A stretch of 64,000 nucleotides of DNA from a virus. The DNA lies in the IMG/VR virus record IMGVR_UViG_3300032240_002475, positions 1-64,000 of that record, one strand, 5' to 3'. Below the pieces are notes generated by a model, which searched no databases, was not told the origin of the DNA, and was given only the letters and a program-made list of their open reading frames with translations. This document shows positions 1 to 64,000 of the stretch, one piece after another (position 1 is the stretch's first letter; each line of letters begins with the position of its first letter). A program made the translations under genes and the position numbers.

Positions 1-140
1 ATTTAACCAATCATCTGCTTTATAATCTGGATGGTTTTCTTTCATATAATCAATACCCTTTACCCAAATCCAACAAAGATATGCCAATGCCGGTAATACT
101 ACCAATAATACTGTTAATATACTTGTCATAATTTATTTGT

Positions 141-713
141 TTAATCCCACCAACCTCTCATATCTGAACCATTGTACCATTCATTCCATACATCTTTGGT
201 CTTTTTTTCTTCGGTTGGTATTGTTTTAAAATATTTCTTATAATCTAAAATAGACTGACCTTTAAAGATATTCCACAACTCTCTCCATTCTCTATCATCT
301 ATTGTTGATGATAATTTAAATACTCTTTTGTTATGTTCGTTTTCTTCTTTGGTGTTGGTATCTAACAATCTACTAGCCCCATTTCCTAAATCTTCAAACT
401 CCAATGGCTTCAAATGTAGTTTACCTAATTCAGCTTCAGCTTGGTCAATATAATTATCATTTAAACGATTATTTAATAATTTAATTGCTCTCTTAATCTT
501 CTCTACTTTCTTACCTCTACTGACATTTTCTTCCATGCCGTTCTTTTCCAATTTATCAACCATAATAGTTAAGGAACGATGCAACATCTCCAATGTATAA
601 CGATAATCATACCATTGATGATTATATAATTCCTTACGGAAACGCCAAATGTTTCCAAAAAATCTTAGGATACCATATCTAATAAATTCCCATATTCTGT
701 ATCGTGTTGTCAT
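141..713 (-). CDS. hypothetical phage protein
   Basis: 190-aa ORF co-oriented and abutting neighbours; no recognised motif. Confidence 0.7.
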   Translation of the reverse strand: MTTRYRIWEFIRYGILRFFGNIWRFRKELYNHQWYDYRYTLEMLHRSLTIMVDKLEKNGMEENVSRGKKVEKIKRAIKLLNNRLNDNYIDQAEAELGKLHLKPLEFEDLGNGASRLLDTNTKEENEHNKRVFKLSSTIDDREWRELWNIFKGQSILDYKKYFKTIPTEEKKTKDVWNEWYNGSDMRGWWD

Positions 714-714
714 A

Positions 715-1470
715 TTACATTAAAAAGTTTATCTCTTTTGTTTGAAAATTGTAATCAAAAGTAATTGGTTTATTTTTATACTGATATTCCAATGATACAG
801 ATGCTCCATTAAAAGAATACATATCACCTACTTGTTTATACCCATAACCTTCGTGAACGTGCCCACAAAAATGTAGGTTTGGTTTTACAACCTGTAATCT
901 ATTGTAAAGGTCTTCACATCCAACTGGCAACCCACTATTGTATGCAACATCTAATGCTCCATACATAGGTCCGTGGGTAATTACAATGTTAGTATCTGTT
1001 GGAATGGTGTTCCAAAGTTTTGCAGCATCTTCACCTCTGTTTACATTAAATGCCCAATCTCTACCAAATGTAGGAGAGAAAGGTGAACCCCAAATCTTTA
1101 CACCATCTATTGTAATACTTTCATTTTCCAAATAGAATACACCACCTGCTAATCCAACTTCCAATAATTCACATAACCATTGTGGTTTTGCTTCATCAGC
1201 AGGTTCTTCATACGCTTTAAGTCCATCAAACCAATCTGCTTTCCTACGTTGTAATACTTCAGATTCAAATGTTAAGTCGTGATTACCTGCAATAAATACT
1301 TTGTTTGTGTAGTTATCTATTTTATTGAACCATTTGATAAATTGTTCAATTTCAGACCTTCTACCAATAGATGTAAAATCACCACTATGGATTAAAAGGT
1401 CTCCACCTGGCAGGTCTTCTTGAAGTTTTGAGTGGTTATTATGTGTATCACTTATGTGAGTTATTTTCAT
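715..1470 (-). CDS. calcineurin-like metallophosphoesterase (MPPED/239FB-like)
   Basis: Motifs ISDTH, HSGD, AGNHD, THGP, GHVHE. Confidence 0.9.
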   Translation of the reverse strand: MKITHISDTHNNHSKLQEDLPGGDLLIHSGDFTSIGRRSEIEQFIKWFNKIDNYTNKVFIAGNHDLTFESEVLQRRKADWFDGLKAYEEPADEAKPQWLCELLEVGLAGGVFYLENESITIDGVKIWGSPFSPTFGRDWAFNVNRGEDAAKLWNTIPTDTNIVITHGPMYGALDVAYNSGLPVGCEDLYNRLQVVKPNLHFCGHVHEGYGYKQVGDMYSFNGASVSLEYQYKNKPITFDYNFQTKEINFLM

Positions 1471-1651
1471 CTGATATGTAACCTAAGTTTGAGTATGCTA
1501 TTAATAAACTATCCAATGCAACTGATAAATGGTGCTTAACATCAGGATTTGCTATTGAAATGGGGTGATTTAAAATGTGGTCATCTAAATTGATTGATGT
1601 AATATGTATCCTATCCATCAACTCTAAATATTGTTCTTTGTTAGATTCCAT
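1448..1651 (-). CDS. hypothetical protein
   Basis: Short ORF overlapping neighbours in the same operon. Confidence 0.55.
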   Translation of the reverse strand: MESNKEQYLELMDRIHITSINLDDHILNHPISIANPDVKHHLSVALDSLLIAYSNLGYISDENNSHK

Positions 1652-1901
1652 CAGTTGATTCTTTTTGTTTTTTCATAAAGTGTATATAATTTACTTTATC
1701 AAATTCATCTCCAATATTATCTGCGAATAGTAATTGTATATCTCTATTCATTCCAACTCCAATACCAACAAAACCAAATCCTTCACAAATAATTGATTTG
1801 TAATATCCTCTTGGTATTCCTGCTGCTATTTCTTCAATATCAAAATCCCAAGGCATTTCTGGGTCGTGAATCTCGCAGTATTGTTTACTAAACTCTGCCA
1901 T
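1641..1901 (-). CDS. hypothetical protein (start trimmed to MAEFSKQ)
   Basis: ATG at 1901 follows an A-rich leader and a TATATTTG-type box; the longer ORF overlaps a tRNA-like RNA. Confidence 0.6.
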   Translation of the reverse strand: MAEFSKQYCEIHDPEMPWDFDIEEIAAGIPRGYYKSIICEGFGFVGIGVGMNRDIQLLFADNIGDEFDKVNYIHFMKKQKESTDGI

Positions 1902-1951
1902 ATTATTTATTTTATAAAACAAATATACGAAAAATATTTCATATATCCAAG

Positions 1952-2126
1952 TGGCTGTGGTAGGAGGATTCGAACCATCCAAAGGGAGATTCAGTAAATA
2001 ACATCCGCTGGCCAGCTTGGTGGTCTACCCCATATTACTTACCTATTTCTTTGTCCCTGCCCCCGAGACAGGAGGGTGTGTCTGCCAAGGTAGTGACACT
2101 GCACTACCGAATTTCACCATACCACA
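1952..2126 (-). ncRNA. expanded tRNA-like RNA (~175 nt, Asp-like GTC loop, encoded CCA)
   Basis: Acceptor TGTGGTA/TACCACA + G + CCA; T-arm GG-TTCGAAT-CC; anticodon arm CCCTC-CTGTCTC-GGGGG; extra hairpin in the D region and ~80-nt variable arm. Confidence 0.7.
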
Positions 2127-2131
2127 ATGTG

Positions 2132-2216
2132 AGGAGAGTGAGGGATTCGAACCCCCGGTCCTGTTACAGACAATAGTTTTCAAGACTATCTCGTTCGACC
2201 GCTCTGACAACTCTCC
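2132..2216 (-). tRNA. tRNA-Ser(TGA)
   Basis: GGAGAGT acceptor, anticodon arm ATAGT-CTTGAAA-ACTAT, long variable arm, GGTTCGAATCC. Confidence 0.93.
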
Positions 2217-2218
2217 TT

Positions 2219-2776
2219 TTATTCTTCTTCGTAATTCTTTAAATCTTCAATAACTTCTTTATGTATTCTTCTTTCTTCATCCAACAGTTCTTCAAGCATT
2301 TCATAAACCTCTTCTCTATACTCATCATCTTCATAGAATTTACCAACATCTACTAATGCATCCAAATATTCCTCTGTACCATATTCCGATGAATAGTATG
2401 CTACACCCATTGGGTCTAAACTTTCATCTTCAAATCTGTTCTCAATTACAACATCTTCTTTAATACATATCAGTTTAGAACATAGTTGTTTAAGTAATGG
2501 ATTAACTGCATCCCATGCCGATGTTAGATTGATTGTGATTTCATCTTCTGATTCATCTTCAATTTGTCCAAACACCCATTTAGCACCTACATTTTCCAAA
2601 ACCCATTCCCTATCATAATCATCGTTCGTCCAATCCTTATCATATATACCATTGATTAGGTCTATTGTACCTGTATCACCAATCTCATCCTTTACAGAAA
2701 AGATTCTTTGTAACTCATCAATAACTGCTTGATTGCAGTTCTTAACTTTAATGTAATTTTCTACATGATTTGCCAT
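2219..2776 (-). CDS. hypothetical protein (possibly DUF1281/YubB-like)
   Basis: N-terminal MANHVEN, W...GAKW and SAW motifs reminiscent of that family. Confidence 0.55.
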   Translation of the reverse strand: MANHVENYIKVKNCNQAVIDELQRIFSVKDEIGDTGTIDLINGIYDKDWTNDDYDREWVLENVGAKWVFGQIEDESEDEITINLTSAWDAVNPLLKQLCSKLICIKEDVVIENRFEDESLDPMGVAYYSSEYGTEEYLDALVDVGKFYEDDEYREEVYEMLEELLDEERRIHKEVIEDLKNYEEE

Positions 2777-2796
2777 AACTTATTGTTTAATTTGTG

Positions 2797-2870
2797 TGGA
2801 CCAGATAGGACTCGAACCTATGACCTTCTCGTTATGAGCGAGCTGCGCTAACCAACTGCGCTACAAGTCC
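2797..2870 (-). tRNA. tRNA-Ile2/Met(CAT)
   Basis: GGACTTGTAGCGCAGTTGGTTAG..., loop CTCATAA, GGTTCGAGTCC. Confidence 0.88.
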
Positions 2871-2871
2871 A

Positions 2872-2919
2872 TATCGTTTAATCTAACGATAAAATCTAAT
2901 ATCGTTTCTTTCAACGATA
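2872..2919. repeat. two tandem palindromes TATCGTT-N6-AACGATA
   Basis: 2872-2891 and 2900-2919, 28-bp period. Confidence 0.8.
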
Positions 2920-2926
2920 AATGAGG

Positions 2927-3034
2927 TGCCAGAGGAGGGATTGGCTACCCACACGTAGTCCTTTTCGGTTACTGCACCACTTCGAATCAGGCACGTCTAA
3001 TGGTTGTACTTCTCATTCTTTCCGCCACTCTGGC
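2927..3034 (-). pseudogene. degenerate class-II tRNA-like sequence
   Basis: Acceptor GCCAGAG/CTCTGGC and TGGCGGAA...TAGACG D-arm remnants; anticodon stem and T-loop disrupted. Confidence 0.55.
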
Positions 3035-3554
3035 ATATATCTTTACTTTTTTATATCCTCTTTTAAGTATCTGATTAATTCTTTATCATTTGGCTGGATA
3101 CTATAATTGTTCTTAAAGAATATTTCATAACTATCACTACCATACTTACCAATACCATATAACATAGTAGCATCATTACCATCCCATATTAAATAATCTA
3201 AACTCATTTGTAAAAGTCTTTTATATCTTATATTAACCATTCCCAAAGGTTTGATAATTTTTTTTACAAATTGCTCATCCGCATTAATCAATTCGGTTGG
3301 AGTTGGAAAATAATAAAGAAATTCAGGCAATACCATCTTCACCGGCTTTCTTCCAGTCTGATTTAACATAATAACACCTATCATATGCTCCCAAGCATTT
3401 GAAATTTGTTTTTGTACCATCAAATCATCACGTAGAGGAACGAATTTCATACTATCTTATTTAATTAGATTATATAGTGGAGAATAACGGATTAGAACCG
3501 ATGTCTTGCACCACTTCGAATCAGGCACGTCTAATGGTTGTACTTCCCATTCTT
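2973..3554. repeat. 48-bp direct repeat (2973-3020 and 3507-3554, 1 mismatch)
   Basis: TGCACCACTTCGAATCAGGCACGTCTAATGGTTGTACTTC(T/C)CATTCTT present twice. Confidence 0.9.
3043..3450 (-). CDS. HhH-GPD DNA glycosylase (MBD4/endonuclease III-like)
   Basis: IMLNQT, PLGM..R, HhH motif LYGIGKYGSDSY. Confidence 0.8.
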   Translation of the reverse strand: MKFVPLRDDLMVQKQISNAWEHMIGVIMLNQTGRKPVKMVLPEFLYYFPTPTELINADEQFVKKIIKPLGMVNIRYKRLLQMSLDYLIWDGNDATMLYGIGKYGSDSYEIFFKNNYSIQPNDKELIRYLKEDIKK

Positions 3555-3810
3555 GGGTGAAAGTATTTGAAACTGCGATTTCAGGGTAATATTGTTGGTT
3601 ATTTTGATGTTCAATCATTTTTGTTTCAACCTGTTCTTTACACCATTCATGAGCATATTTTAACTTGGTGGCATCAAAACGATATATACCATCTTCACCT
3701 ACAAAAAATTTATCAGCTTCACATACCGCATAATCATTCCAAATTGCAGTTGCAAATGATGTTTTACCTGAACCAGGTAATCCTCTTATTAAAAACAGCA
3801 CTCCACTCAT
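3457..3810 (-). CDS. P-loop kinase/ATPase (AAA_33-like), C-terminus apparently replaced
   Basis: Walker A RGLPGSGKT, EADKFF, AHEWC, VSNTFTQEWE; after that the ORF runs into the 48-bp repeat and tRNA-derived sequence. Confidence 0.75.
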   Translation of the reverse strand: MSGVLFLIRGLPGSGKTSFATAIWNDYAVCEADKFFVGEDGIYRFDATKLKYAHEWCKEQVETKMIEHQNNQQYYPEIAVSNTFTQEWEVQPLDVPDSKWCKTSVLIRYSPLYNLIK

Positions 3811-4148
3811 AAATTATTATCTATATTCCATATGTTAAAAAAATCAAATTCGTTTTCAGTTTCCCACCCATGTAATCTCATACTAATTTCATTTCGGGTT
3901 TCCAAAGATAATGCTTTTGCAATAAATTCTCTACTTACTGCGTGAATCATTTGGACCATCATCACAAAATTACAACCTTCATTTTTTAAATGAATTATTC
4001 TATTAATCTTTTCATCTACATATTCAACCTCATCGAAAGTCCTCCAAAAGCGAATACAAATCGTTTGTAATTCTTCGAAGCATTCATCTTTTGGAGGTGT
4101 ATAGAATAATTTAACTGACTTATCCATTATCTTTATTTTGAATATCAT
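3807..4148 (-). CDS. hypothetical protein
   Basis: ORF overlapping neighbours in operon. Confidence 0.6.
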   Translation of the reverse strand: MIFKIKIMDKSVKLFYTPPKDECFEELQTICIRFWRTFDEVEYVDEKINRIIHLKNEGCNFVMMVQMIHAVSREFIAKALSLETRNEISMRLHGWETENEFDFFNIWNIDNNL

Positions 4149-4797
4149 CTAAGTGGTGGTCATAGTCCCCTATTTCAGAAACTTTAGGTCTGTTTCTAAG
4201 TAATGGAACAACTTCCCTATAAACATTGTATGGTCTAAACTCAGTGTGACCGTCCATACCCACATCCATTCTTTGACCTTTACTAAGTTTTAAATTGTTT
4301 GGTAAGTGGCAGTGACCGTGTAAGTGCATCACACCTTTACCAAGACCATCCCACGAACTTATTGGGTAGTGCATCAAACAAAACTTAAACTGTCCCATTT
4401 CAAGTGTATTGTAGTGAGAAACAGATTTAAATAACCCCTGACATCCATCTCTATTGTTTTCAATGTGGTGGTCGTGATTTCCTAACACTAAGTGAATGTT
4501 TTTACAGATGATTCTGTCCCAAAATTCACGTATTTGTTCATATCCACCAAAAGACCAGTCACCAAGGTGAATTAACATATCATCTTGACCAACAACTTTA
4601 TTGATGTTGTTGATAATTGTGGTATTCATTTTTTCTATTGTGGAAAAATCGCGAGTTTGAGACACAGGGATTTCACCTGATGGGGTTCTCCAACTGGTCA
4701 CACCCCTACATATATTCTTGTGAGAATAGTGGGTGTCAGAAGTAATCCATACATTAACTTCTGGGATATTTTTAGTATCTACAGGGACTTTTATCAT
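4120..4797 (-). CDS. phage metallophosphoesterase
   Basis: TSDTHYSH, HLGD, GNHD, HYP, LHGHCH motifs. Confidence 0.9.
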   Translation of the reverse strand: MIKVPVDTKNIPEVNVWITSDTHYSHKNICRGVTSWRTPSGEIPVSQTRDFSTIEKMNTTIINNINKVVGQDDMLIHLGDWSFGGYEQIREFWDRIICKNIHLVLGNHDHHIENNRDGCQGLFKSVSHYNTLEMGQFKFCLMHYPISSWDGLGKGVMHLHGHCHLPNNLKLSKGQRMDVGMDGHTEFRPYNVYREVVPLLRNRPKVSEIGDYDHHLDDIQNKDNG

Positions 4798-4813
4798 ACA
4801 ACAAAGATAAGAA

Positions 4814-5068
4814 TTATTCTGTGATTAAAAAAATGGGATTTTGGTCTCCAGCAAATAAACCTAAAATATTGTATTCGTAAAATTCAATAGCTTCAAGTGG
4901 AGTCATTCCATCTCTGTCTTCAAGAGTTTGAAGAACTTTGTTTTTTGAGTATAGGATTCTCGGTCCATTACCGAATTCCTCAACAATTCCAATAATTGCA
5001 TCATTAAGACCATCTAATAATACGGCCCCTTCTGCTTGTTCGTTAATATCGTCGATTGAAATTGTCAT
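4814..5068 (-). CDS. conserved phage hypothetical protein
   Basis: DGLNDAIIG...EAIEFYEYNILG pattern; start trimmed to MTISIDD. Confidence 0.65.
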   Translation of the reverse strand: MTISIDDINEQAEGAVLLDGLNDAIIGIVEEFGNGPRILYSKNKVLQTLEDRDGMTPLEAIEFYEYNILGLFAGDQNPIFLITE

Positions 5069-5230
5069 AAAAAAAACGAAAGAAGTCCAAAGTGAAGGCG
5101 ATAAGTAAATTACCAAGATACTATCAAAATGAAGTTGGACTCCTCCCGTTTCAAAATAATAGAATTTCTTCAGAAATAAGTCAAATGAAAAAAAGAAGAT
5201 TTATAAACTATTTATAATAAAAATATTATT

Positions 5231-6484
5231 ATGAGAGGTTATTTTGGATTAGGTCAATTATCTGCAACTGAAAAGTCTGATATTTTGAACCAACATAAAA
5301 GTGTCTATAACGGTTACCAAACAATGCAACCGCAAGTATCAAATACTCAACCATTAACTGTATATGATTTTGCTGGAGACAAAGAAGGATTGGTAGTTAA
5401 TAATAAAGGTGAAGTAAAAAAATATACAAACATGGGAATCAACGAACAAGTTGAAACTAATGAAGTTTGTGATGATTGTGGTGCAATGGAAATGAGTGAA
5501 GGCGAATGTTCTGAGTGTGGTGGTATGATGCGTGAAGGAGAATGTTCTGAATGTGGGTGGAAAGGTGAAGTTGGTGATATGGATGAACATTGGCAAGACG
5601 GTGACCCACAATATACAAGATTAGAGGAAGGTGCGGAATGTTCAGAATGTGGAGGAATGATGTATGAAGGAGAATGTTCTGAATGTGGATGGAAAGGTCA
5701 AATGGATGAAGAAACAGGACATTTGGATGACATTTATAAAGTGAGAGACCTAAACTTAAAACATGGTGATTTTGACTATGTTGAAGGTGGTGGAAATGAC
5801 TACGGAACTTTTGAAGGAATGCATAAAGGGTTATATAAAGAACAAGATGAATTTGTAAACTACGAAGATAATTTTGAAGACCCTGATAATGAGGACGATG
5901 GATTTGAAGATTTGGAAACTGGTGAAGAAATAGATGAACAAGGTGGAAATACAAATGATATGGATGTATCTGATGTTGACCCAGCTTTTGATTTTGAGTC
6001 AAACGGACCAATGGCTGGTGGAGATGTTTACCCTGTTAATGAAGATGGTGAATGTGAAGAATGTTGGGAACCAATGGAATCAGCTTGGGCTGACGAACTT
6101 GATGAAGTAGATGTTTCAGGAGTTCAAGGAATTTACGGAGGTATGAAAAAAGCTTATGATTTTGATAGTGAAGGACCTGGTAAAGCAGGACCTTATCAAC
6201 ATAGTCAGTACGAAGGTGAAACTGACGAGCAATATTTACCACCACACGGTTGGAAAAAAATGGCAAGACAACAAGCCGCTCAAGATAAAGGAGAAGATTT
6301 TGACCCTGACGAATTTGACCCATCTGACTACGAAGACTTAGACCCACTAAGTTCATGGGAAGATATTAAATCTTATTTTGGCGATAATGATTGGAGTGAA
6401 GTTGATGAAGATTTACAAGAATCATTCCATGTACAAAGAAATAAAATTACAGAAATGTTTAACAGATTCAGTAAATACAACTAA
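5231..6484 (+). CDS. very acidic protein with repeated CxxC (EGECSECG) units
   Basis: 417-aa ORF with upstream TATTTAT motif and downstream terminator. Confidence 0.8.
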   Translation: MRGYFGLGQLSATEKSDILNQHKSVYNGYQTMQPQVSNTQPLTVYDFAGDKEGLVVNNKGEVKKYTNMGINEQVETNEVCDDCGAMEMSEGECSECGGMMREGECSECGWKGEVGDMDEHWQDGDPQYTRLEEGAECSECGGMMYEGECSECGWKGQMDEETGHLDDIYKVRDLNLKHGDFDYVEGGGNDYGTFEGMHKGLYKEQDEFVNYEDNFEDPDNEDDGFEDLETGEEIDEQGGNTNDMDVSDVDPAFDFESNGPMAGGDVYPVNEDGECEECWEPMESAWADELDEVDVSGVQGIYGGMKKAYDFDSEGPGKAGPYQHSQYEGETDEQYLPPHGWKKMARQQAAQDKGEDFDPDEFDPSDYEDLDPLSSWEDIKSYFGDNDWSEVDEDLQESFHVQRNKITEMFNRFSKYN

Positions 6485-6488
6485 TAAC

Positions 6489-6516
6489 AAACCCCTCTTA
6501 ATGGAGGGGTTTTTTT
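6489..6516 (+). terminator. intrinsic terminator (bidirectional)
   Basis: AAACCCCTC-TTAATG-GAGGGGTTTTTTT between convergent genes. Confidence 0.8.
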
Positions 6517-7681
6517 ATAAAATATCTTTGATTCTATCGTAGATAAATTCATCTTTTAGCTCACGCCACGAATACTCAATAAATTTACCATCATTAACAA
6601 ATTTAAATAAATCTTGATTTAATGGATAATAAGAATGTATAATTTTTTTTATTTCATTAACACCGTACATTTTCTGAAAGTTTTCAAGGGTATTTTCTTC
6701 TATAAGAACATCATAATATTTTGATGTTGGTAATAAAATATCGAATTGATTACCCTCATCAAAATGCACATTTAAACTAAATTTAACCTTATCATAGTTT
6801 AACGTTACTGTGTATTTTTTTGAATAATCTCTGCCAATTTTTTGACTCGGCAGTAAAAAATGATTTTTAGGTAATTCTCCGTTATATTCAATTAACCCAC
6901 ATGGTCTTTCAAAATCGTAATCAACTATTGATATTAAGTTATTAAAACAATTAGTTACATTTTCACTTATTTTTTCATTGTTGGATATAAGATTTAATTT
7001 TTTTATCGTTTTTTCAAGACTATAGAAATGCGAAAAATGAAACCCATTTTGACAAAGAGTTTTTCCAAGAAGTCTATTTTTTTTTCTACTGTATATTTGA
7101 TAAATTTTATTTGGTGATTGGATTAATGATGAAAATAAAAAACAACAAGTTCCTACATGAGGTGTTGGGTCATAATATTTTGTAGACCATATGAAATTTT
7201 TTTGACTTAAAATAACAGGCTCAAATTTTAAATTATCAATCACAGAGTTAAAATTTAAAAAGTTTGGTATTTCATCTACGTGTGAAAACAATACAATATC
7301 ATCAGGAATCAAATCAAACGACATGAGAAAATTATATAGTTCATACATTTGACAATATATAATATCGTTTTTAGTTAATTCAGAATTTTTAAATTGGGTA
7401 TATTGTGTGAATTCAGTTTTTTCACAAATTAAATCAACAAGAGTCTTATTAATATTTTTAGATACAATATGAATAATTTTGTTTTCCCATTTTTTAAATA
7501 ACTTTTTGCTTTCTTCAAATAATGATTTTTTATGATTTCCCTTAAAGTCTAACTCACATTCCATAATCACAAAATAATCAACAAACTCATCTAATTCATT
7601 TAGTCTAAATAAAAGCATGTCTATCTCGTCATAAAACAAAATACAATCTATCTTCTTATGATTTTTATCAATTACTTTCAT
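6515..7681 (-). CDS. glycosyltransferase family 17-like protein
   Basis: DCILFYDEIDML..RL.EL...VDYFVI.E..F.G..K, S(H)VDEIP and GFHFS motifs. Confidence 0.75.
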   Translation of the reverse strand: MKVIDKNHKKIDCILFYDEIDMLLFRLNELDEFVDYFVIMECELDFKGNHKKSLFEESKKLFKKWENKIIHIVSKNINKTLVDLICEKTEFTQYTQFKNSELTKNDIIYCQMYELYNFLMSFDLIPDDIVLFSHVDEIPNFLNFNSVIDNLKFEPVILSQKNFIWSTKYYDPTPHVGTCCFLFSSLIQSPNKIYQIYSRKKNRLLGKTLCQNGFHFSHFYSLEKTIKKLNLISNNEKISENVTNCFNNLISIVDYDFERPCGLIEYNGELPKNHFLLPSQKIGRDYSKKYTVTLNYDKVKFSLNVHFDEGNQFDILLPTSKYYDVLIEENTLENFQKMYGVNEIKKIIHSYYPLNQDLFKFVNDGKFIEYSWRELKDEFIYDRIKDIL

Positions 7682-7738
7682 ATTCTATTGAAATTATAAC
7701 TTTAGTTAATTACTATTAATATACTAAAACTATTTAAA

Positions 7739-8335
7739 ATGTCATCAAATAATTTTTTCTTAAGTAATCAAAGAAACAACGTTAATCATCTTAATTATTA
7801 TTACTATACTAATGCATTTACACCTGAGGAAATAATGAAAATTATTGAACTTGGTGAAAAATATCCTAAAAAAAGCGCCACAGTAGTTGGTTCAGATGGC
7901 GATAATGTTACTGATTACAGACTTAGTGAAATTGCTTGGTTAGAAGAGAATGATGAAACATATTGGATTTATAATAAATTGTCAGAATACGCCAAAACCG
8001 CAAACCAAGAAATGTGGAATTTTGATATTTGGGGACTTAATGATTCTCTACAATATACAAAATATTATGGTAACGGTGGACATTATGACTGGCACGCAGA
8101 TTTAGGTCCTGGAATTTCAAACAGAAAATTATCATGTGTTTTACAATTATCGTCACCTGAAGAATATGAAGGAGGTGAATTACAAATGAACCCTGGTGGG
8201 GGAGTCATTTCAGTACCAAAAGGACTTGGAACATTATGTTTTTTCCCGTCATTCTTGTTACATAGAGTAACTCCTTTAAATTCAGGTATTAGATTATCTT
8301 TGGTTTCTTGGTTCGGAGGTGCAAATTTTAGATAA
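7739..8335 (+). CDS. 2OG-Fe(II) oxygenase (PKHD/P4H-like)
   Basis: YDWHAD, RKLS, YEGGEL, FPSFLLHRVTP, R.SLVSW. Confidence 0.9.
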   Translation: MSSNNFFLSNQRNNVNHLNYYYYTNAFTPEEIMKIIELGEKYPKKSATVVGSDGDNVTDYRLSEIAWLEENDETYWIYNKLSEYAKTANQEMWNFDIWGLNDSLQYTKYYGNGGHYDWHADLGPGISNRKLSCVLQLSSPEEYEGGELQMNPGGGVISVPKGLGTLCFFPSFLLHRVTPLNSGIRLSLVSWFGGANFR

Positions 8336-8757
8336 TGGAAAGAAAAATAATAACCTATAAAGATTTTAAAGAAATTGGAAAAAGCAACGAATATTTTTTA
8401 TGGAACTTTTTACAAAAAGAACAAGATAAAAATATACTATCCCTTTTTTCAATTTTTAGTGAAAAAAAGAATCATACTAACGGATTAAAAGTCTTATTAG
8501 ATAGTTTAGACATTTCTTATTACGAATCCTATGTAGATGAAAGCGTTGATTTTTTAATTGATATTGGTGTTGAAAATAAAATTTGGGCCCCACCAATTAG
8601 TGGGACAACTCATCCAAATTATTATTTTAATCCTGTTTTACTACTTTTTAAAGGATATAGTTTAAAACGCACAACATTTCAGGGTTGTTATTGTATTGAA
8701 GGTGTTGTTGATTTACTTGGAAAAGAAAATCCCGAATTACTTTCGGGACTTACCTAA
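8335..8757 (+). CDS. hypothetical protein
   Basis: Start overlaps the upstream stop codon. Confidence 0.6.
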   Translation: MERKIITYKDFKEIGKSNEYFLWNFLQKEQDKNILSLFSIFSEKKNHTNGLKVLLDSLDISYYESYVDESVDFLIDIGVENKIWAPPISGTTHPNYYFNPVLLLFKGYSLKRTTFQGCYCIEGVVDLLGKENPELLSGLT

Positions 8758-9338
8758 CGTTCTGTGTTAAAGAAAAATACTTGAAATAATCTTCCATCAT
8801 ACATATTTTTTCCAAAATAGTCTAAAGAAACATGGTAATTATCGGCACGATACATTATCAATCTGTTAAAAACATTTCCTACTCTATCAACCATTTCCCA
8901 TTTAGTATAGTCTTGCATGTCATCTCCTGGAGGGGCTATTTTATTATAATTTGGGTCTTTCTCCGCTAGCTTATAATCATAATTCATCCATCCTGTTGCT
9001 TTATGTTTGAAGATTCCTGTTCCAGCACTCACAGGAGCATCAGGAGTTAAATAACACACTGCAGCCCAATCAGTTGTTGAATCTGCATGAATCCAAGACC
9101 TATCTGCCGCTGTTGTATATTGGAATGACCCAGTATATTCGCCACCCCACCAAGTAACTTCACCCGCAAATGGATATAGTATATCTCGTAATGTTTTCTT
9201 TAATGAATCATTTAAAAATGGCTCTGTTCTTTGGCCTGGGTAATTTCCTCTAACTTTAAATTCTTGTTTTAATGCAAACTCTCTAACCTCCATTGGATTA
9301 GAATAAAAATTATCAATTGTTAATGAATTAAATCTCAT
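8754..9338 (-). CDS. 2OG-Fe(II) oxygenase-like (DUF6445-like)
   Basis: IDNFYSNP, YPGQRT, WIHAD, FNRLIMY..H, RLFQVFF. Confidence 0.75.
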   Translation of the reverse strand: MRFNSLTIDNFYSNPMEVREFALKQEFKVRGNYPGQRTEPFLNDSLKKTLRDILYPFAGEVTWWGGEYTGSFQYTTAADRSWIHADSTTDWAAVCYLTPDAPVSAGTGIFKHKATGWMNYDYKLAEKDPNYNKIAPPGDDMQDYTKWEMVDRVGNVFNRLIMYRADNYHVSLDYFGKNMYDGRLFQVFFFNTER

Positions 9339-9456
9339 AAATTATTTTTTGTAATAAAAGTATAATAATAAATAGAAATAAAAAAAGCGATATTAGTTTG
9401 TAAAAACTATGACTTTTGCTATGTTTTATAATATTTCTTTATAAATTGTTTTTATT

Positions 9457-9759
9457 ATGGAAATAAAAGAAATTATCTCATACTTCTTAAATCCTGACAC
9501 AAATGTTTTGGATGTATCATTCAGAACTATTGAGGATAGTGAAGAGGTTTTAAGAACGGACAACATAGATTATACTCATGTTGAAGATTATGGATTTGAC
9601 TTGGTGTCAGAATCATTTGATTTTTTTGATGATGAATTCGAAGATGATGAATTATTTGAAGAAGAAAAAATTGAATTGGATGAAGAAGAGTTAATTATAT
9701 TTTTAAATGAGTATTACACTATCAATCCTGATGCAATACCAAAGAGTGAGTTCTATTAA
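9457..9759 (+). CDS. acidic hypothetical protein
   Basis: 100-aa ORF. Confidence 0.65.
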   Translation: MEIKEIISYFLNPDTNVLDVSFRTIEDSEEVLRTDNIDYTHVEDYGFDLVSESFDFFDDEFEDDELFEEEKIELDEEELIIFLNEYYTINPDAIPKSEFY

Positions 9760-10289
9760 GGACCCACTCTTGTTAATGTTAATGTCATAACTTGTTTTTG
9801 ACCAAATTTCCCGTTGAACCAAGCGCCAGAGCTTTTTAATTGAAGGCTTTCGGTACCGTCATCTTCAATCATAAATGTGATTAATCTTGATGACCCATCA
9901 TCGGTTATATAATTAAATTGCATATACCCATTATTATATCTTGTTGCTCCAAATGTGTTATAGAAAATTTCATTTGGTGAACTACCATATTTCCAAATAT
10001 CTCTACCATCAGGTGTTACACCTAATAATTTCATCCTAATTGTTGAATAGTCTAAATGTATATAAAATCGATTTATTGGAATAAAATCGAATGGTTTTGG
10101 TAAAATACTATTAGAGTAGTTTGTACCTGAAAGATATAACGAATCTCTTGTTTCATTTTGGTCTACGTTAGTTATATCTAATTTAGACACAACGTATTTT
10201 CCACTTAATGTTAATGTTGGGGTTTCTGTAATATATTTTTCACAAGAAATTAATGATAATGATAAGAATAGAATTATTAGTTTTTTCAT
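9756..10289 (-). CDS. putative lipoprotein
   Basis: MKK-hydrophobic-LISC lipobox; TATATTTG box upstream. Confidence 0.75.
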   Translation of the reverse strand: MKKLIILFLSLSLISCEKYITETPTLTLSGKYVVSKLDITNVDQNETRDSLYLSGTNYSNSILPKPFDFIPINRFYIHLDYSTIRMKLLGVTPDGRDIWKYGSSPNEIFYNTFGATRYNNGYMQFNYITDDGSSRLITFMIEDDGTESLQLKSSGAWFNGKFGQKQVMTLTLTRVGP

Positions 10290-10337
10290 ACTGCAAATAT
10301 AATGATTTTTTTTACAAACAGCAAAATATTTATTACT

Positions 10338-10583
10338 ATGATTTTAGACGTAGATTTTTTAATAGATTTTTTTAAAAAACATTCCACTGAAGGAACTAGA
10401 GGTGAAATGGGAGAACAAGATGCTCCTGCAACCCCAGCACCATCTTCAGGAGGTTCAGGAAAAGCTCCTCCAAAGTGGGCTGATTCATATCCATTGAAAA
10501 GAGATAAAGCAAATAGATTAGGTCTTGCTGGCGAAAAGTGGGAAACTGGTCTTACAAGAGGTGCCGCTAATCAAATTTGGTAA
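10338..10583 (+). CDS. hypothetical (probable virion) protein
   Basis: Start trimmed to MILDVDF; TATTTAT upstream. Confidence 0.6.
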   Translation: MILDVDFLIDFFKKHSTEGTRGEMGEQDAPATPAPSSGGSGKAPPKWADSYPLKRDKANRLGLAGEKWETGLTRGAANQIW

Positions 10584-10616
10584 AACCGATATATTTATAA
10601 ATAAAAATTAATCATT

Positions 10617-11792
10617 ATGATACAACCACAATATAGTCCACAAGAGGCTTTGGATAGAATTAAATTAATGATGAAGTATGATACTTCAAAAACACTAAAT
10701 GAAAATGTACAAGTAATTTCAGAACAAGCAACACTAACTAGTACGGCTGGTTCAACAGCAATAGGTGCTGGTTTAGGTGCAGGAACTGGTATTGCTATGG
10801 GTGCAGGAGCTTTAGGTGGGTTAGGAACTACAGCAGGTGGTGCGGCCCTTGGACTTGGTACAACATTAGCACCATCATTAGGTGCAGCGGGTGCAACTGC
10901 ATTAGGTGCATCGGTTATTGGAGGTGCTGCGGCTTTAGCAATAGTCCCTTTAGTAATGTGGTATATGGATAAAGATAATGCAAAACCAAAAGTTGCAAGA
11001 ATCATACAATATTGTACAAGTGATGCCACTAAAATTGCAAAAATTAAAAGAGGAAATTCTGAAGCAGAAATTAGAAATTTATCTGACCAACTTTATGACG
11101 CAATGAACGGACTTGGAACCGATGAAGAAAAAGTTTATGGAGCATTCAAGTCGCTCAAAACGGCTTCTGACTTTTGTGCACTTGTGAATAGATTCAATAA
11201 AGATTACGGTAGTCAAGGAGATTTATTAGAATGGTTAGATGGTGATTTTGATGCGAGTGATGAGTGGGAACAAATCTTTAGACCAATTAGAGATGTTGTA
11301 GAAGATACATTGTTGAACATAAAAGATGAGACTCCTGTTGTTGATGCTAACAGACAATCAAAAATTAACTTATTATATTGTTCTGTAAAGAACGGTGTAA
11401 TTGATAATGTACTTAGTGAGTTCAACGGTGAAAAATGGGAGGAATTTGTAACTAAAAACGCAATAACACCTGCAGAAATAGAAACAGCTAAGAAGAGTTG
11501 TACTGGTGGTAAAAAAACTGACGATGGAGGTGGAGGTAGTGGATATAAATCTTGTACAGGAACATATCAATTTGGATGTAAATCTGATGTAATCGCTAAA
11601 GTACAAAAATGTATTGGAGTAGGCGCTGATGGTAAATTTGGACCAAAAACAAGAGCAGCTTTAAATGGTAAAGGAATCACAACATTTACTGATGCTGACG
11701 TAGATAAAATCTGTCAAACAGTAGCAGTAAACAACGATGAGTTCCAAAAACAAGTAGAACCTGATAATGTTGATGATGTATTAAATTCGTAA
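10617..11792 (+). CDS. putative virion protein: Gly/Ala hydrophobic segment, annexin-like repeat, PG-binding-like C-terminus
   Basis: LYDAMNGLGTDEE annexin-type motif; DGKFGPKT PG_binding_1-type motif. Confidence 0.7.
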   Translation: MIQPQYSPQEALDRIKLMMKYDTSKTLNENVQVISEQATLTSTAGSTAIGAGLGAGTGIAMGAGALGGLGTTAGGAALGLGTTLAPSLGAAGATALGASVIGGAAALAIVPLVMWYMDKDNAKPKVARIIQYCTSDATKIAKIKRGNSEAEIRNLSDQLYDAMNGLGTDEEKVYGAFKSLKTASDFCALVNRFNKDYGSQGDLLEWLDGDFDASDEWEQIFRPIRDVVEDTLLNIKDETPVVDANRQSKINLLYCSVKNGVIDNVLSEFNGEKWEEFVTKNAITPAEIETAKKSCTGGKKTDDGGGGSGYKSCTGTYQFGCKSDVIAKVQKCIGVGADGKFGPKTRAALNGKGITTFTDADVDKICQTVAVNNDEFQKQVEPDNVDDVLNS

Positions 11793-11800
11793 TATATAAT

Positions 11801-12787
11801 ATGAAAAAATTTTTAATAGAAGAATCAGAAAAAAATCAAATTTTATCAATGCATAGATTGGTAAAAGAACAAACAAAAGCAACTGGACCATCTGCGGATT
11901 TAGAGTTGTTACGTCAAGCTGTTAAGGCTGGATGTCTAAAAAACGGTAAATTATTATCAAATAATGCAGGAACAAAATATGTTTACAGAGCTACAACAAA
12001 AAGTGGTAAGCAGGTAGACTTTTTTGCCGACATGACTTATAAATTTTCCGATGGTACCAAAACTGGTACGTGGAAAATGTGTGACCAAGCAGCTATTGAT
12101 GCAACAACTACAATGGATAATACTTCTAAAGTTGATGTGTTAAAAAAAGAAGGATGGAAAACATTAGATGATTTAAAGAAAGACCATGTGGATTTAAATA
12201 CATTAGATAAAGTTTACGATACTCAAAATGTTGGTAGTGTAACTCTTTATAAAATGAAAGGAATCGTTGGAGATTTAACTCCAGGTAATTCAACTCAACA
12301 ATTTAATCAAGAACAATTAGCGTTTATTGACAAATATGAGAAAAAAGGATACATAATAAATCCTCCTAGAGTTGATAGAGAAAATATGAGACCAATTACG
12401 GCTGATGAGTTAGGAGCTCCGAGTGATTTGTTTCCTAATGGTTTGACTTTATATTATAACCCAAATAAGCAACATAATCTTACAACTGACCAAAGTGAAT
12501 TAGGAACTGACCTTACAAATCAAACACCTCCAAGAGATGTATGTAGACAAAGAATTGAACAGTTCTATTCAGCATATACCAAGAGAGCTAGTGGAATTTT
12601 TGACGCCGCGTCAATCATCAAAGCTAGAAATATAGTTCAAGCTTGTAAAGACGAATATTATCCTAAGAAATGGGGTATTTTGGGTGGAGAACTTGGTAAA
12701 TTGAACCAATATATTGAAATTTTAAGTGGTGACAGAGATGGTGGACCTGGAACTCAAGGAAGTGATAAAATCTTTAGGTTGAAATAA
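11801..12787 (+). CDS. hypothetical (probable virion) protein
   Basis: N-terminal ESEKNQILSMH motif shared with other ORFs in the window. Confidence 0.7.
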   Translation: MKKFLIEESEKNQILSMHRLVKEQTKATGPSADLELLRQAVKAGCLKNGKLLSNNAGTKYVYRATTKSGKQVDFFADMTYKFSDGTKTGTWKMCDQAAIDATTTMDNTSKVDVLKKEGWKTLDDLKKDHVDLNTLDKVYDTQNVGSVTLYKMKGIVGDLTPGNSTQQFNQEQLAFIDKYEKKGYIINPPRVDRENMRPITADELGAPSDLFPNGLTLYYNPNKQHNLTTDQSELGTDLTNQTPPRDVCRQRIEQFYSAYTKRASGIFDAASIIKARNIVQACKDEYYPKKWGILGGELGKLNQYIEILSGDRDGGPGTQGSDKIFRLK

Positions 12788-12796
12788 AATTATATA

Positions 12797-13528
12797 ATGC
12801 TAAAAAAAGATATTAAAAAAGTAATATTAGAGACAAAAGAAAAAAAAGAAAAACTTTTGATAGAACAAAAAATTGTCACAAATAGAGTGATGATGGTTTT
12901 TGAATCAAAAGAAAATATTGTAAATTTCAAACGTCTACCTAAGGAAAAAAAACAAAAAATTGCTAATGCACTTTTTGAAGAGATTTCCTATATGGAAGAA
13001 CAAGGTCTTCTTAATGAACAGCTATGGGATTTTTTAAAGTCTATTTTTGGTAATTCTTTAGGTGCTGCAACTGAGACTTTCGTAGAACCTTTAATCAACT
13101 CTGTATTTGGAGCAATTGGTCTTGGAGATAGTTTTTTCAGCAAATTTGTGGTTTCGTTTTTAACAACAAATCCAAGTAGAATTGCTCAAGCATTGAAAAG
13201 TTGTGATGAATTAACAAAGTTAATTGCAGAATCATTAACCGAAGCAGTTGCTATGATGATAATGAAACAACAAGGATTAGAAGGTAAAGGATACGCATTT
13301 TTGAGAAACGCATTAGGTGGAGCAGTAAGAAGCACTTCTTTTGCTAGTAGCTTAGAAAATCAACTTAGTAGTGTTGTATGTAGTCTTTTCCATAAGATGA
13401 ATGACAAAGCATCCAATGTTGTTGACAAGTTAAAAGGGGATTCAACAGAAAATAGTGGAGGTGGTATTAGTGGATTAATAGATGCGGGTAAGAAGGCGTT
13501 AACTCCTTCACCAGTACCTGCAACTTAA
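12797..13528 (+). CDS. hypothetical (probable virion) protein
   Basis: 243-aa ORF in the same operon. Confidence 0.7.
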   Translation: MLKKDIKKVILETKEKKEKLLIEQKIVTNRVMMVFESKENIVNFKRLPKEKKQKIANALFEEISYMEEQGLLNEQLWDFLKSIFGNSLGAATETFVEPLINSVFGAIGLGDSFFSKFVVSFLTTNPSRIAQALKSCDELTKLIAESLTEAVAMMIMKQQGLEGKGYAFLRNALGGAVRSTSFASSLENQLSSVVCSLFHKMNDKASNVVDKLKGDSTENSGGGISGLIDAGKKALTPSPVPAT

Positions 13529-13598
13529 CGCCAAAATAACTTTAAAAGGTTATTTTTATAAACGACTAAAAAAACAAAAGGGGGTGTTCTAAAGTCTT

Positions 13599-13628
13599 GA
13601 AAAAGAAGGGTATTAACCCTTCTTTTTT
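13599..13628. terminator. bidirectional intrinsic terminator
   Basis: AAAAAGAAGGG-TATTAA-CCCTTCTTTTT between convergent genes. Confidence 0.65.
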
Positions 13629-14290
13629 GTTTTAATAATCTCATCAATAATTCCGTAATCTAAAGCTTCTTGACTGTCCAACCATAAGTCTCTTGAAGCA
13701 TCCATTTTAACTTGTTCTGCGGATTTACCACAATATTCACCTAAAAGGTCAAATAATGTGTCATTAATTTTTTCCCACTCTTTAAATGTAACTCGGGCAT
13801 CTTGGATATTTCCACCAGCTCCACCTGAAGATTGGTGTAACATTGTTCTTGAAAACTTTAATGAACTTCTTTTACCTTTAGTTCCTGCACCCAATAATAC
13901 AGAGCCCATAGATGCTGCCATACCTGTATTTACTGTTCTAATATCACATGAAATATAATTCATAACATCAACCATAGATAATCCTGATTTGACGCTTCCG
14001 CCAGGAGAGTCAATATGCATTGTAATGTCCCCTTTATCGTTATTATCCAAGAACATTAATTGTGCTTGAACAATGGTAGACATACGGTCCTCAACAACAC
14101 CTGCGACCCATAAAATCCTATCTCTCATCAAACGTGAAAAGATGTCAATTTGAGTAGCCCTCATCTCTCTTTCTTCGAGAATGTATGGAGTCATTGAAGA
14201 CTCAATTTGATTTGAAAAATTGTGAAGGTCTAATGAACCTTTACCTAAATGTTTAACGTAGTAGTTTTGAAAATCTTGTCCTATAGTCAT
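13613..14290 (-). CDS. clpP: ATP-dependent Clp protease proteolytic subunit
   Basis: DIFSRLMRDRI, IDSPGGSV, GMAASMG (Ser), MLHQ (His), RDLWL..EA.DYGIID; start trimmed to MTIGQDF. Confidence 0.95.
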   Translation of the reverse strand: MTIGQDFQNYYVKHLGKGSLDLHNFSNQIESSMTPYILEEREMRATQIDIFSRLMRDRILWVAGVVEDRMSTIVQAQLMFLDNNDKGDITMHIDSPGGSVKSGLSMVDVMNYISCDIRTVNTGMAASMGSVLLGAGTKGKRSSLKFSRTMLHQSSGGAGGNIQDARVTFKEWEKINDTLFDLLGEYCGKSAEQVKMDASRDLWLDSQEALDYGIIDEIIKTKKKG

Positions 14291-14327
14291 AAATGTTTTT
14301 GTTTGATACAAATATAGGAATTTAAAT

Positions 14328-14981
14328 TTAAAGACCCAAAATATCGTCAATAATTTCTTGGCTTGATAAAGTTTTCCAACATCTTGGATGTTGATATGAC
14401 CAAAAAGTTTTCCAATTACCGTACCAAATAACCCCTTCTTTTCTTGGGTCAATAGTTTTGAAATCAGTACTTTGTTTTGGGAATCTACCTATATTATAGG
14501 TCTTGTAATAGTCTATATTTTCAACGTTATAGTAATCTGAATATTCTTTATTAATCTCGTCAAATTCGGTATGAATTAATGGTTTACATCCGTGGATTTT
14601 CTTATATTCCATAACCCTATCAATCCATAATAAACACTCATCTTTATCCATAGTGTCTAAATTAAATTTAACTATTTTTCCATAATCATTATATCTATGA
14701 GAGTATATTTTTTTTATTCCATAGTTTGGAACATACTTTGATATTGAAATTTCAAAGTCTCCGTAAAATTCAATTGGAACTCCAAACCAATTTCTCCATC
14801 CATTATCAGTTGGGGAAATTTTATATCCATCAATAGTTAATGACCTGTCATCACCATTTGGATATTCTCTCATTTCAACATAGTAAAGATTATCAGGTCC
14901 TACAATTTTAACGTATGGGAATGGATTAAAATGTAATATACATTTTTCTTCGTTAAGTGAAAAATACATAATTTTCAACAA
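14328..14981 (-). CDS. hypothetical protein downstream of carbamoyltransferases
   Basis: 217-aa ORF overlapping the upstream gene. Confidence 0.65.
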   Translation of the reverse strand: MLKIMYFSLNEEKCILHFNPFPYVKIVGPDNLYYVEMREYPNGDDRSLTIDGYKISPTDNGWRNWFGVPIEFYGDFEISISKYVPNYGIKKIYSHRYNDYGKIVKFNLDTMDKDECLLWIDRVMEYKKIHGCKPLIHTEFDEINKEYSDYYNVENIDYYKTYNIGRFPKQSTDFKTIDPRKEGVIWYGNWKTFWSYQHPRCWKTLSSQEIIDDILGL

Positions 14982-16542
14982 TTAATTTATCAATAATTTT
15001 ATTTTCTAACATATGAAAAGCTTCCGTTGGGTTTTCAATTATAGGTGTATTATGAGGGTTGAATGAAGTATTCAATAAAACAGGAATCCCTGAGAGTTGA
15101 TAGTATTCATTTAGAATTTCCCAAAATTTTGGTAGTTTTGATTTAACAACAGTTTGAGGTCTTGCGGTTTTATCTGATTTTTGAATAACTGCAGGAATTT
15201 TTTCAATCCACTCTTCTTTTGTGTTATAACATAAAGTCATAAATTCTGAAGTGTACTTTGATTTTGAATAAGTAAAAATATTATCAAAATGTTCGTCCAT
15301 AACAATTGGTGCGAATGGCATTGTATCATATCTATTTAATCTTTTATTTAAAATTTTGTGTGTACCAATCTCAGTTGGTCTTACTAATATACTTCTAGCA
15401 CCTAACGACCTAGGACCAAATTCTGACCCTCCTTGGAACCACCCAACAATTGCACCATCATTTATTTCTTTGGCGATTTCTTTTGGGTTATAGTCCGTTT
15501 TTTTAAAATTGAATTTTTTAGATATTTCTAATATTTCGTTTTCAGTATATGAAATTCCAAAGAAAACATCATTTAACTTAAATGGTTTTGATAATTCACC
15601 TAACTCAACTGATTTATGAATACACGCACCTAATGATAAACCTTCATCTCCCATTGCAGGATAAATATAAATCTCATCAACCCATTCCAATTCATTAATT
15701 TTTTGATTCATTTTTACGTTTGCAAATAATCCTCCAGCAAAACATAGTTTTCTATAATCAGGATATAAATTGTGAATATCATCTAAGAATTTTAAAAATA
15801 AATCTTCAGTTAATTTTTGAAGATTAAATGAAAATACTTCTCTTTGTTTTTGAGTGTTAAGAAGACCTTCTGATTTCATCATATCAACTACAAATTGGGT
15901 TTTGCTATATGTTGATGATGGATAAAATCTAAAACTATCATAATTTATACATGTTTTTAACATATTATAAATTTTTTCATCATAATATCCGTCAGGAGCC
16001 ATTCCCATTAGTTTCCCTTCATCTTTACACATTTTCCAAATTCCTTCACCCCATTCATTATACCCCATAATGCTTGATGTACTAAATCCCCATAAATGTG
16101 ATAAACTGCCAAACGATGCGATTGGTTCACTCTTGATTAATGTCATATTTCCATCTTCACACAAATACATTTTCATGACTGTGGATTCACCACCACCATC
16201 ATATGTAAGTGTTATTATCTTTCCTTCAAACCCACTTGTAAAATAAGCACCATACGCGTGTGCAGTATGATGACTAATTTTTTCATATCTATTGTTTGTG
16301 ATTTTTCTTGCAAATGCGTCAGGTGTTGGGTCAACAAAGACATTATAATCTGCATCTGTAATATTAACACCTGTAAATTTTTGAACAGCTTCGGATGCCA
16401 GTTCAACATTAATATCATAGTTGTCTCCAGCCTTAATTCTTGTCATTCTTTCTTCTTCTAAACAAGAAACAATTTTCCCATCTTTCATTAAGGCAATTGT
16501 CGGACTATGCGAACCTGTAAAAAATCCGTAAATTAAACTCAT
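14953..16542 (-). CDS. carbamoyltransferase (NodU/CmcH/TobZ family)
   Basis: EEERMTRIK, HHTAHA, EGKLMGMA, GGLFANV, EFGPRSLGARS, MPFAP, LLNTSFN. Confidence 0.93.
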   Translation of the reverse strand: MSLIYGFFTGSHSPTIALMKDGKIVSCLEEERMTRIKAGDNYDINVELASEAVQKFTGVNITDADYNVFVDPTPDAFARKITNNRYEKISHHTAHAYGAYFTSGFEGKIITLTYDGGGESTVMKMYLCEDGNMTLIKSEPIASFGSLSHLWGFSTSSIMGYNEWGEGIWKMCKDEGKLMGMAPDGYYDEKIYNMLKTCINYDSFRFYPSSTYSKTQFVVDMMKSEGLLNTQKQREVFSFNLQKLTEDLFLKFLDDIHNLYPDYRKLCFAGGLFANVKMNQKINELEWVDEIYIYPAMGDEGLSLGACIHKSVELGELSKPFKLNDVFFGISYTENEILEISKKFNFKKTDYNPKEIAKEINDGAIVGWFQGGSEFGPRSLGARSILVRPTEIGTHKILNKRLNRYDTMPFAPIVMDEHFDNIFTYSKSKYTSEFMTLCYNTKEEWIEKIPAVIQKSDKTARPQTVVKSKLPKFWEILNEYYQLSGIPVLLNTSFNPHNTPIIENPTEAFHMLENKIIDKLIVENYVFFT

Positions 16543-18212
16543 AAATTTTTTCTTATGATAAAATTATTGATTACTAAAATATCAAGATTTCTTTCTATAA
16601 ATGTTTTTATTGCATCTTCTGGTGATTCAACCATTGGTTCCTTTGGACCATTAAAACTTGTGTTTAATAATACAGGAACATTTGTTTGGTTGTAAAAACT
16701 TTCAATTAGTTGATAAAACTTTGGATTGTTTTCTTTTGTGACAGATTGATGTCTTGCTGAATTATCTATATGTGTAACTGCAGGTATTTTACTTCTCCAT
16801 TCTTCTTTAACTGTTGTAGTAACTAACATATACGGAGAGTATACGTCTGATTCAAAAACTTTATTTTGATGTTCAAATAAAACTGCTGGCGCAAATGGTC
16901 TATACCATTCTCTACCTTTGATGTCTGAATTTATATGACCTGTCATCCAAGAGTTAATTGGAGATGCAATAATAGAACGATTACCTAAAGCTCTTGGACC
17001 AATTTCAGAACCTCCTTGAAACCATCCAATAACTCTATTTTGTCTCAACCAATGTGTAGTATCAGCAATTAATGTATCAAAATTTTCATATTCAGTATGA
17101 AGTAATTCTGGATACTTATTTAAACTTTCAATAATTTCTGATTTGGAATATGTTTTTCCAATATAAGGATTTAATGGTTCTGTAGATTCAATGTCTACAA
17201 GTTTTTGTTGAGCGTACCAAGCACATCCTAATGGTATTCCACTATCATCACTTGGTGGAATAAAATAACAATTCTCATATAATCCTGAATTTAAGATTTT
17301 TTCGTTTGAATTGCAATTTAAAAATGAACCGCCAGCAACACAAACATTTTTTGAGTTTGTTTTATTTTTAGCAATTTTGGCTAAAATAAGAGATGCTCTT
17401 TCTTGTTCTCTTTGATAAATTCCCGCAACACAAGCTCTTGAAAAGAAATCAGACTTCCAAGATACTCTTGGGTATATTGGATTGTTTGGTATGAATATAT
17501 CATCCCCTAAATCTTTAATAAATTCAGGTGCCTCATCAACAATTTTATCATCAGCATAAGACGCTAACCCCATTAATTTACCTGCTGGCCAAGTATGTTC
17601 ATTTGGTTCGTAAATTAATTGTAAAGAACCTTGAGAATATACTGTACCTACTGATACATCTTCTCCTGTATCAATCGGCACAGGATATTTTATCCATTTT
17701 TTATAAACTTCATTATATTTTTCTTTGGTAAAATAATAAATTGAAATTCCTTCTGTCCAATCTTCATCAGGATTTAATCCCGTTCTATCAACATCATACC
17801 ACTTGGTCAATTTATTTTTATAATTCAAAATACTACCTGAAGCATCTGCAACAATTACTGCGGCATTATCGAATCCTGAACTAAAAAATGTTGAATATGC
17901 GTGAGCCAAATGATGAGGAATAAAAAATAATATCTCTCTTTTTAAATCATTATATTTTTTAAAAAATTGTTGTCCAACATTATCTTCGATTTCTGTCGTA
18001 CTATAAACATAATAATCAATATCTCTATGTGTTATGTTTAATGCATTTAAACAATAAGTTATTGATTCAAAAGGTATGAGACCTCCCTGCCAAGCTCCAT
18101 CATGTTTAAGACGAGAAAGTCTTTCTTGAGTAATACCCACAGCAACTTTTCCGTTCTCAATAATTACGGCACCTTTATCGTGTCCTACTGAAAATCCTAA
18201 TACTCTCATCAA
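16539..18212 (-). CDS. carbamoyltransferase (NodU/CmcH/TobZ family)
   Basis: GHD, ERLSRLKH, HHLAHA, GKLMGLA, EIGPRALGNRS, RPFAP, LLNTSFN. Confidence 0.93.
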   Translation of the reverse strand: MMRVLGFSVGHDKGAVIIENGKVAVGITQERLSRLKHDGAWQGGLIPFESITYCLNALNITHRDIDYYVYSTTEIEDNVGQQFFKKYNDLKREILFFIPHHLAHAYSTFFSSGFDNAAVIVADASGSILNYKNKLTKWYDVDRTGLNPDEDWTEGISIYYFTKEKYNEVYKKWIKYPVPIDTGEDVSVGTVYSQGSLQLIYEPNEHTWPAGKLMGLASYADDKIVDEAPEFIKDLGDDIFIPNNPIYPRVSWKSDFFSRACVAGIYQREQERASLILAKIAKNKTNSKNVCVAGGSFLNCNSNEKILNSGLYENCYFIPPSDDSGIPLGCAWYAQQKLVDIESTEPLNPYIGKTYSKSEIIESLNKYPELLHTEYENFDTLIADTTHWLRQNRVIGWFQGGSEIGPRALGNRSIIASPINSWMTGHINSDIKGREWYRPFAPAVLFEHQNKVFESDVYSPYMLVTTTVKEEWRSKIPAVTHIDNSARHQSVTKENNPKFYQLIESFYNQTNVPVLLNTSFNGPKEPMVESPEDAIKTFIERNLDILVINNFIIRKNL

Positions 18213-18226
18213 TGTTTTTTTTTAAC

Positions 18227-18520
18227 TTACGCCTGTTCCGTAGACTCAGGTTCTTTATCATTTTGGTTCATACTAACCGCACTTCCTTCTGGAAGGTCTT
18301 CTTCGCATTTATAAATGTGGACTTGGTTGTTATGTTGAAAGACGATTACTTTCTTAACGTCTTCTCCTAAGTTTATGTCTCCAACAATGTCGACAACAAT
18401 ACCATCACCTTCATTAAGAATTAGACCTAATGCTCTTGCAAAGATTAATGATGCGTTTAATAGGTCTTGTGGATTTTGTAATTGTCCTGCCTCTTCTGGA
18501 TTTGTGTAATTTTCTTGCAT
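18227..18520 (-). CDS. hypothetical protein
   Basis: ORF in operon. Confidence 0.6.
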   Translation of the reverse strand: MQENYTNPEEAGQLQNPQDLLNASLIFARALGLILNEGDGIVVDIVGDINLGEDVKKVIVFQHNNQVHIYKCEEDLPEGSAVSMNQNDKEPESTEQA

Positions 18521-18526
18521 AATATT

Positions 18527-18820
18527 TTATTCTGTTTTGTGTTCAAAGTATTCCTCAAACTGCTTTGCAGCTTTTGGGTTTATTTCTTTCAAATTTTCTA
18601 ATGAAAGTTCATATCTTCCGTTGTCAATGGATATATTAAAATTTTCTTCACGTAAACTATCACATTCTATTGATAGACTATCGTTCACATGATTCAAATT
18701 ATATATTTCGGTTTGTTGACTTTTAACTGTTGCAATATCATTGCACCACATAACGGTCATCCATAACAATGTTAAAATTGTTAATACCCATAACCCTCTT
18801 AATTTAGTTTCTGTTGTCAT
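18527..18820 (-). CDS. membrane-anchored coiled-coil hypothetical protein
   Basis: N-terminal TM segment followed by heptads. Confidence 0.6.
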   Translation of the reverse strand: MTTETKLRGLWVLTILTLLWMTVMWCNDIATVKSQQTEIYNLNHVNDSLSIECDSLREENFNISIDNGRYELSLENLKEINPKAAKQFEEYFEHKTE

Positions 18821-18849
18821 ATTTATCTTTTTAAATTTAATAAAGTTTT

Positions 18850-19338
18850 TTAATAAACAAATGATTTTTGATATTCATTCCAAACCTTTTGGACACTTGC
18901 ATTCTCACCAACTATTGTTGGTGTAAATGGTTTATGTTTCATTGGCATTTTAGCTTCTTCAGGAGTTTTACTTCCTTTCTTAAGGTTACATTTAAAACAA
19001 GAAGTAACCAAGTTTGTCCATTCATTTCCACCACCCCTTGATTTAGGAATAACGTGGTCTAAAGTCAAATTTTTATTTGACCCACAATAAACGCATTCAT
19101 AATTATCCCTCTTATAAATTCTTGGTCTACTTGCCCTTAAAGTCCTTACGTGATGTCTAATGTATTTTAGTAATCTAATAATTAAAGGGCGCACGTATGT
19201 TTTGTATCCAGTGATAATAGGTGATTCGTCTGATTTAATAACCTCAGCCTTACCTTTATCAACCAACACAAATCCCCTCCTAATACTTGTAATATTCAGG
19301 GGTGTGTAATCATAATTTAATACTAGCACAGTACTCAT
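18850..19338 (-). CDS. HNH endonuclease (McrA-like)
   Basis: VLVLN, RD..CVYCG, TLDHVIPKSRGG..WTNLV..C..CN.KK. Confidence 0.9.
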   Translation of the reverse strand: MSTVLVLNYDYTPLNITSIRRGFVLVDKGKAEVIKSDESPIITGYKTYVRPLIIRLLKYIRHHVRTLRASRPRIYKRDNYECVYCGSNKNLTLDHVIPKSRGGGNEWTNLVTSCFKCNLKKGSKTPEEAKMPMKHKPFTPTIVGENASVQKVWNEYQKSFVY

Positions 19339-19382
19339 TTAATCCAATTTTTACAAACTTAAGTGATTTAGATAATAAAAAC

Positions 19383-19412
19383 AAAAAAGGGGTCAATTTT
19401 ATCGACCCCTTC
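19383..19412 (-). terminator. intrinsic terminator after a short leader ORF
   Basis: Minus strand AAGGGGTCGA-TAAAA-TTGACCCCTTTTTT. Confidence 0.75.
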
Positions 19413-19426
19413 TATATACTCATGAT

Positions 19427-19528
19427 TTAGCAAAAGTTTATGGTTCGAGATTTTCCAATTCTCAATACATCCGAGTTCTCATATTTTTGGTTAGTTCCCA
19501 AAAGACACGTTATTTTGTCTATCATCAT
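19427..19528 (-). CDS. short ORF / possible leader peptide MMIDKITCLLGTNQKYENSDVLRIGKSRTINFC
   Basis: 33 codons between a TATTTAT motif and a terminator. Confidence 0.45.
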   Translation of the reverse strand: MMIDKITCLLGTNQKYENSDVLRIGKSRTINFC

Positions 19529-19594
19529 TACAATAAATATCCATAAAAATTTCTCAAAATCAAATTATTTTTATATCTTTGTAAAAAAACGAAT

Positions 19595-20356
19595 ATGAAA
19601 CTAAAACAATTATTTGTCGGATTTATTTCCTTATCAGTAATCCTTGCATCTTGTTCCAAAGAAGAATCTTATGTGCCAAAACAAGAGGCCGTTACAGAAA
19701 CTATGTCTGTTGCCCCGATGGCAACGACAACTGTTGCAACTTCAGTTGAAACTCCAAAGGCATATATTTTTATTGAGCCTCAATCAAAACTTAGTTTAAT
19801 TGTTAATTATTTAAAAACGACACCTCACAGTGTTCAAACAACATTAAACACACCATTCTATGGGTTTTTTACTGGGTCACCAATCAAAACAACAAATTAC
19901 ACTGACTTGTTAAATTATGTTGATATGCCGTATTGGTATAATGGAACATTACCTTCAGTTGTTCAATCAGAAATTCCACAATCGTCTGGTGGTGTTGATT
20001 CATATGGTAACACAAAAACCGCATATAACTTTTTAACTATCAAAATTAATAAAGGAACCCTTGACGAATATGCATGGGTTACAGTTTTAATTCCAACAAG
20101 TGCAATGTCAAATGACAGTAAAAAACAAGTTAAAATTGCTTACTACAGTAAGAACGAAAATGTTATAACATCAAGTGGTAATAACACTCAGACAGTTTTT
20201 AGTACTAATTCTACGTTATATTCTTATGTATTAAATTACACAGGAACACGTATTCCTAAAGGACAATATAGAGTATATAGTACTTATGGTGGTACTGAAA
20301 TGAGAGTTAAATTTAACACTACAAATGACGTTTATTTCAGAGGAGCATCGAATTAA
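19595..20356 (+). CDS. putative lipoprotein
   Basis: LASC lipobox followed by SKEE; TATCTTTG box upstream. Confidence 0.75.
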   Translation: MKLKQLFVGFISLSVILASCSKEESYVPKQEAVTETMSVAPMATTTVATSVETPKAYIFIEPQSKLSLIVNYLKTTPHSVQTTLNTPFYGFFTGSPIKTTNYTDLLNYVDMPYWYNGTLPSVVQSEIPQSSGGVDSYGNTKTAYNFLTIKINKGTLDEYAWVTVLIPTSAMSNDSKKQVKIAYYSKNENVITSSGNNTQTVFSTNSTLYSYVLNYTGTRIPKGQYRVYSTYGGTEMRVKFNTTNDVYFRGASN

Positions 20357-20390
20357 TTGACTTTGGGTATATTTATATTATTATAAGACT

Positions 20391-20489
20391 ATGGAAAACA
20401 TGAACTTAAATACTAATTTGGGCACACCGACAACTCCTAATGGAGATGGGGGCACTATGTGTTTATGTTCAGAGGCAAGTGGTTGGTAA
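20391..20489 (+). CDS. tRNA-operon leader peptide 1 (MENMNLNTNLGTPTTPNGDGGTMCLCSEASGW)
   Basis: 32-codon ORF; residues 5-22 are 16/18 N,T,P,G,D, matching the downstream tRNAs. Confidence 0.75.
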   Translation: MENMNLNTNLGTPTTPNGDGGTMCLCSEASGW

Positions 20490-20510
20490 TTAAAAATAAA
20501 GCCAAATATT

Positions 20511-20543
20511 AAAACCCTGAACATTGAAAGTTCGGGGTTTTTT
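20511..20543 (+). terminator. attenuator terminator 1
   Basis: AAAACCCTGAAC-ATTGAAA-GTTCGGGGTTTTTT; its 5' arm also pairs with ATGTTCAG at 20465-20472. Confidence 0.85.
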
Positions 20544-20563
20544 ATTTACCTTTGTTAAACAAT

Positions 20564-20637
20564 CGGAGAGTAGTACAGTCAGGTAGTATGCTTGGTTTGG
20601 GACCAAGAGGTCGTAGGTTCGAATCCTGCTTCTCCGA
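20564..20637 (+). tRNA. tRNA-Pro(TGG)
   Basis: CGGAGAG acceptor; CTTGG-TTTGGGA-CCAAG; GGTTCGAATCC. Confidence 0.93.
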
Positions 20638-20645
20638 CATAAATT

Positions 20646-20717
20646 GTCTCCTTAGCTCAGTGGTAGAGCTCTTCGCTGTTAACGAAGAAGTCCAAGGTTC
20701 GAATCCTTGAGGGGACG
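20646..20717 (+). tRNA. tRNA-Asn(GTT)
   Basis: CTTCG-CTGTTAA-CGAAG; standard D and T arms. Confidence 0.93.
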
Positions 20718-20801
20718 CGACGGGTAGGGTGGAAAAAATTTCCAATGTTGTAGTATCGTGGATGGAGAAATCCTGAAGCATAAACGGACAAAAAGAAAGA
20801 A

Positions 20802-21287
20802 ATGAAGAGAAAAGTTTTCTTATTGACGTTAGTGTTGTTCTTTATAGGTTCACCACTAAAAACAAGTGAGATGTTGGCACAAACAAAAGAAAATGTTCAA
20901 GAGAACATAACACATGAAAGTTTGTACGAACAGATAATTAAATTTGGTATTAAATTTCCTGATGTTGTGTTTGCACAAGCAGTATTAGAGTCAGGAGATT
21001 TTACCTCAAAGTTATTCCAATCAGCGAACAACTTGTTTGGTATGAAAATACCATCAGAACGTGAATCAGCGGCAATTGGTCAAACCAAAAGCGGGTATTC
21101 AAAATATGACGATTGGAATTTTAGTGTATATGATTACTTTTTGTGGCAAGATTATATGTTAAAAAAACATGGTGATTTGACAAAATCTCAGTATCTTGCA
21201 CTACTTGGTAGGATATATGCTGAAGACAAAAAATACATTAGTAGTATTAAACGAGTAATCGGAGAGCACCAAAGTATTTTGAATTAA
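20802..21287 (+). CDS. glucosaminidase (GH73/FlgJ-like) peptidoglycan hydrolase with signal peptide
   Basis: AQAVLESG, NNLFGMK, YAEDKKY motifs. Confidence 0.85.
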   Translation: MKRKVFLLTLVLFFIGSPLKTSEMLAQTKENVQENITHESLYEQIIKFGIKFPDVVFAQAVLESGDFTSKLFQSANNLFGMKIPSERESAAIGQTKSGYSKYDDWNFSVYDYFLWQDYMLKKHGDLTKSQYLALLGRIYAEDKKYISSIKRVIGEHQSILN

Positions 21288-21290
21288 AAT

Positions 21291-21364
21291 GGGATGTTAG
21301 TAGAGTTGGTTACAATGCGTCCCTGTCACGGACGAGGTCACGGGTTCGAGTCCCGTACGTCCCG
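21291..21364 (+). tRNA. tRNA-Asp(GTC)
   Basis: CGTCC-CTGTCAC-GGACG; GGTTCGAGTCC. Confidence 0.93.
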
Positions 21365-21421
21365 CAAAGCAGATAAAATGTGTAGTAACTGCAGAGAAGG
21401 TACCTCTCACTACACTCTTAA

Positions 21422-21494
21422 GCGGAAGTAGCTCATTTGGTAGAGCACCGTCCTTCCAAGTCGGGGGTGGCCAGTTCGAGCCTGGTCTTCCGCT
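21422..21494 (+). tRNA. tRNA-Gly(TCC)
   Basis: GCGGAAG/CTTCCGC acceptor; loop CTTCCAA. Confidence 0.92.
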
Positions 21495-21546
21495 CATAGG
21501 GTCTGAGGGAGTCCCTTAAACGGATAAATAACGTGTCCCTCTCATT

Positions 21547-21620
21547 GCTTCCTTAGCTCAGCAGGCCAGAGCAACTGATTTGTAATCAGTAGGTCGTCAG
21601 TTCGATTCTGACAGGAAGCT
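21547..21620 (+). tRNA. tRNA-Thr(TGT)
   Basis: ACTGA-TTTGTAA-TCAGT; GCTTCCT/AGGAAGC acceptor. Confidence 0.93.
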
Positions 21621-21634
21621 CAAAATTTTTATTT

Positions 21635-21868
21635 ATGAATATTTTTATTGCTTATTACGTTATATGCGTAATTTATTGTTTCTATCAGTTATTTAAAAAC
21701 CTTAGTAAAAGGTATAGTGATGACCCAACAGGTGGTTCGCCTGAATTAGATACTATCATGGTTATTATGATGGCTTGGGTCTTAGCACCTATTGATGTAT
21801 CTTTGACTTGGATTAGATGGTACAAAGAAGCAGAAATTGCAAGAAAAAAACACACAAAAGTTTTTTAA
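21635..21868 (+). CDS. small membrane protein
   Basis: Two hydrophobic segments. Confidence 0.6.
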   Translation: MNIFIAYYVICVIYCFYQLFKNLSKRYSDDPTGGSPELDTIMVIMMAWVLAPIDVSLTWIRWYKEAEIARKKHTKVF

Positions 21869-22216
21869 ATGGCACACCCTAATGTACATGCTAAATCATC
21901 CGCCAAAAAATTTGGTGGAAAACCAGAAGATTATATTCATCTCCATGAATGGTTAGATGAAACAAAAGGATGGTTTGGGGATTCTCTTCATAGAATGTTT
22001 AGACATCATAGTGAAGGTATTTTTGAGATGGAAAAACGTTTTGGTGTTGAATTTAAAAACAGTGATGGTAAAACAGTTTACACTCGATATGTTGGTGAAC
22101 AACATGTAAAAGAAGATTGTAATAACTATATCCCATCAGCCAAAGAATGGGTTAATAACATTACAACAAACCAAAGACCTCAATGGATGACCAGAACACT
22201 TAAACTGGAAGACTAA
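21869..22216 (+). CDS. DUF6915-like His-rich protein
   Basis: MAHP..HAKSSAKKFGG..EDY..H.W.D..K...HR..RHH.EG, EQHVKED. Confidence 0.7.
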   Translation: MAHPNVHAKSSAKKFGGKPEDYIHLHEWLDETKGWFGDSLHRMFRHHSEGIFEMEKRFGVEFKNSDGKTVYTRYVGEQHVKEDCNNYIPSAKEWVNNITTNQRPQWMTRTLKLED

Positions 22217-22227
22217 TATTTATTATC

Positions 22228-22968
22228 ATGGCAAGAAGAAAAGTAAATTCGTTTAAATTATTAACTCCTGAAGATAAGCAATATCTTAGAAGAGTTTGTA
22301 GATACTTAGGTTCACTCGGAATGCAAGACGGTAGCATTGAAATGGATATAGATACTGGTTTTGATTTTGATTTTTCTGATATTTATTGGGAAGAAGAAAC
22401 TCATTTTTCAAATAACTACAGCGCTGAAGTTCCTGATGGATTGACGCCAATCTTTAAAAAAATTGCAGATTACATCCAAGAAAATGATATATTTCAAAGT
22501 CCTAATGATGAGGAATTAAATTATGAAAGAATTGATTTTGATATTGATTGTGAAAGACAAGAATTATCTGTAAATCATTGGTGGACTTTCTATGCTAGAG
22601 GTGATGGTAATAGTGTTACTTGGGATGCCGAAGAAGATAAAGAAATGTTTGAAGAGTGGGAAAAAGATGGTGTTTTTGAAGACCTTACAATTCCTGATAA
22701 TGGAATATTAACCGTAAAATATAATGGTTCTGGTGATTCTGGATATATTGAGAGTAGTTTTGAAGAAACTTCCGACGGAGTTCCTACATCAATAGAAGAT
22801 TGGTGTTACAATCAACTTGAAAGAAATTTTGGTGGGTGGGAAATTAATGAAGGTTCTGATGGTGAATTTATATTCAATTTCCATGATACGACTATCGAAT
22901 TGAATCACACTTATAATACTGAAGAAAACGCAACTGACACTATCTACGAAGAAAGTTTTGCCGAGTAA
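22228..22968 (+). CDS. acidic hypothetical protein (DUF6878-like C-terminus)
   Basis: YNGSGDSG...GWEINEGSDG pattern. Confidence 0.6.
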   Translation: MARRKVNSFKLLTPEDKQYLRRVCRYLGSLGMQDGSIEMDIDTGFDFDFSDIYWEEETHFSNNYSAEVPDGLTPIFKKIADYIQENDIFQSPNDEELNYERIDFDIDCERQELSVNHWWTFYARGDGNSVTWDAEEDKEMFEEWEKDGVFEDLTIPDNGILTVKYNGSGDSGYIESSFEETSDGVPTSIEDWCYNQLERNFGGWEINEGSDGEFIFNFHDTTIELNHTYNTEENATDTIYEESFAE

Positions 22969-23012
22969 TCCTTTGATTTATTAATTTAAATTCCGTATCT
23001 TTGTTATACATT

Positions 23013-23086
23013 GGTTCGGTAGCTCAGTTGGATAGAGCAACAGCCTTCTAAGCTGTGGGTCAAAGGTTCGAATCCTTTCCGAATCA
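23013..23086 (+). tRNA. tRNA-Arg(TCT)
   Basis: ACAGC-CTTCTAA-GCTGT; own TATCTTTG box at 22996. Confidence 0.93.
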
Positions 23087-23198
23087 CAATATCATATCTT
23101 CAGGTACCCGTACCGCTAACGTAGGGTTAAATAAGATACAATTTCGTACTGCATTTGTGTAGGAGCGGGAAGTAGAATGCCTGTCTGATGTGATACAT

Positions 23199-23279
23199 AC
23201 CCCGTTGGTGGAATTGGTAGACACGCTGGTTTTAGGCACCAGTGCGAAAGCGTTAAGAGTTCGAGTCTCTTATGGGGTA
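23199..23279 (+). tRNA. tRNA-Leu(TAG)
   Basis: CTGGT-TTTAGGC-ACCAG; variable arm; TGGTGGAATTGGTAGACAC D-arm. Confidence 0.93.
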
Positions 23280-23293
23280 CAACAATTTAAGAT

Positions 23294-24010
23294 ATGTACG
23301 TACAAAACCCTTTAGTTCCCACCAGCCAAGAAAATTTATTTCATTTGGCGCCTATCCCTGTTTATATGAAAATATTTGGGGATGATGAACTTCATGATGA
23401 GGTTTATACTTTTGGGTTTGATAATTTGACCGAGCAACAAAAGTTAATGGGTCAAGAACTTCCAGAACAATACGATTCATTAAGACAATCAAATTACTTT
23501 GTAAATTACGACAGGAGAGAAATGTGGGTAGAACCTACAGAGTATAATCCCATTGGTAGTCGTTTTTGGACTCCTCCTAACGACTTTCTTAATACAGACA
23601 CACCAAATATCAAAACAATAAGAAACAGGGTAGAAAAGGGATATATGGAGCTTTTAGATATGTTAGGATTTCAACACAATAGAAAACCAAATATTACTGA
23701 GAGTTGGATTCAATATTATAACCCAACAGATGGCCGAGGTCATAATGCACACAATCATTGTAGATGGCAACCAAATGAAGAAACCATTTCCAATTTTTCA
23801 GGTGGTTATTATTTGTCTGATGGTGACCCTATTGCCGACCATCCTTATAGTGGTGTATTTACGTTTCATGTTAGAGGAATGTCTTATTTTATTAGACCTA
23901 AAAAAGGTATGTTAATCATTTGGCCATACGACATTGTCCATTCAGTTAAACCATTTTATGGTAAAACTCATAGATGTGTAATTAATTTTAATATCCAAGA
24001 TTCAATATGA
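23294..24010 (+). CDS. putative 2OG-Fe(II) oxygenase (TIGR02466-like)
   Basis: SW..Y, HNAHNH, SGGYY, P..G.LIIWP..HSV.P, R.VINFN. Confidence 0.8.
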   Translation: MYVQNPLVPTSQENLFHLAPIPVYMKIFGDDELHDEVYTFGFDNLTEQQKLMGQELPEQYDSLRQSNYFVNYDRREMWVEPTEYNPIGSRFWTPPNDFLNTDTPNIKTIRNRVEKGYMELLDMLGFQHNRKPNITESWIQYYNPTDGRGHNAHNHCRWQPNEETISNFSGGYYLSDGDPIADHPYSGVFTFHVRGMSYFIRPKKGMLIIWPYDIVHSVKPFYGKTHRCVINFNIQDSI

Positions 24011-24585
24011 AACAAATAGATTTAGATATTTTTGTGTTTCCAAAAATCATGTCTAATGAACTTATCGAAAGATTAATGTCCATTAGAAATAAAAGTGACT
24101 TTGATGGTAGATTAGATTTACACATTGAGGACAAAAACACTTTTTACATCTTTGATAATTTTTGGTTTTCCGAAATTGAATCACAGTATTTAAATCATTA
24201 CTTCAACACATATAATGTTGAAAGAGGTATAGGTTTGAATACCAGTGAAGATACAATAAAAGAATTAAAAAAATTCGTTGAAACAAAATGGAGAGATTTA
24301 TTCTTATTACATTATGCACCTCATGTTATGAATAAGGGTGAAAAAGATACTCACTGGGATTTTAGTGGATTAAGTATGGTTGGTTGTTTAACTGATGATT
24401 ATGAAGGTGGACAACTAATTTTTCCAAGACAGAGTGTAAGTTATAGATTAGATAAAGGAGACATTATAGTATTTCCAGGTGGATTAACTCACCCACATTA
24501 CGTTGAACCAATAACCAAAGGTTTTAGGGATGTGATTGTGGGACAAAGTCTTACAATAGAACAAAACCACAAAATTGATTATTAA
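24007..24585 (+). CDS. 2OG-Fe(II) oxygenase
   Basis: HWD, DYEGGQL.F, FPG..THPH.V..IT.G.R. Confidence 0.85.
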   Translation: MKQIDLDIFVFPKIMSNELIERLMSIRNKSDFDGRLDLHIEDKNTFYIFDNFWFSEIESQYLNHYFNTYNVERGIGLNTSEDTIKELKKFVETKWRDLFLLHYAPHVMNKGEKDTHWDFSGLSMVGCLTDDYEGGQLIFPRQSVSYRLDKGDIIVFPGGLTHPHYVEPITKGFRDVIVGQSLTIEQNHKIDY

Positions 24586-24587
24586 TT

Positions 24588-25244
24588 ATGGTAAGTAAAA
24601 AAGAAAAATTGGTTTTTTTGACCCCGCCAAAAACAGCGTCAACTTCATTTAATTATTGTTTGGATTCTTCTCCAATTAAATTTGATAATTTTGATAAAGA
24701 TTATCATAAACCAAAAACACATTTGTTTCTTTCTGAATTAGTTGAATGTTTTAATATCGAGAATATTGAAGAATATAAAATTATTCAAATTTTAAGGGAC
24801 CCATATGAAAGATTTGTATCGGCTTACCATCATTTTTTAGCGTTAATACCAATAACCTATAAAATAAGGGAAATGAAAATAAATGAATTTATTGTTTTTT
24901 ATAAAAATTGTTTGGAAAGCGATGATTTCATTTCTTGTATGTATGAAGACCCTGAATATGTTCAAGCATTAATTTCCCAAAAAATAAATTTTGGAGGAAG
25001 TAGGTATTTTATACCACAAGTAGATTGGAATGATTTAAATTTAAATGTTAATTATTTTAACTTGAATGACATATCAAAAGACGTATCAAAAATTTCTAAC
25101 TTTATCGGATTTGATTTAAAAGAATTAGGTGTTAAAAATGTAAATCCTGAAAGAAAACCTGCAAAAGATGTTTTGTCTGAGGAATCAATTAATATAATTA
25201 AAAATCTTTATAAGAAAGATTTTTTGACTTTTGAGAAACTTTAA
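24588..25244 (+). CDS. sulfotransferase family 2 protein
   Basis: PKTASTS 5'-PSB motif and RDPYERFVSAY 3'-PB motif. Confidence 0.85.
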   Translation: MVSKKEKLVFLTPPKTASTSFNYCLDSSPIKFDNFDKDYHKPKTHLFLSELVECFNIENIEEYKIIQILRDPYERFVSAYHHFLALIPITYKIREMKINEFIVFYKNCLESDDFISCMYEDPEYVQALISQKINFGGSRYFIPQVDWNDLNLNVNYFNLNDISKDVSKISNFIGFDLKELGVKNVNPERKPAKDVLSEESINIIKNLYKKDFLTFEKL

Positions 25245-25253
25245 CTATATTTG
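25223..25253 (+). promoter_or_regulatory. Bacteroidota sigmaA-type promoter for leader 2
   Basis: TTTG-N19-TATATTTG. Confidence 0.6.
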
Positions 25254-25269
25254 ATGTAATTATAATAAC

Positions 25270-25356
25270 ATGAACACTACAATGCAACATATAAGTTTTA
25301 GTCATCAACAAGAAATTTGTTGGTATGAAGCTATGCTTTGTAGTTCGGTCGTGTAA
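25270..25356 (+). CDS. tRNA-operon leader peptide 2 (MNTTMQHISFSHQQEICWYEAMLCSSVV)
   Basis: 28-codon ORF containing codons for all eight downstream tRNA specificities. Confidence 0.8.
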   Translation: MNTTMQHISFSHQQEICWYEAMLCSSVV

Positions 25357-25387
25357 TAGATAAGTAATTCCTGAAGAATTAATATAC

Positions 25388-25425
25388 AAACCCTGAACGA
25401 CAGAAATGAAGTTCGGGGTTTTTTT
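25388..25425 (+). terminator. attenuator terminator 2
   Basis: AAACCCTGAAC-N12-GTTCGGGGTTTTTTT; same stem as terminator 1; 5' arm can also pair with GTAGTTCGG at 25340-25348. Confidence 0.85.
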
Positions 25426-25463
25426 GTTATTTGAAATATTGGTTGTATCTTTGTGAAACAAAC

Positions 25464-25537
25464 GCTCCGTTGGACAAATCGGTTAAGTCGCATCCCTTTC
25501 ACGGATGAGATTACGGGTTCGAGCCCCGTACGGAGTA
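25464..25537 (+). tRNA. tRNA-Glu(TTC)
   Basis: CATCC-CTTTCAC-GGATG. Confidence 0.93.
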
Positions 25538-25604
25538 CAAATGACAAAGTTGGAAGTAAAACCTGTCCAAAGTCGGAAGTAAAAACAAGACAAAATCGGA
25601 AGTT

Positions 25605-25820
25605 ATGAAATATATTTTTAGAGGACATACTGTTTTTGAATATAAAGCAGATGATAAAAGGGATAAAATAGTTCAAGGAAAGATTCATGACGCAATTCCA
25701 GCGTTTGATTATTGTCATATGATTCCTGAGGACTATAAATTGTTAGGAGAATTTTTCAACACAGTTTATAGGCACACTCAGGGAGAAGATGTACCTTTGG
25801 AAGATATTGAAGTGTATTAA
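25605..25820 (+). CDS. hypothetical protein
   Basis: ORF between tRNAs. Confidence 0.55.
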   Translation: MKYIFRGHTVFEYKADDKRDKIVQGKIHDAIPAFDYCHMIPEDYKLLGEFFNTVYRHTQGEDVPLEDIEVY

Positions 25821-25821
25821 T

Positions 25822-25894
25822 GGTGACGTAGCTCAGTTGGTAGAGCACTTGCCTGAAGAGCAAGGTGTCGTCGGTTCAATTCCGACCGTTACCA
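25822..25894 (+). tRNA. tRNA-Phe(GAA)
   Basis: CTTGC-CTGAAGA-GCAAG. Confidence 0.92.
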
Positions 25895-25969
25895 CGGAGT
25901 CCCGAATTAACGGGAAACCCCCACTCCCATATGGCAGCCAGTCCGTTAACCTGGTGAAGTGGGGTAGGA

Positions 25970-26072
25970 TGTTAAGTAGTAGATATGTAAGCGGGCACAG
26001 GGCTCGGTAAATCGAAATGGTGATGATTCTCTTTACGAGACTACATTGTGGGTTCAAATCCCACCTTAACAA
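25970..26072 (+). ncRNA. tRNA-like RNA (acceptor + T-arm, non-canonical core)
   Basis: TGTTAAG/CTTAACA stem stacked on GTGGG-TTCAAAT-CCCAC. Confidence 0.55.
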
Positions 26073-26104
26073 CAAATAAATTAGTAGGATATAAAATAAA
26101 TGAT

Positions 26105-26338
26105 ATGAAAGCGATACTTGAATTTAATTTACCTGATGACCAACAAGATTTTGAGTTGGCAACTAAAGGAATGAAATTTTGGTCAGTCCTATGGGAATTA
26201 GACCAATCTTTAAGGGCTAAAACAAAATATGCTCCCGACAGTTTGCCTCAGGATAAGTACGACGCTTATCAAGAAATTAGAGATGAACTTCGTGAGTTAA
26301 TGTCAGATAATAATCTTAGTTTTGATATGGTTAAATAA
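26105..26338 (+). CDS. conserved phage hypothetical protein
   Basis: MKAILEFNLPDD start typical of small phage proteins. Confidence 0.65.
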   Translation: MKAILEFNLPDDQQDFELATKGMKFWSVLWELDQSLRAKTKYAPDSLPQDKYDAYQEIRDELRELMSDNNLSFDMVK

Positions 26339-26344
26339 AAAAAT

Positions 26345-26551
26345 ATGGAAAAAATAATACAAAATTTAGTTGAAGAAACGGGAAAATTATTAGTAGCTCG
26401 TTCAGAAGATATTGGTTATTATGGTGATATAAGTGATTTCGGAAATGAAGTTGGAGTTGTTGTAGGTCAACACTTCAAGAAAAAACAAGACATTGAAGAT
26501 TTCATCACAGGATTGAGACATGGTATTTCATTAGTAGACGGAACACATTAA
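26345..26551 (+). CDS. hypothetical protein
   Basis: ORF with A-rich leader. Confidence 0.6.
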   Translation: MEKIIQNLVEETGKLLVARSEDIGYYGDISDFGNEVGVVVGQHFKKKQDIEDFITGLRHGISLVDGTH

Positions 26552-26561
26552 AAATAAAAAA

Positions 26562-26777
26562 ATGAAAGTGGTAGTAAAAAAAGACAGTATAGATATTTTT
26601 CCTCACCTTTATGAGGGTACGGTATTACAGGATGTTAGAGAGAAAGGTATGAATTACGTTGGAGTTTTTACTTCTGTCTTTGGTTCCTATTATGTTGAAA
26701 TACCTAAAAAAAGGTGTAAAAAATATAAGGAGAAAAAAACATTAAATGGTCAGTTGGCCGAGTGGCTTAGGCGATAG
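26562..26777 (+). CDS. hypothetical protein (3' end overlaps tRNA-Cys)
   Basis: ORF with A-rich leader. Confidence 0.5.
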   Translation: MKVVVKKDSIDIFPHLYEGTVLQDVREKGMNYVGVFTSVFGSYYVEIPKKRCKKYKEKKTLNGQLAEWLRR

Positions 26778-26819
26778 TCTGCAAAACTATTTACACAGGT
26801 TCAAATCCTGTACTGACCT
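26748..26819 (+). tRNA. tRNA-Cys(GCA)
   Basis: ATAGT-CTGCAAA-ACTAT; U73. Confidence 0.92.
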
Positions 26820-26827
26820 CAAAGAAT

Positions 26828-26900
26828 GCGTGTGTAGCTCAATTGGTAGAGTACTAGTCTCCAAAACTAGGAGTTTCAGGTTCGAGTCCTGACATGCGTG
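26828..26900 (+). tRNA. tRNA-Trp(CCA)
   Basis: CTAGT-CTCCAAA-ACTAG. Confidence 0.92.
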
Positions 26901-27038
26901 CTAAAGGTTGATTGGGGAATGATGATGTAAAAACCTGGTAGTGGTTGGAATAAGACATCGTCGGAGTTTAAACTACCATGAGTAATGCCAATCATAAAAG
27001 GAGATGTCCACTGAACCATCTTCTCCTTTCCTTAATTT

Positions 27039-27121
27039 GGGAGTGTTGTCAATGCGGTAATTGGCACCTGACTGTAAATCAGGAGTCTTAGACTTCGGCG
27101 GTTCGAATCCGTCCACTCTCA
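27039..27121 (+). tRNA. tRNA-Tyr(GTA)
   Basis: CCTGA-CTGTAAA-TCAGG; variable arm. Confidence 0.92.
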
Positions 27122-27128
27122 CAATTTT

Positions 27129-27202
27129 GGACTTGTAGCTCACTCGGTTAGAGCGGCACACTCATAATGTGAAGGTAGTAGGTTCGATTCCTACCTGGTC
27201 CA
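27129..27202 (+). tRNA. tRNA-Ile2/Met(CAT)
   Basis: Loop CTCATAA; GGACTTG acceptor and TAGCTCA..GGTTAGAGC D-arm resemble lysidine tRNA-Ile2. Confidence 0.88.
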
Positions 27203-27205
27203 CAT

Positions 27206-27276
27206 TGTCCTTTAGTATAACGGTAGTACAGATGGTTTTGGTCCATCTAGTTGGGGTTCGAATCCCTGAGGGACAA
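27206..27276 (+). tRNA. tRNA-Gln(TTG)
   Basis: U1-A72 pair; GATGG-TTTTGGT-CCATC. Confidence 0.92.
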
Positions 27277-27376
27277 CAAAAAGTAATATATGACTAATAT
27301 TTGTACAATACATGAAACACTTTTAGATAAAGATGGAAGTTGCCCAAAATGTTTGGAAGAAAGTAATAAGTAATAT

Positions 27377-27451
27377 GGTGGATATAGCTCAGTTGGTAGA
27401 GCGCTAGATTGTGGTTCTAGTTGTCGCGGGTTCGAGCCCCGTTATTCACCC
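27377..27451 (+). tRNA. tRNA-His(GTG)
   Basis: G-1/C73; CTAGA-TTGTGGT-TCTAG. Confidence 0.93.
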
Positions 27452-27471
27452 ACATCGCCATATTTATATGT

Positions 27472-27933
27472 ATGGAAAAAAAAGTAATGTTAACTAAAGA
27501 ACAATTATTTAAAGTAATACATTTAAATGAGGCTGAAAATAAAGAAGAAACAACAGAAACTGCGGATGTTGTTGATATGATTGCAACATTACTTCACTCA
27601 AGAAGTCAAGCACATATTTTTCATTGGCAAACTAAATCACAATCTTCATTTGCCGAACATATGGCATTAGGTACGTATTATGAAGAAATTGTTGAATTAA
27701 TTGATGGTATTGTTGAAAGTTACCAAGGAAAACACGAATTAATTACAGGATACAAAACAGTAAAAATGGTTGATTATAAATCAACAGAGCAATTAATAAG
27801 TTATTTCAAAGACTTAGATAATAATATTGAAAAGAATAGAAAAGCAGTCAAAGAATCTTATATTCAAAATCAAATTGATGGAATTCAAGAATTAATATAT
27901 TCCACATTGTACAAATTAAGATTCTTAAAATAA
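27472..27933 (+). CDS. ferritin/Dps-like four-helix protein (DUF5856-like)
   Basis: H.FHWQT..FAEH.AL..YYE...D..VESYQG, TLYKLRFLK; start trimmed past tRNA-His. Confidence 0.75.
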   Translation: MEKKVMLTKEQLFKVIHLNEAENKEETTETADVVDMIATLLHSRSQAHIFHWQTKSQSSFAEHMALGTYYEEIVELIDGIVESYQGKHELITGYKTVKMVDYKSTEQLISYFKDLDNNIEKNRKAVKESYIQNQIDGIQELIYSTLYKLRFLK

Positions 27934-27954
27934 TTATTAATAAAATAGGATTTA

Positions 27955-28620
27955 ATGAAAAGAATTATCAAATTGACTGAACAAGACCTTAATAGATTGG
28001 TTAAAAGAGTTATAAAAGAACAACAAGGCCAAGGTCCTTGGTTTGGAAGAGCACCTGGTCCCGCTTCATTGGGAGTTCGTGAAGTTAAAAGACCAATCAA
28101 AATGGATGGTTCTTTATTTGCAAATGGTATTGATACTATTGATACAAATAGCCAACAATTCAAACAAGGAGTTGATGCAATTAAAAGTGCATTAATGAAA
28201 TCCAAAAATTTAGAAGTTGATGTTCAAGGAGGAGCTTCTGCAGTTGGTAGTAACTCAGGATATGACAATAAATCATTAGCAACGAGAAGAAGTTCCAATT
28301 TTATTAAAGCAATTAAACCCATTTTCCCTAATGTGACTTTTAATGTAGGTACACCTATTGTAGGAACCGCAACAACAAAGAATTCACTTGAAGCAAATGC
28401 CGAACAATTTGTAAAACTTTCATTCAATACTACAGATACTGACTTATATCAAATTCCAGCTGTTGACAACACTGCAAACGCAATGATAAGAATCAACCCT
28501 AATAAAAAGTTGACTCCTAAACCAAATGAATCTACAGTTACAAAATGTGTTAAAATACCAGCTAGTCAAGTAGCCATGTTTGAAAAAATTGCCAGTTCAT
28601 TAGGATTGATTATTACGTAA
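27955..28620 (+). CDS. probable virion protein with OmpA-C-like region
   Basis: N-terminal IIKLTEQDLNRLVKRVIKEQ motif; DN.SLATRR. Confidence 0.6.
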   Translation: MKRIIKLTEQDLNRLVKRVIKEQQGQGPWFGRAPGPASLGVREVKRPIKMDGSLFANGIDTIDTNSQQFKQGVDAIKSALMKSKNLEVDVQGGASAVGSNSGYDNKSLATRRSSNFIKAIKPIFPNVTFNVGTPIVGTATTKNSLEANAEQFVKLSFNTTDTDLYQIPAVDNTANAMIRINPNKKLTPKPNESTVTKCVKIPASQVAMFEKIASSLGLIIT

Positions 28621-28639
28621 TTTTTTAATACAATATAGT

Positions 28640-28810
28640 ATGGGACAATATAGATATACAATAGCACATTATGCTGACGGTCAATTAGTTAGACCTGAAT
28701 TTTTTACTGATTCATTAGAAGAAGCTCAAAAGATTGCTTCAATGTATGAAGGATGTGTTAGAGTTTATGATGAAGAAGGAAACATTATCATAGACAACGA
28801 TGTTCAGTAA
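28640..28810 (+). CDS. small hypothetical protein (56 aa, not in ORF track)
   Basis: MGQYRYTIAHYADGQLVRPEFF...DVQ*. Confidence 0.55.
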   Translation: MGQYRYTIAHYADGQLVRPEFFTDSLEEAQKIASMYEGCVRVYDEEGNIIIDNDVQ

Positions 28811-28912
28811 ATCTTAAAAAAAACTTAAAAAAAATTGACTATTTCACAATCAGTCTTTATATTTATAGTCTATTAAGTTAATCAAAACATTAAATTAAAA
28901 AACAAAAAAAAC

Positions 28913-29086
28913 ATGAAAAAAATCGTAGCATTATTTGCAATCGTAGCATTGGCATCTTGCGGAACAGGAGCATCAACTGAAGTAAAATCTGATTCAACTG
29001 CTGTTGTAGTAGATTCAACTAAGAAAGATTCTACAGTTGTACCTGTAGATTCTGCAAAAGCTGAAAAAGCAGCAGAAGTTAAATAA
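28913..29086 (+). CDS. small lipoprotein (57 aa, not in ORF track)
   Basis: MKKIVALFAIVALASC lipobox, A-rich leader, downstream terminator. Confidence 0.8.
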   Translation: MKKIVALFAIVALASCGTGASTEVKSDSTAVVVDSTKKDSTVVPVDSAKAEKAAEVK

Positions 29087-29108
29087 TATAACTTTCTGTA
29101 AAGAAATT

Positions 29109-29140
29109 AACCCCCTTACTTGATAGTTTGGGGGTTTTTT
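29109..29140 (+). terminator. intrinsic terminator
   Basis: AACCCCC...GGGGGTTTTTT. Confidence 0.65.
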
Positions 29141-29141
29141 A

Positions 29142-31055
29142 TTATAATAATTTTTTAATTCTTTCTATATCTTCATTCACTTTTTTAGTAAATGGTTTTT
29201 TGATTGCATCTATAACCCAAGGGTCAACAGGTCTTTTATCTGAAACTCCTCCCCATCTTTTTTGTTTCAGTTCACCAGTTTTTTTATCGTATCTATTTCC
29301 AAATATTTTGTTAAATGCCATACTTGGTAACATTCCTAATAATGCGACTGCAGGGTCTTCATAATACCTTTCTTTTTCTGGTTTTTTTCTTTCATCTTTA
29401 TCGTCTTCTTTATCGTATCTTTTTTTCTTTTCTGTTGGTTTTTTAACTTCAAATTTGTCACCAATATAAGCTCTATTCCAAGAACGGTCATAGAGCGTTA
29501 CTTCAACATCATCCTCGGTCATACCGATTATTTGTCCTTCAACAACTTTCATACCATGACTAACTAAAGGTTTACTAATTCCACAAAATTCTAAATAAAT
29601 TTTTTCATTATCTTCATTTTTGATTGTAATTTGATTTTTACATGAAGAAGAAAATCTTGAATTATCAACTATTCCTGATATTGGAGTTCTTATTTTTTTA
29701 TTTAAATCTCCTGGAATAATTATTTTTCCAAATCTATTTTGAACACCATTGCCAAAGTTTTGTTGTTCTTTTATTTGTCTACTTTCGTTATTTGGTTTAG
29801 GTTTTTCTTTAGAGCCAAACAGAAAACTACCAATTTTTTCACCAGCTTTGTAAATAAATTCATCTCTATCTTCAATATCTGATGTTTTGTATGAGCCTAA
29901 ATTCGATGGTGTTGAACCTGAACTAGCTGAACTTGCTCCAGCGCATTTTAAAGTACCATCATCATTTAAAAATTCTTTAATATTATGGCCAGTTTCCACT
30001 CCAATATGTACGTGGTCAGAATCACTTCCAGGAAAATCTGCAATATAACCAATTAATTGGCCACATTGAATTTTTGAACCCTGATTTATTGGCGAATCTT
30101 TTAAATGGGTATAATAAACACTTGGTAAACCACCATCACTTTTTACGGTAAAACTTTGTCCAAATAATCTTTTACCGTCTTTTTCAACAATTTTTTCACC
30201 GTAATCACTAAATGTTTGGGCAACACCATCAGCAATTGCATATACAGGAGTTCCAACTTCTCCCATTATGTCCCACGCATTATTACTTTGCCATCCTGAT
30301 TGACCAGCGTGTGCTCCATCTGCGGGTATAACTACGTCGGCACCTCCAAAAAGTTGAACGCTGTTTTCTAATGCTTCATTCATTAAGAATTTTTTAAATT
30401 CTTTTTTTGTTTGAATCATTTCACTTAATCCGCTAGTACTTTTTAAATTTTGAATAATTTGACCAAACCCTGTTTTACCTGTTGATGTTGTCGGTTGATT
30501 TTTTCCTGTTGCCGCTGCGTAGGCTTTTTCGGCATCACCTGAATTATCAATAGGTTCTGATGATGGCGTTGTTGGAGTTGCACCTGATAGAGTAATACCA
30601 TCTTTATTAATGTAATCCATTGGATTTAATAACTGACCGTTCTTTCTAAGTGTAAAATGTAAATGTCTGCCATCGCTTATACCATGACCTAAGTCATTCG
30701 CTCCACCACCACTAATACCTATGACATCTCCTTGTTTAACTTGTTGACCTTGAGTAACATTAATTTTTTGCATGTGACAAAATCCTGTTCTGAATCCATC
30801 CGCGTGGTCAATAACAATTGTACCACCACATGGGGGTTCATCAGCGGCTACTTTGGCAACAACTCCATCTGCGGGAGCTTTAACCTCTGCAGCATCTGCA
30901 GCTAAATCAACTCCGTTATGACTAGAGCTAAACCCTTGATTAAGTGATATATTATCCAAAGGGCCATTCAACGCTGACTCATGTAAACTCAACAAAGATT
31001 TTTTTGAGTTACTAATTTCTTCGTAGATTTCAAGAATCTTTTTTTCAATATTCAT
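29142..31055 (-). CDS. multi-domain M23 peptidase (probable virion-associated)
   Basis: HNGVD...HLHF domain, second H...D / HVH domain, third degenerate M23-like domain. Confidence 0.85.
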   Translation of the reverse strand: MNIEKKILEIYEEISNSKKSLLSLHESALNGPLDNISLNQGFSSSHNGVDLAADAAEVKAPADGVVAKVAADEPPCGGTIVIDHADGFRTGFCHMQKINVTQGQQVKQGDVIGISGGGANDLGHGISDGRHLHFTLRKNGQLLNPMDYINKDGITLSGATPTTPSSEPIDNSGDAEKAYAAATGKNQPTTSTGKTGFGQIIQNLKSTSGLSEMIQTKKEFKKFLMNEALENSVQLFGGADVVIPADGAHAGQSGWQSNNAWDIMGEVGTPVYAIADGVAQTFSDYGEKIVEKDGKRLFGQSFTVKSDGGLPSVYYTHLKDSPINQGSKIQCGQLIGYIADFPGSDSDHVHIGVETGHNIKEFLNDDGTLKCAGASSASSGSTPSNLGSYKTSDIEDRDEFIYKAGEKIGSFLFGSKEKPKPNNESRQIKEQQNFGNGVQNRFGKIIIPGDLNKKIRTPISGIVDNSRFSSSCKNQITIKNEDNEKIYLEFCGISKPLVSHGMKVVEGQIIGMTEDDVEVTLYDRSWNRAYIGDKFEVKKPTEKKKRYDKEDDKDERKKPEKERYYEDPAVALLGMLPSMAFNKIFGNRYDKKTGELKQKRWGGVSDKRPVDPWVIDAIKKPFTKKVNEDIERIKKLL

Positions 31056-31105
31056 ACAAATATAAATATCTATGATACAAATAAAAAAAACCGACTGTTG
31101 TCGGT

Positions 31106-31408
31106 TTATTTAGAATACGTAAGTCTTTTGATTTTTGGTTCTTCAGGTTTTGTTTCAACCTTTACTTCTTTTGGTTTTTTTGGTTGTTTAATTTCAACTA
31201 AGCCAAACTTCATAAATTTATACCAAAATCTTTCGTGTAAATAATATAATGCAGGTTTAACTATTAATTCAGCAGCTCCAAAAGCCGCACCAATTTTTAC
31301 ACTTCCTGTTGCTGCCCACATGATTAAAAATCCAATGAGTGTGCTAATTATTCTGTAACTGATTGTTTTTGCCAAGTGTCTTTTGGCCGATACTTTAAAT
31401 TGATTCAT
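31106..31408 (-). CDS. DUF2061 membrane protein
   Basis: RHLAKTISYR...YYLHERFW. Confidence 0.8.
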   Translation of the reverse strand: MNQFKVSAKRHLAKTISYRIISTLIGFLIMWAATGSVKIGAAFGAAELIVKPALYYLHERFWYKFMKFGLVEIKQPKKPKEVKVETKPEEPKIKRLTYSK

Positions 31409-31790
31409 AAGGACTAATATATGAAGGGATTTCAATGTCTTTCAATCCCCCATCTCTTTGTAAGTTTATTCCAATTGCTCTTGGTAATTCAGGATTTTCA
31501 GGGTCAACGTCATTCAAGATTACTCTTGTACCTCTTCCCATTTCCATAATTAATTGGCTATATCTAACACCAATGGTGTCAAGCTCCTGTTTAGTAAATA
31601 GTCTATAACTTTCAGGACGAGCAGTTGTTATAACAACAACTGAACCATTGTCATGATGACTATTCACATAATCCACAACATCTTGAATTGGGGTTAATAC
31701 TGATTCAGATAATTCACTGAATTTACGATACTTTACAAGTGTACCATCTATGTCCACGAATAATGTGGGGTTTTTGATTACTTTATTCAT
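31395..31790 (-). CDS. HAD-family phosphatase
   Basis: FVDIDGTL, TTAR, IND motifs. Confidence 0.8.
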   Translation of the reverse strand: MNKVIKNPTLFVDIDGTLVKYRKFSELSESVLTPIQDVVDYVNSHHDNGSVVVITTARPESYRLFTKQELDTIGVRYSQLIMEMGRGTRVILNDVDPENPELPRAIGINLQRDGGLKDIEIPSYISPYESI

Positions 31791-31972
31791 ATTTTTGGTT
31801 GTTTTGGAATTACTATCCAAAACAAAAGATAAGTTAAAATACTGGGAAATGGACTAAAAATTCCGACAAGAAATAATAATCTAAAAATAGATTCATCAAC
31901 GTTAAAATATTCACCTAAACCGCCACAAACGCCTGCAATTTCGGAATTTCTATGTCTGTAAAGTTTTTTCAT
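31787..31972 (-). CDS. pspC: PspC domain protein
   Basis: KLYR...IAGVCGGLGEYFNVD...R...Y...W.VIP. Confidence 0.9.
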   Translation of the reverse strand: MKKLYRHRNSEIAGVCGGLGEYFNVDESIFRLLFLVGIFSPFPSILTYLLFWIVIPKQPKI

Positions 31973-32222
31973 AATTAAGTTAAAAAGATGGTCAGAGGTT
32001 GATGGGTATTACCTAAGAGTGCACTTCCGTTTACCGCTGCAGACGGTTACATCAACTTGACCACCATGCGTTAAAAGTAAATAATATCTCCAGGATTGTC
32101 CCAATCTTCAGTTTCTTCAACATCTTTTGGACCTACACTTAAATTGTTAAGTTTTACCTTAATTTCTACAACTTGATACATTTTTTTAACGTTTTTAATT
32201 CCTTTTCAAATATAATATATTA

Positions 32223-32414
32223 TTAAGTATTATCAAAGTTTTTTTTGTTTAATTCTTGAATAGAAATTTCGTTATGTTTCCATTCTTTCCATACTTCAAA
32301 ATCTTTTAAATCTTCCAAAGTTTTTTCATGGACTAAAACAAAACCTTCAGGTGCAATACCGTCAAATTTTCTAATGTGACCTTCTTCTTTAATTATTTTT
32401 TTAATATCAATCAT
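32223..32414 (-). CDS. hypothetical protein
   Basis: Short ORF; start trimmed to MIDIKK. Confidence 0.5.
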   Translation of the reverse strand: MIDIKKIIKEEGHIRKFDGIAPEGFVLVHEKTLEDLKDFEVWKEWKHNEISIQELNKKNFDNT

Positions 32415-32769
32415 TTGTTTTTCCATGAGGGTATGGTTTTCCGTTTCCATCTAATAATACAAATACAATTTCGTCAACTTTGACAATTGATTGTTTTGTT
32501 TTTTTATTTCTTACATCACAACAAACTGTTACTGATGTATTTCCAAATTTAACTAAATCCATTCCAAATTCAATAATATCACCAAGATGTGCTGTTGTCA
32601 CAAAATTAACTTCGGACATAAGTTTTGTTACAATACTTGAACTCTCCAATTGACAAATTGCAAATATAGCCGCCTCTTCATCTATCCATTGAAGTATTCT
32701 TCCGCCAAATAAAGTACCTCTTGGATTTAAGTCTTCAGGTTTAATTAGTTTTCTTGTTCTGTATATCAT
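32407..32769 (-). CDS. HotDog-fold acyl-CoA thioesterase
   Basis: DLNPRGTLFGG..L.WIDE motif. Confidence 0.85.
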   Translation of the reverse strand: MIYRTRKLIKPEDLNPRGTLFGGRILQWIDEEAAIFAICQLESSSIVTKLMSEVNFVTTAHLGDIIEFGMDLVKFGNTSVTVCCDVRNKKTKQSIVKVDEIVFVLLDGNGKPYPHGKTND

Positions 32770-32855
32770 CTTTGTTTAATTTATTTCCTAACCACAAAGC
32801 AGTACTAAAAATAATGATTATTATTAGTACAGTTGCTCCTAACCCAATAGTTAAA

Positions 32856-33461
32856 TTAACTATCTGTTTTAGTGTCGTCGTCATTTAAAAATTTTATAAT
32901 TTTTTCTTTGATTCCATTTTGTTTAATGCCTTCTCTACTAGATGGTGTTAAGACAAAGTTAGTTAATCCCCAATCCATTTCAATCTCTCCCCACGTTTCA
33001 TTTGTTTGTGGTATACCCATATCCAAATCATCAACAGCAACCCAATGAGTAATTTCAGGATGGTCTTGAAGATATTGTTTAATCTCTAATGACCGAGATT
33101 GCTCTAAATCATATGTTCGTGACCATGGAAAGTTTTGAGGAATTTCACAGTCATTTAAATTCTTTGTAAACGCAATAGGTTTCTTAACAATACCTTGTTG
33201 TTCATAATATTCACCTAATTTTTCTAAATTAGCCCATTTCTTCCAATCTGAACTTACAACAATTTCTGCACCCGTCTCTTCTAAAATTTCATTCAAAACC
33301 TTGAGCGCTTTTTTATTGAAATTATCAAAGCGAGCATCTACAGGCAAACTATCGATAGATTGACTTAACTTCCTACCAGCTTCTTTTTGCTTCTTGAAAC
33401 GACCACCCCACTCTGTTGATAAACAGATTACTCCATCATGGTCTAAAAATATAGTTTTCAT
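32856..33461 (-). CDS. HAD domain protein (Swiss-army-knife RNA-repair type)
   Basis: IFLDHDGV, VVSSDW, EI..YL, VAVDD. Confidence 0.8.
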   Translation of the reverse strand: MKTIFLDHDGVICLSTEWGGRFKKQKEAGRKLSQSIDSLPVDARFDNFNKKALKVLNEILEETGAEIVVSSDWKKWANLEKLGEYYEQQGIVKKPIAFTKNLNDCEIPQNFPWSRTYDLEQSRSLEIKQYLQDHPEITHWVAVDDLDMGIPQTNETWGEIEMDWGLTNFVLTPSSREGIKQNGIKEKIIKFLNDDDTKTDS

Positions 33462-33533
33462 AATACAAAGATACGATATTTATTTAGAAAAACACGTCTA
33501 CGGGCATAAAAATTAAACACCCTTCTATGGAAG

Positions 33534-33758
33534 ATGGCGATAAACAGAAAAACGTGGAGAAGAACGTTTCAAGACAATCTCTCCCAAATATTTTTAATGC
33601 TGGCGTTGTTTTTCAATCCATTTGGGTTCGATGCCGTTCAATATTCATTGATATTACTGACAGGAAGTTTATGGAAAGCGAACTTCGTTTTGTATTGTAT
33701 TGCGGGAGTATTTTTTGGATTATATATCTACTTTCGCAGATTATCTAAAGGGCTTTAA
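33534..33758 (+). CDS. small membrane protein
   Basis: Two TM segments with basic termini. Confidence 0.5.
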   Translation: MAINRKTWRRTFQDNLSQIFLMLALFFNPFGFDAVQYSLILLTGSLWKANFVLYCIAGVFFGLYIYFRRLSKGL

Positions 33759-35238
33759 GTTCTCCTGATTTGAATGCCTCAAAATTGGGACCTTTGACTA
33801 AGAAATAATCTTTACCAATTTTTCTATAATTTAAAATTCCTGCCATTTTTGCGGATGCAAAGAAAGATGAAAACTGACCTCTGAATTGAGAAGATGGTAC
33901 ATAATTGTCTCCTGAACGAGAGTATAATTTTTTACCATCAACAACTTTTGTTTTAAGTTTACCAAGAGACTCTAAAAAATCTAATTTTGTTCCTATAGTG
34001 CCAGCGTCTAAGAAATCGACCAATTTTTTAATAAGTCCTTTGTTTTTTCCAAAAGTATAACCGTAGTTGAATCTATCTGGTCTCCATACTTTCGACGTTC
34101 CTGCAATTTTTTGAGTTAATTTTGGATTGTTTATAATATGGTCCAATACTCTGGATGCAATGTGTTTTCTAATACTTTCGGCAGTTTCCGCAGGATTTCT
34201 ACCAATACTATAAGTTACATCAATTCCCCACTCTTCAAGTCCAAGGTCTTCAAAATCTTCACCAGGTACTTCATCAGGTCCTGCAAATCCTATACTGGCG
34301 GTAAATGTTTTTTTATCTTTGGATTTGTAAGTGATAAAAACTTGATATTCATCAATCAAATTATTTTCTTTATCTGAATTTAATGATATTGATAAAATAG
34401 CCTCCGAATGACCAAATCCCAAATCAGGATTATTTTGAAATCCTCTTATATAAGTTAATAAATTATAATTTGAGTTTAAATAATTTTTACTTTCTTTGGA
34501 GTTTTCCCCCATAGAGTTAAATGACTGAGTTAAAAACTTATCCGTCATTGACCCTGCATGAGCTTTATAGTCATCTTTAATTGATTCAATCATTTCAGGA
34601 AATGCATATTCAAATACATCAATTTCCCTTTGACTCATTGGTGAATCTTGGGCGTCCCAATATCTCATAAATCCTTCATCATTAAAATGGATTGCGACTT
34701 TTGAGTAATTTTTGTTTGTTGACTTTGCTTTGTTAATTATAAAATATAATCCTTGACGACCTGCGGTATATCTACCAAAATGACCTGAATTTTTTGATGT
34801 AACACACCACTTTGTATTTGAACCGTATTTACAAGAGGCTTCTTCAGTTTTTGGTTGAATAACAACAAAATCACCTTTTTCGTAAATCTTTTTTGCTTGA
34901 CCTTCTAATTCTTTTTCTTTGTTTTTTCCTCTAATGTAAAGAATTACTTTTTCAAGTTCATTTAATGACACGTATTGATTTATATCTTTTTTAGGAAATT
35001 GGGATTGATACTTATCAAAATCTTTTATAAGCCCTACAAGGTGTTCTAATTTATCAGTATCCAATTCACCGTCACCATCTGTATGTTTTAATACAAAATC
35101 CGTATACTTGTGATTGAAATCCTTTAAATCAGAAATATTCAAAATAAAGTCTAAATCTTCTTCATTAAACTTTGTAGAATATTTTTTTTTTAAATCTTCT
35201 TTACGACCTTCCCTTAAAAGAATACCCATGAATTTCAT
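33745..35238 (-). CDS. conserved large-phage hypothetical protein
   Basis: KKDINQY and EASCKYGSNTKWC motifs. Confidence 0.7.
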   Translation of the reverse strand: MKFMGILLREGRKEDLKKKYSTKFNEEDLDFILNISDLKDFNHKYTDFVLKHTDGDGELDTDKLEHLVGLIKDFDKYQSQFPKKDINQYVSLNELEKVILYIRGKNKEKELEGQAKKIYEKGDFVVIQPKTEEASCKYGSNTKWCVTSKNSGHFGRYTAGRQGLYFIINKAKSTNKNYSKVAIHFNDEGFMRYWDAQDSPMSQREIDVFEYAFPEMIESIKDDYKAHAGSMTDKFLTQSFNSMGENSKESKNYLNSNYNLLTYIRGFQNNPDLGFGHSEAILSISLNSDKENNLIDEYQVFITYKSKDKKTFTASIGFAGPDEVPGEDFEDLGLEEWGIDVTYSIGRNPAETAESIRKHIASRVLDHIINNPKLTQKIAGTSKVWRPDRFNYGYTFGKNKGLIKKLVDFLDAGTIGTKLDFLESLGKLKTKVVDGKKLYSRSGDNYVPSSQFRGQFSSFFASAKMAGILNYRKIGKDYFLVKGPNFEAFKSGELKAL

Positions 35239-35253
35239 ATAGATAAATACCCA

Positions 35254-35604
35254 TTATTTCCAAAACAATTGAATACCAAGAATAACAAAACTCAAGAAAA
35301 GACAAACTGATGTTTTTAAGGTAACAGGTTCTTTTAACATAGTCCAAGACATTATACTAAAAACAATAACCCCAAGACAAAAGCCTATAATCCTGTTAGG
35401 CCACGTTTGACCACCCCACAGTTCAACCATTTGTCTGCTAGCTAGTATTACCACATAACCAATCGGGAGTCCGAGGATGGTCATTAAAAGTGGGTTTTCT
35501 TTAATCCATTTATTCCACAGATGTCCTTGTAATTGATAAAACGTAAAAACCTGAGATATAGTATAGGCTACAAAAATGAATAACCCTATTAAAATTTTGT
35601 TCAT
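35254..35604 (-). CDS. small multi-TM (DMT/EamA-like) membrane protein
   Basis: Four hydrophobic helices, LKEP..K motif. Confidence 0.6.
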   Translation of the reverse strand: MNKILIGLFIFVAYTISQVFTFYQLQGHLWNKWIKENPLLMTILGLPIGYVVILASRQMVELWGGQTWPNRIIGFCLGVIVFSIMSWTMLKEPVTLKTSVCLFLSFVILGIQLFWK

Positions 35605-35668
35605 ATTACAATGATAGTAAATTTTTGGCATAAAAAAACCCCCACCTAAAAAGATGAGGGTTTAATCA

Positions 35669-36058
35669 CTATTGTGTCAAACTATTTGAGAGGTATTCAC
35701 ACTCATACTCTTGACAAGTTTTTGGCCTAATGTCGTACATTGAACACGCCTTAACTTTAGTATTGTAAAAAATACACGGAAGTCTTGGATTATAAAAATC
35801 TACTCTAAATGCTGGATATGAACCAGGGTTTTGCCAAGTAGATTTATTTGGAAATAAAGTTTTTCCTTCTTCGTAATTTACAAAAACCTCTCTGTACTCA
35901 ATTTCTCTACCTAATTTATCTGATAATCTTTCAATAAATTCTTCAGCATCAGGATGAGGGCCAATGATAAAATCTCTGTCCTCTAAAGTACAACAACTTC
36001 CGTGGTGTCCTGGCATTCCATAACACTTGTTACTACATATATTACAATCTGTACCCAT
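35669..36058 (-). CDS. YkgJ/CxxCxxCC cysteine-cluster protein
   Basis: C..C...C...GSCC, PCIF, CSMYDIRPKTCQEYEC. Confidence 0.8.
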   Translation of the reverse strand: MGTDCNICSNKCYGMPGHHGSCCTLEDRDFIIGPHPDAEEFIERLSDKLGREIEYREVFVNYEEGKTLFPNKSTWQNPGSYPAFRVDFYNPRLPCIFYNTKVKACSMYDIRPKTCQEYECEYLSNSLTQ

Positions 36059-36097
36059 AATTAAAATAAAAAAAAAGTTCACATTACTATGAACCTA

Positions 36098-36495
36098 TGG
36101 TGGAGGTGGCGAGAATCGAACTCGCGTCTTACAATATTAACATAAACAGACTACACGTTTAGTACAACATCGGTTCTCAATGTTACGAAATATCAGGTTT
36201 GATGTGTGTGAGAACCCTACCTGCAAACAACTTGGTCTCAGAGTTATTTTAAACGAGCTCTGACCTGTGACCCGTATAGCGGACTTCTGTTCCTAGGTTA
36301 TATGTCCTAACCGACCCGAACGTTGTTCTCTACTATTAAGCAGCAACAACAGACGCTTCTCTAGTTAAACCTAAAGCAGCCATCTTAGCAAAAGTATTGC
36401 CATTTGAATTTTTTCACCGTGGATTTAAGTCATAGATGAATTCTGACTACGTGCCTGCGTACCCTAAGTATCGCAATCAATACCTGGACACCCCC
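36098..36495 (-). ncRNA. ssrA: tmRNA
   Basis: 5' GGGGGTG, 3' GACGCGAGTTCGATTCTCGCCACCTCCACCA with the Ala G-U acceptor pair; internal tag ORF (A)GNTFAKMAALGLTREASVVAA* at 36401-36336. Confidence 0.93.
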
Positions 36496-36569
36496 ATAAT
36501 TTCAATGAACTGATACAAAGATAAGAATAAATACTGTAAAACCAAACTGAAATCATATTTATTAACAAT

Positions 36570-37610
36570 ATGGCATCATACGATACTTTTATGGCTTTGA
36601 AGGGTTACGTTAAAGGTAACACTTCTAGATATGAATTGGAAGATTCTGACCCAGACATTTATCACGTTAGAGAAGATAGGTCTAACCTTGGACAGAGTGT
36701 TATTAAATTAGGCTTCAATGATGATAAATTTTGGAAAAATGTGGGTTTACATGAAGACGATGTTTGGTTTATGAAGATAATTAATTCACCTTATTCAGAT
36801 TATGAATTCATGGATACGTATAGTGTTAAGGACGATTTTAGTCTCGGGTATACTATTTTTTATGAATTGAATGAAGATAATATTGAAAAACTAAAATTAA
36901 TATCACGATACATTTTTCCAAAAAAATTTGATTTAGAAAATGAAGAGTTCAGGTCAGAATTCGCACAAAAATTATTGTCCTCATTTAAACGTGAAACAGA
37001 AGATATTCTTGACGATTATCAGTCTGAAAAAAATAGAGAAATGTCAAATGTTGCTCAAAAATCAATTCAGAAAGAATTAAATGACTATTTTAATGATTTT
37101 GGATTTACCTATATACCCGATGACGAGTTTACTACAACTGTTGCAAATCTTATGATGTGGTATATCAGGGAAAACGCAGTACATGAACCCATTTCAAAAT
37201 TACTACCTAAAATTTTTAGTTCTAGCAGGATTTCAATAGGAGGATGGCAAGAAAATAGTTATGAATATCAGGATTCAAAAGAATTTGATAGTATATCATT
37301 TAACAATTATGTTGAGCGTAAATTAGATGAAATAATTGAAAAGATTGAAGATGGATATGACGGAGATTTCAAGATTCAAGATTATCTTGATATGGTAGAA
37401 AGAGTTAGTAAAAAGTTTGAAGTTGGTGAATGGCATAACTTACCAAAAAAGAAAGATGTTAGATTTTATATTGAAAATTTTGAAATGAATCCAAATAAAG
37501 TTGTTGTTAAACTTTCCAAAGCGTTCAAACAAAGAAGTTTAAAATTATCTGAGGAGAATTTTTATCATCTACTTTATCAGCCTACATTATTTAATTTGGA
37601 AGAAATCTAA
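36570..37610 (+). CDS. hypothetical protein
   Basis: 346-aa ORF; TATTTAT upstream. Confidence 0.7.
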   Translation: MASYDTFMALKGYVKGNTSRYELEDSDPDIYHVREDRSNLGQSVIKLGFNDDKFWKNVGLHEDDVWFMKIINSPYSDYEFMDTYSVKDDFSLGYTIFYELNEDNIEKLKLISRYIFPKKFDLENEEFRSEFAQKLLSSFKRETEDILDDYQSEKNREMSNVAQKSIQKELNDYFNDFGFTYIPDDEFTTTVANLMMWYIRENAVHEPISKLLPKIFSSSRISIGGWQENSYEYQDSKEFDSISFNNYVERKLDEIIEKIEDGYDGDFKIQDYLDMVERVSKKFEVGEWHNLPKKKDVRFYIENFEMNPNKVVVKLSKAFKQRSLKLSEENFYHLLYQPTLFNLEEI

Positions 37611-37630
37611 ATTTTTACTATATTTGTGGT

Positions 37631-38473
37631 ATGACACAAAATATATCCCTGCTAAAACAAGTTCTTAGCATCCCTAGTAAAACATATAAGGAAGATTTAA
37701 TGGTTGAATTCTTGGTTAAATGGTTGACCGAGAACGGTATTGAACATTATGTTGATGAACATAAAAATGTTTATGCAACCAAACAACAAAGCCCTCTTAT
37801 TTCCGAAGATTTTTATTTTCCATTAGTAATTGCACATACAGATACTGTACATGAGATTGAAGGTATTTTTATTGAGGAGGAACAATTACCAAATGCTCAA
37901 GGGGAAATAAAAGACGCTTTGAAAGCCTACAACGCCATTGGAAAACCAACAGGTATTGGTGGAGATGATAAATGCGGTGTTTTTGCTTGTTTAACACTAC
38001 TTCAAGAATTACCATATTTGAAGGCTGCATTCTTTGTTTCTGAAGAAACGGGATGTCATGGTTCAAGAAAGGCTGATGAAAGATTTTTCAAAAACGTTGG
38101 ATACGGAATTCAGTTTGACGCGCCTGAAAACTGGATGATTACAGAAAAATGTTTTGGTCAAGTTTTGTTTGACCGAGAAAGTGAATTCTTTGAAAAAGTC
38201 GACCAAGTATTAACCGAAGGTATGGTTAATGAAGATATGAAATATATGGTTCATCCATACACTGATGTTTATGCTTTAAGAAATAAATTTGATTTTTCTT
38301 GTATTAATTTTTCAATTGGATATTATGACTATCATACCAAGAATGAATATGTTGTTATTGAAGACGTATTTAATGGGATTGGAATGGGTAGAAAAATGAT
38401 TAGTGAATTAGGATATAAATTACATTTTAAGAAATCTGTGCCGTATGACCCAATGAGCAGGTTTATTATATAA
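37631..38473 (+). CDS. M20/M28 family zinc peptidase-like protein
   Basis: AHTDTVH, GGDDKCG, EETG, H at C-terminus. Confidence 0.8.
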   Translation: MTQNISLLKQVLSIPSKTYKEDLMVEFLVKWLTENGIEHYVDEHKNVYATKQQSPLISEDFYFPLVIAHTDTVHEIEGIFIEEEQLPNAQGEIKDALKAYNAIGKPTGIGGDDKCGVFACLTLLQELPYLKAAFFVSEETGCHGSRKADERFFKNVGYGIQFDAPENWMITEKCFGQVLFDRESEFFEKVDQVLTEGMVNEDMKYMVHPYTDVYALRNKFDFSCINFSIGYYDYHTKNEYVVIEDVFNGIGMGRKMISELGYKLHFKKSVPYDPMSRFII

Positions 38474-38544
38474 AACATTTAACCATCGGGTGGTCTTGAA
38501 TATTGATAAATTCACCACCCGATTTTTTTATCTACATATGAACA

Positions 38545-39081
38545 CTATTCGTTAGGTTTCCAATCAACAATTAAATGAATTCTGTCTTTATCACCATGAT
38601 TAAAAACACCATGGAGTTTTTCAGAATTATTAATTTCCCAAATTTCACCAACTTTTAAAATTTTACTTTCATCTTCAATTGTAAAAAAACAATTATTATT
38701 TGTTATAATTGGTATATGAATCCTTTTTGAAAAATTTAACGAATCTCCCATATCTAAATGAGGAGGAATTTCACCACCTTTAACTAACATAACCAAAAGG
38801 GCTCTAAAAATTTTGCCATTCAAACCAATAGATTTATTTAAAGTTTCTTGTAAAGAATCTATTTGTTCTTTAAATAAAGTATAATTAGATGTTGGAATTG
38901 CATCAAACGATTTGAAATTTGCGTTAAATAATATTGGGATTGTTTTGGTTTTTCTATGAACAGGAAATGCTTTTTGTCTGTAATCAAATTCATCCCAATC
39001 AAGATTTGAGTCATTTAAAACATTTAAAAAATTTGATGTGTCAAAATTGCCATAATATTTAAATCTGAAATCTTTTTCCAT
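38545..39081 (-). CDS. aspartyl/asparaginyl beta-hydroxylase-like 2OG oxygenase
   Basis: IPPHLD, RIHIPI.TN, H.V.N...DRIHLIVD. Confidence 0.85.
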   Translation of the reverse strand: MEKDFRFKYYGNFDTSNFLNVLNDSNLDWDEFDYRQKAFPVHRKTKTIPILFNANFKSFDAIPTSNYTLFKEQIDSLQETLNKSIGLNGKIFRALLVMLVKGGEIPPHLDMGDSLNFSKRIHIPIITNNNCFFTIEDESKILKVGEIWEINNSEKLHGVFNHGDKDRIHLIVDWKPNE

Positions 39082-39126
39082 ATTTTTAAATATAAAAAAA
39101 GGGGAGACAAAATCTCCCCATTTTAA

Positions 39127-41142
39127 TTATCTACTCTTTTTTTCGATTTTGACTAAGTCATCTTCTACTTTTAATTTGTAGGATTTACCCTCAAGCAATT
39201 TACCTGTAAGAACCTCTTCAGATAATAAGTCTTCAATCTTATCTTGGATTGCTCTTTTTAATGGACGAGCTCCATATAATTCATCAAAACCTATTTTAGC
39301 CAAATAATCTACAAGTGTTTCGTCATAGGTAAGTTTGTATTTCATTTCATCTAAACGAGAAACTAATTTTTTAAGTTCAATCTCAGTGATTTTCTTAATG
39401 TCTTCAGGACTTAATGAATTGAATACAATAGTATCATCAATACGATTTAAGAACTCAGGAGAGAAAAAATTCTTCATCTCTTTCATTAATACTTGTTTCT
39501 TAGCTTCTTCATTGCTGTAAGTACTAGTACCAAATCCAATACCTGTACCAAAGTCTTGTAACTTTTTAACACCCAAGTTTGATGTTAAAATAATCAAGGT
39601 ATTCTTGAAGTTAATCTTACGACCAAGACTATCTGTTACGTGACCATCATCTAATATTTGAAGTAAAATTGTGAACACATCTTTGTGTGCTTTTTCAACC
39701 TCATCAAATAAGATTACTGAGTATGGTTTATTCTTAACCTTCTCGGTTAATAATCCACCTTCTTCATATCCAACGTAACCTGGAGGAGCTCCCACTAATT
39801 TAGATACTGTGTGTTTCTCTTGGTATTCAGACATATCCACACGGATAAGTGAATCTTCAGAGCCAAACATTTCTTTTGCTAATTGTTTGGCCAAGTAAGT
39901 TTTACCAACACCTGTTGAGCCTAAGAACACGAATGAACCAATTGGACGGTTAGGGTCTTTAATACCTAAACGGTTTCTTTTAATAGATTTTGCAATCTTA
40001 ATAACCGCAGCATCTTGACCAATAACTTTACCCATTAACTCTTTATCCAAGTTTAATAATGTTGATTTATCATCAACACTCATTTTATTAACAGGAATTT
40101 TGGTCATATTAGAAACAACGTCATAAACATCTTCAGGGGAAATCATTTGTTTATCTTTTTCCATTTGTTCTTCAAACTTACGTTTTTCAGAGTCTAATTT
40201 ATCCAATAACTTTTTTTCCTTATCTCTAAGTTGAGCTGCTTGTTCATAATTTTGTTTTTTAACAACATCAACTTTCTGTTGACGAATTTCCGCGGCCTTT
40301 CTTTTTAATTCTTCAATTGATTCAGGAACTTTAAGTTCTGTTTGCATACGAGCTCCAACTTCATCTAAGATGTCAAATGCTTTATCAGGAAACTCGCGGT
40401 CAGTAATATAACGGTCAGCTAACTTAACACAAGTTTCAATAATTTCATCACTATACGTAACCTTATGATAAGACTCATACTTATCACGTACGTTCTTTAA
40501 AATTTGAATTGTCTCAACAACTGAAGACGGTTCAACAATTACCTTTTGGAATCTACGTTCTAATGCTCCATCCTTCTCAATGTTCTTACGGAATTCATCC
40601 AAAGTGGTTGCACCAATTACTTGAATTTCACCACGAGATAAAGCTGGTTTGAAAATGTTTGAACCATCCATTGAACCTGATGAATTACCTGAACCTACAA
40701 GAGTATGGATTTCATCAATGAATACGATGATATTAGGGTTAGCTTGAAGCTCCTCAATAATCACCTTCATCCTTTCTTCAAATTGACCACGGTATTTTGT
40801 ACCAGCAACCACAGAAGTTAAATCAAGGTTTACAATTCTTTTATCCACCAAATTTCTTGGACAATCACCGCTAATAATTTTCATAGCTAAACCTTCTACG
40901 ATTGCAGTCTTACCACAACCAGGTTCACCTAAGATAATAGGGTTATTTTTTTTTCTACGAGATATGATTTGAGCAATTCTCAAAATTTCTCTATCTCTAC
41001 CAATTACAGGGTCTAACTTACCAGCCTCAGCTAATTTGTTTAAATCTCTACTGAAATTGTCTAATACAGGTGTACTACTGTCTGATGATTGTTTTTGTTT
41101 CTTACTCATCATTTTGTCGTCGTCGTCCATTAAATCGTTCAT
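39127..41142 (-). CDS. clpC: ClpC-type AAA+ chaperone lacking the N-terminal Clp-repeat domain
   Basis: Two AAA modules (GEPGCGKT; GSTGVGKT), UVR middle domain YEQAAQLRD, ClpP-docking IGF loop, GYVGY pore loop. Confidence 0.9.
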   Translation of the reverse strand: MNDLMDDDDKMMSKKQKQSSDSSTPVLDNFSRDLNKLAEAGKLDPVIGRDREILRIAQIISRRKKNNPIILGEPGCGKTAIVEGLAMKIISGDCPRNLVDKRIVNLDLTSVVAGTKYRGQFEERMKVIIEELQANPNIIVFIDEIHTLVGSGNSSGSMDGSNIFKPALSRGEIQVIGATTLDEFRKNIEKDGALERRFQKVIVEPSSVVETIQILKNVRDKYESYHKVTYSDEIIETCVKLADRYITDREFPDKAFDILDEVGARMQTELKVPESIEELKRKAAEIRQQKVDVVKKQNYEQAAQLRDKEKKLLDKLDSEKRKFEEQMEKDKQMISPEDVYDVVSNMTKIPVNKMSVDDKSTLLNLDKELMGKVIGQDAAVIKIAKSIKRNRLGIKDPNRPIGSFVFLGSTGVGKTYLAKQLAKEMFGSEDSLIRVDMSEYQEKHTVSKLVGAPPGYVGYEEGGLLTEKVKNKPYSVILFDEVEKAHKDVFTILLQILDDGHVTDSLGRKINFKNTLIILTSNLGVKKLQDFGTGIGFGTSTYSNEEAKKQVLMKEMKNFFSPEFLNRIDDTIVFNSLSPEDIKKITEIELKKLVSRLDEMKYKLTYDETLVDYLAKIGFDELYGARPLKRAIQDKIEDLLSEEVLTGKLLEGKSYKLKVEDDLVKIEKKSR

Positions 41143-41195
41143 ATGTTTCTGTTTTTTACAAAGTAATAACAAATTTTGTACATATCCAAATAATT

Positions 41196-41266
41196 TGACA
41201 AATTGTCAGTTTGTATTATATTTAACTGACAAGATGTCGTAAACACTTGGTCGGCACTAAACTTGA
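41196..41266 (+). promoter_or_regulatory. paired TGACA-N3-TGTC(A/G) operators plus a sigma54-like GG-N10-GA element
   Basis: 41196-41208, 41227-41239; CGGCACTAAACTTGA at 41252-41266. Confidence 0.5.
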
Positions 41267-41310
41267 TAATACAAAGATAAATAATAAATTCGAAATAAAA
41301 AATTAAAACT

Positions 41311-41697
41311 ATGTTTGGAAACAGAAGAAATTACAATGACGTGTTCAGATTATTTGATGAAATGTTTGAACAATTTAATTTAAACAATGGTGGGTGGAAG
41401 ACTCAAACCAGAATGTCCGAAGACGGAACAACAAAAGTAACAACTCATTATTGGAGTAACGATACAACAAATCCAAAATCAAATGGAGGTGTTGAAAGTT
41501 TGAAATCTCAACTTGAATATGCAATTGAAAACGAAGATTTTGAGTTGGCGGTTAAACTTAGAGACCAAATTAAAAGTTTGGAATCAAACCAAGAAGAAAT
41601 CGATAAACTTGAATTGGAATTGAAAAAATCAATCAAGGAACAAAACTTTGAAAAGTCTATTGAGATTAGAGACCAATTGAAAAAATTGAAACAGTAA
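41311..41697 (+). CDS. protein with two UVR (UvrB/UvrC) motifs
   Basis: AIENEDFELAVKLRDQI and SIKEQNFEKSIEIRDQL. Confidence 0.85.
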   Translation: MFGNRRNYNDVFRLFDEMFEQFNLNNGGWKTQTRMSEDGTTKVTTHYWSNDTTNPKSNGGVESLKSQLEYAIENEDFELAVKLRDQIKSLESNQEEIDKLELELKKSIKEQNFEKSIEIRDQLKKLKQ

Positions 41698-41753
41698 TTA
41701 AAGACCCTCACTTCGGTGGGGGTTTTTAATTAAAAATTAATCTATTTATACAT

Positions 41754-42089
41754 ATGAAACCATATGAAAAATTTTTAAATGAAAGTCTTGGTCTTAAGGA
41801 GCTTATAGAAATATACCTACAATTAAGACAACATTTCCAAGAATTGGAGTTTAGCGTAAATGATTTAGAAAGTCCTCCAACGTATACTGCAAAAATGATG
41901 TCCCTCCACCAACGTTTTCAATCCACTCAAAAAGCTTTATTTAAACAAGTTAATGACTATGGTTTTAATGTTAGTATGGAAGAATTTGTAGAATATATGA
42001 AACCAATACTATCTAAAATTGATGAATTAACACCTTTAAAAAATGGCAATAACGAAAGAAGAAATCAAGGGGACGAAGATTTTGAATGA
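41754..42089 (+). CDS. hypothetical protein
   Basis: ORF with TATTTAT upstream. Confidence 0.6.
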   Translation: MKPYEKFLNESLGLKELIEIYLQLRQHFQELEFSVNDLESPPTYTAKMMSLHQRFQSTQKALFKQVNDYGFNVSMEEFVEYMKPILSKIDELTPLKNGNNERRNQGDEDFE

Positions 42090-42285
42090 GATTAAATCTT
42101 CAAACATTAAAAAAACTGAATACGATACTGAAACAAGTAAGTTAATCGTTGAATTTAATAACGGGTTTAAATATGAATATGAGGGAGTACCTCATCAGGC
42201 GTACACTGCCTTCAGAAAAGCCGAATCACAAGGCAAGTATTTTACCACAGACATATCAAAGAAGTACAAGTATAAGAAACTGTAG
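42043..42285 (+). CDS. KTSC domain protein
   Basis: SSNI...YD....L.VEF..G..Y.Y.GVP.......AES.GKYF. Confidence 0.85.
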   Translation: MAITKEEIKGTKILNEIKSSNIKKTEYDTETSKLIVEFNNGFKYEYEGVPHQAYTAFRKAESQGKYFTTDISKKYKYKKL

Positions 42286-42297
42286 TATTTATTAAGG

Positions 42298-43032
42298 ATG
42301 AATAGTTTTCAAAAAATTCTTAATAGTTTTTCAGTTAAAAAAACTTTAAACCCAAAGGTTTGGGAAAATCCTGAAGAGCCAAATAATGCTGTTATGATTC
42401 CTAAAGTTAGGAAAGCTCTTGAACACATTGCAGATAAATTTATTGAGTACTTGGGAGAAGATGTTTTTGTTGAGGATATTGTATTAACGGGTTCTTTGGC
42501 TAATTTCAATTGGTCTGAATTTTCGGACTTTGACCTCCATGTTATAATTGATTTACAACAATACGAAGACGACGCCGAATTATATAAAGAATTATATAAT
42601 CTAAAAAAACAAGTTTTCAATGATAAGCATGATATTAAAATATACGGATACGATGTTGAGTTATATGCTCAAGACGTTGAAGAGTCTCACTATGCATCAG
42701 GAGTATATTCGGTCATGAATAATGAGTGGGTAACAAAACCAAAAAAATTCAAAGCGGATGTGGATAAAGAAGTTCTTGAAAACAAAATTAAATGTTGGAC
42801 AGAAAAAATTGATAAAGCTATTGAATCTGATGAGGAAAAATCATTAGACACTATCAAAGAAAAATTAAAAGATTATAGAAAGTCAGGACTTGAAAAAGAT
42901 GGAGAATTATCTTACGAAAATTTAGTTTTTAAATTTTTAAGGAGGTCTGGTCATATTCAAAAATTATTTGATACGGCAAATAAAGTAATGGATAAAGAAC
43001 TTTCTATTGAGAGAAAATTAGACGATGAGTGA
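42298..43032 (+). CDS. Pol-beta superfamily nucleotidyltransferase
   Basis: GS(LAN)...SDFDLH and VELY motifs. Confidence 0.75.
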   Translation: MNSFQKILNSFSVKKTLNPKVWENPEEPNNAVMIPKVRKALEHIADKFIEYLGEDVFVEDIVLTGSLANFNWSEFSDFDLHVIIDLQQYEDDAELYKELYNLKKQVFNDKHDIKIYGYDVELYAQDVEESHYASGVYSVMNNEWVTKPKKFKADVDKEVLENKIKCWTEKIDKAIESDEEKSLDTIKEKLKDYRKSGLEKDGELSYENLVFKFLRRSGHIQKLFDTANKVMDKELSIERKLDDE

Positions 43033-43089
43033 TAATTCCTTAATAAATGTGAATAATCGTATATTTATAAAGAAAAATTAGAGACCATA

Positions 43090-43869
43090 ATGGCAACAAT
43101 TATACTTAAACTTAATGCGTCTAACGCATCATCAAGTACTTGGTTTGATGAATCAGGTAATGGTTACAATATCACATTGACTGATGTGACGCAAAATCAA
43201 TACCCAATACCAGCATTATTATTTAATGGTACATCAAGTGAAGGGCAATCGTCAACTGTTTTTACTAATTTCAAAACAGGTGGTGTTACAGGTATTACTC
43301 TTGAAACTTATTTTAAGTTCAATAGTGTTACAGGAGTACAAGGAATTTTTTCATATAATGGAGGAGGAAATTATTTAAATCTACAATTACGTGATGGTGA
43401 TGTAAGATGGGAAACTGCCGCAGGGCAATCAATGTTTTCAAATACTCCAGCAAATGATACAGGATGGGTTTATCTTGTTGCAACTAATGATGGTACAACA
43501 TCTAAAATATATTTAAATGGAGTGTTGGATGCAACAAGTGCTAAGACATGTATAACTTCGGCAAACACAATTTTTGAAGTTGCCAATTACGAAGGATATT
43601 TCAACGGTCAACTTAATACATTAAAATTATATAGAGGAGCTTTAACGGCTGCGGAAATTGCTGCAAATTATGCAGAACTACCCAATCAACCATTAGGTGT
43701 AAAGCCTCAGTATGAATATACTGCGGCTATGGAGGGCTCTATGAGTGGTGGAACATTACCAGCAGGAACAGTAGTTCCTCATCCTGTTTGGACAAGTAAT
43801 GATGGTTCTAGAGAACTAATACAATTAAACGCAGTTACAATCGGAGGATTTAACGGATTAAATAATTAA
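43090..43869 (+). CDS. LamG/concanavalin-A-like domain virion protein
   Basis: W.DESGNGYN, FNG, IYLNG, LYRGALTAAEI..NY. Confidence 0.75.
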   Translation: MATIILKLNASNASSSTWFDESGNGYNITLTDVTQNQYPIPALLFNGTSSEGQSSTVFTNFKTGGVTGITLETYFKFNSVTGVQGIFSYNGGGNYLNLQLRDGDVRWETAAGQSMFSNTPANDTGWVYLVATNDGTTSKIYLNGVLDATSAKTCITSANTIFEVANYEGYFNGQLNTLKLYRGALTAAEIAANYAELPNQPLGVKPQYEYTAAMEGSMSGGTLPAGTVVPHPVWTSNDGSRELIQLNAVTIGGFNGLNN

Positions 43870-43888
43870 AATATAAATTAAAGAATAT

Positions 43889-45133
43889 ATGGCAGATTTA
43901 AAACCAATTGGTAGTGAAAAACTTCAAGGCCAAGATAAAATAAAAAGAATTATGGAAATTGCTCGTTTCAAAGAAACGGCTCCATCAAATATAAATGAAA
44001 CTGCTAAAAGTGAGTATAATAGAACTTTAGCTGATGGTAACACCTATGAAATTGTAAAAGAAAGACAAGGTTATATCATTAAAAAAACTATTTCAGAGTC
44101 TGAAACAGACTATATTGAGCCGATAAAAAATAGAAAATATTATTCATCATATTCTCAGGCTTTAAAAAGATTAAACCTTGTTGCGGGTGAGTTAAATAGA
44201 CTCAACGAAAACGAAGAAGGTACTGCAATGTTTGGTGAACAAAAAAAGTTTACGTTAAAAACTCCAAAACCAGCACCAGCACCTGCTCCAGCACCTGCCG
44301 CTGAAGCTCCAATGGCTCCACCACCAGTACCATCACCTGAACTACCTCCATCACCAGTTGATGCAGGTGCGGATATGGGAATGGATATGGGTGCAGAAGG
44401 TGATGTTAATGTTGATATGAACGCAGATGAAATGGGGCCTGAAGGTGACACTGATGTAAATGTTGACGTTGATGCGCCAGAAGGAGAAGAAGAAAAAGTA
44501 ACTTTCAAAACAATTCAAAAACTTACAGGTAAATTAACTCAGAAAATCAGAACTTTAGATAATGAAGAAGGAATGACTTCTGAAAATATCAAATATGTTA
44601 TTAACATGGTTTTATCATCTTTGGATTTGAAAAATTTATCTGAAGAAGATAAAGATGATATTATGAGTAAATTTGATGAAGCTGAAGAAAGAGAAGAAGG
44701 TGGGGATGATATGGGAGGAGAAGATTTAGGTAATGATAGTGAAGTTGGAGATATTCAATCTGATGATATGAATGTACCAGTTGAAAGTGAAATGGATGAA
44801 GAAGATTATGGAAATGGGGCAATTTTAGACCATATTTTTGGAGAATCTAAAGTTGACAAAGTTATTTCAAAATATTTTGAAGTTTCAAAAAAAGAAATTT
44901 TAGAAAGTAGAGAAAAAACCGCTAAGAAAAAAATTAAACAAATTTCTGAAGCTAGAAAACAAATGGGTGAAGTTATTAAATTGACTGAAACAATTGAACA
45001 AGAAATAGCTTCTAAGAAATTTTTACAAAAAAATACTTCAGCTAAAATTGTTGGTCTTACCAATAAGAAAAACTTAGTTTTTGAAAATAAAGGAAAACAA
45101 GTAAGAATATCACCTGAAGGACAAATTTTGTAA
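43889..45133 (+). CDS. hypothetical head-associated protein with Pro/acidic linker
   Basis: 414-aa ORF upstream of terminase. Confidence 0.7.
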   Translation: MADLKPIGSEKLQGQDKIKRIMEIARFKETAPSNINETAKSEYNRTLADGNTYEIVKERQGYIIKKTISESETDYIEPIKNRKYYSSYSQALKRLNLVAGELNRLNENEEGTAMFGEQKKFTLKTPKPAPAPAPAPAAEAPMAPPPVPSPELPPSPVDAGADMGMDMGAEGDVNVDMNADEMGPEGDTDVNVDVDAPEGEEEKVTFKTIQKLTGKLTQKIRTLDNEEGMTSENIKYVINMVLSSLDLKNLSEEDKDDIMSKFDEAEEREEGGDDMGGEDLGNDSEVGDIQSDDMNVPVESEMDEEDYGNGAILDHIFGESKVDKVISKYFEVSKKEILESREKTAKKKIKQISEARKQMGEVIKLTETIEQEIASKKFLQKNTSAKIVGLTNKKNLVFENKGKQVRISPEGQIL

Positions 45134-45136
45134 TTT

Positions 45137-45529
45137 ATGAGTAATTTGATATACGTGAATGGTTTAGGACCCAACTACAAGGGAGACAATCTTTACGAAT
45201 TCATATTCTCAGACAGTTTGGATGTGTGGGGGGAATCTTGGGAGAGTAAACCATCTAATGGGTACCCAGGACCACCTGAATTAAAATATATTAAAAAAGT
45301 AGGAGTTCTGAGAAATACTGATATAAAATTGGAATTGATTCAGAACTCCGATTTTTTTTGTATGATAGATGCAATTGACAATGTTGTTGCATTGGCTTGG
45401 GAAACTGATGATGAAGACGGAAAAAGATTAGTCTTTAGATTCGGAATGACTGAACAAGAAATAAAAGACAAACTCTATGAAAGAGATTTGATTTTGGAAT
45501 TCGAAAAGAAAGTAGTTTATGAAAATTAA
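45137..45529 (+). CDS. hypothetical protein
   Basis: ORF in operon. Confidence 0.65.
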   Translation: MSNLIYVNGLGPNYKGDNLYEFIFSDSLDVWGESWESKPSNGYPGPPELKYIKKVGVLRNTDIKLELIQNSDFFCMIDAIDNVVALAWETDDEDGKRLVFRFGMTEQEIKDKLYERDLILEFEKKVVYEN

Positions 45530-46280
45530 TAAAAAAGCGTTGGAACTTATTGAAAAGGGATTATCATCTAAAACTGTTAGTAAATTAGATGAGTCACAAA
45601 TTAATGTTTTACATAAAAAATTATTTGTTGAACAAAATTCTCCAGGAACAACAATGGTTCCGAGAACTGATACTACAAAAATTAATCAATTAAAAAGTCA
45701 AAAACAAACTTTCCAAGTTTATGAAAGAGAGATTGAAGAAGATGTTGAAGTTTCTGATGACCCAAATAAAGAAGTAGAAACCCAAAATCCAGAACAAGTT
45801 GGACCATCATCAAATGATGGTTTTGGTAATGAAGATGATGGTATGGGTATGTTTGAGGAAAAAGATAAAAATAAACCCAATCCATGGGCAATTTGTCATT
45901 CTCAAGTAGGACCCAAAAAGTCAAGAAAATGGGAAAGATGTGTAAAACAAATAAAAAAACAATTGGGGGAAGGAAAAAATCCCGTATCTTTGTTCATAGA
46001 AAATCAAATTATGAATATAGTAGAAAAAAATTTACCTCCAAGAATTACTAAAGGTGATTTAGTAAAATATTTGGCAGAAGCTGGACCAGCAACAGCACCC
46101 TCAAAACCAGCAACGAGACCAACAACAAAACCAGGAGCACCTGATAAAAAACCAAGACCGTCACATCCTGGTAAAAACCCAAACCCTGGTGAAAAAGAAT
46201 CTCCAAAAGCTAAGAAAATATCGGCGGAACAAGCAAAGGATGAAGTTATAGATGTTATTATGCAACTTTTACAAAAATAA
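45519..46280 (+). CDS. hypothetical protein
   Basis: ORF in operon; NPWAIC motif. Confidence 0.65.
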   Translation: MKINKKALELIEKGLSSKTVSKLDESQINVLHKKLFVEQNSPGTTMVPRTDTTKINQLKSQKQTFQVYEREIEEDVEVSDDPNKEVETQNPEQVGPSSNDGFGNEDDGMGMFEEKDKNKPNPWAICHSQVGPKKSRKWERCVKQIKKQLGEGKNPVSLFIENQIMNIVEKNLPPRITKGDLVKYLAEAGPATAPSKPATRPTTKPGAPDKKPRPSHPGKNPNPGEKESPKAKKISAEQAKDEVIDVIMQLLQK

Positions 46281-46284
46281 GAAA

Positions 46285-47589
46285 ATGGCAAAAAAATTAA
46301 AAGAACAATTAGATTACGGAAATAGACCCGAAAGAATGGACCCAAGTTTGGAAAAAAAATTGGCTAGTCCTGACAGTTTATATGCACAAAATCCTGCAAT
46401 GAGAAAGGGTCCTGCTGACGTACAAAGATTGGTTAGCCAAAGATTTGGTAAAGTTGCGGACAAGTTAAAAGAAGTTGTAGGTAATAGAAATATCAACTCT
46501 CAACAAGTTCAGGGAATGATTTACAATGAAATGATGGGTAAGCTAAGGAATATCATGTCAATTGAGGCTGCTCATAAAGATGAACTTGAACAATTGGCTG
46601 TTAATGCTTCTTTAGAAGAACAAGAAGTACCTGAAGGATGGTACCAAATTGAACCACATTTAGGTCAACAACCTGATGTTTCAGATTTTAGATATGCACC
46701 TGAAGAACCAAAAGATGAAAAAGAAGAAAAAGAAAAATTAGAAATTCCATCATTTGATGTTGAAGATTTAACTGATGAAGAAGAATTAGAATTAGAAAAA
46801 CATAAGAGAAACATAATAAACGCCATTATTCAAGGGGCGGCAAAAAAAGGACATTATCTTTTTCAAAAACCTGACATTAAAGCTCAATTAGATGCTATTG
46901 ACCCTTCCCTTTATAGAGATTATTTGGGAATTATGGCAATCAACGATTTCATGTATTTTACTATGGAACAAATGATTGAAATGATGAGTCAAACAGGTCA
47001 AGGTGTTGCAGGTAAAGTATCATTAGAAGATGCCGACGATGAAGAAGAAGGTGAAGAGGGAGGTGAAGAACAACCTGACACAAAGATTGTTGCTGTAGGT
47101 ATGATTTTCCCAATCTTATGTCATGAAATTATTAAAGGTTTAGAAGAGGCTAAAGGTAGACATGGTCATTCTAAAAATCCTGATATTCGTGAAAAAGTTA
47201 GAGGTGCCGTAGATGTATTATCTAACGAACCAATGCAATTAAGAATAGGACCCGAAATTGTAGAAAAGTTTAGACACGCAATGCCTGATGAAATGTTTGA
47301 TGAATCAAACAAGGGTCTAATAAACTGGTTTCAAATTTTGTTATACCAAATACCAGCACAAGAATTTTTAGAAATTATTGGAAATGCTATTTCTGAAGAT
47401 GTATCTAAAGTTAAAAAAGCAACTAATAGATTCAGAGAAATTATGAGAGAGGCCCAAGAAATGAAAAGTGAGTTTGAAGACTACAAAGAAGACAAAGGGA
47501 TTGAATCTAATGATGACGATGATGATTTTGGTGATGATGACGATTTAGATGATTTCTTCAGTAGTTTAGGTATATCGAGACCTAAATAA
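46285..47589 (+). CDS. hypothetical protein upstream of terminase
   Basis: Start trimmed to MAKKLKEQ. Confidence 0.7.
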   Translation: MAKKLKEQLDYGNRPERMDPSLEKKLASPDSLYAQNPAMRKGPADVQRLVSQRFGKVADKLKEVVGNRNINSQQVQGMIYNEMMGKLRNIMSIEAAHKDELEQLAVNASLEEQEVPEGWYQIEPHLGQQPDVSDFRYAPEEPKDEKEEKEKLEIPSFDVEDLTDEEELELEKHKRNIINAIIQGAAKKGHYLFQKPDIKAQLDAIDPSLYRDYLGIMAINDFMYFTMEQMIEMMSQTGQGVAGKVSLEDADDEEEGEEGGEEQPDTKIVAVGMIFPILCHEIIKGLEEAKGRHGHSKNPDIREKVRGAVDVLSNEPMQLRIGPEIVEKFRHAMPDEMFDESNKGLINWFQILLYQIPAQEFLEIIGNAISEDVSKVKKATNRFREIMREAQEMKSEFEDYKEDKGIESNDDDDDFGDDDDLDDFFSSLGISRPK

Positions 47590-47597
47590 TCACACAA

Positions 47598-49352
47598 GTG
47601 ACCAAAGAACAATTAATTATAGAAGTTACGAAGTGTATGAGGAATACTCCTTACGCACTTCGTACTTATTTACAAACATACGACAACACGGTTTCAAAGT
47701 ATGTTCCTTTAGATTTATTTCCTGACCAAGTTAGTCTTATTGAAGACTATGATGCTTACAATGAAAACATTGCCTTGAAATATCGTCAAGCGGGTGTATC
47801 AACAGTTACTGCTGCTTGGGCGTCAAAAAAATTGGTATTTGCCAAAAAACAAAAACCTGAAAAGATTCTAATCATTGCAAACAAGTTGGATACATCTGTT
47901 GAAATGGCTAATAAGATTAGAAGTTTTACAGAACAATGGCCTTCATGGGTCGGTGTTGGATTTGCAAAAGAAAAAAATTCACAAAGACACTTCAAACTTA
48001 CAAACGACTGTGAAGTAAAGGCAGTTGCAACATCAAAGGATGCTTTGAGAGGTTATACCCCAACCATTCTTATTTTTGATGAGGCGGCGTTCATTGAGGC
48101 TGACGGAGATTTTTGGTCAGCGTGTATGGCCTCACTATCTACGGGTGGTAAGGTTATTGTTGTATCCACACCAAACGGATACGACCCAATCTATTACGAA
48201 ATTTATGACCAGTCATTAAGAAACATGAACGATTTCAAAATATCGGAAATGTTTTGGTACCGTGACCCAAGATATACAAAAGATTTGTATATGGTTAAAA
48301 CAAATGACTTGGTACATTTTTTATTGAATAGAGAAGAATATGCATCAGACGCTGTCGTTGATTTATCAATAGAAAATCCATACGATAGAGACCACACAGT
48401 TACAACGGATTATATTGCTCAAGGATATAAGCCATGCTCTGCTTGGTTTGAGGGGATGGTTAAAAAGTTGAAGTTTGACAGACGTAAGGTGGCTCAAGAG
48501 TTGGAATGTAACTTCTTAGGTTCGGGTGACAACGTGTTCGAATCAGAGTTAATGCAAGGTATTGCAAAAAATACTTTACGTGAACCCCAAGCAAAACTTA
48601 TGGGAGGGTCATTGTGGATATTTAAAGAACCCGTAAACGGACACAAATACGTTATGGGTGTCGATGTATCCCGTGGAGATTCGGAAGACTTCTCGTGTAT
48701 TCAAATCATTGATTTTGACGAAAGAGAACAAGTGTTAGAATACGTTGGTAAAGTTCCACCTGATGTAATTGCTGAAATTGCTTACAAGTGGGGTAATATG
48801 TATAACGCGTATTGTGTTATTGATATTACTGGAGGTATGGGAGTTTCAACCGCAAGAAAAATGCAAGAACTTTCATATGGAGGGGGATTATATGTTGATA
48901 ATATTGATACTACAAACAAATGGAAATATGACCCAAAAATGAACGAAAGAATCCCTGGAATTAATTTCAATAATAAAAGGGTTCAAATTATTGCATCGTT
49001 TGAAGAATCAGTAAGACATGGTTTCAAAGTATATTCACATAGATTGTATAATGAAATGAATACGTTTATTTATGTGAACGGAAGACCTGACCATCAGAAA
49101 GGACACCATGATGACTGTATTATGGGAATGTCTATGGCAATATATGTTGCAGAAAAATCATTCGCATCTTTAAGTAAAGTTGTTAATCATACAAAGGCGA
49201 TGTTAAATTCTTGGTCTACAGTAATGAATGAGAATAAAAACAGTTCAGATTTCTTTAATCCATTAGTTCCTCAGATGGGTAGACAGAACCCAATAAATCA
49301 AGGAGCAACTAAAGCCGATTACCAAAAATATGGGTGGTTATTTGGTGCGTAA
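47598..49352 (+). CDS. terL: terminase large subunit (T4 gp17-like)
   Basis: KYRQAGVST Walker A, LIFDEAAF Walker B, STPNG, GVDVSRG and HDD nuclease motifs. Confidence 0.93.
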   Translation: MTKEQLIIEVTKCMRNTPYALRTYLQTYDNTVSKYVPLDLFPDQVSLIEDYDAYNENIALKYRQAGVSTVTAAWASKKLVFAKKQKPEKILIIANKLDTSVEMANKIRSFTEQWPSWVGVGFAKEKNSQRHFKLTNDCEVKAVATSKDALRGYTPTILIFDEAAFIEADGDFWSACMASLSTGGKVIVVSTPNGYDPIYYEIYDQSLRNMNDFKISEMFWYRDPRYTKDLYMVKTNDLVHFLLNREEYASDAVVDLSIENPYDRDHTVTTDYIAQGYKPCSAWFEGMVKKLKFDRRKVAQELECNFLGSGDNVFESELMQGIAKNTLREPQAKLMGGSLWIFKEPVNGHKYVMGVDVSRGDSEDFSCIQIIDFDEREQVLEYVGKVPPDVIAEIAYKWGNMYNAYCVIDITGGMGVSTARKMQELSYGGGLYVDNIDTTNKWKYDPKMNERIPGINFNNKRVQIIASFEESVRHGFKVYSHRLYNEMNTFIYVNGRPDHQKGHHDDCIMGMSMAIYVAEKSFASLSKVVNHTKAMLNSWSTVMNENKNSSDFFNPLVPQMGRQNPINQGATKADYQKYGWLFGA

Positions 49353-49392
49353 TAACTATTTATATTATTGAGGTAATAAGTAAACTTATAAT

Positions 49393-51240
49393 ATGGCAGA
49401 ACAAAACATGACGGTCTGGCAAAGGCTGTCAAAAACATTTGGACCGAATTCGTTATTAAACCAAGATTATCCTACATTCACGTTCGATAAAAAGGAATTA
49501 TTACGCACAACAAGTAGACAAGAATATGAAGTTGAAAAACTTCAAGCACAACAAACTTTTTACTTAACAAATCAATGGGCAAAAGTTGAGAATAATCTTT
49601 ATTCTCAAGCAATTTATTATGAACCAACAAGATTGTCTGCTCAGTATGACTATGAATCAATGGAGTATACTCCTGAGATTTCAGCCGCACTTGACATCTA
49701 TGCTGAAGAATCTACAACGACAAACGAAGATGGATTTATTCTTCAAATTTATTCTGAATCAAAAAGAATTAAAGGAGTATTAGCCGACTTATTTAATAAT
49801 AATTTAGATATTAATACCAACTTACCAATGTGGACAAGGAACACTTGTAAGTATGGTGACAACTTCGTTTATTTAAAATTAGACCCTGAAAAAGGGGTTG
49901 TTGGTGTACAACAATTACCGACAATTGAAATTGAAAGACATGAGGTTGGGGTAACTGCAAAAATTTCTGTTGATATTACAAAAGAATTAGACAAAGACAA
50001 AAAAGCCCTTCACTTTACTTGGAAGAACAAAAACATGGAATTTCAATCATGGGAGATTGCTCACTTCAGATTATTAGGTGATGATAGAAAACTTCCTTAT
50101 GGTACTTCTATGTTGGAAAAGGCAAGAAGAATTTGGAAACAACTTTTATTATCAGAAGATGCAATGTTGATTTATCGTACATCAAGAGCACCTGAAAGAA
50201 GAATGTTTAAAGTATTTGTTGGAAACATGAATGATGACGATGTTGAAGCGTATGTACAACGTGTTGCTAATAAATTTAAAAGAGAACAAATTGTTGATAA
50301 TAAGACAGGTAATGTAGACATGAGATTTAATCAAATGGCGGTAGACCAAGATTATTTCATCCCTGTTAGAGACCCTGCGGCACCTGACCCAATTACAACA
50401 TTACCAGGTGCAACAAACTTATCTGAGATTGCCGATATTGAATACATTCAAAAGAAATTATTAACAGCTCTTCGTGTACCTAAAGCATTTTTAGGGTTTG
50501 AAGAAGTTGTTGGGGACGGAAAAAATTTAGCCTTACAGGATATTAGATTTGCTCGTACAATCAACAGAATCCAAAAAAGTATGATTCAAGAACTAAATAA
50601 GATTGCAATTGTGCATTTATTCTTATTAGGATTTGAAGATGAATTATCCAACTTTACATTAGGATTAACAAATCCTTCAACTCAGGCTGATTTATTGAAG
50701 GTTGATATATGGAAAGAAAAAGTATTATTATATAAAGATTTAGTGTCTGACCCAGGAAACGGAATTCAAGCAACTTCATCAACATGGGCTAAAAAACATA
50801 TTTTTGGTTGGTCAGATGAAGAAGTTCGTTTGGATTTACAACAACAAAGAATTGAAAGAGCGGTAGGGGAAGAACTTAAAGCAACTCCAACAGTTATTAC
50901 AAAAACAGGATTATTTGATAATATTGATAAATTATATGGAAGTGCAACAGGAGGTACTGCAACAGCAGCGTCAGCAACTGCTGGTGGTGAAATAACTGCT
51001 CCACCACCAGGAGGAAGTTTTGAAACTTCTCCTCCACCTGAAGCCGCAGCTCCACCTGAAGCCGCAGCTCCACCTCCACCAGCAGGAGAACCACCATTAG
51101 CTCCTGAGTCTATAAAAAAAGACATGAACATTTTAGTTGAAAACAATTTGATTGAGGGGTCTCGAATGATTGATTTAGGTCAAGGTCAAGATTCTTTAGG
51201 AGAAATTTCAAAAGAATTGGATAAGTTATTAAATTCATAG
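49393..51240 (+). CDS. portal protein (T4 gp20-like)
   Basis: EDAMLIYR.SRAPERR.F, DYFIP.R, TLPG..NL, AL.VP. Confidence 0.93.
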   Translation: MAEQNMTVWQRLSKTFGPNSLLNQDYPTFTFDKKELLRTTSRQEYEVEKLQAQQTFYLTNQWAKVENNLYSQAIYYEPTRLSAQYDYESMEYTPEISAALDIYAEESTTTNEDGFILQIYSESKRIKGVLADLFNNNLDINTNLPMWTRNTCKYGDNFVYLKLDPEKGVVGVQQLPTIEIERHEVGVTAKISVDITKELDKDKKALHFTWKNKNMEFQSWEIAHFRLLGDDRKLPYGTSMLEKARRIWKQLLLSEDAMLIYRTSRAPERRMFKVFVGNMNDDDVEAYVQRVANKFKREQIVDNKTGNVDMRFNQMAVDQDYFIPVRDPAAPDPITTLPGATNLSEIADIEYIQKKLLTALRVPKAFLGFEEVVGDGKNLALQDIRFARTINRIQKSMIQELNKIAIVHLFLLGFEDELSNFTLGLTNPSTQADLLKVDIWKEKVLLYKDLVSDPGNGIQATSSTWAKKHIFGWSDEEVRLDLQQQRIERAVGEELKATPTVITKTGLFDNIDKLYGSATGGTATAASATAGGEITAPPPGGSFETSPPPEAAAPPEAAAPPPPAGEPPLAPESIKKDMNILVENNLIEGSRMIDLGQGQDSLGEISKELDKLLNS

Positions 51241-51253
51241 TATTTATTTGAAA

Positions 51254-51961
51254 ATGAGCAAAATGACCTTCGGAACCATAAAATCCATAATTGAAAACAA
51301 TCTTCTTGAATCTTACAAAAACGAGAAAGAATTTAAGAAATCTTTACGAGAATTCAAACACAACGTATTGAGTGATAAATCTATGTCAAAAGCGTATGCG
51401 TTATATGACCAATTAAGTTCTGCACAAGGTCTTTCAGAAGAAACAGCCAAGGAATATTTGGAAGAAGGTGTTAATTTGCTACAAAAAATAATACCAAATA
51501 TTAGATTACCGAAGTCATCGTCAAAAAGTGTGAGTAACAAATATTCTGACATTGATAAACTTGTTTATACAAACAAATTAGATTTATTAGAAAGAGTACA
51601 GGCAAAAAAGAATATTGTTTTATTATTGACATCATCTAATAATACGATTAAAGAATCTATCAATATTCCTGTCAAATCAATGGTTAGTATTGCAAACCAA
51701 ACTTTAAGAAATTATATTGATACTTTAGATGAAAATTCTAAAAAAGAATTTTTACAATTAATTTCAGAAGATACAAAATCTCTTGAGACTAAGTTTGAAA
51801 CAATTCGTGAAAGTGCAATCAAAAAACTACAAACAATTTTAGAAAAAGAAGAAGAGTTTGAACTCAAAACAAAACTGTCTGAAACAATTGACAAATTAAA
51901 AATTGAAAAGTTTGACCAAATGAATTTTATACGATTAAAAAATCTTGAAGAATCAATCTAA
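51254..51961 (+). CDS. hypothetical head protein
   Basis: ORF between portal and protease. Confidence 0.65.
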   Translation: MSKMTFGTIKSIIENNLLESYKNEKEFKKSLREFKHNVLSDKSMSKAYALYDQLSSAQGLSEETAKEYLEEGVNLLQKIIPNIRLPKSSSKSVSNKYSDIDKLVYTNKLDLLERVQAKKNIVLLLTSSNNTIKESINIPVKSMVSIANQTLRNYIDTLDENSKKEFLQLISEDTKSLETKFETIRESAIKKLQTILEKEEEFELKTKLSETIDKLKIEKFDQMNFIRLKNLEESI

Positions 51962-52144
51962 TTGATTCTTCTTTTTTTGTATATAAATTGCTTTCAAAAG
52001 TTTTGTTCTTTTTACAACAGATGGTTTTTTAAATTCTTTTCTTTCTTGTAATTTCTGAGTCTGTTTAGTTTTAATAACTTTGGACTTTAAAGTCTTCAAA
52101 GCTCTTTCAAGGTTGTCGTTATTTTTAATATCTACTATTATCAT
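51953..52144 (-). CDS. rpsU: 30S ribosomal protein bS21
   Basis: LERALK..K.K......L.ERKEF.KPSV.KR....KA.Y, Bacteroidota-like. Confidence 0.9.
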   Translation of the reverse strand: MIIVDIKNNDNLERALKTLKSKVIKTKQTQKLQERKEFKKPSVVKRTKLLKAIYIQKKKNQLD

Positions 52145-52241
52145 ATTATACAAATATCTTATTTTTACAAAAATTTTGACATTAATGGTTATATATGTTA
52201 TTTTTTAACAAACAAATAAACATTTATAATTATGAAAATTA

Positions 52242-52682
52242 ATGAAAAAAGGAAAGAGTGTAAAGCTTCAATTGTTCAATCCAATTAAATCAACATATGG
52301 AACAGTCGATTCAAAAAACCTTAAATCGGTTTATATAAACATTCAATCATGGGTAACACCAAAAAAAGAATTAGACAATTGGAATCGAGTTGTATCAAAT
52401 TTAGGTAGAGAAATAAAACATTCTGTTTTTGAATCAATAAACACAAACTTATTTCAAGAAAAAAGTATAGTTGATTTAGACCTTAGAACAAGTGGAATAT
52501 CCCATGGAAAAAAATCATTTTTCAACTTAGAAATAAATTTATATACAACGTCTGAACTTGATTTTAAATCTCTTGAAATAAAAGATTCTATAAAACAAAT
52601 TGTAAAAAGCGTATTCAAAAATAATATTAATCAAAACAAATATTTTGATTTTTCTATTTCAAAAAAACCAGTCTCTGAATAA
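52242..52682 (+). CDS. hypothetical protein
   Basis: 146-aa ORF. Confidence 0.65.
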   Translation: MKKGKSVKLQLFNPIKSTYGTVDSKNLKSVYINIQSWVTPKKELDNWNRVVSNLGREIKHSVFESINTNLFQEKSIVDLDLRTSGISHGKKSFFNLEINLYTTSELDFKSLEIKDSIKQIVKSVFKNNINQNKYFDFSISKKPVSE

Positions 52683-52718
52683 ACAATGTTAAATGGTATA
52701 TTTATCATAAAAGATTAG

Positions 52719-53435
52719 ATGAAAAATTTAAGAATATTAGAAGCTAACGAGCTTGGTCATGGCATCTTAATTGAAATGGATGCGGGTTGGGTTTCTCCCA
52801 AAGATGAACGTAATATGTCAGTTTTAAAAGAAGCAACAAATTTAGACTATAGAAATCCATTTGAGTTTTACGCAGTACTTCAAAAATATGATACACCGAA
52901 TAGAAATGGTAGATTTTATCCTGAAAGAATTCTAAAAAGAGAAGCTGAAAATTATAAGAAAACAATTGCCAAAGGTTTATCAACTTCTGAATTAAATCAC
53001 CCTGAATCTTCACTTATTGACTTAGATAGAGTTTCACACATTATCACAGACATTTGGTGGGATAAGAATATCTTAATGGGTAAACTTAAATTATTAACTT
53101 CACCAGGATTTCATGAAAAAGGAATTGTTTCAACAAAGGGAGACATTGCAGCAAATTTAATGAGACAAGGTGTTACTATGGGAGTATCTTCAAGAGGAGT
53201 TGGTTCATTGAAAAAAGTTGGAGAGAGAAATGAAGTCCAAGATGATTTCGAATTAATTTGTTTTGACTTAGTATCATCGCCTTCGACACCAGGGGCGTAT
53301 TTGTTTTCAAACGCGGAAGATAGAAATAAGTATGAAGAAAATTTAGACGAAGAAAGAAATCGTAAACAACCAAATGATTTTGCTGAGAAATCAGTTGACT
53401 TAATGAAAAAATTAACCGATTTTTTAGGAAAATAA
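52719..53435 (+). CDS. prohead protease (T4 gp21-like)
   Basis: NRNGRFYP, ELNHP, VSH, GVSSRGVGS, D.VS.PS. Confidence 0.93.
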   Translation: MKNLRILEANELGHGILIEMDAGWVSPKDERNMSVLKEATNLDYRNPFEFYAVLQKYDTPNRNGRFYPERILKREAENYKKTIAKGLSTSELNHPESSLIDLDRVSHIITDIWWDKNILMGKLKLLTSPGFHEKGIVSTKGDIAANLMRQGVTMGVSSRGVGSLKKVGERNEVQDDFELICFDLVSSPSTPGAYLFSNAEDRNKYEENLDEERNRKQPNDFAEKSVDLMKKLTDFLGK

Positions 53436-53439
53436 AATT

Positions 53440-53649
53440 ATGGACGAAAAATACTTTGTAGCAAAAATTCAGTACGATTTACCTGACGATAGTACAGGAA
53501 AGATTAAAAAAATTAGAGAAGAAAAACTTGTTAAAGGTTTTTCAGTAACAGATGTGGAGGCTAAAGTAACAAAAAGATATGAGGGATTCACTCATGATTG
53601 GAGAATTACTGCAGTTTCAGAAAGTAAAATTGACGAGGTTATAGAATAA
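53440..53649 (+). CDS. hypothetical protein (DUF4494-like)
   Basis: KK..E..LV...SVTD.EA, ESKIDEV. Confidence 0.55.
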   Translation: MDEKYFVAKIQYDLPDDSTGKIKKIREEKLVKGFSVTDVEAKVTKRYEGFTHDWRITAVSESKIDEVIE

Positions 53650-53725
53650 CTTCAAAATTACAAAATTATTAAAAGTGGTCTTATGACCACTTTTTTTGTT
53701 TGGTAGATATTTATTAAATAAAAAT

Positions 53726-54058
53726 ATGAATTTTTTAGCAACTTTATCAAACAATAATGTTCCTGTGAACAAATTAATTAACGCAAGTTCTTGGTCATCA
53801 TGCTTGGCCTATTGCGAAGGAACTGGATTTCAAATAAATAATATACTTGTACTTCAGTCAAATACTGAGGTAGTTTTGAATAATCCGTCAAGTGAAAATT
53901 GTTATAATGTTTTTTTACAATCTAACACAAGCGCGGCTAGTTATAACTATTTTGTTTTTGATACTGACTTTAATTCACTTGAAACTTGGATTAATTCTCA
54001 AACAGATAAAACCGTAAGCGGCATCCAATTGAATAAAAAATCTTACGTATCAGTATAG
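53726..54058 (+). CDS. hypothetical protein
   Basis: Start trimmed to MNFLAT; TATTTAT upstream. Confidence 0.55.
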   Translation: MNFLATLSNNNVPVNKLINASSWSSCLAYCEGTGFQINNILVLQSNTEVVLNNPSSENCYNVFLQSNTSAASYNYFVFDTDFNSLETWINSQTDKTVSGIQLNKKSYVSV

Positions 54059-54116
54059 TTAAAATGAATTTTTTTCGTTTTGATACTATTTATTAGTTAA
54101 AATAACCAATTTTTTC

Positions 54117-55766
54117 ATGCAAGAAAATAAAAATTTAGTACAAGAGGCACTCATTCAAATGAAAAATGTTGAAGAGGCTATTGCCGAGAATGCAAAAGGA
54201 ATACTTGCTTCTACAATGAAGGAAGAAATCAATCAATTAGTAAAGGAATCTCTATCAGAACAAGACGATGAAGAAGAGGTTGATTTAGACGTAGATACAG
54301 ACACAGACGATGTTGACGGTGACGTTGACGTTGATATGGATGTAGATACAGATAATGATGATGAAATGGACATGGATTTTGACATGGACATGGATTCTGA
54401 AGAAAGTCCAATAGATTTAACTGACGCTTCTGACGAAGAAATTCTTAAGGTGTTTAAAGCAATGGGTGAAGATGACGGAATCATCGTAAAAAAAGATGGT
54501 GACGATATTCACTTAACTGACAGTAACTCCGATGAAGAATATCTTGTTAAGCTTGGCGAATCTTTAGAAGACGAAAACTTAGATGAAACTATGAATGTAG
54601 ATGAAATCGACGAAATGGATTTAGACACTGATGAAGTGATTAGAGCTATTTTTGACAAAGACGGTGACGCTTCTGATATTGAAGTTGACCAAGATGACGA
54701 AGAATTTGATGAAGGCGTAATGTACGAAATTGAATTCGACGAACAAGAAGAAATGGACGAACAGGACGAAATGGACGAACAAGAAGAAATGGACGAACAG
54801 GACGAAATGGACGAACAAGAAGAAATGGATGAAGAATTTGATGACGACGACGACGAATACGACGACGAAGACGACGAAGAAGAAGAAGAAGAAGAAGAAG
54901 AAGAAATGGACGAATCTTACAACCCTAGAATGGCTGTTAGAGAAGGAAAGTCGACAGTAAAACCTAAAGGTGTTGGAATTGGCTCAGGCCCTAAATTCAC
55001 TTACAAGTCAAAAGCTGCTGGTGGATTTAAAGAGGACAAAAAAGAAGGTCCTAAAACAATGGGAACTGGTAAAGCTAAATTCGAATACAAGAAAGGTGCA
55101 AATATGGAAGGTAAATCCAAGGTTGTTAAAGCAGAAACAAAAGAAGGTGATTACGGAATGAACAAGGGTGATAAATCTAAAACTTTCAAAGGTGATAAAG
55201 ATTACACTACTAAAAAAGGTGACACTTTAAAAAGAAAAGCTTTTGGAAAAGAAGAAACTAAAGAAGCTGCTAGAACTTTTGGAATGGGTTCCAAAGAAGG
55301 TAGAGGTCTAAGAAAAGGCATCACAAATAACAGAAACTATGTTTATGGTAAAGGTGGTGTTAAAGTAGAATCTACACAAGAAGAAGTTAATATGTTGAGA
55401 GAAAAGAATGAAGAATACAGAAAAGCATTAAATGTTTTCAGAGAAAAACTTAATGAAGTTGCAATCTTCAACTCAAACTTAGCGTACGCAACTAGATTAT
55501 TCACAGAACATTCAACTACTAAGAAAGAAAAAATTAACATTCTTAGAAGATTTGATGATGTTGATACTTTAAAAGAATCAAAAAATCTTTACAAGTCTAT
55601 CAAAGATGAATTATCTACAACGGAATCAAAATCAATGAATGAATCAGTTGAAGTAAAATTAAACAAATCTGTATCATCAGGTTCGTCAACAACTTTAATT
55701 GAATCAAAAACTTATGAAAATCCTCAGTTCTTAAGAATGAAAGATTTAATGAGTAAAATTATCTAA
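54117..55766 (+). CDS. prohead scaffold/core protein
   Basis: Acidic, coiled-coil, immediately upstream of major capsid gene. Confidence 0.75.
   Translation: MQENKNLVQEALIQMKNVEEAIAENAKGILASTMKEEINQLVKESLSEQDDEEEVDLDVDTDTDDVDGDVDVDMDVDTDNDDEMDMDFDMDMDSEESPIDLTDASDEEILKVFKAMGEDDGIIVKKDGDDIHLTDSNSDEEYLVKLGESLEDENLDETMNVDEIDEMDLDTDEVIRAIFDKDGDASDIEVDQDDEEFDEGVMYEIEFDEQEEMDEQDEMDEQEEMDEQDEMDEQEEMDEEFDDDDDEYDDEDDEEEEEEEEEEMDESYNPRMAVREGKSTVKPKGVGIGSGPKFTYKSKAAGGFKEDKKEGPKTMGTGKAKFEYKKGANMEGKSKVVKAETKEGDYGMNKGDKSKTFKGDKDYTTKKGDTLKRKAFGKEETKEAARTFGMGSKEGRGLRKGITNNRNYVYGKGGVKVESTQEEVNMLREKNEEYRKALNVFREKLNEVAIFNSNLAYATRLFTEHSTTKKEKINILRRFDDVDTLKESKNLYKSIKDELSTTESKSMNESVEVKLNKSVSSGSSTTLIESKTYENPQFLRMKDLMSKII
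54738..54914 (+). repeat. coding tandem repeats (18-bp GACGAACA(A/G)GA(A/C)GAAATG units, then GAC/GAA runs)
   Basis: Encodes (DEQEEM/DEQDEM)x5 and poly-D/E. Confidence 0.85.
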
Positions 55767-55803
55767 AAAATAAAATAAATAAAAAAACAAAACAAATACT
55801 AAA

Positions 55804-57609
55804 ATGGGAGCATTATTAGAATCAGGTCTTGTTGGTAACATCGGTTTAAAACACCTTAAAGTTATTAAAGAAGACACAATCAACAAATGGGACAAATTAG
55901 GCTTTTTAGAAGGTCTTAGAGGTCACATGAGAGAAAACGTAGCTCAATTATACGAAAACCAAGCATCATTTTTAATTAATGAGGCATCATCTACATCTGA
56001 CACAGGTGCATTTGAAACAGTTGTTTTCCCAATTGTAAGAAGAGTATTCTCTAAATTATTAGCAAACGACATCGTTTCAGTACAAGCTATGAACTTACCA
56101 ATTGGTAAATTATTCTACTTTGTACCTAACATTCAGGCATACACTGACCCTGCAAACTTGGCTACAACGGGTATTCACTACGCACCGTATGGTTCACCAA
56201 ACGCAGCTGACACGCAAACACCAAACAGTGGTTATGACTATAACAACACTAAAGACCTTTACGATAGATTCTATGAAGGTAATGAACCAGCATTAGACCC
56301 TCCAGGTTTATTTGACTATTCTAAAGGACAATACTCAGCAATCACAGCACCAGTTGTTACTGTGTCTTGGTTAGCTGACCAATTAGTTCCTTCTGCTTAC
56401 ACTATTTCTGATTACAGAAAGGTATTAGTAGTTATGTCAGGTTTCGCATCTGATGGAGCTGGTAAATTAATCGGTCCTGATGGTCAACCAATGGATAATG
56501 AAGCTTTCTTATCTGATTTGACTATCTATGGTGTTGCTGGAAACGCAACAACTTCAGCTAACACAACAAACCCTTACTTATTCAGAGTTGTAACTCAAAG
56601 ATATGGTAAAGGTATTGTACAATATGGTAACAACAACGCTACATTAGTATTCCCTAACAGTAAAACTGACGGTGGTCAATATGACAACGTATGTGATGCT
56701 GAAGGAAAAATCTACTTAGAAGTTGACTTACAAGTACCAGTTTGTATTACTTGTGGCGGTTCAATGGACGGTTACACAGGTTCAACATTTACTTCAACAG
56801 TTGCAACTAGCAACGCATTCACAGCTACTTATAGAATCTATAAGAACTTAGAATTCGAAGATAGAATTGGTGAGGTTTCATTTGACCTTATGTCAGTAAC
56901 AGTTTCTGTAACTGAAAGAAAATTAAGAGCTCAATGGTCTCCAGAAATGGCACAAGACGTTGCAGCATTCCATAACATCGACGCTGAAGCTGAATTAACA
57001 GCTTTATTGTCTGAGCAAGTTGCGGCTGAAATCGATAGAGAAATCTTGAGAGACTTAAGAAAAGGAGCAGCTTGGAACTTAAGATGGGATTACAACGGTT
57101 GGAAGAGATTAGGTGGAAACGCTCAACCTTACACTCAAAAAGACTGGAACCAAACGCTTATTACAGCGATTAACCAAATTTCAGCTCAAATCCATAAGTC
57201 TACTTTAAGAGGTGGTGCTAACTGGATAGTTGTATCTTCTGAAATCAGTGCAATCTTTGATGACTTGGAGTATTTCCACGTTTCAAACGCAGCTCCTGAG
57301 CAAGACCAATACAACATGGGTATTGAAAGAGTTGGTACTTTAGCTGGTCGTTACCAAGTGTATAGAGACCCTTACTTCCCACCAAACCAAGTGTTATTGG
57401 GACACAAAGGTACGTCTTTACTTGACACAGGTTACATCTACGCACCGTACGTACCATTACAACTTACTCCTACAATGTACAATCCATTCAACTTTACACC
57501 AATCAAAGGTATTATGACAAGATACGCTAAGAAAATGGTGAACAACAGATTCTACGGAAGAATCACAGTTGATGGTGTAAGAACATTTGACTTAAGAGAG
57601 TTAAGATAA
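55804..57609 (+). CDS. major capsid protein (T4 gp23-like)
   Basis: ENQ, VQAMNLPIG.LF, RKLRAQWSPEMAQD, EIDREI, YAPYVPL, TRY. Confidence 0.95.
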   Translation: MGALLESGLVGNIGLKHLKVIKEDTINKWDKLGFLEGLRGHMRENVAQLYENQASFLINEASSTSDTGAFETVVFPIVRRVFSKLLANDIVSVQAMNLPIGKLFYFVPNIQAYTDPANLATTGIHYAPYGSPNAADTQTPNSGYDYNNTKDLYDRFYEGNEPALDPPGLFDYSKGQYSAITAPVVTVSWLADQLVPSAYTISDYRKVLVVMSGFASDGAGKLIGPDGQPMDNEAFLSDLTIYGVAGNATTSANTTNPYLFRVVTQRYGKGIVQYGNNNATLVFPNSKTDGGQYDNVCDAEGKIYLEVDLQVPVCITCGGSMDGYTGSTFTSTVATSNAFTATYRIYKNLEFEDRIGEVSFDLMSVTVSVTERKLRAQWSPEMAQDVAAFHNIDAEAELTALLSEQVAAEIDREILRDLRKGAAWNLRWDYNGWKRLGGNAQPYTQKDWNQTLITAINQISAQIHKSTLRGGANWIVVSSEISAIFDDLEYFHVSNAAPEQDQYNMGIERVGTLAGRYQVYRDPYFPPNQVLLGHKGTSLLDTGYIYAPYVPLQLTPTMYNPFNFTPIKGIMTRYAKKMVNNRFYGRITVDGVRTFDLRELR

Positions 57610-57629
57610 TATGGTCTAACCAATTATAT

Positions 57630-57659
57630 AAAAGGGTCCCCACAAGGGGCCCTTTTTTT
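57630..57659 (+). terminator. intrinsic terminator after major capsid gene
   Basis: AAGGGTCCC-CACAA-GGGGCCCTTTTTT. Confidence 0.85.
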
Positions 57660-57680
57660 ATTTTTAAGATATTTATTAAC

Positions 57681-59000
57681 ATGATTAAGCAAACATGGAA
57701 TATTTCGTCTGACGAAGTTCAAAGAATATTAATGATGCACGAAAATGCAACCAAAAATCATTATTTAATTTTAGAACAAAGAAGTATGGTTACAAAAACC
57801 TTACAACCAAAACAATTTAAGTTACCCAATAATACGTTTCCATCAGGAAAATATCTTGAATTTGATAAGGCTGCAGTTGATAATGTTATTCAACAAATGA
57901 ATGATTATCTTAAAGATTATCCTTTGAATCAAAAAATTAATGTTGAAATAGAATCTTCAGAATCAAATGTTCCAAACAAAAGTTTGAAAAATGATGAAGG
58001 TAAATCAATGGTTACAGGTGATTTATCTCGTTTAAGAGGTAAAACTATGGAAAATTATTTGAGAGGGAAATTACCAAAAAATGTTAACTTAGTTATTAAA
58101 GACTTGGGGGCGCAAGGACCAAAATGGAACCCACCAAAAACCGCGACTGTAGAACAAATAAAACAAATGGTGAATGACCCTTCATATACTCAATGGCAAT
58201 ATGTTACATTTAACATTGTAGGTGGTGGAGAAAAACAAGAAGAATATTGTGATTTAGGATTTTCAGTTATTGTTGATTACAGAGAAGAATGGTGTAAACC
58301 TGACGTAGATGAATCTTTGTGTCATAAATGTAATACAGCTGTCTTCCTAATGTGGGCAAACGGCATTCCTTTAACAACAAAGGAGGGTAGTCCCCAAATT
58401 AATCTAAATAATGGATTACAAGGTTACGGAAAAAGTGGACCATCTAGAGTTGTTGAACTTGTCGTGAGTGCGGAACAAAAGAAACAAATCTTAGCAAAAA
58501 ATCCTGAAGAAATTGTAATAACCTACGGATGTGCATTACCGAACTGTCATAGTGACCCTGCACACATAACAATTATTAATACTGAAGGTCAAGTTTTATT
58601 ACCAGGTACTTTTTTAACAACGGGAGGAAAAAATCAAATGAAAAAAGATAATCCTCCAATTACTTTGTTAAAACTTAATAAATGTGGAGAAAAAATTTGG
58701 CCACCGTCACCTGAATCTGTTCCTCAAAAGGTAGAAATTGCCCCCCAAGAAAAACCACAACCAAAAGTTAAAAAAATTGATATTAACACAAGTTACCCAT
58801 CTAGCATTATGGAATTGTACAAATTTGTGGGTGAAGACAAAATTTTAAAAATACCCGAGGATAAAAAACAATATTTTGCACGTTATATTAATGACTTGAA
58901 CGGTAAACCTTGGGATGAAGTTATGGACTCTTTGAATATGGCTAGTTGGGAGAAAAAAGAATTTAGACAATATCTTAAAAAGATGTCAAACAATCAATAA
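57681..59000 (+). CDS. probable virion protein with OmpA-C-like region
   Basis: DEVQRILMMH N-terminal motif; LSRLRG..M..YL. Confidence 0.65.
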   Translation: MIKQTWNISSDEVQRILMMHENATKNHYLILEQRSMVTKTLQPKQFKLPNNTFPSGKYLEFDKAAVDNVIQQMNDYLKDYPLNQKINVEIESSESNVPNKSLKNDEGKSMVTGDLSRLRGKTMENYLRGKLPKNVNLVIKDLGAQGPKWNPPKTATVEQIKQMVNDPSYTQWQYVTFNIVGGGEKQEEYCDLGFSVIVDYREEWCKPDVDESLCHKCNTAVFLMWANGIPLTTKEGSPQINLNNGLQGYGKSGPSRVVELVVSAEQKKQILAKNPEEIVITYGCALPNCHSDPAHITIINTEGQVLLPGTFLTTGGKNQMKKDNPPITLLKLNKCGEKIWPPSPESVPQKVEIAPQEKPQPKVKKIDINTSYPSSIMELYKFVGEDKILKIPEDKKQYFARYINDLNGKPWDEVMDSLNMASWEKKEFRQYLKKMSNNQ

Positions 59001-59362
59001 AATACCGTAAGTTTTACTCGGCTACGATTATTATTTCTAATAATGGTAATCATGCATTCAGTATGGTTTAATTTATTTTTCCCAAAATTTGTTTTTTTAT
59101 ATCTTTTTTCAGTGATATTGTCAGTGGAAACTTTGATATAATAATTTTTGTTATTTATTTTTTTCATCGTTTCATTAGAAACCCATACAATAAATTCATT
59201 TTCCATTTTAACTTCCTTAAGACAGTCTACGTATAATATCTTTTCGAAAGGAGTCATCTGAGAAAAAATTTTTTCGTTCATTGGTCCTATATATTTAAAA
59301 TTTTGTGAATAGGAATTTAACCCCAAAAAACAAAATAAAATTAGTATTATTATTTTTTTCAT
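58994..59362 (-). CDS. secreted hypothetical protein
   Basis: Signal peptide ending SYS-Q, Bacteroidota style. Confidence 0.6.
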   Translation of the reverse strand: MKKIIILILFCFLGLNSYSQNFKYIGPMNEKIFSQMTPFEKILYVDCLKEVKMENEFIVWVSNETMKKINNKNYYIKVSTDNITEKRYKKTNFGKNKLNHTECMITIIRNNNRSRVKLTVFY

Positions 59363-59533
59363 AAAAAGTATTTTTACAAAACTACTAAAAAAAATGTTTT
59401 CATCAAAATAATTTTTAGTATAATTATTAATAGATTTTAGTTTATCAGTCCCCAGTCATAACAGGCTGTCGAGTATTCACGGACACAAAGGTATTGGTAA
59501 CGTAGTCATAAAGCTAATATAAAATTTAAAAAA

Positions 59534-60355
59534 ATGAATTACGCAACACAAGTGGGCAAACCGACTGCGCACATCACAAAGAAAAAGTCACGTCTAAAGG
59601 TCTATAACGGCCATCTTGTCTTTCTAAATGACAAAGATAATTTTGAATTTGAACTTCATAATCCAAAACAAAAATCTGTTCTTGTAAAGATTAAATTGAA
59701 TGGTGAATACATTTCCACAAGTGGGGTTGTATTAAAACCAGGTCAGAGGGTCTTTTTAGAACGTTTCCTTGACTCTAATAACAAGTTTGAGTTCAGTACC
59801 TATGAAGTTAATAACACGTCTGAAAACAGGTCTGCAATTGATTTAAATGGAGATATAAGAATCGAGTTCTACGATGAACAAGAAGTTAGGAATAATTTCT
59901 ATTTAGGAAACAGAACTATCTATGGTAATGGTATAGTTTACGGAAGTCGTACTAACGATTATCATCCACAATTTGGAACAACAATCAGTACAACTGGAGG
60001 GGTAGGATATTCAACAACAACCTCAACATTTAATACGTCAAATGCAACTTATACAAGTTCAATCAATACTGATGCAATAATGAAAGAGTTAAAAAACAAA
60101 GGTTTATACTCTGAAAAAAAAGGTAAAAAATCTATCGAGACAGGTAGAGTTGAAAAGGGGGATAAATCTTCTCAAGATTTTATCAATTCGTATCAAGAAT
60201 TTTATCATCATACGTCGCATGAGATTAGTTTTAAAATTCAACCATTAAGTACAAAAAACAAAACCACAGAAGACATTAGACACTATTGTACGGAATGTGG
60301 AACCAAGATAAAATCAAATTTCAAGTTTTGTCCGTCTTGTGGAAATAAGTTATAA
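59534..60355 (+). CDS. hypothetical protein with C-terminal zinc ribbon
   Basis: YCTECG....FKFCPSCG. Confidence 0.75.
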   Translation: MNYATQVGKPTAHITKKKSRLKVYNGHLVFLNDKDNFEFELHNPKQKSVLVKIKLNGEYISTSGVVLKPGQRVFLERFLDSNNKFEFSTYEVNNTSENRSAIDLNGDIRIEFYDEQEVRNNFYLGNRTIYGNGIVYGSRTNDYHPQFGTTISTTGGVGYSTTTSTFNTSNATYTSSINTDAIMKELKNKGLYSEKKGKKSIETGRVEKGDKSSQDFINSYQEFYHHTSHEISFKIQPLSTKNKTTEDIRHYCTECGTKIKSNFKFCPSCGNKL

Positions 60356-60359
60356 ATGA

Positions 60360-60385
60360 AAAGGGTCCCGTGAGACCCTTTTTTT
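60360..60385 (+). terminator. intrinsic terminator
   Basis: AAAGGGTC-CCGTGA-GACCCTTTTTTT. Confidence 0.8.
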
Positions 60386-60411
60386 ATTAATTAAACTATT
60401 TATAGATAATC

Positions 60412-61101
60412 ATGGGATTAAATAAAAAACATATCAAAGAAGCAACTGGTTCAGGAGGTTCGGGACATTTTAAAGTTCCAATTGTTCTTGCACCTCAAGA
60501 TTGGAAAAAAGACCAACTAGCACCATATAATATTCCTGTTTATGAATATACAAATGCGGAATTAGCGTATGAAGAAGCTAGTGGAGATGATTATAAAGAG
60601 TCTCCTGAAGAAAGAAAAAAAATAGAAAACAAAACTGAGTTGTTGTCTCGAATTGATACGTATTTGAAAAGTTTTTATACTGACCAAAATGACGATGAAG
60701 GTAGTAGTATTTCCGACATTGAAAGCCCTGATAAATTAATCCAACAAGCGGTTGGACCACTTAAAGAAGATTTGGGGGTATGGTTTGGTACAAAGAAAAA
60801 ACCAAAAGGTAGCAAACAACCTGCAGGTCCTTGGGTTAATATTTGTAGAAAAGTGGATGGTAAACATCCTCCTTGTGGTAGACCTGAAGCAAAAGACAAA
60901 GGGTACCCAAAATGTAGAGCCGCAGGAGTTGCATCTAAAATGAGTGTGTCTCAAAAAAAATCTGCTTGTCAACAAAAAAGAAGTGCGGAAAAATCACATT
61001 CAAAGGCTGGTACTGGTAACAAACCAAAAATGGTTTCTTATAAACCAAAAAATGAAGGATTGACTGAACTTATCAGAAAAGTATTAAGAGAACGCTTTTA
61101 G
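60412..61101 (+). CDS. hypothetical (probable head) protein
   Basis: EDL..WF...WV.I...CGR....YPKC basic domain. Confidence 0.65.
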   Translation: MGLNKKHIKEATGSGGSGHFKVPIVLAPQDWKKDQLAPYNIPVYEYTNAELAYEEASGDDYKESPEERKKIENKTELLSRIDTYLKSFYTDQNDDEGSSISDIESPDKLIQQAVGPLKEDLGVWFGTKKKPKGSKQPAGPWVNICRKVDGKHPPCGRPEAKDKGYPKCRAAGVASKMSVSQKKSACQQKRSAEKSHSKAGTGNKPKMVSYKPKNEGLTELIRKVLRERF

Positions 61102-61508
61102 ATTAATTTATCCAAAATATTACTTAATGAATGCTGGATGTTTTTTTTGATTTCAGATTCAAGAACTTCTCTTCTATCTTCTAAAACTTTATCAAATTTT
61201 TGAGTTAATTCTGAGAATTTAGATGTATCTTGAAGATATACACTATAGCTATATACATGATTTATTAAATGGATAGTATAACTTTCCATTACAACATACA
61301 TACTTTTTTCTTCGTTTTTAATAATTCTTTTGTGTGAAATTGGAGAAAAACTTAATTCTGATGTTGGATTAATAATTAATTTTTCACAGATTTCGGCAGC
61401 AAAAATTTCTTCATCTGTAGCTTTAGGTTTGGGGTCAAACTTATCTTTAAGATTTAAATAGATTTTAAATAATAAACGAGGGATGTATCCTACAACTTTA
61501 TTTTCCAT
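61098..61508 (-). CDS. hypothetical protein
   Basis: TATATTTG box upstream. Confidence 0.6.
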   Translation of the reverse strand: MENKVVGYIPRLLFKIYLNLKDKFDPKPKATDEEIFAAEICEKLIINPTSELSFSPISHKRIIKNEEKSMYVVMESYTIHLINHVYSYSVYLQDTSKFSELTQKFDKVLEDRREVLESEIKKNIQHSLSNILDKLI

Positions 61509-61536
61509 TTAGCAAATATAGATTAATTTTTTCAAA

Positions 61537-62007
61537 TTAACAATAGGCACCTGAACAATGTTTTTGCCCGTCTAATCCTTTGATTCTACCTTTGCAAACT
61601 GAAACCGCATATCCGTTAGCATACGCTGAAGGGTATACTTTAAATTTTGATTTTGCGGCTGCTTTACCTCTAGCGCAAAGTTTTGTTCCTGCTTTTTTAC
61701 GACTTTCATGAATATCTTCATAATCAACATATTCACTTTGTTTTCCTGCTTCTCTGTTTAAAAAATCAAATACTTGGTCAATATTTGTTTTAGCTTCACT
61801 TACATGGTCGTCAGCCCAATCATGACCATTGCTTAAAATATCATCAACAACGTGAGGGTCTAATTCTAATAATCTTTCACATTGAGTTTTAATTTGTTGT
61901 AAATTACCAAAAAACATATAGTTTGCTGGTTCTTCCATTTGTTCTCTTAATGCTTTTTTTACTAAAAGAGATAAGTTTTTTTCTGATAAATTTATTAATT
62001 TACTCAT
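61537..62007 (-). CDS. hypothetical (probable head) protein
   Basis: AK.KF.VYPSAYANG motif; N-terminal LSE..L..LVKKALREQ. Confidence 0.65.
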   Translation of the reverse strand: MSKLINLSEKNLSLLVKKALREQMEEPANYMFFGNLQQIKTQCERLLELDPHVVDDILSNGHDWADDHVSEAKTNIDQVFDFLNREAGKQSEYVDYEDIHESRKKAGTKLCARGKAAAKSKFKVYPSAYANGYAVSVCKGRIKGLDGQKHCSGAYC

Positions 62008-63512
62008 GATTGTTTTGTATTTACAATGTTAAATGTTAATTGTTGTTTATAAGTATCTTTTTCACCTGAAGTATTCACTTGAATATCTACATAATATTGA
62101 TTAGGTATTTTGTCTCTCATATCAAATATAAAGTAATATTCATTTGGTGTTCTATTAATAGGAGTCCAATCCTGTACTAAAACTTCTGTTGTACCTTCTT
62201 TAACGTATACTCTATAAAATGCTGATATATTTTCTAACAACTGTTGACCTGTATACGCTTTCTTAATTGTAACTCCAACTTTTCTAATGTCGGTGTTGAG
62301 AATTTTTTCGTTTTGAAGAATGCCATAAAAACTAAAACCAAATTTTTTAGGTTCTTGAGATATTGGTCCAATTTGGATTCCAGCATTATATTGTTGTAAT
62401 GTAAATTGATTCGTTACATTTGGAATACCTTGTCCGTTAATTGTTAACCCTGACCAAATATCAAAATATTGACAAGGTGTGGGAGAACTATTAAATCCAT
62501 TAGGAACAATAACTTCATAAACTCCTTTAGTTCTTAAACAAGTTGATAAGGATGCCATACCATCTACAGAATCACCATTTCTATCTTCAATTCTAACAAA
62601 TGGTGTTGAATCTAAATTAACCAAATCTCCATTTTGATACACATAAAGATATAATCTATTTGTCTGACTTTTTAAAAATAAATTTCTATCATCTTTAATA
62701 ATGTCATCATAGTTTGTTAGAAGAAATGGTTGATAAAATGTTTGGGTATGTCTTGAGAAAAATGCCACACTATAACTTTCAGTTAATCCTGTAATATTTT
62801 CTATTTGAGGTAAATAAGCAACTCCCCATCCTGTAACACCTGTAATAGACCCTTCTAAAATACCATTGATTTCATCGGTCATATCCATGTTGAGGTCTTC
62901 ATTACCCAATTCAAAATGTTGTCTTGCGACAATTGTAAGTCCTGAGTAATTTACACTACCTTCGTTTTTGTTGTTATACACACCTGATTGTGACCATCCA
63001 CTTATTGTTGTTGTTTGGTACCAATTTGATGGCCTTGTTGAATAAGCTCTACTATCTACATAAGTTAATGGGGATGAACCTCCATTGGCACTATTTTTTG
63101 CAATATTAAAATCATTGTAGTCGTACCCAACACCTTCATCCCAATATTGTGGTTGACCCGTATCTCCTGAAATTTTAGGTATTCTAAATAATATTAAATC
63201 AAATGATGTAGCACGTCTTCTTTCATTTGACATAAACGAGTTAAGTAGTTCATTATCAAATGATGAAGTGTTAGTCATTTTTAATGTGTGAGTCATTGCA
63301 GATGTACATCCAGTTGATATAATACCTGATGCAATGTTTTCTTCTAACAAAGATAAGTCTAAGTTGAAAAGTAATCTTGAGTAACCGTAATTTGGTACGA
63401 TTAAATCTGAAGCACCAAAATTCAACTCAATAACAGGATTTCTTCCTGTATTAACAAAAGAGTTTGAAACAATGGTATTGTTTTTATCTATGTAAGACCT
63501 AAGAATTGACAT
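62004..63512 (-). CDS. putative structural (baseplate/tail) protein
   Basis: ~500-aa beta-rich ORF, WDEGVG motif; start trimmed to MSILRS. Confidence 0.6.
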   Translation of the reverse strand: MSILRSYIDKNNTIVSNSFVNTGRNPVIELNFGASDLIVPNYGYSRLLFNLDLSLLEENIASGIISTGCTSAMTHTLKMTNTSSFDNELLNSFMSNERRRATSFDLILFRIPKISGDTGQPQYWDEGVGYDYNDFNIAKNSANGGSSPLTYVDSRAYSTRPSNWYQTTTISGWSQSGVYNNKNEGSVNYSGLTIVARQHFELGNEDLNMDMTDEINGILEGSITGVTGWGVAYLPQIENITGLTESYSVAFFSRHTQTFYQPFLLTNYDDIIKDDRNLFLKSQTNRLYLYVYQNGDLVNLDSTPFVRIEDRNGDSVDGMASLSTCLRTKGVYEVIVPNGFNSSPTPCQYFDIWSGLTINGQGIPNVTNQFTLQQYNAGIQIGPISQEPKKFGFSFYGILQNEKILNTDIRKVGVTIKKAYTGQQLLENISAFYRVYVKEGTTEVLVQDWTPINRTPNEYYFIFDMRDKIPNQYYVDIQVNTSGEKDTYKQQLTFNIVNTKQS

Positions 63513-63532
63513 TAACCTTTTTTCAATAAATA

Positions 63533-64000
63533 TCAATTAAGTCTGATATTTCCGTTAAGAATCTTATTAACGGCATTTTGAAGTTCTGTAAGTAACTTAT
63601 CTACTGAAGAACCGTCTTGTGTTATAGTTACTGGTGGAAGACCAGGATAAGCGTGAGTATGGGTAACAAGGAATCTAACAATCATATTAATTAGTTCTAA
63701 CAATTCTTCACCTCTAACTAAACTTGAAGTTTTTGGAACAATTTCATCGGCAAATTTTTCAACAGAAATTCCGTATAATGTATCGTCAAAATTAATTTTT
63801 CCTTTGCCAGGTATTTGAGAATTGTGTGAAAGTAAAAATAACTTATCACTACCTAAAGCTCCGTATGTTGTTTCTCCTGTAATATATTTTGATTCGTTTA
63901 AAGTTTTTTTAATAGGAGTTTTTGGTATACCTACTTTGTTTTTGGCGTATATTAATCCTGAACCACCTTTAAGTGCTGCGTATAATTTAATTCCTCTATT
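63533..64000 (-). CDS. partial baseplate spike/gp5-like protein (C-terminus)
   Basis: Open frame from window edge ending VRGEELLEL...THTH.YPG...IRLN*. Confidence 0.55.
   Translation of the reverse strand, partial: NRGIKLYAALKGGSGLIYAKNKVGIPKTPIKKTLNESKYITGETTYGALGSDKLFLLSHNSQIPGKGKINFDDTLYGISVEKFADEIVPKTSSLVRGEELLELINMIVRFLVTHTHAYPGLPPVTITQDGSSVDKLLTELQNAVNKILNGNIRLN

Follow-up and report, generated by a model that had tools for sequence, protein, structure and literature searches.

Small stable RNAs are known from within a phage tRNA cluster: RNAs C and D of phage T4 (also termed species 1 and 2) are processed together with the tRNAs that surround them and have no known function, and we know of no bacterial counterparts for either. 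Unusual tRNAs have also been reported more widely, and the allo-tRNAs in particular have been proposed as suppressors or regulatory RNAs (PMC5389517). The features by which tRNA-handling enzymes recognize their substrates provide a further point of reference. Asp identity resides in G73, G34, U35, C36, and C38, and G1-C72 is strictly kept in bacterial tRNA-Asp; Ser identity depends on G73, G2-C71, and a large variable region, and a change from A73 to G73 has been reported to switch Leu to Ser identity; tRNA-dependent amidotransferases rely on U1-A72 (PMC9976931).

The window examined here, that is, the whole 64,000-nt stretch of viral DNA, carries on its minus strand a gene of 175 nt (5′ end at 2126, 3′ end at 1952, so that RNA position i corresponds to window position 2127 − i) that an earlier note had described as an expanded tRNA-like RNA. 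That description stands, with all of its features present on the minus strand. Very probably, the sequence is a genuine gene encoding a stable non-coding RNA of tRNA shape, and it represents in this phage a large class-II-type (long-variable-arm) family with members in numerous aquatic phage contigs and in Cytophagales chromosomes; the family was found neither in Rfam nor in the literature searched. The comparative evidence supports reading the gene as functional and conserved, not as a pseudogene. The whole gene (1952–2126) scores 192.4 bits (E = 1.4e-46) against covariance model R1, and its local G+C is 0.51, versus ~0.27–0.34 in the flanks. Directly upstream, after a spacer of 4–5 nt, lies a tRNA-Ser(UGA) (2131–2216, minus strand) identified by both ARAGORN and Rfam. 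tRNA-Ser is the usual neighbor in phage tRNA arrays: of the 63 copies with any same-strand tRNA no farther than 300 nt away, 49 have a tRNA-Ser in that range.

The sequence accommodates a full cloverleaf, expanded by a hairpin in the D loop and by a 74-nt branched variable arm (all features on the minus strand). The 5′ strand of the acceptor stem, UGUGGUA (2120–2126), forms a perfect 7-bp helix with UACCACA, which is followed by the discriminator G73 and an encoded C74-C75-A76 (together 1952–1962). The D arm (2078–2117) is nearly identical to that of the same phage's tRNA-Leu; it consists of a 3-bp stem, GUG/CAC (G10-U11-G12/C47-A48-C49), and a loop with A14, UUGGCAGA, and the inserted 7-bp hairpin GGUAGUG-CAGUGU-CACUACC (2089–2108). 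The anticodon-type arm (2060–2076) pairs CCCUC with GGGGG around the loop C32 U33 G34 U35 C36 U37 C38. In the variable arm (1984–2057; RNA positions 70–143), a 3-bp base is followed by a 4-nt bulge, a 2-bp step, an internal loop (AAAUAG/UGAAU), an 11-bp helix (GUAAGUAAUAU/AUGUUAUUUAC, with two G-U pairs), and a branched tip. The tip (2005–2031) appears to combine a GGGG-UAGA-CC-A-CC hairpin with a palindrome, and includes a self-complementary 10-mer, GCUGGCCAGC (2007–2016), as a candidate dimerization site. The T arm, GGA(U)GG-UUCGAAU-CCUCC, occupies 1963–1980. The acceptor stem with G73 and CCA, the anticodon loop with GUC, C38, and U37, and the D-region hairpin are thus as the earlier note reported, the hairpin now being placed inside the loop of the 3-bp D stem. 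Two of its details are amended: the T loop UUCGAAU holds, and the stem GGAUGG/CCUCC carries one bulged nucleotide; the 11-bp helix holds, and the branched arm, given as ~80 nt, is itself 74 nt, or 79 nt with its unpaired linkers.

Standard annotation tools pass over this RNA. A search against Rfam, as the earlier note had suggested, recovered no family, RF00005 included, either at the gathering threshold or at E-values up to 10. The RF00005 threshold is not reached even by 93–98-nt relatives, and the short phage forms and the bacterial loci likewise lack Rfam matches at permissive E-values. ARAGORN makes no call on the window copy; among 104 distinct copies, it labels seven, those of 93–98 nt, as tRNA-Asp(gtc). 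BLAST against 50,697 GenBank phage records recovers matches only on the adjoining tRNA-Ser; against the same records, the 148-nt form has none, and the 93-nt form has one weak match of 74 nt. No prior description of the family was found in the literature searched, and the main text of PMC5737381 contains no such motif, its supplementary motif lists lying outside the search.

The structure can be considered real because of covariation, which is decisive here in a way that single-sequence folding is not: the minimum free energy of −53.3 kcal/mol is not significant (z = −0.21), with 76 of 200 shuffles as stable. Among 34 distinct close homologues, 98.9% of cells pair, versus 41–55% when partners are slid, and both partners have changed in 23 of 50 pairs, a number reached by none of 500 shuffles; these counts retain three copies with mismatched acceptor halves (L033, L044, and L053) that may be assembly chimeras. 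The suggestion that intact pairing argues for function is borne out by comparison among phage homologues. More divergent sequences show the same pattern. In 65 distinct divergent phage copies, 40 of 50 pairs are double-changed and 96.8% of cells are paired (43–56% when slid), and 50 bacterial copies show double changes in 32 of 43 pairs. Alignments A5, A6, and A8 were fitted to our own model and so lean towards it; the same compensatory changes are visible in plain MAFFT alignments.

All four cloverleaf arms covary. In the acceptor stem, pairs 1:72 (U-A) and 2:71 (G-C) are fixed in all 34 close copies and pairs 3–7 covary; U1 and G2 are the same in 50/50 bacterial copies, and family-wide U1:A72 is only rarely A:U. 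The D-stem pair 10:25 is G-C in 15, U-A in 15, and A-U in four of the close copies. In the variable arm, both-side changes affect the 3-bp base as well as the 2-bp step and the 11-bp helix, and the T-arm pairs 50:64 and 51:63 covary as well, with some homologues having an unbulged stem (GGUGG/CCACC). The D-loop hairpin is optional, being missing from five of the 34 close homologues (151–152 nt) and from 50/50 bacterial copies; where present, six of its seven pairs show both-side changes. Palindromes (CACGUG, ACGCGU, GCGCGC) occur in this hairpin in many copies, inconsistently; they were considered as a conserved feature and dropped on that ground. At the 3′ end, G73 and C74 are invariant (34/34 close and 50/50 bacterial copies) and position 75 varies: the close homologues end in GCCA (16), GCAA (12), or other sequences (6). 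Encoded CCA, absent as the earlier note observed from the other tRNAs of the window (0/17, with N73-C74 encoded in 17/17), is consequently not a distinctive trait of this RNA. The invariance of the arm tip in the first homologue set is uninformative, since that set was picked by a regular expression containing the tip sequence itself. A pairing between the GAC of the tip and the GUC loop is conceivable, but on the same ground the conservation of this motif says nothing for it. The tip motif U(A/U)GACCAC does recur in divergent phage and bacterial copies.

The anticodon-type loop, CUGUCUC, is identical in 34/34 close copies, and in 79 copies picked by a pattern that leaves out the anticodon arm, GUC is present in 79, C38 in 78, U37 in 76, and U33 in only 70. 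The 50 bacterial loops are more varied: CUGUCUC (32), CGGUCUC (8), CUAUCCC (4), CUAUCUC (3), CUCUCUC (2), and CUUUCUC (1). Base 34 is thus A, C, or U in 10 of these copies, two of which, with CUC and UUC (locus L243), adjoin the asnC-like gene described below. Family-wide, a loop pattern xxNUCUC is kept, and U33, base 34 of the bacterial copies, and encoded CCA are not conserved. Since the bacterial copies leave base 34 free, Asp identity does not extend to the whole family; the Asp elements proposed in the earlier note hold for the phage copies. The window copy itself has the complete Asp set (G73, G34, U35, C36, and C38), and departs from tRNA-Asp in having U1:A72 in place of G1-C72 and a 74-nt arm in place of the short class I variable loop. 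It also breaks the usual rule for a decoding loop (U33 with a purine at 37), having U33 and U37. Several Ser-type class II traits are present, namely a variable arm exceeding 10 nt, a 3-bp D stem, G73, and G2-C71, and the Ser determinants C72 and C11-G24 are replaced in the window copy by A72 and U11-A24 (C11-G24 occurs in 35 of the 65 divergent phage copies).

Copies of 93–175 nt occur in at least 120 viral contigs. The pattern based on the arm tip recovers eight viral and 39 metagenome stretches, and two other patterns recover at least 120 viral stretches each. Four near-complete phage records (176–207 kb) have one copy apiece, and phage records holding the RNA also hold a normal tRNA-Asp(GUC). 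Among 104 phage copies, 37 lie in loci without any other tRNA gene. Chromosomal matches were found in 104 of 151 sampled Cytophagales genomes, versus 14 of 151 in a phylum-wide sample, and the Cytophagales copies are often arranged in tandem arrays. Cytophagales (Bacteroidota) are the probable host group of the phages that carry the RNA.

The bacterial gene neighborhoods suggest a connection with amino acid metabolism. In 15 of 27 bacterial loci, the RNA gene adjoins an orthologous asnC-like regulator, divergently oriented in 15/15 and separated by ~126–385 nt. The best family for this regulator is AsnC, at 158–168 bits (the equivalog cut-off being 227), with the next family at 74 bits, and among solved structures it matches E. 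coli AsnC best (E = 1.7e-32). In E. coli, asnC and asnA are likewise divergent, with a gap of 151 nt. The asnC-like gene does not lie within 3 kb of asnA in five Cytophagales genomes, and the multi-copy tandem arrays (six loci) have no asnC-like neighbor. GatB is encoded by 137 of the 151 Cytophagales genomes, and the RNA occurs in 103 of those 137 versus one of the 14 without GatB, a correlation confounded because nine of the 14 GatB-negative genomes are of 1.5–1.7 Mb and probably belong to one clade. Other asparagine routes are available to the hosts (an AsnB-type synthetase in 141/151 Cytophagales genomes, and AsnRS in 5/5 complete genomes), which counts against an asparagine link. An anticorrelation between the RNA and asnA was also considered; none was seen, the RNA being present in six of 11 AsnA-bearing genomes.

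The tip of the variable arm points to a further property. A palindrome of at least 6 nt is present there in 88 of 96 distinct copies, as 21 different sequences, versus 13.6% of shuffles. Its central four nucleotides stay self-complementary, with GGCC and UGCA centers swapping on otherwise identical stems, and RNA-library contigs carry a paired variant at 2009 and 2014. Computed cofolding gains −20.7 kcal/mol. The self-complementary loop suggests homodimers among window-type copies, and a window-type RNA probably works as a symmetric homodimer. The palindrome is missing from the 93–120-nt forms and is therefore not family-wide, and it could also be a feature that acts at the level of DNA.

Taken together, we favor a reading in which the RNA would be a non-decoding, tRNA-processed, and probably aminoacylatable mimic linked to asparagine or amino acid metabolism; with the mechanism included, we assign this a probability of roughly 0.4. 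That the RNA functions away from the ribosome, as a tRNA that does not decode, is, as a claim of its own, offered tentatively and at somewhat less than even odds. Under the favored reading, the RNA would be transcribed along with the tRNA array of the phage, immediately after tRNA-Ser, and excised by RNase P and the 3′ tRNA-trimming enzymes. Its end would presumably be completed or repaired to CCA by a host enzyme, because G73-C74 is always encoded, C75 is not, and the phage records searched yielded no CCA-adding (PolyA_pol/CCA) enzyme; nor did they yield a class II (SerRS-type) core, TGT, or TROVE as a phage-encoded partner, and one of them (G000, a fragment that is 39% complete) yielded no class IIb (AspRS-type) core. 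Features read by tRNA-handling enzymes appear to be retained, including the elbow of the L shape, U1:A72, G2:C71, G73, and the Asp/Glu-type anticodon loop. The rules for decoding appear to be broken, with U37 in place of a purine, an unconserved U33, a free base 34 in bacteria, a bulged T stem, and a 74-nt arm. The RNA might then serve as an aminoacylatable carrier or mimic. In bacteria, its gene would stand where asnA stands in E. coli, divergently beside the asnC-like regulator, and the phage copy would keep or take over the function of the RNA during infection.

Charging could be performed by AspRS, as G73, G34, U35, C36, and C38 are all found in the phage copies; against this are U1:A72 in place of G1-C72, the variation of G10, and the presence of a base other than G at position 34 in 10 of 50 bacterial copies. 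Alternatively, SerRS, which reads the class II shape together with G73, might charge the RNA; in that case the lack of C72 and C11-G24 in the window copy would count against it, and the conserved loop would be left unexplained. U1:A72 may represent the mark read by GatCAB-type tRNA-dependent amidotransferases, and a symmetric homodimer would be a natural fit for class II synthetases and other dimeric partners. A bolder version of this model can be formulated, in which the family is an RNA-only metabolic gene: AspRS would charge the non-decoding scaffold with its acidic-amino-acid anticodon loop, and GatCAB, recognizing the U1:A72 mark of amide tRNAs, would turn the attached Asp into Asn off the ribosome, the RNA would stand in for asnA under AsnC control in bacteria, the phage GUC copies would amount to an auxiliary metabolic gene made of RNA, and the expanded phage versions would dimerize through a palindromic loop like that of the HIV-1 dimerization initiation site (DIS), fitting dimeric class II synthetases. 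We regard this complete version as speculative and quite improbable.

Phage tRNAs are known to counter host defenses that cleave tRNAs. It is conceivable, if unlikely, that the RNA acts instead as a decoy or sponge, an uncleavable or sacrificial tRNA-Asp/Glu mimic that titrates an anticodon nuclease, an acceptor-end toxin preferring long-arm tRNAs, or a synthetase. We know of no tRNA-Asp/Glu-specific nuclease in the Cytophagales hosts. The conserved anticodon loop with its single change at position 37 would fit such a role, as would the 37 of 104 phage loci in which this is the sole tRNA-like gene, and the putative dimer would confer avidity; toxins that attack tRNA ends and prefer tRNA-Ser do exist (PMC11541572). 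However, 104 of 151 Cytophagales genomes carry the RNA gene on the chromosome, among ordinary neighbors and with an amino-acid-type regulator, and no defense or toxin gene adjoins the bacterial copies examined (10 proteins). The chromosomal setting and the type of regulator point to a housekeeping or metabolic role rather than a purely anti-defense one.

The class II body raises the question of whether the RNA derives from a tRNA-Leu/Ser-type gene and accepts serine, either as a scaffold for tRNA-dependent conversion, as with tRNA-Sec, or as a missense tRNA, as with allo-tRNAs. This would account for the long variable arm, the 3-bp D stem, G73, and G2:C71, and it is consistent with a D arm that is nearly that of the phage tRNA-Leu, with the reported Leu-to-Ser switch by A73 to G73 (PMC9976931), and with the frequent tRNA-Ser neighbor (the 49 of 63 copies noted above). 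SerRS ignores the anticodon, however, so that the strict NUCUC loop would go unexplained; moreover, position 72 is A and not C, C11-G24 is missing from the window copy, and a 74-nt arm is far longer than the tRNA-Ser arms that have been tested. On balance, serine acceptance seems rather unlikely.

We consider it still more doubtful that the RNA is a working elongator tRNA-Asp of class II shape, charged by AspRS and reading GAC/GAU, with the large arm either tolerated as an expansion or offering some phage factor a handle. GUC, C38, and G73 are conserved in the phage copies, ARAGORN does call seven of the 104 copies (93–98 nt) tRNA-Asp(gtc), and 37 of the 104 copies have no other tRNA gene at their locus; engineered tRNAs with long-variable-arm aptamers also still translate (PMC7590224). 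But U37 is present in 76 of 79 copies and a base other than U at position 33 in nine of 79, the bacterial relatives accept any base at position 34, and a canonical tRNA-Asp(GUC) is already encoded in the same phage records. U1:A72 instead of G1-C72, the bulged T stem, and a score under the Rfam tRNA threshold also argue against it.

The earlier note had raised the possibility of an intron-containing tRNA. The unusual length, and the range of 93–175 nt among relatives, as though inserts had been gained and lost, might suggest that an intron or mobile insert interrupts the variable region and that the mature tRNA is of ordinary size. Metatranscriptome contigs from two studies argue against this: they cover 1954–2087 and bridge the T, variable, and anticodon arms without a joint, which indicates that the variable arm is not an intron. 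No spliced joint was seen in contigs from three RNA-labelled runs, where rare spliced forms can escape assembly, and carried-over DNA could in principle be represented among the RNA-library contigs. Coverage from run X15 was confined to the tRNA-Ser portion, and X16 probably derives from DNA; the lack of coverage of the coding flanks and of 2104–2122 in X18 and X20 was not counted as evidence. In addition, the helices of the arm covary, few parts are as conserved as its tip, bacterial and phage copies alike keep an arm, and no Rfam intron or ribozyme matches. An intron or insert is therefore very improbable. Least credible of all is a known tRNA-like RNA, whether the Y-RNA-like (YrlA-type) Ro partner also named in the earlier note or a tmRNA: the RNA is indeed a phage-encoded tRNA-like module among tRNAs, but it has no Rfam match at E up to 10, no TROVE/Ro gene was found in five phage records (four of them at least 92% complete), its ends form an acceptor stem with G73-CCA and not a Ro-binding helix, and a separate tmRNA at 36098–36495 is the sole Rfam tmRNA match in the window.

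If the family is as it seems, then a tRNA-shaped RNA that standard tRNA finders and Rfam miss is carried by phage contigs in the hundreds and by roughly two thirds of the Cytophagales genomes sampled, and a family covariance model would close this annotation blind spot in phage and Bacteroidota genomes. The family would add a natural case in which a tRNA body is put to use away from the ribosome, would show a variable arm growing step-wise from 18 to 74 nt with a likely RNA–RNA dimer contact, and would connect an amino-acid-sensing regulator with an RNA of tRNA-like form. It would also offer testable handles on why phages have "extra" tRNA-like genes, on how far tRNA-handling enzymes tolerate expansion, and on whether acting as a multimer is general among the non-coding RNAs that phages encode close to tRNA islands.

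Several described systems resemble this family in part. T4 RNAs C and D are comparable, by description and not by sequence, as stable small RNAs inside a phage tRNA cluster. The HIV-1 DIS is a GC-rich self-complementary loop flanked by purines, and arm-tip variants such as AAGCGCGCAA resemble it, with palindromy kept through sequence change; unlike the present dimer, which is predicted, it functions in the packaging of a viral genome, outside any tRNA-like RNA. The arrangement of asnC and asnA in E. coli is similar in its AsnC-related regulator, its divergent orientation, and its gap (151 versus ~126–385 nt), but the partner gene in Cytophagales is an RNA and not asparagine synthetase A. GOLLD and ROOL are phage or prophage non-coding RNAs that are often found beside tRNA islands and form RNA-only multimers via kissing loops; they differ in being several hundred nucleotides long, not tRNA-shaped, and assembled into 8–14-mer cages (bioRxiv 10.1101/2024.12.08.627333; PMC5737381), whereas the 175-nt RNA has only a predicted two-fold contact and no Rfam match. 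Allo-tRNAs are similarly odd class II tRNAs of metagenomes and phages in which the anticodon mismatches a likely Ser identity, but they combine 8/4 or 9/3 acceptor/T domains with normal arms, unlike the 7/5 organization, single fixed loop motif, and modular arm expansions seen here (PMC5389517).

The anticodon-type loop most closely recalls tRNA-Asp/Glu: the family loop CUNUCxC corresponds to the Asp/Glu loop CUNUCAC (CUGUCAC in the phage's own tRNA-Asp), and G73 and C38 are both shared with the Asp identity elements (PMC9976931). The family departs from these tRNAs in the change of A37 to U and of G1:C72 to U1:A72, in its class II body, in an unconserved G10, and in the free base 34 of bacterial copies. 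tRNA-Sec differs in having a 13-bp acceptor/T domain and the anticodon UCA, and it decodes (PMC7609411), whereas the family RNA combines a bulged 7/5 domain with an NUC loop bearing U37 and an arm reaching 74 nt; no connection to selA/selB was seen. It is nevertheless tRNA-Sec, itself a class II tRNA with G73, a long arm, and a non-standard cloverleaf that serves as a scaffold for amino acid conversion (PMC7609411), that provides the best analogy for the scaffold tRNA this family may represent.

The tRNA-like RNA (2126 to 1952, minus strand) lies in a window that makes up the initial 64 kb of an IMG/VR virus record of 122 kb and has ~30% G+C, 17 tRNA genes and one tmRNA (ARAGORN, Rfam). It forms a G+C island (0.51 vs ~0.3 in the flanks) and starts 4-5 nt after the end of tRNA-Ser(UGA) (2216-2131, minus strand). 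The main parts read in an earlier note are all present: an acceptor stem, UGUGGUA/UACCACA, of 7 bp without mismatch, followed by G73 and CCA; a T arm, GGA(U)GG-UUCGAAU-CCUCC, with a single bulged base; and a 5-bp anticodon stem closing the loop CUGUCUC. U8-G9 stands between the acceptor and D stems, and the D arm has a 3-bp stem and a loop with A14, GG (in UUGGCAGA) and the hairpin that the note had assigned to the D region, here 7 bp inside the D loop; the variable arm, put at ~80 nt, measures 74 nt. The note's remark that the canonical tRNAs mostly lack an encoded CCA can be sharpened, as 0/17 encode it, N73-C74 being encoded in 17/17 and mostly followed by A-rich sequence. ARAGORN makes no call at the RNA in the window, the Rfam search that the note had proposed gives no match at curated thresholds or even at E up to 10, and the minimum free energy fold is not better than shuffles (z = -0.21). 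Neighboring genes (715-1470, 3043-3450, 3457-3810 and 4120-4797, all minus strand) include two calcineurin-like phosphoesterases, a HhH-GPD protein and a small P-loop protein (AAA_33-like, weak); next to the tRNA genes, they might constitute a cluster of the RNA- or DNA-repair type.

Comparison with homologues identifies this element as a conserved, structured, tRNA-shaped RNA gene whose family is common to phages and Cytophagales. An exact 25-nt search returned one homologue with the gene order of the window, a search with the downstream protein returned more, and an arm-tip pattern matched 8 viral and 39 metagenome stretches; these searches yielded 34 distinct full-length close copies. A covariance model, R1, was built on a hand-drawn structure and 13 copies that MAFFT aligned without gaps, and the 34 copies were aligned by fitting to R1, the same exchanges being legible in plain MAFFT alignments. 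Standard pairs fill 98.9% of pair cells, vs 41-55% with the 3' partners slid, and 23 of 50 pairs have changed on both sides, values equaled by 0/500 shuffles. Every varying helix contains compensatory changes: acceptor (5/7 pairs), D stem (2/3), D-loop hairpin (6/7), anticodon stem, three parts of the variable arm, and T stem. The earlier inference of function from intact pairing is supported by this covariation among homologues, the kind of check that the note had suggested. These counts take in three loci (L033, L044, L053) with mismatched acceptor halves (5-6/7 pairs), 5' and 3' from different variants, which may have arisen as chimeras in assembly or by recombination between phages present together. 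The D-loop hairpin is missing in 5/34 copies, where the D loop is of normal size. Because the 3' tails vary (GCCA 16, GCAA 12, other 6), encoded CCA is no family trait; G73-C74 is.

At a fixed place in the variable arm, directly after the motif U(A/U)GACCAC, 88 of the 96 distinct copies that have this motif carry a perfect palindrome of 6-12 nt, compared with 13.6% of shuffles; since the sequences are related, these counts are not independent events. There are 21 palindrome sequences, including GCCGGCCGGC, GCUGGCCAGC, GCUUGCAAGC, GCAUGCAUGC, UCCGGCCGGA, UCCUGCAGGA, UUGUGCACAA, GCGCGC and GCUAGC, and the central four bases are UGCA (39), GGCC (30), CGCG (7), CUAG (5), CAUG (5) or others, GGCC and UGCA swapping on identical stems. 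A hairpin accounts for pairing of the outer bases, but not for the self-complementary center or for this swap; the two bases concerned would close a 2-nt loop, and the six-base palindromes are incapable of hairpin formation. Computed cofolding of two copies gains 20.7 kcal/mol through a 10-bp palindrome contact, and the simplest reading would be pairing between two RNA molecules, although the palindrome might conceivably act at the DNA level. The module is missing in short family members (93-120 nt) and in many bacterial copies. Palindromes (CACGUG, ACGCGU, GCGCGC) are also frequent, if inconsistent, in the loops of the D-loop hairpins (2089-2108, minus strand, with UGCA in the window, and homologues); they may have arisen by chance or serve as another contact site.

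The family extends well beyond these close relatives. A D-loop/anticodon-arm pattern matches at least 120 viral stretches, and among the matches listed R1 recovers 78/79 new loci, or 65 distinct sequences of 93-174 nt, with double-sided changes in 40/50 pairs across this divergent set. At the short end of the range (93-98 nt), copies look like ordinary class II tRNAs whose arm measures ~18 nt; ARAGORN annotates these as tRNA-Asp(gtc), and the Rfam tRNA model stays below threshold on them. Arm modules are added stepwise in longer copies (113, 120, 145-175 nt). When the anticodon loop was surveyed without selecting on it, through a 5' acceptor/D-arm pattern, all 79 distinct copies among the matches listed had G34-U35-C36 and C or U at position 32, with U37 in 76 and C38 in 78; U33 was limited to 70, the others having G (6) or A (3) at this position. 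A same-strand tRNA lies within 300 nt of 63/104 distinct phage or metagenome copies (tRNA-Ser in 49 of those 63), and for 37/104 the fetched locus contains no further tRNA gene. Exactly one strong copy occurs in each of four near-complete relatives of the window phage (176-207 kb); 50,697 GenBank phage records have no similar annotation. In a different phage lineage (L079, 1873-4864), a 113-nt form is flanked by a PhoH-like gene on one side and the large terminase gene on the other, in tRNA-free surroundings.

Further unusual features occur elsewhere in the window. A second odd tRNA-like sequence (25970-26075, plus strand, ~106 nt) has a 7-bp acceptor (UGUUAAG/CUUAACA), a T arm (GUGGG-UUCAAAU-CCCAC) and a GUAG/CUAC stem around ~60 nt; it is uncalled by ARAGORN, has no homologue among the fetched loci, and matches R1 weakly (17.7 bits; fold z = -1.09). 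The 71 nt directly 3' of tRNA-Phe (25896-25966, plus strand) are 93-94% identical in L035, L043, L050 and L057, in L043 likewise behind tRNA-Phe, and may be a small structured RNA or processing signal. The phage-encoded tmRNA (36098-36495, minus strand) matches Rfam RF00023 at full length (95.7 bits), and a related contig (L002) also has a tmRNA, with tag GEYNYAIAA.

The arm-tip pattern also matched a contig of 2.8 kb from the bin of a Cytophagales genome, and R1 finds matches in 104 of 151 Cytophagales genomes (E <= 1e-6) and in 14/151 genomes of a phylum-wide sample. The Cytophagales matches (110-177 nt) lie on megabase contigs, often in tandem arrays of 4-6 copies, and ARAGORN and Rfam are silent there. 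Among 50 distinct bacterial copies, U1:A72, G2:C71, U3:A70, G73 and C74 are invariant, and a Leu-like D arm, an anticodon stem CCCUC/GRGGG and the T arm are common to them; core helices covary (98-100% of cells paired, double changes in 32/43 pairs). The loops are CUGUCUC (32), CGGUCUC (8), CUAUCCC (4), CUAUCUC (3), CUCUCUC (2) and CUUUCUC (1); the constant bases are therefore C32, U35, C36, Y37 and C38, with position 34 free to vary. One locus has a promoter-like box upstream and a putative hairpin-plus-U terminator behind two copies. Six chromosomal loci (L250, L251, L252, L253, L254, L258) hold tandem arrays of 3-6 copies with spacers of ~40-90 nt, and arm variants alternate inside single arrays. 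At L243, adjoining copies (1501-1650, 1660-1809) beside an asnC-like gene have Glu-type rather than Asp-type loops (CUCUCUC, CUUUCUC) and an arm module unlike that of phage copies.

An orthologous Lrp/AsnC-family gene (53-100% identity) adjoins the RNA gene in 15 of 27 bacterial loci, divergent in 15/15 with a gap of ~126-385 nt; the six arrays of at least three copies among these loci have no such neighbor. Among NCBIfam models the regulator scores best with the AsnC equivalog, reaching 158-168 bits and so staying below the cut-off of 227 (next family 74 bits); among solved structures E. coli AsnC ranks first (E = 1.7e-32, the second at 9e-18). E. coli K-12 has asnC and asnA in divergent orientation, 151 nt apart; in five asnA-bearing Cytophagales genomes, the 3 kb on either side of asnA contain no asnC-like gene. 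Across the 151 genomes AsnA occurs in 11, an AsnB-type synthetase in 141 and GatB in 137, with AsnRS in 5/5 complete genomes tested. The RNA is present in 103/137 GatB-positive vs 1/14 GatB-negative genomes, a hint only, because 9 of the 14 are small and probably one clade; it does not avoid AsnA genomes (6/11).

We put the probability that this is a non-decoding tRNA working off the ribosome at roughly 60%. The conservation pattern would suit tRNA-handling proteins as readers, not the ribosome: its fixed parts are the elbow, acceptor top, G73 and bases 35-38, U33 and base 34 vary, and base 37 is a pyrimidine. By analogy with tRNA biology, RNase P and 3' trimming would release the RNA and a host enzyme would complete its CCA end. 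No CCA-adding enzyme was found in the window record or the four near-complete relatives, and none of the 17 phage tRNAs encodes CCA, so these would rely on the host enzyme. AspRS is a plausible charging enzyme, the phage copies having the identity elements G73, G34, U35, C36 and C38 (in passages of PMC9976931 and PMC7609411); what speaks against it is the lack of G1-C72 and the variation at G10 and, in bacterial copies, at base 34. SerRS, described in the same passages as recognizing class II shape, G73 and G2-C71, is also plausible on these features; against it, C72 is missing, and the fixed loop is left unexplained. According to part of PMC9976931, amidotransferases select substrates by U1:A72. 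In the window, the phage's own tRNA-Gln has this pair, its tRNA-Asp and tRNA-Asn having G1:C72. Together, U1:A72 and the asnC-like neighbor suggest a non-decoding carrier for the amidation of an acidic residue, or a mimic reporting on or titrating the amidation machinery; the specific form of an Asp-to-Asn conversion scaffold is rather unlikely.

A decoy against tRNA-targeting defense is possible if unlikely, the chromosomal copies in Cytophagales counting against it. A Ser-accepting scaffold, with the class II shape in its favor and the fixed loop against it, is quite improbable, and a true class II tRNA-Asp, with GUC throughout the phage copies and U33 lost from some, is more doubtful still.

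Metatranscriptome contigs from two studies (X18, X20) cover 1954-2087, and individual contigs cross the entire variable arm, linking the T arm with the anticodon and D arms (e.g. 1966-2086, 1955-2047). Several end in adapter sequence, which fits short inserts, and they deviate from the window jointly at 2009 and 2014, the covarying palindrome pair of the arm tip. RNA libraries can contain DNA and contigs can overlook rare forms, so these support an unspliced RNA and are no proof of expression level or ends. The modular variable arm is not spliced out in them: no splice-like joint was reported, and the intron-containing tRNA that the earlier note had offered is very improbable. A Y RNA, also suggested there, is scarcely credible, the RNA falling outside YrlA membership.

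Among known classes, the RNA departs from canonical tRNA in score and in U33/R37, from tRNA-Asp in G1-C72 and the class I loop, and from tRNA-Ser in C72 and C11-G24; it belongs neither to tmRNA nor to intron-bearing tRNA. No earlier description was found in the literature searched or in the main text of a 224-motif survey (PMC5737381). It belongs with tRNA-like RNAs, with several unusual traits, and its nearest known systems include tRNA-Sec, a class II scaffold tRNA, and allo-tRNAs. The HIV-1 dimerization loop and the T4 stable RNAs are likewise among the nearest. So are GOLLD and ROOL, phage RNAs beside tRNA islands that form multimers via kissing loops, as part of bioRxiv 10.1101/2024.12.08.627333 describes.

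Follow-up and report, generated by a model that had tools for sequence, protein, structure and literature searches.

A putative leader-peptide attenuator ahead of phage tRNA genes and its relatives in other viruses

The purpose of phage tRNA genes has long been debated, and the proposals include codon compensation, making up for host tRNAs that are degraded, and evasion of defenses that cleave tRNAs. The last of these is argued for in PMC10264068. The locus analyzed here raises the question of whether a phage could adjust the expression of its tRNA genes to the speed at which their codons are read. It lies in a window of 64,000 nucleotides (positions 1 to 64,000 of the IMG/VR record IMGVR_UViG_3300032240_002475) from an uncultured phage genome of 122,290 bp (122 kb). 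In this window, a short ORF and an intrinsic terminator precede a block of five tRNA genes, and the ORF is rich in the five amino acids that these tRNAs carry. The original prediction read this arrangement as an attenuator and pointed to a second leader in the same genome. The features are as follows.

20368-20376, + strand: candidate leader promoter TATATTTAT, 15 nt 5′ of the ATG, assigned a putative function from its motif
20391-20489, + strand: leader 1 ORF, 32 codons plus stop, reading MENMNLNTNLGTPTTPNGDGGTMCLCSEASGW; in frame in 17 T1-type variants
20402-20413, + strand: segment 1, GAACTTAAATAC, pairing with segment 2 in the minimum-free-energy fold
20403-20456, + strand: sensor codons 5-22 of leader 1, 16/18 Asn/Thr/Pro/Gly/Asp
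20464-20476, + strand: segment 2, the putative antiterminator strand TATGTTCAGAGGC, pairing with the terminator 5′ arm
20500-20506, + strand: spacer box AGCCAAA, kept in 15/16 T1 rows of alignment A2
20511-20543, + strand: intrinsic terminator, made of segment 3 (AAAACCCTGAAC), the loop ATTGAAA and segment 4 (GTTCGGGGTTTT), then a T run
20524-20554, + strand: candidate internal host-type promoter TTG-N20-TACCTTTG, overlapping the terminator
20564-20718, + strand: tRNA-Pro(tgg) from 20564 and tRNA-Asn(gtt) from 20646
20802-21287, + strand: 161-aa ORF within the tRNA block, with matches to an endolysin family and synteny in relatives
21291-21621, + strand: tRNA-Asp(gtc) from 21291, tRNA-Gly(tcc) from 21422 and tRNA-Thr(tgt) from 21547
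25270-25356: leader 2 of the same genome, preceding Glu/Phe/Cys/Trp/Tyr/Met/Gln/His tRNAs

The leader 1 ORF and its core of 16/18 Asn, Thr, Pro, Gly or Asp residues were found where they had been placed, with the five cognate tRNA genes downstream. The remaining 2 of the 18 sensor residues (residues 5-22) are Leu, and the peptide has no match to any Pfam family. As a separate observation, the AGCCAAA box and boxes like it are conserved whatever the reading frame.

Leader composition within the genome

The match between leader 1 and the tRNA genes behind it could in principle be a chance resemblance, given that the ORF is short, that the genome is AT-rich and that other Thr/Pro/Asn-rich stretches occur in it. 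However, on a background N+T+P+G+D frequency of 0.299, taken from the long ORFs of the phage genome, the binomial probability of the enrichment pointed out in leader 1, P(>=16/18), is 3.3e-7. Among 90,956 six-frame stop-free stretches of 18 residues, 71 reach 16/18, and these fall at four places, namely leader 1 and three Thr/Pro-tract genes at 91-94 kb. The presence of two such leaders had been put forward as an argument against chance, and leader 2 does fit a disjoint tRNA set of the same genome. Leader 1 is without Q/H/F/Y/I and leader 2 is without P/G/D; when the two leaders are set against the two tRNA sets, the counts are 20:4 vs 4:14 (Fisher P = 1.1e-4). This complementary composition is present in the translations as described, and so is the LCS that both leaders encode at the antiterminator position. 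Because the genome scan and the family-wide permutation test given below both contradict it, we regard chance resemblance as exceedingly improbable.

Leaders and tRNA sets across the family

By comparison of the sequences, the predicted element is a conserved family whose content co-varies in the relatives. The terminator pattern gave 36 matches in 35 viral loci, 31/36 of them with tRNA genes <=3 kb downstream, and 30/35 viral contigs with the pattern have tRNA genes just downstream. The corresponding number in bacterial genomes is 1/123 matches (120 loci). We collected 42 distinct leader ORFs, and the frame, the start and the stop are kept in all 42. In most elements, the short ORF ends 21-36 nt upstream of the terminator, and the first tRNA is <=70 nt away in 36/42. 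A segment 2 motif is present in 41/42 elements; relative to the stop, its position is -27 to -2 or +5 to +12. Matched changes between segment 2 and the terminator arm were observed (ATGTTCAG/CTGAACAT, AGGTTCAG/CTGAACCT, GTGTTCAG/CTGAACAC, AAGTTCAG/CTGAACTT and GATTCAG/CTGAATC). In database comparisons, blastn of 19500-23300 against deposited phages returned tRNA-level matches only, and blastn of both leader regions returned weak matches only, one of them pointing to Cellulophaga phage phi17:2. In a cmscan (Rfam) of 19000-29000 at E <= 1, tRNAs alone scored above the gathering score; leader 1 had a sub-threshold match to ohsC_RNA (30 bits vs 50, E = 0.26). A search of sequencing runs with 19500-27600 listed no RNA run containing this DNA.

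In the frame of the leaders, a tRNA for the encoded amino acid exists downstream for 585/851 sensor residues (69%), compared with 31-46% in the five other frames. When the tRNA clusters were permuted among 37 of the 42 elements, 5000 permutations averaged 376.5 and peaked at 477, and 0/5000 reached the observed 585, although these counts overstate independence because the sequences are related. Per-element binomial enrichment was uneven, mostly from loci that are cut off, and was therefore replaced by the frame and permutation tests. Where a genome has several elements, 17/20 comparisons show a closer fit of the leader to its own cluster than to the other one. A Leu/Arg-rich type, MRTTLLHTLLLDRQGLLRRLMP, precedes Leu(taa)/Arg(tct)/Leu(tag) and uses the codons TTA, CTT/CTA and AGA, and the type MRNLSLHSLSYLYLHSVGSGDILM precedes His/Ser/Ser/Tyr/Leu x4. 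Lys codons beyond residue 2 occur only where tRNA-Lys is present (a 9/0/0/2 table), and the T2 leaders contain a codon for 116/117 downstream tRNA amino acids. L171 has GDGG and no tRNA-Ala, and L036 has GDAG and a tRNA-Ala; Ala stands in the leader without a tRNA-Ala in 5/10 non-truncated T1 clusters.

At the codon level, 238/321 codons are readable by the downstream anticodons vs 195 expected. The fit has gaps, however: under strict wobble, 7/19 of the N/T/P/G/D codons beyond residue 2 of leader 1 are unread by the phage anticodons (ACT x3, GGC x2, CCT). The variable columns by codon position number 9/8/14 in T2 and 2/2/2 in T3, a weak sign of translation on which our reading does not rest; in T1, one row shifted by a codon made the count unusable.

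Judged by layout and composition, the cultured Cellulophaga phage phi17:2 is an independent case with two predicted leaders. There, MKIQRLHLQELEQPIISGGTGV and a different terminator stand directly upstream of Pro/Glu/Gln/His/Leu/Leu/Arg(acg). The Arg codon of this first leader is CGT, and its block holds Arg(acg); the second leader uses AGA, and the block behind it holds Arg(tct). A further small ORF of phi17:2, gp078, precedes Ser/Asn/Trp/Phe tRNAs and contains two Trp, two Asn, one Phe and one Ser, with no clear terminator seen at that locus. Judged by the portal protein (40% identity), the closest relative in culture is Flavobacterium phage immuto. It was considered as a further case and rejected, its 51-aa ORF before Ser/Glu/Gln tRNAs being without a terminator and showing no clear codon match.

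Terminator, antiterminator and promoter boxes

The terminator stem is G+C-rich, measures about 11-12 bp and is kept in 16/16 T1 rows. All 11 stem pairs compared are conserved in relatives, with one position being U-G/U-A in T1 and C-G in the other types. The stem had been described as identical in both cassettes, and we found CCCTGAAC...GTTCGGGG at 20515 and 25391 and nowhere else in the 122,290-bp genome. The claimed complementarity is likewise borne out: ATGTTCAG (20465-20472) and CTGAACAT of the terminator 5′ arm are perfectly complementary, and the best duplex between segment 2 and this arm has an energy of -12.7 kcal/mol. In addition to the stem, leader 2 shares with leader 1 the same layout, with a mean column identity of 73% between the cassettes. 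It differs in its disjoint codon set, in a TTTG-N21-TATATTTG host-type box and in a strong 1:2 hairpin.

RNAalifold on 16 T1 leaders predicted the terminator only, and the 2:3 and 1:2 helices were therefore tested as named structures. In the 2:3 helix, 82% of the cells pair across 16 relatives vs 5-47% when slid, three pairs are changed on both sides, and the covariation score is reached by 9/500 shuffles. In the 1:2 helix, 67% of the cells pair across 16 relatives vs 19-42% when slid, and covariation is weak (37/500 shuffles reach the score). Covariation lends modest support, as there is little variation in the core helices. Leader 1 folds better than its shuffles (z = -3.9, 0/200 as good).

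In masked-ribosome folds, an A site at codons 2-21 leaves segment 2 free for segment 3 with a probability of 0.8, and an A site at codons 25-33 gives a 2:3 pairing probability of 0. The range of A-site codons that permits 2:3 pairing (2-21) coincides with the enriched codons 5-22, and the distance from the end of segment 2 to the stop codon of leader 1 is 11 nt. The ribosome-free equilibrium probability of 2:3 pairing is 0.80 in leader 1 and 0.01 in leader 2; the 1:2 anti-antiterminator of leader 1 is thus predicted to be weak, since 2:3 is favored even without a ribosome. At equilibrium, the terminator is favored whatever the position of the ribosome. Therefore, the switch would have to be kinetic, as in known attenuators.

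As for promoters, the TATATTTAT motif has 9 occurrences in the genome, and TATATTTA lies 15-23 nt upstream of the leader ATG in 12/16 T1-type relatives. The shorter TATTTAT stands upstream of Thr/Pro-rich genes too. The original prediction carried the caveat of an internal promoter, and TTG-N20-TACCTTTG is indeed present at 20524-20554, between the terminator and tRNA-Pro. The separate promoter named for tRNA-Arg was also located, as TTTG-N20-TATCTTTG at 22972-23003, alone upstream of that gene. With a good host-type box in this place, read-through may not be required for tRNA expression in this phage. A TAnnTTTG box lies 3′ of the terminator in 29/42 elements and none is found in 13/42; in four of these 13 box-less elements (L036, L171, L178 and L021), tRNA-Pro starts 9-13 nt after the terminator. 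For some box-less relatives, tRNA expression is predicted to need read-through. The caveat is supported as right, and it appears not to be fatal to the attenuator reading. The predicted expression signals are of the Bacteroidota type, with TAnnTTTG promoters and no Shine-Dalgarno.

Proposed mechanism, alternatives and known systems

Overall, the element is likely to act as a ribosome-mediated (leader-peptide) transcription attenuator, controlling how much transcription from the leader promoter continues into the tRNA-Pro/Asn/Asp/Gly/Thr block. At the sequence level, the attenuator interpretation originally offered is supported by the ORF, the terminator, the antiterminator, the codon match and the conservation with co-varying content. 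The phage would probably make more of the five tRNAs when ribosomes read their codons slowly. Transcription would start ~10-15 nt upstream of the leader ATG, and a ribosome would translate the 32-codon leader as RNA polymerase advances. With fast decoding of Asn, Thr, Pro, Gly and Asp, the ribosome would reach codons 25-33 or the stop and cover segment 2, which would let segments 3 and 4 form the terminator and stop transcription at ~20543. With charged tRNA scarce for any sensed codon, decoding would slow and the ribosome would stall within codons 5-22; 2:3 pairing would then block the terminator, and the polymerase would continue into the tRNA genes. The new tRNAs would speed up leader decoding and shut the switch, producing a negative feedback on tRNA supply. 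A basal supply outside this control would come from the internal host-type promoter.

Two other readings of the locus deserve attention. The short ORF and terminator may be a self-contained mini-gene or insulator, with the tRNAs coming solely from the internal host-type promoter; the TTG-N20-TACCTTTG box before tRNA-Pro, the same kind of box that alone appears to drive tRNA-Arg and the TAnnTTTG boxes after the terminator in 29/42 elements all speak for this reading. However, it leaves unexplained why the ORF tracks the tRNA set within and between genomes and why the complement of the terminator arm keeps a fixed distance to the stop, and it is at odds with the 13/42 box-less elements, including the four whose tRNA-Pro follows the terminator so closely. 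We therefore judge it unlikely. Even less probable, in our estimate, is an RNA switch that works without translation, either through antitermination under protein or RNA control or as a small RNA; the frame and the composition would then be by-products of structure. Such a switch would fit the nucleotide-level conservation of segments 1-4, a fold better than that of shuffles (z = -3.9) and the AGCCAAA-type boxes, whose conservation ignores the frame. Against it, all 42 distinct variants keep the frame, the start and the stop, and the tRNA-set match is confined to the ORF frame (69% vs 31-46%). Moreover, the same kind of match is seen in the phi17:2 leaders, which are unrelated in sequence and have a different terminator, and no Rfam family reaches the threshold on the leader.

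The leader-peptide attenuator proposed here can be compared with several known systems. Among the enterobacterial multivalent leaders, thr senses Thr and Ile, and ilvGMEDA senses Ile, Leu and Val; other leader-peptide attenuators are trpL, hisL, pheL and leuL. What makes the attenuators of amino-acid operons sensitive is treated in PMC1183508. The phage element resembles the enterobacterial leader attenuators in its short ORF rich in regulatory codons, with several amino acids per leader, in its four segments with predicted 2:3 and 3:4 pairings (1:2 being a weaker candidate in leader 1), in its intrinsic terminator with a U run, and in the predicted masking of segment 2 by a ribosome that has reached the stop codon. 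In contrast, the enterobacterial attenuators regulate biosynthetic enzymes, whereas the genes regulated here would be phage tRNA genes and one endolysin-like ORF, and we therefore keep the element outside the known leader families. Since the regulated genes would be tRNA genes, the product fed back would be the decoder itself. Enterobacterial leaders carry runs of one or two amino acids, whereas a phage leader samples as many as 14 amino acids, each through one to five codons. The two share no sequence similarity, no Rfam leader family (Trp, His, Thr, Leu, Phe) matches the phage element, and the latter differs in its Bacteroidota host type, its TAnnTTTG promoters and its lack of a Shine-Dalgarno.

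T-box riboswitches sense uncharged tRNA directly and control aminoacyl-tRNA synthetase or amino-acid genes in Gram-positive bacteria. They too are terminator/antiterminator switches that report the state of a specific tRNA, but they bind the tRNA via a specifier codon and the T-box sequence without translation, whereas the phage element has an ORF; the T-box family in Rfam gave no match in 19000-29000. In Mycobacterium tuberculosis, Cys-codon small ORFs reportedly signal tRNA-Cys cleavage by VapC4, a result said to be that of Barth et al. in PNAS in 2021. A preprint describes polycysteine leaderless short ORFs in mycobacteria (bioRxiv 10.1101/834739). In both of these systems, stalling on small-ORF codons is similarly reported to read tRNA or amino-acid supply and to control downstream genes; these are bacterial stress or cysteine genes, whereas the phage output would be the tRNAs themselves.

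We had also considered a Phe-rich leader upstream of the E. coli tRNA-Phe genes. This candidate was dropped for pheV, where the MG1655 upstream region holds a promoter-like stretch only and no leader ORF, and a literature search on pheU/pheV attenuation yielded nothing relevant. No published description of leader ORFs or attenuation of tRNA genes was found in the openly available main texts, and the accessible parts of PMC6409571, PMC3082878, PMC10264068 and PMC5335546 make no mention of either.

We speculate that Bacteroidota phages, and probably others, run a tRNA-supply homeostat, in which a test ORF samples the codons of the block and slow decoding opens the block; to us the case for this broader idea is evenly balanced. 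If it is true, phages would measure tRNA supply and respond, and the element would be the first attenuator in which what is sensed is also what is regulated, and would let a virus sense tRNA depletion directly. The attenuator proposed here would in itself bring leader-peptide attenuation to RNA genes, viruses and Bacteroidota-type expression signals. The slowing could stem from tRNA-cleaving host defenses or from the phage's own demand. Thr makes up as much as 24% of the residues encoded by the Thr/Pro-tract genes, which have the promoter-like TATTTAT motif in common with leader 1. These genes use the codons ACA and CCA, which match the phage tRNA-Thr(tgt) and tRNA-Pro(tgg). The hypotheses on phage tRNAs would then become testable by one read-out, terminated vs read-through leader RNA, and a bench test is possible now because the cultured phi17:2 carries two such leaders.

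Layout of the leader 1 locus

We propose that the short ORF ahead of tRNA-Pro/Asn/Asp/Gly/Thr (leader 1) forms, together with its terminator, what is quite probably a working attenuator. The details that the original prediction gave for the leader, the terminator and the tRNA block were all borne out, and the device as described is present in the sequence:

20391-20489, plus strand: leader 1 ORF, reading MENMNLNTNLGTPTTPNGDGGTMCLCSEASGW
20511-20543, plus strand: terminator, stem AAAACCCTGAAC / GTTCGGGGTTTT, 7-nt loop and T run
20547-20554, plus strand: TACCTTTG box, between terminator and tRNA-Pro
20802-21287, plus strand: 161-aa ORF, flanked by tRNA-Asn and tRNA-Asp within the tRNA block
25223-25462: sister element, with TTTG-N21-TATATTTG box, leader 2 (MNTTMQHISFSHQQEICWYEAMLCSSVV; ORF 25270-25356), the same terminator stem as leader 1 and a second host-type box

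Behind the TACCTTTG box follow tRNA-Pro(tgg), Asn(gtt), the endolysin-like 161-aa ORF, Asp(gtc), Gly(tcc) and Thr(tgt). The ORF has a hydrophobic N-terminus and endolysin-family matches, and its position is common to relatives (71% identity). Leader 2 precedes tRNA genes for Glu/Phe/Cys/Trp/Tyr/Met/Gln/His, and the terminator stem common to both leaders is found at only these two places in the genome. In the spacer 3′ of the leader 1 stop, a box AGCCAAA (20500-20506) is kept in 15 of 16 leaders of the same type, irrespective of the preceding codon frame.

Asn, Thr, Pro, Gly and Asp account for 29.9% of residues in the long ORFs of the 122,290-bp genome; from this background, the 16 of 18 such residues in leader 1 have P = 3.3e-7. 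Only 71 of 90,956 six-frame stop-free 18-residue stretches reach 16/18, and they fall at four places, namely leader 1 and three Thr/Pro-tract genes. The predicted complementarity of the two leaders in codon set also held, with residues divided 20:4 versus 4:14 between the two tRNA sets (P = 1.1e-4).

Leader composition among relatives

The exact terminator pattern matched 35 viral contigs, with tRNA genes no more than 3 kb downstream in 30 of the 35 loci (31/36 matches), mostly within 13-65 nt. At 120 bacterial and archaeal genome loci, the same pattern had a same-strand downstream tRNA in 1 of 123 matches, and this single match (L064; JAVTWD010000016.1, 4444-4586) is itself a leader, MRNLSLHSLSYLYLHSVGSGDILM, with the same terminator and tRNA His/Ser/Ser/Tyr/Leu x4 behind it. 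It lies on a 375-kb contig in a metagenome bin classed as a Bacteroidota genome, and the contig may represent a prophage, or a large phage that was sorted into the bin of a bacterium. With more than 120 matches (genome loci L041-L160), the hairpin ACCCTGAAC...GTTCGGGGTTTT is a terminator widespread in bacteria; in many Psychrobacter, for instance, it follows one conserved locus, and in Chitinophagaceae a conserved RNA-like stretch. Therefore, the stem sequence alone is not special to phage leaders.

Searching with conserved leader stretches (two scans) and with the neighbouring protein (one scan) brought in further loci. The collection comprises 83 elements (short ORF plus terminator) in 63 loci and the genome, and yields 42 distinct leader peptides that precede tRNA genes; five elements have no recorded tRNA.

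Leader types and the tRNA genes behind them
T1 (17 leaders, leader 1 included): ...TPTTPNGD(G/A)G...; tRNA Pro/Asn/Asp/Gly/Thr(/Ala)
T2 (14 leaders): ...H(I/M)VFSKQQEICWYE.M...; tRNA Glu/Val/Phe/Lys/Cys/Trp/Tyr/Met/Gln/His...
T3 (5 leaders; codons TTA, CTT/CTA and AGA): MRTTLLHTLLLDRQGLLRRLMP; tRNA Leu(taa)/Arg(tct)/Leu(tag)
Mixed type: several sequences; large mixed tRNA arrays

Composition was compared in 37 of the 42 elements, leaving out five truncated loci for which fewer than four tRNAs were recorded. In frame, 585 of 851 sensor residues (69%) are amino acids with a downstream tRNA. The other two forward frames match at 38% and 31% and the three reverse frames at 33-46%, and when tRNA clusters were permuted among elements the mean was 376.5 and the maximum 477, with 0 of 5000 permutations reaching 585. 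Within multi-element genomes, a leader was fitted better by its own cluster than by another in 17 of 20 comparisons, the exceptions being two cut-off clusters and one tie. Of 117 amino acids with a downstream tRNA, T2 leaders encode 116. Lys beyond residue 2 occurs in all nine leaders with tRNA-Lys and in neither of the two complete clusters without it, one of which lies in the window (HISFSH versus HIVFSK in relatives). Among T1 leaders, locus L171 (GDGG, no tRNA-Ala) and locus L036 (GDAG, with tRNA-Ala) differ at that residue; Ala is not a clean marker, being present in the leaders of 5 of 10 complete T1 clusters without tRNA-Ala. Under strict wobble, downstream anticodons can read 238 of 321 codons of split families, versus 195 expected from codon usage, and phage anticodons can read 12 of the 19 N/T/P/G/D sensor codons that follow residue 2 in leader 1. 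Because the leader sequences are all related, these counts overstate independence.

More independent evidence for composition tracking is provided by the distinct leader types and by Cellulophaga phage phi17:2 (NC_021798.1), which by its sequence is an independent, cultured case of the leader-before-tRNA layout. There, a TAnnTTTG-type box precedes an unannotated ORF, MKIQRLHLQELEQPIISGGTGV, followed by a different terminator (GCCTCTC...GGGAGGC plus T run) and directly by tRNA Pro, Glu, Gln, His, Leu(tag), Leu(taa) and Arg(acg). Residues 4-14 of this ORF all fall within the downstream set, its Arg codon is CGT, and it contains GGGAGG, the same bases as the terminator 3′ arm. A second ORF, (V/M)QLTKTGITVIDKTKGARAYLGDTVIG, with its own terminator, stands before Ala/Lys/Ile/Gly/Met/Asp/Thr/Val/Arg(tct)/Met/Tyr; 23 of its 26 residues lie within that set, and its Arg codon is AGA.

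Alternative pairings in the leader RNA

Leader 1 folds at -44.7 kcal/mol (z = -3.9; 0/200 shuffles as good) into a hairpin across the ORF followed by the terminator. Of the 42 elements, 41 contain a segment, with core GTTCAG or GTTCGG, that can pair with the terminator 5′ arm by complementarity; it ends 2-27 nt before the stop or, in T3, lies 5-12 nt beyond it. The bases flanking this antiterminator core co-change with the terminator arm across elements:

ATGTTCAG/CTGAACAT: the window, L002, L020
AGGTTCAG/CTGAACCT: L001, L013, L021
GTGTTCAG/CTGAACAC: L031
AAGTTCAG/CTGAACTT: L171
GATTCAG/CTGAATC: L180

In a 16-row T1 alignment, 82% of cells pair in the antiterminator (2:3) helix versus 5-47% with the partner slid, three pairs vary at both partners, and the covariation score was reached in 9 of 500 shuffles. 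The anti-antiterminator (1:2) helix is weaker (67% versus 19-42% slid; 37/500 shuffles). In the leader 2 element the 1:2 hairpin is strong, and the spacer carries a further small hairpin, AATTC...GAATT.

We then folded the leader 1 transcript up to segment 3, the terminator 5′ arm, with a ribosome footprint masked codon by codon. As long as the A site lay on codons 2-21, the 2:3 pairing probability was 0.8; it fell to 0.59/0.25/0.11 at codons 22/23/24 and 0.02 at 25, and was 0 from 26 on. The permissive A-site range coincides with the enriched codons 5-22. With no ribosome, 2:3 is still favoured in leader 1 (0.80) and has a probability of 0.01 in leader 2. When segment 4 was included, the terminator won at equilibrium in all cases; therefore, the decision must be kinetic, as in classical attenuators.

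Proposed promoter inputs and known systems

The single 122,290-bp contig, whose first 64 kb form the window, comes from a metagenome assembly (32% G+C, 17 tRNA genes); its genes for a terminase, a T4 gp20-like portal and a major head protein mark it as that of a tailed phage. Flavobacterium phage immuto, its nearest cultured relative by portal protein (40% identity), has no such leader element. The Bacteroidota promoter consensus is TTTG-N19-21-TAnnTTTG, and by motif matches the phage promoters look like this type. As the original prediction cautioned, a possible internal promoter, TTG-N20-TACCTTTG, overlaps the leader 1 terminator, and a box of the same kind stands alone before tRNA-Arg. Of 42 elements, 29 have a TAnnTTTG box 3′ of the terminator and 13 lack one; at L036, L171, L178 and L021, tRNA-Pro begins 9-13 nt past the terminator, leaving no room for a promoter. 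On this basis, we read the tRNA block as probably having two inputs, a basal promoter where present and regulated read-through. A conserved box, GTTCTTTGA[AC]ATATTGG (25430-25442), recurs in many elements (L005, L007, L014, L028, L033 and others) in the interval from the terminator to the first tRNA; in mixed-type loci, which lack a TAnnTTTG box there, nothing else ahead of the first tRNA is conserved. This box might be a further kind of promoter or a signal in the pre-tRNA leader.

Upstream of the leader ATG, TATATTTA(T) is kept at -15 to -23 in T1 and T3 leaders, and a host-type TAnnTTTG at -24 to -26 in most T2 leaders. TATATTTAT occurs nine times in the 122,290-bp genome, and a shorter TATTTAT stands a short distance ahead of the ATG of three Thr/Pro-rich genes at 89-95 kb (89045-95456, plus strand, beyond the window). 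Thr makes up 12-24% and Pro 6-10% of the residues of these genes, encoded mostly by ACA and CCA, which match the phage tRNA-Thr(tgt) and tRNA-Pro(tgg). If TATTTAT is a late promoter, leader 1 would be co-expressed with the genes creating demand for its tRNAs.

Multivalent leader-peptide attenuators govern the amino-acid operons thr, ilv, trp, his, phe and leu. The phage element resembles them in every sequence-level criterion but two: the 1:2 helix of leader 1 is weak, and the genes under its proposed control are tRNA genes. The leader matched no leader family or T-box in Rfam, the leader peptides matched no Pfam family, and a full-text search of open articles found no account of tRNA genes being controlled through a leader peptide. 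The predicted role of the device as an attenuator is supported by the comparative evidence across relatives.

Elsewhere in the window, a stretch of ~115 nt upstream of tRNA-Met (about 3035-2905, minus strand), in which ARAGORN called no tRNA, has complementary acceptor-like ends (GCCAGAG...CTCTGGC) and is possibly an odd tRNA-like RNA.

Follow-up and report, generated by a model that had tools for sequence, protein, structure and literature searches.

Candidate leader-peptide attenuators upstream of tRNA arrays in a phage genome

Anatomy of two tRNA units

The DNA that we analyzed (the window, 64,000 nucleotides) spans positions 1-64,000 of the IMG/VR record IMGVR_UViG_3300032240_002475, which has a whole genome of 122 kb. 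Two tRNA arrays in the window, both on the plus strand, are each preceded by a small open reading frame (ORF) and an intrinsic terminator (units A and B). The order in unit B is a promoter box, a 28-codon ORF, an intrinsic terminator and eight tRNA genes, all on the plus strand and all where a first-pass annotation of this DNA had placed them. The promoter-like box (P1, 25223-25253) is composed of TTTG at 25223-25226, 19 nt and TATATTTG at 25246-25253, and overlaps the stop codon of an upstream sulfotransferase-like gene (24588-25244; Pfam). Boxes of this type (TTTG-N17-21-TAnnTTTG) number 14 on both strands of the whole 122-kb genome, three of them at 22972, 25223 and 25423, and in type-B relatives the leader ATG follows a P1-type box at a distance of 15-17 nt. 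The leader ORF (P0002, 25270-25356) has its own start between the promoter and the downstream genes; its translation gives the 28-residue peptide of the annotation, the 16 core codons read as given there, and the matched core comprises codons 6-20 (25285-25329). Also confirmed was the claim that the leader contains a codon for every one of the eight tRNAs (8/8), a coverage reached by 3 of 494 random 20-40-codon ORFs of the same genome. The tRNAs of array B read 14 of the 27 codons of the complete ORF (null mean 0.30, P=0.03), with 13/21 in the sensing-competent part and 1/6 in the tail; the other 13 have no match (N, T, T, ATA, two AGT, ATT, tail).

Array B (25464-27451) carries tRNA-Glu(TTC), Phe(GAA), Cys(GCA), Trp(CCA), Tyr(GTA), a CAT tRNA, Gln(TTG) and His(GTG), all eight of which were found by ARAGORN and by Rfam RF00005 (44-73 bits) with the identities annotated previously. 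The earlier description of the array as an eight-tRNA operon stands for the tRNAs and needs to be extended, as five small ORFs, along with two structured segments that are not tRNAs, are interspersed between the tRNA genes. We did not find a further terminator or promoter box inside the array. The CAT tRNA is not an initiator, because its 1-72 end is paired; it is a tRNA for Met or Ile2, and reading of ATA would assume a lysidine modification.

Unit A, also on the plus strand, has a promoter-like -7 box (TATATTTA, 20368-20375) located 15 nt upstream of the leader ATG, and a ATATTTAT box is also present upstream of type-A leaders in relatives. A clear -33 element was not found in the unit A promoter. 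The 32-codon leader ORF (P0001, 20391-20489), again with its own start between promoter and array, has 18 of its 31 codons for Asn, Thr, Gly, Pro or Asp, and precedes an array (20564-21621) of tRNA-Pro(TGG), Asn(GTT), Asp(GTC), Gly(TCC) and Thr(TGT), in which a single ORF separates Asn from Asp. All of these 18 codons are matched to array A (null mean 0.19, P=0.004), with 17/22 in the sensing-competent part versus 1/9 in the tail. Exchanging the arrays reduces the match to 7/31 for leader A against array B and 3/27 for leader B against array A. In both units the leader codons correspond to the molecules that the downstream genes supply, and an intrinsic terminator lies between leader and array. 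This anatomy and the codon match are directly established.

Leader codons and tRNA content in related phages

The exact terminator motif is present at 32 IMG/VR loci, 30 of them with a tRNA array downstream on the same strand and 28 with both a downstream array and a small ORF upstream (20 distinct leader peptides). We curated a set of 27 units from 16 phage genomes, in all of which the leader ORF is open. In RNA sequencing runs, relatives were present as contigs only. For the 22 leaders from genomes with at least two units, the own array gave the best z-score in 21 cases, with a mean z of +2.76 for own arrays and -1.30 for other arrays. Permutation of the arrays among genomes lowered the match of type-B leaders (n=11; 197 vs. 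182.5, sd 4.1, P=0.0003) and of type-A leaders (n=9; P=0.041), with P-values that overstate independence because the units are related by descent. Co-variation of leader codons with array anticodons, the check that the first-pass annotation had named beforehand, is thus observed in the relatives.

Individual gains and losses illustrate the pattern. Leader B of the window is without the Lys, core Val and CGN codons present in relatives, and the window is without tRNAs for Lys, Val and Arg(ACG). L037 lacks the two Glu codons as well as tRNA-Glu, and leader A of L040 has GGTG where others have GDAG and precedes an array without Asp and Ala tRNAs. A type-C leader (L036, 8339-8407) uses TTA, CTN or AGA for 12 of its 21 codons, a share that none of 494 null ORFs reached, and precedes Leu(TAA), Arg(TCT) and Leu(TAG). 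There were also exceptions to the co-variation, such as the retention of Phe and Met codons without those tRNAs in L043 and of CGT without Arg(ACG) in L035, L037 and L040. The type-C leader of L014 matched array A better than its own array, and large mixed arrays had no enrichment (L044, 9/36, P=0.48; L048, 27/33, P=0.37; L038 F, P=0.27). The cultured Bacteroidota phage Cellulophaga phage phi4:1 carries two units of like design that are unrelated in sequence to those of the window. One has 11 consecutive matched codons before Pro, Glu, Gln, His, Leu, Leu and Arg; the other has 22/26 matched codons, reached by 0/494 null ORFs.

The small ORFs could, alternatively, encode functional micropeptides, or their transcripts could act as small RNAs, with synteny accounting for their position and the composition match being a by-product. 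A C-terminal motif (SEASGW) common to some type-A leaders and an N-terminal M-K/R/N-T start common to many leaders speak for this reading. Yet non-synonymous differences dominate between homologous leaders (538 vs. 160 synonymous, and 665 vs. 143, with a slight third-position excess), so the leader peptide itself is not conserved. Residues change along with the tRNA set, the conserved C-terminal stretch coincides with the RNA pairing partners, and the sequence-unrelated leaders of phi4:1 obey the same rule. We regard this explanation as highly improbable. Less probable still is a chance ORF in the intergenic region beside an ordinary terminator. In its favor, the statistics of unit B taken alone are modest (P=0.03 for the whole ORF, and a 6-bp antiterminator core equalled by 44% of shuffles), but the genome carries a second unit, and 28 of the 32 related loci have a leader plus array. 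The match to the own array, the concentration of matched codons in the stall-competent part and the phi4:1 units all agree, making chance very unlikely given the comparative data.

Terminators, antiterminators and a second promoter box

The terminator of unit B (regions 3 and 4, 25388-25425 as first annotated, plus strand) pairs AAACCCTGAAC (25388-25398) with GTTCGGGGTTT (25411-25421) and has seven T at 25419-25425; none of the shuffled sequences (n=200) equalled its predicted stability of -17.6 kcal/mol. The genome has just two copies of the motif, each directly ahead of a tRNA array, and the terminator of unit A (20511-20543) is near-identical. Close to the end of leader B, the terminator 3' arm is repeated in part (region 2, the antiterminator strand, 25337-25348, TTTGT.AGTTCGG), and this copy ends 6 nt before the leader stop codon. 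The predicted ability of this leader-end segment to pair with the terminator 5' arm was confirmed, with GTAGTTCGG (25340-25348) and CTGAACGAC (25393-25401) complementary at 8 of 9 positions (one G-U). With the 3' arm absent, region 2 and 25393-25404 pair with a minimum free energy of -13.1 kcal/mol (z -1.6; 12/200 shuffles as good), so modeled the antiterminator of unit B is short and weak on its own. The equivalent strand of unit A (20465-20475, ATGTTCAG.GG) pairs clearly with 20513-20523 under the same condition at -15.4 kcal/mol (z -3.2; 1/200 shuffles).

In untranslated RNA of unit B, the start of the ORF (region 1, an anti-antiterminator, 25268-25287) is predicted to pair with 25333-25354 in a hairpin (25262-25356) of -25.6 kcal/mol (z -3.8; 0/200 shuffles as good). 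The antiterminator strand would then be sequestered by the ORF start, as in the trp operon, and termination would therefore be expected in the absence of leader translation too. Against the antiterminator of unit B, folding of its naked nascent RNA did not hold the terminator 5' arm at all. Untranslated RNA favors the antiterminator in 19 of the 27 units and the pairing of regions 1 and 2 in unit B is thus not general.

The antiterminator element is conserved as RNA in whatever frame it falls, and varies together with the sequence of the terminator. The hexamer GTTCAG or GTTCGG at the leader end of relatives is found in each of the three frames and even beyond the stop codon, and tracks the hairpin (CCCTGAAC with GTTCAG, CCCCGAAC with GTTCGG). 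Where the hairpin is unrelated, in L038 and phi4:1, it comes with 3'-arm copies of its own, and an antiterminator duplex of at least 6 bp is present in 26/29 units. When we modeled folding with a stalled ribosome, at least 5 nt of the terminator 5' arm were held in 27/27 units with the A site in the first ~18-25 codons, and the hold was lost at the last codons in 22/27. Matched codons are concentrated in the stall-competent part (pooled, 404/609 vs. 53/186 in the tail; higher share in 26 of the 27 units).

The first-pass annotation had cautioned that a second TTTG-N19 box lies between the terminator of unit B and tRNA-Glu, and the caveat stands. This box (P2, 25423-25453, plus strand; TTTG, 19 nt, TATCTTTG) is 10 nt upstream of tRNA-Glu, and a 16-nt motif within it (25427-25442) is conserved in relatives. 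Expression of array B may therefore bypass the switch to a large extent, and P2 limits how far the switch can control it in the window phage. In each of the three plus-strand arrays a TAnnTTTG box lies 9-10 nt ahead of the first tRNA (20547, 22996, 25446); in the third (Arg, Leu at 23013) the box stands alone, with no leader. It is conceivable, then, that the hairpin merely insulates the array from upstream transcription, with P2 driving the tRNA genes and the small ORF having no effect. Members of the terminator family also follow long ORFs without a leader (L012/L020; L037 at 5082) or precede Ile/Ser tRNAs without a leader (L035, L036, L039, L042), as an insulator would. However, insulation leaves unexplained the dedicated promoter for only a ~30-codon ORF, the codon match that follows array content, the frame-independent 3'-arm copy at the ORF end and the confinement of matched codons to the stall-competent part. 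Furthermore, the first tRNA is 6-14 nt after the T run in three relatives, leaving no room for a second promoter. Hence, we consider insulation rather unlikely.

A proposed translation-dependent switch and its known counterparts

The co-variation, the frame-independent antiterminator and the recurrence in phi4:1 support the ribosome-mediated attenuator with a codon-matched leader proposed in the first-pass annotation. We estimate a probability of roughly 0.7 that units A and B are ribosome-mediated (leader-peptide) transcription attenuators before phage tRNA arrays. Transcription from P1 would produce a short mRNA with a 28-codon (unit B) or, in unit A, a 32-codon ORF written mostly in the codons of the downstream tRNAs. 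Fast decoding would bring the ribosome to the last 6-10 codons and the stop, masking the copy of the terminator 3' arm; the hairpin would then form and end transcription. If a scarce or uncharged tRNA slowed the decoding of any matched codon, the ribosome would stall upstream and leave the 3'-arm copy free to pair with the emerging terminator 5' arm, letting RNA polymerase continue into the tRNA genes. The new phage tRNAs would relieve the stall, closing one negative feedback loop per array. The output of a tRNA block is, thus, probably higher when ribosomes read the matching leader codons slowly. Leader translation, its coupling to transcription, the reaction to tRNA supply and how much expression passes through the switch versus P2 are inferred.

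Enterobacterial leader attenuators control amino-acid operons (trp, his, leu, pheA) and can be multivalent, as in ilvGMEDA (Ile/Leu/Val) and thr (Thr/Ile). The phage units share with them a short leader with regulatory codons (here with predicted translation), an intrinsic terminator, and a predicted antiterminator that would use the terminator 5' arm and be occluded by a ribosome at the leader end; unit B is also predicted to terminate without translation through the pairing of regions 1 and 2. Unlike the enterobacterial attenuators, the phage units regulate tRNA genes rather than biosynthetic enzymes, so the output would replenish the sensed molecule itself. In place of runs for one or three amino acids, the phage leaders represent up to 8-11 tRNA species with single or few codons each. 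They are, moreover, phage-borne, in several copies (one per array), and match no Rfam leader family. The scope of classical attenuators, enzymes of amino-acid biosynthesis or aminoacylation, does not extend to the tRNA genes and small ORFs found downstream here and we therefore do not file the units as classical members. The E. coli pheST attenuator (pheM leader) is cellular, targets an aminoacyl-tRNA synthetase and senses one amino acid. It resembles the phage units in placing a component of the translation apparatus under leader-peptide attenuation that senses the cognate charged tRNA pool, as we propose here, and differs in that the phage units regulate tRNA genes and represent many tRNA species.

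T-box riboswitches also respond to the state of tRNA with a choice of terminator or antiterminator before translation-related genes, as proposed for the phage units, and an RNA that binds uncharged tRNA directly would need no translation. But T-boxes bind one tRNA without a ribosome, and the phage units have an ORF, open in 27/27 curated units, with many codon types. A search of 19000-30000 with Rfam cmscan (E up to 1) returned only tRNA, the sole family at gathering score, and sub-threshold chance matches, with no T-box or leader family. A T-box-like switch is the least probable of the explanations that we considered.

The trn tRNA operon (L-array) of Anabaena sp. PCC 7120 is reported to be a supernumerary array, silent until impaired translation induces it (PMC8421152, PMC10272220), under the control of the protein repressor TrcR rather than a leader peptide (PMC10272220). 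The likeness is in a supernumerary tRNA array induced, as we propose for the phage, when translation is impaired; the L-array is cellular, plasmid-borne and a single operon, whereas the phage has codon-sorted blocks. In the literature searched we found no published account of leader-peptide attenuators on phage tRNA arrays.

The regulation of phage tRNA genes and their sorting into blocks have been largely unexplained so far. If the attenuator reading is true, a switch that reads the codons served by its own block would explain the sorting, and phage tRNA supply would be demand-driven. Each switch would take up to 8-11 inputs and extend classical attenuation from amino-acid supply to the supply of tRNAs, and the leaders would be natural compact sensors of decoding speed for individual codons. 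The same design in the cultured phi4:1 makes the idea directly testable. More tentatively, Bacteroidota-type phages might carry modular 'roster' attenuators, one per codon-sorted tRNA block, for multiplexed sensing of host decoding capacity. Each block would be on only upon depletion of one of its own tRNAs, of which host anticodon nucleases and phage-induced shut-off are possible causes, in a self-tuning counter-defense in which the sensed molecule is also the product.

Leader units ahead of the phage tRNA arrays

The source genome of the window, which covers its initial 64 kb, has 122,290 bp at 32% G+C and carries portal, terminase and major-capsid genes of T4 type. Ranked by portal protein, its nearest cultured relatives are distant ones, Microcystis phage Mel-JY01 (35.5% over 83%) and Flavobacterium phage immuto (39.9% over 62%). 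The whole genome contains 17 tRNA genes, of which 15 are grouped into three plus-strand blocks: array A (tRNA-Pro, Asn, Asp, Gly and Thr; 20564-21621), a third array (tRNA-Arg(TCT) and Leu(TAG); 23013-23280) and array B (tRNA-Glu, Phe, Cys, Trp, Tyr, CAT, Gln and His; 25464-27451). The CAT tRNA at 27129 may be either Met or Ile2; the two CAT tRNAs (2796-2870 and 27129-27203) have a common acceptor stem and different anticodon stems. Immediately 5' of the minus-strand tRNA-Met(CAT) gene lies a GC-rich, apparently structured segment of ~150 nt (2880-3040), in which we found neither a leader ORF nor a terminator. On the minus strand, the phage also encodes a pair of adjacent carbamoyltransferase paralogues and a double-AAA ATPase resembling ClpB/ClpC (14953-18212 and 39127-41172).

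The first-pass annotation had described a promoter-like box, a short leader ORF (25270-25356) and an intrinsic terminator ahead of array B (unit B), and we recovered every one of these elements at its coordinates. The terminator scan and the sequence revealed a parallel unit ahead of array A (unit A), in the order promoter-like box, 32-codon ORF (P0001, 20391-20489), terminator (20511-20543), TACCTTTG box and tRNA-Pro. Its terminator is near-identical to that of unit B, the two units align with 73% column identity, and the terminator motif occurs at these two sites only in the 122 kb. The promoter boxes are of the TTTG / TAnnTTTG type, the Bacteroidota consensus; a scan with the sigma-70 consensus was uninformative for promoters (43 sites, 43.9 expected). 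Among the 31 post-start codons of leader A, 18 specify Asn, Thr, Gly, Pro or Asp, and these five enriched residues are exactly those of the five tRNAs behind; array B would read only 7 of the 31. Leader B has 14 of its 27 codons matched, that is, read by a tRNA of array B, versus 3 on array A. An Rfam scan assigned the leader to no family, and a T-box or another known leader family was rejected as an explanation. A blastn search of 24500-27500 against the phage collection returned similarity to tRNA genes only and no leader homologue, and a locus search with the upstream sulfotransferase-like protein yielded two loci of distant similarity, at 28% identity, which were left out of the comparison.

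Array B contains further sequence features. A 23-nt tandem direct repeat lies just 3' of tRNA-Glu (25545-25590) and has an inverted partner ~1.1 kb downstream, within a small ORF (26663-26683). The spacer of ~135 nt between tRNA-Trp and tRNA-Tyr (26902-27038), which has no Rfam match, is conserved in related locus L014 (about 14330-14529, minus strand of that locus), where its translation gives an identical string. The segment 3' of tRNA-Phe (25896-26075) is structured, is not a tRNA and ends in a T-arm-like and an acceptor-like stretch; metatranscriptome contigs cover it at high depth, and two distant relatives, L046 (5241-5291) and L047 (6095-6139), have a similar hairpin 3' of tRNA-Phe. With introns allowed and a lowered threshold, ARAGORN made a weak tRNA-Arg(ACG)-like call, interrupted by a 52-nt insert, at about 25952-26073; its D arm is poor, and we give it no weight.

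Codon match across related phages

Scanning IMG/VR for exact matches to the terminator motif returned 32 loci, 30 of which carry a same-strand tRNA array downstream (all except L013 and L032). A small ORF ends 20-35 nt 5' of the hairpin in 28 loci, giving 20 distinct leader peptides, and in two loci of identical sequence (L012 and L020) the hairpin follows a 161-residue ORF. We retrieved 14 longer stretches and curated 27 units by coordinates, from 16 genomes. Type A leaders stand ahead of Pro/Asn/Asp/Gly/Thr(/Ala) arrays, type B leaders ahead of Glu/Val/Phe/Lys/Cys/Trp/Tyr/Met/Gln/Arg(ACG)/His/Ser, type C leaders ahead of Leu(TAA)/Arg(TCT)/Leu(TAG), and types D and G ahead of large mixed arrays; L038 contributes types E and F. 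In four loci (L035 11374, L036 13307, L039 15282 and L042 10493), a strong terminator of the TCCCTCT..AGGGGGA type follows a DUF5856-like ORF of ~150 residues and has Ile(GAT)/Ser(GCT) tRNAs directly behind it, without a leader. The window has a homologue of this ORF (27421-27933) and no Ile(GAT) or Ser(GCT) tRNAs.

The null set comprised every ATG ORF of 20-40 codons found in any of the six frames of the window's genome (494 in total). Against it, the whole-ORF match of leaders to their own array was high for types A, B, C and E (P=0.004 for unit A and P=0.03 for unit B of the window) and was not high for large mixed arrays (L044, P=0.48; L048, P=0.37; L038 type F, P=0.27). In the type C leader of L036, 12 of 21 codons are TTA, CTN or AGA, a share reached by none of the 494 null ORFs. 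In genomes with at least two units, 21 of 22 leaders had their highest z-score on their own array, the exception being the type C leader of L014, with a mean z of +2.76 on own arrays versus -1.30 on other arrays. Permuting arrays among genomes within each homologous type reduced the total match of type B leaders from the observed 197 to 182.5 (sd 4.1; P=0.0003, or 0.0007 without the near-duplicate L042) and also lowered that of type A leaders (P=0.041, or 0.048 without L042), P-values that overstate independence because the units share ancestry. Leader codons co-vary with the anticodon set in relatives, the test that the first-pass annotation had proposed (own array best in 21/22; permutation P=0.0003 and 0.041).

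Single cases illustrate this tracking. Leader B of the window has Gln, Ser and His at the places of the relatives' Arg(CGT), Val and Lys, and Arg(ACG), Val and Lys tRNAs are missing from the window. L037 has the sole type B array without tRNA-Glu and the sole type B leader without a Glu codon. In L040, Phe is missing from array B and is replaced by Tyr in its leader, and leader A reads GGTG versus GDAG in the others, with Asp and Ala absent from the array. There are exceptions: L043 lacks Phe and Met tRNAs yet keeps those codons, and CGT is kept in the leaders of L035, L037 and L040 despite the absence of Arg(ACG). We dropped the idea that the Arg and Leu codons of type A leaders follow whether the array is fused to the Leu/Arg array, the window itself being a counter-example.

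An independent case is the cultured Cellulophaga phage phi4:1 (NC_021788.1; L049). It carries two units, at about 87,065-87,190 and 88,025-88,165 of the record, and none of their promoters, leaders and hairpins is related by sequence to those of the window. Leader 1 (6460-6528 of the locus) contains 11 consecutive codons, QRLHLQELEQP, for exactly the seven tRNAs that precede the next unit (Pro, Glu, Gln, His, Leu, Leu and Arg). Leader 2 (7420-7503) starts with GTG within annotated gp075. The following 11 tRNAs read 22 of its 26 codons, a match reached by 0/494 null ORFs, and the first tRNA block reads only 3 of 26. Gp075 (7384-7503), annotated as a hypothetical protein, has its annotated start inside a promoter box and in all likelihood corresponds to a 27-codon leader peptide from the GTG at 7420.

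A predicted RNA switch at the leader end

At or just past the end of the leader ORF, 26 of 29 units carry a 6-11-nt copy of the terminator 3' arm. The copy occurs in all three reading frames, lies past the stop codon in units of type C and in some of type B, and varies with the hairpin (CCCTGAAC is accompanied by GTTCAG, CCCCGAAC by GTTCGG); hairpins of unrelated sequence, in L038 type E and in both phi4:1 units, have copies of their own, those of phi4:1 close to the ORF end. Because it is frame-independent and changes with the hairpin sequence, the copy is an RNA element and not a peptide motif. The first-pass annotation had set a terminator against an antiterminator in unit B. The terminator folds at -17.6 kcal/mol (0/200 shuffles as good); a 6-bp antiterminator match on its own is not significant, being reached by 44% of shuffles in unit B of the window. 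Folded without the 3' arm, unit A is predicted to form an antiterminator of -15.4 kcal/mol (1/200 shuffles as good) and unit B an interrupted 11-bp helix of -13.1 kcal/mol (12/200). For the untranslated leader of unit B, folding gives a -25.6 kcal/mol hairpin (0/200 shuffles) in which the start-codon region pairs with the antiterminator strand, a 1:2 pairing like that of trp.

To model a stalled ribosome, we excluded from pairing all of the RNA on the 5' side of the A site and 13 nt more. With the A site on the first ~18-25 codons, at least 5 nt of the terminator 5' arm are held in all 27 modeled units. This hold is lost over the final codons in 22 units, never falls below 5 nt in three, and drops and then rises again at the stop in two. 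Matched codons make up 404 of 609 in the predicted stall-competent part versus 53 of 186 in the tails, and their share is higher in the former in 26 of 27 units (17/22 versus 1/9 in unit A and 13/21 versus 1/6 in unit B of the window).

Possible basal expression and relation to known attenuators

Promoter-like boxes separate both terminators of the window from the first tRNA: P2 (25423-25453) in unit B, which bears out an earlier caveat about a second box upstream of tRNA-Glu, and the TACCTTTG box (20547-20554) in unit A. The third array has a similar box alone at its head. In this phage, the switch may accordingly do no more than raise a basal level of array expression. In three relatives, the T run is 6-14 nt from the start of the first tRNA, and read-through must therefore matter there. 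A 16-nt motif (25427-25442; consensus TTCTTTGANATATTGG) also lies between the terminator and the first tRNA of unit B; it occurs once in the window's genome with one mismatch, a site with two mismatches being found at 99731 on the minus strand, and stands in the same interval in many relatives, 5' or 3' of the TAnnTTTG box. Candidate roles for this motif are those of an operator, a processing signal or a promoter of a second class. Four sequencing runs were matched (shares 0.05-0.07), and metatranscriptome contigs from relatives with a likeness of at least 90% lie on the leader (25281-25425, 25236-25398 and 25307-25400), with starts, ends and strand not readable; such libraries may contain DNA, and the leader contigs carry no weight in our conclusions.

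In the part of the literature that they covered, our searches turned up no description of tRNA genes under leader-peptide attenuation, and one may already exist. The nearest published case found is the Anabaena trn operon (PMC8421152, PMC10272220), an inducible tRNA operon under the control of the repressor TrcR. Judged from sequence and modeled ribosome positions, the mechanism in these phages appears to be classical leader-peptide attenuation, to which they would add features not described in the literature found: tRNA genes as its targets, a roster of many codons, and modular use by phages.
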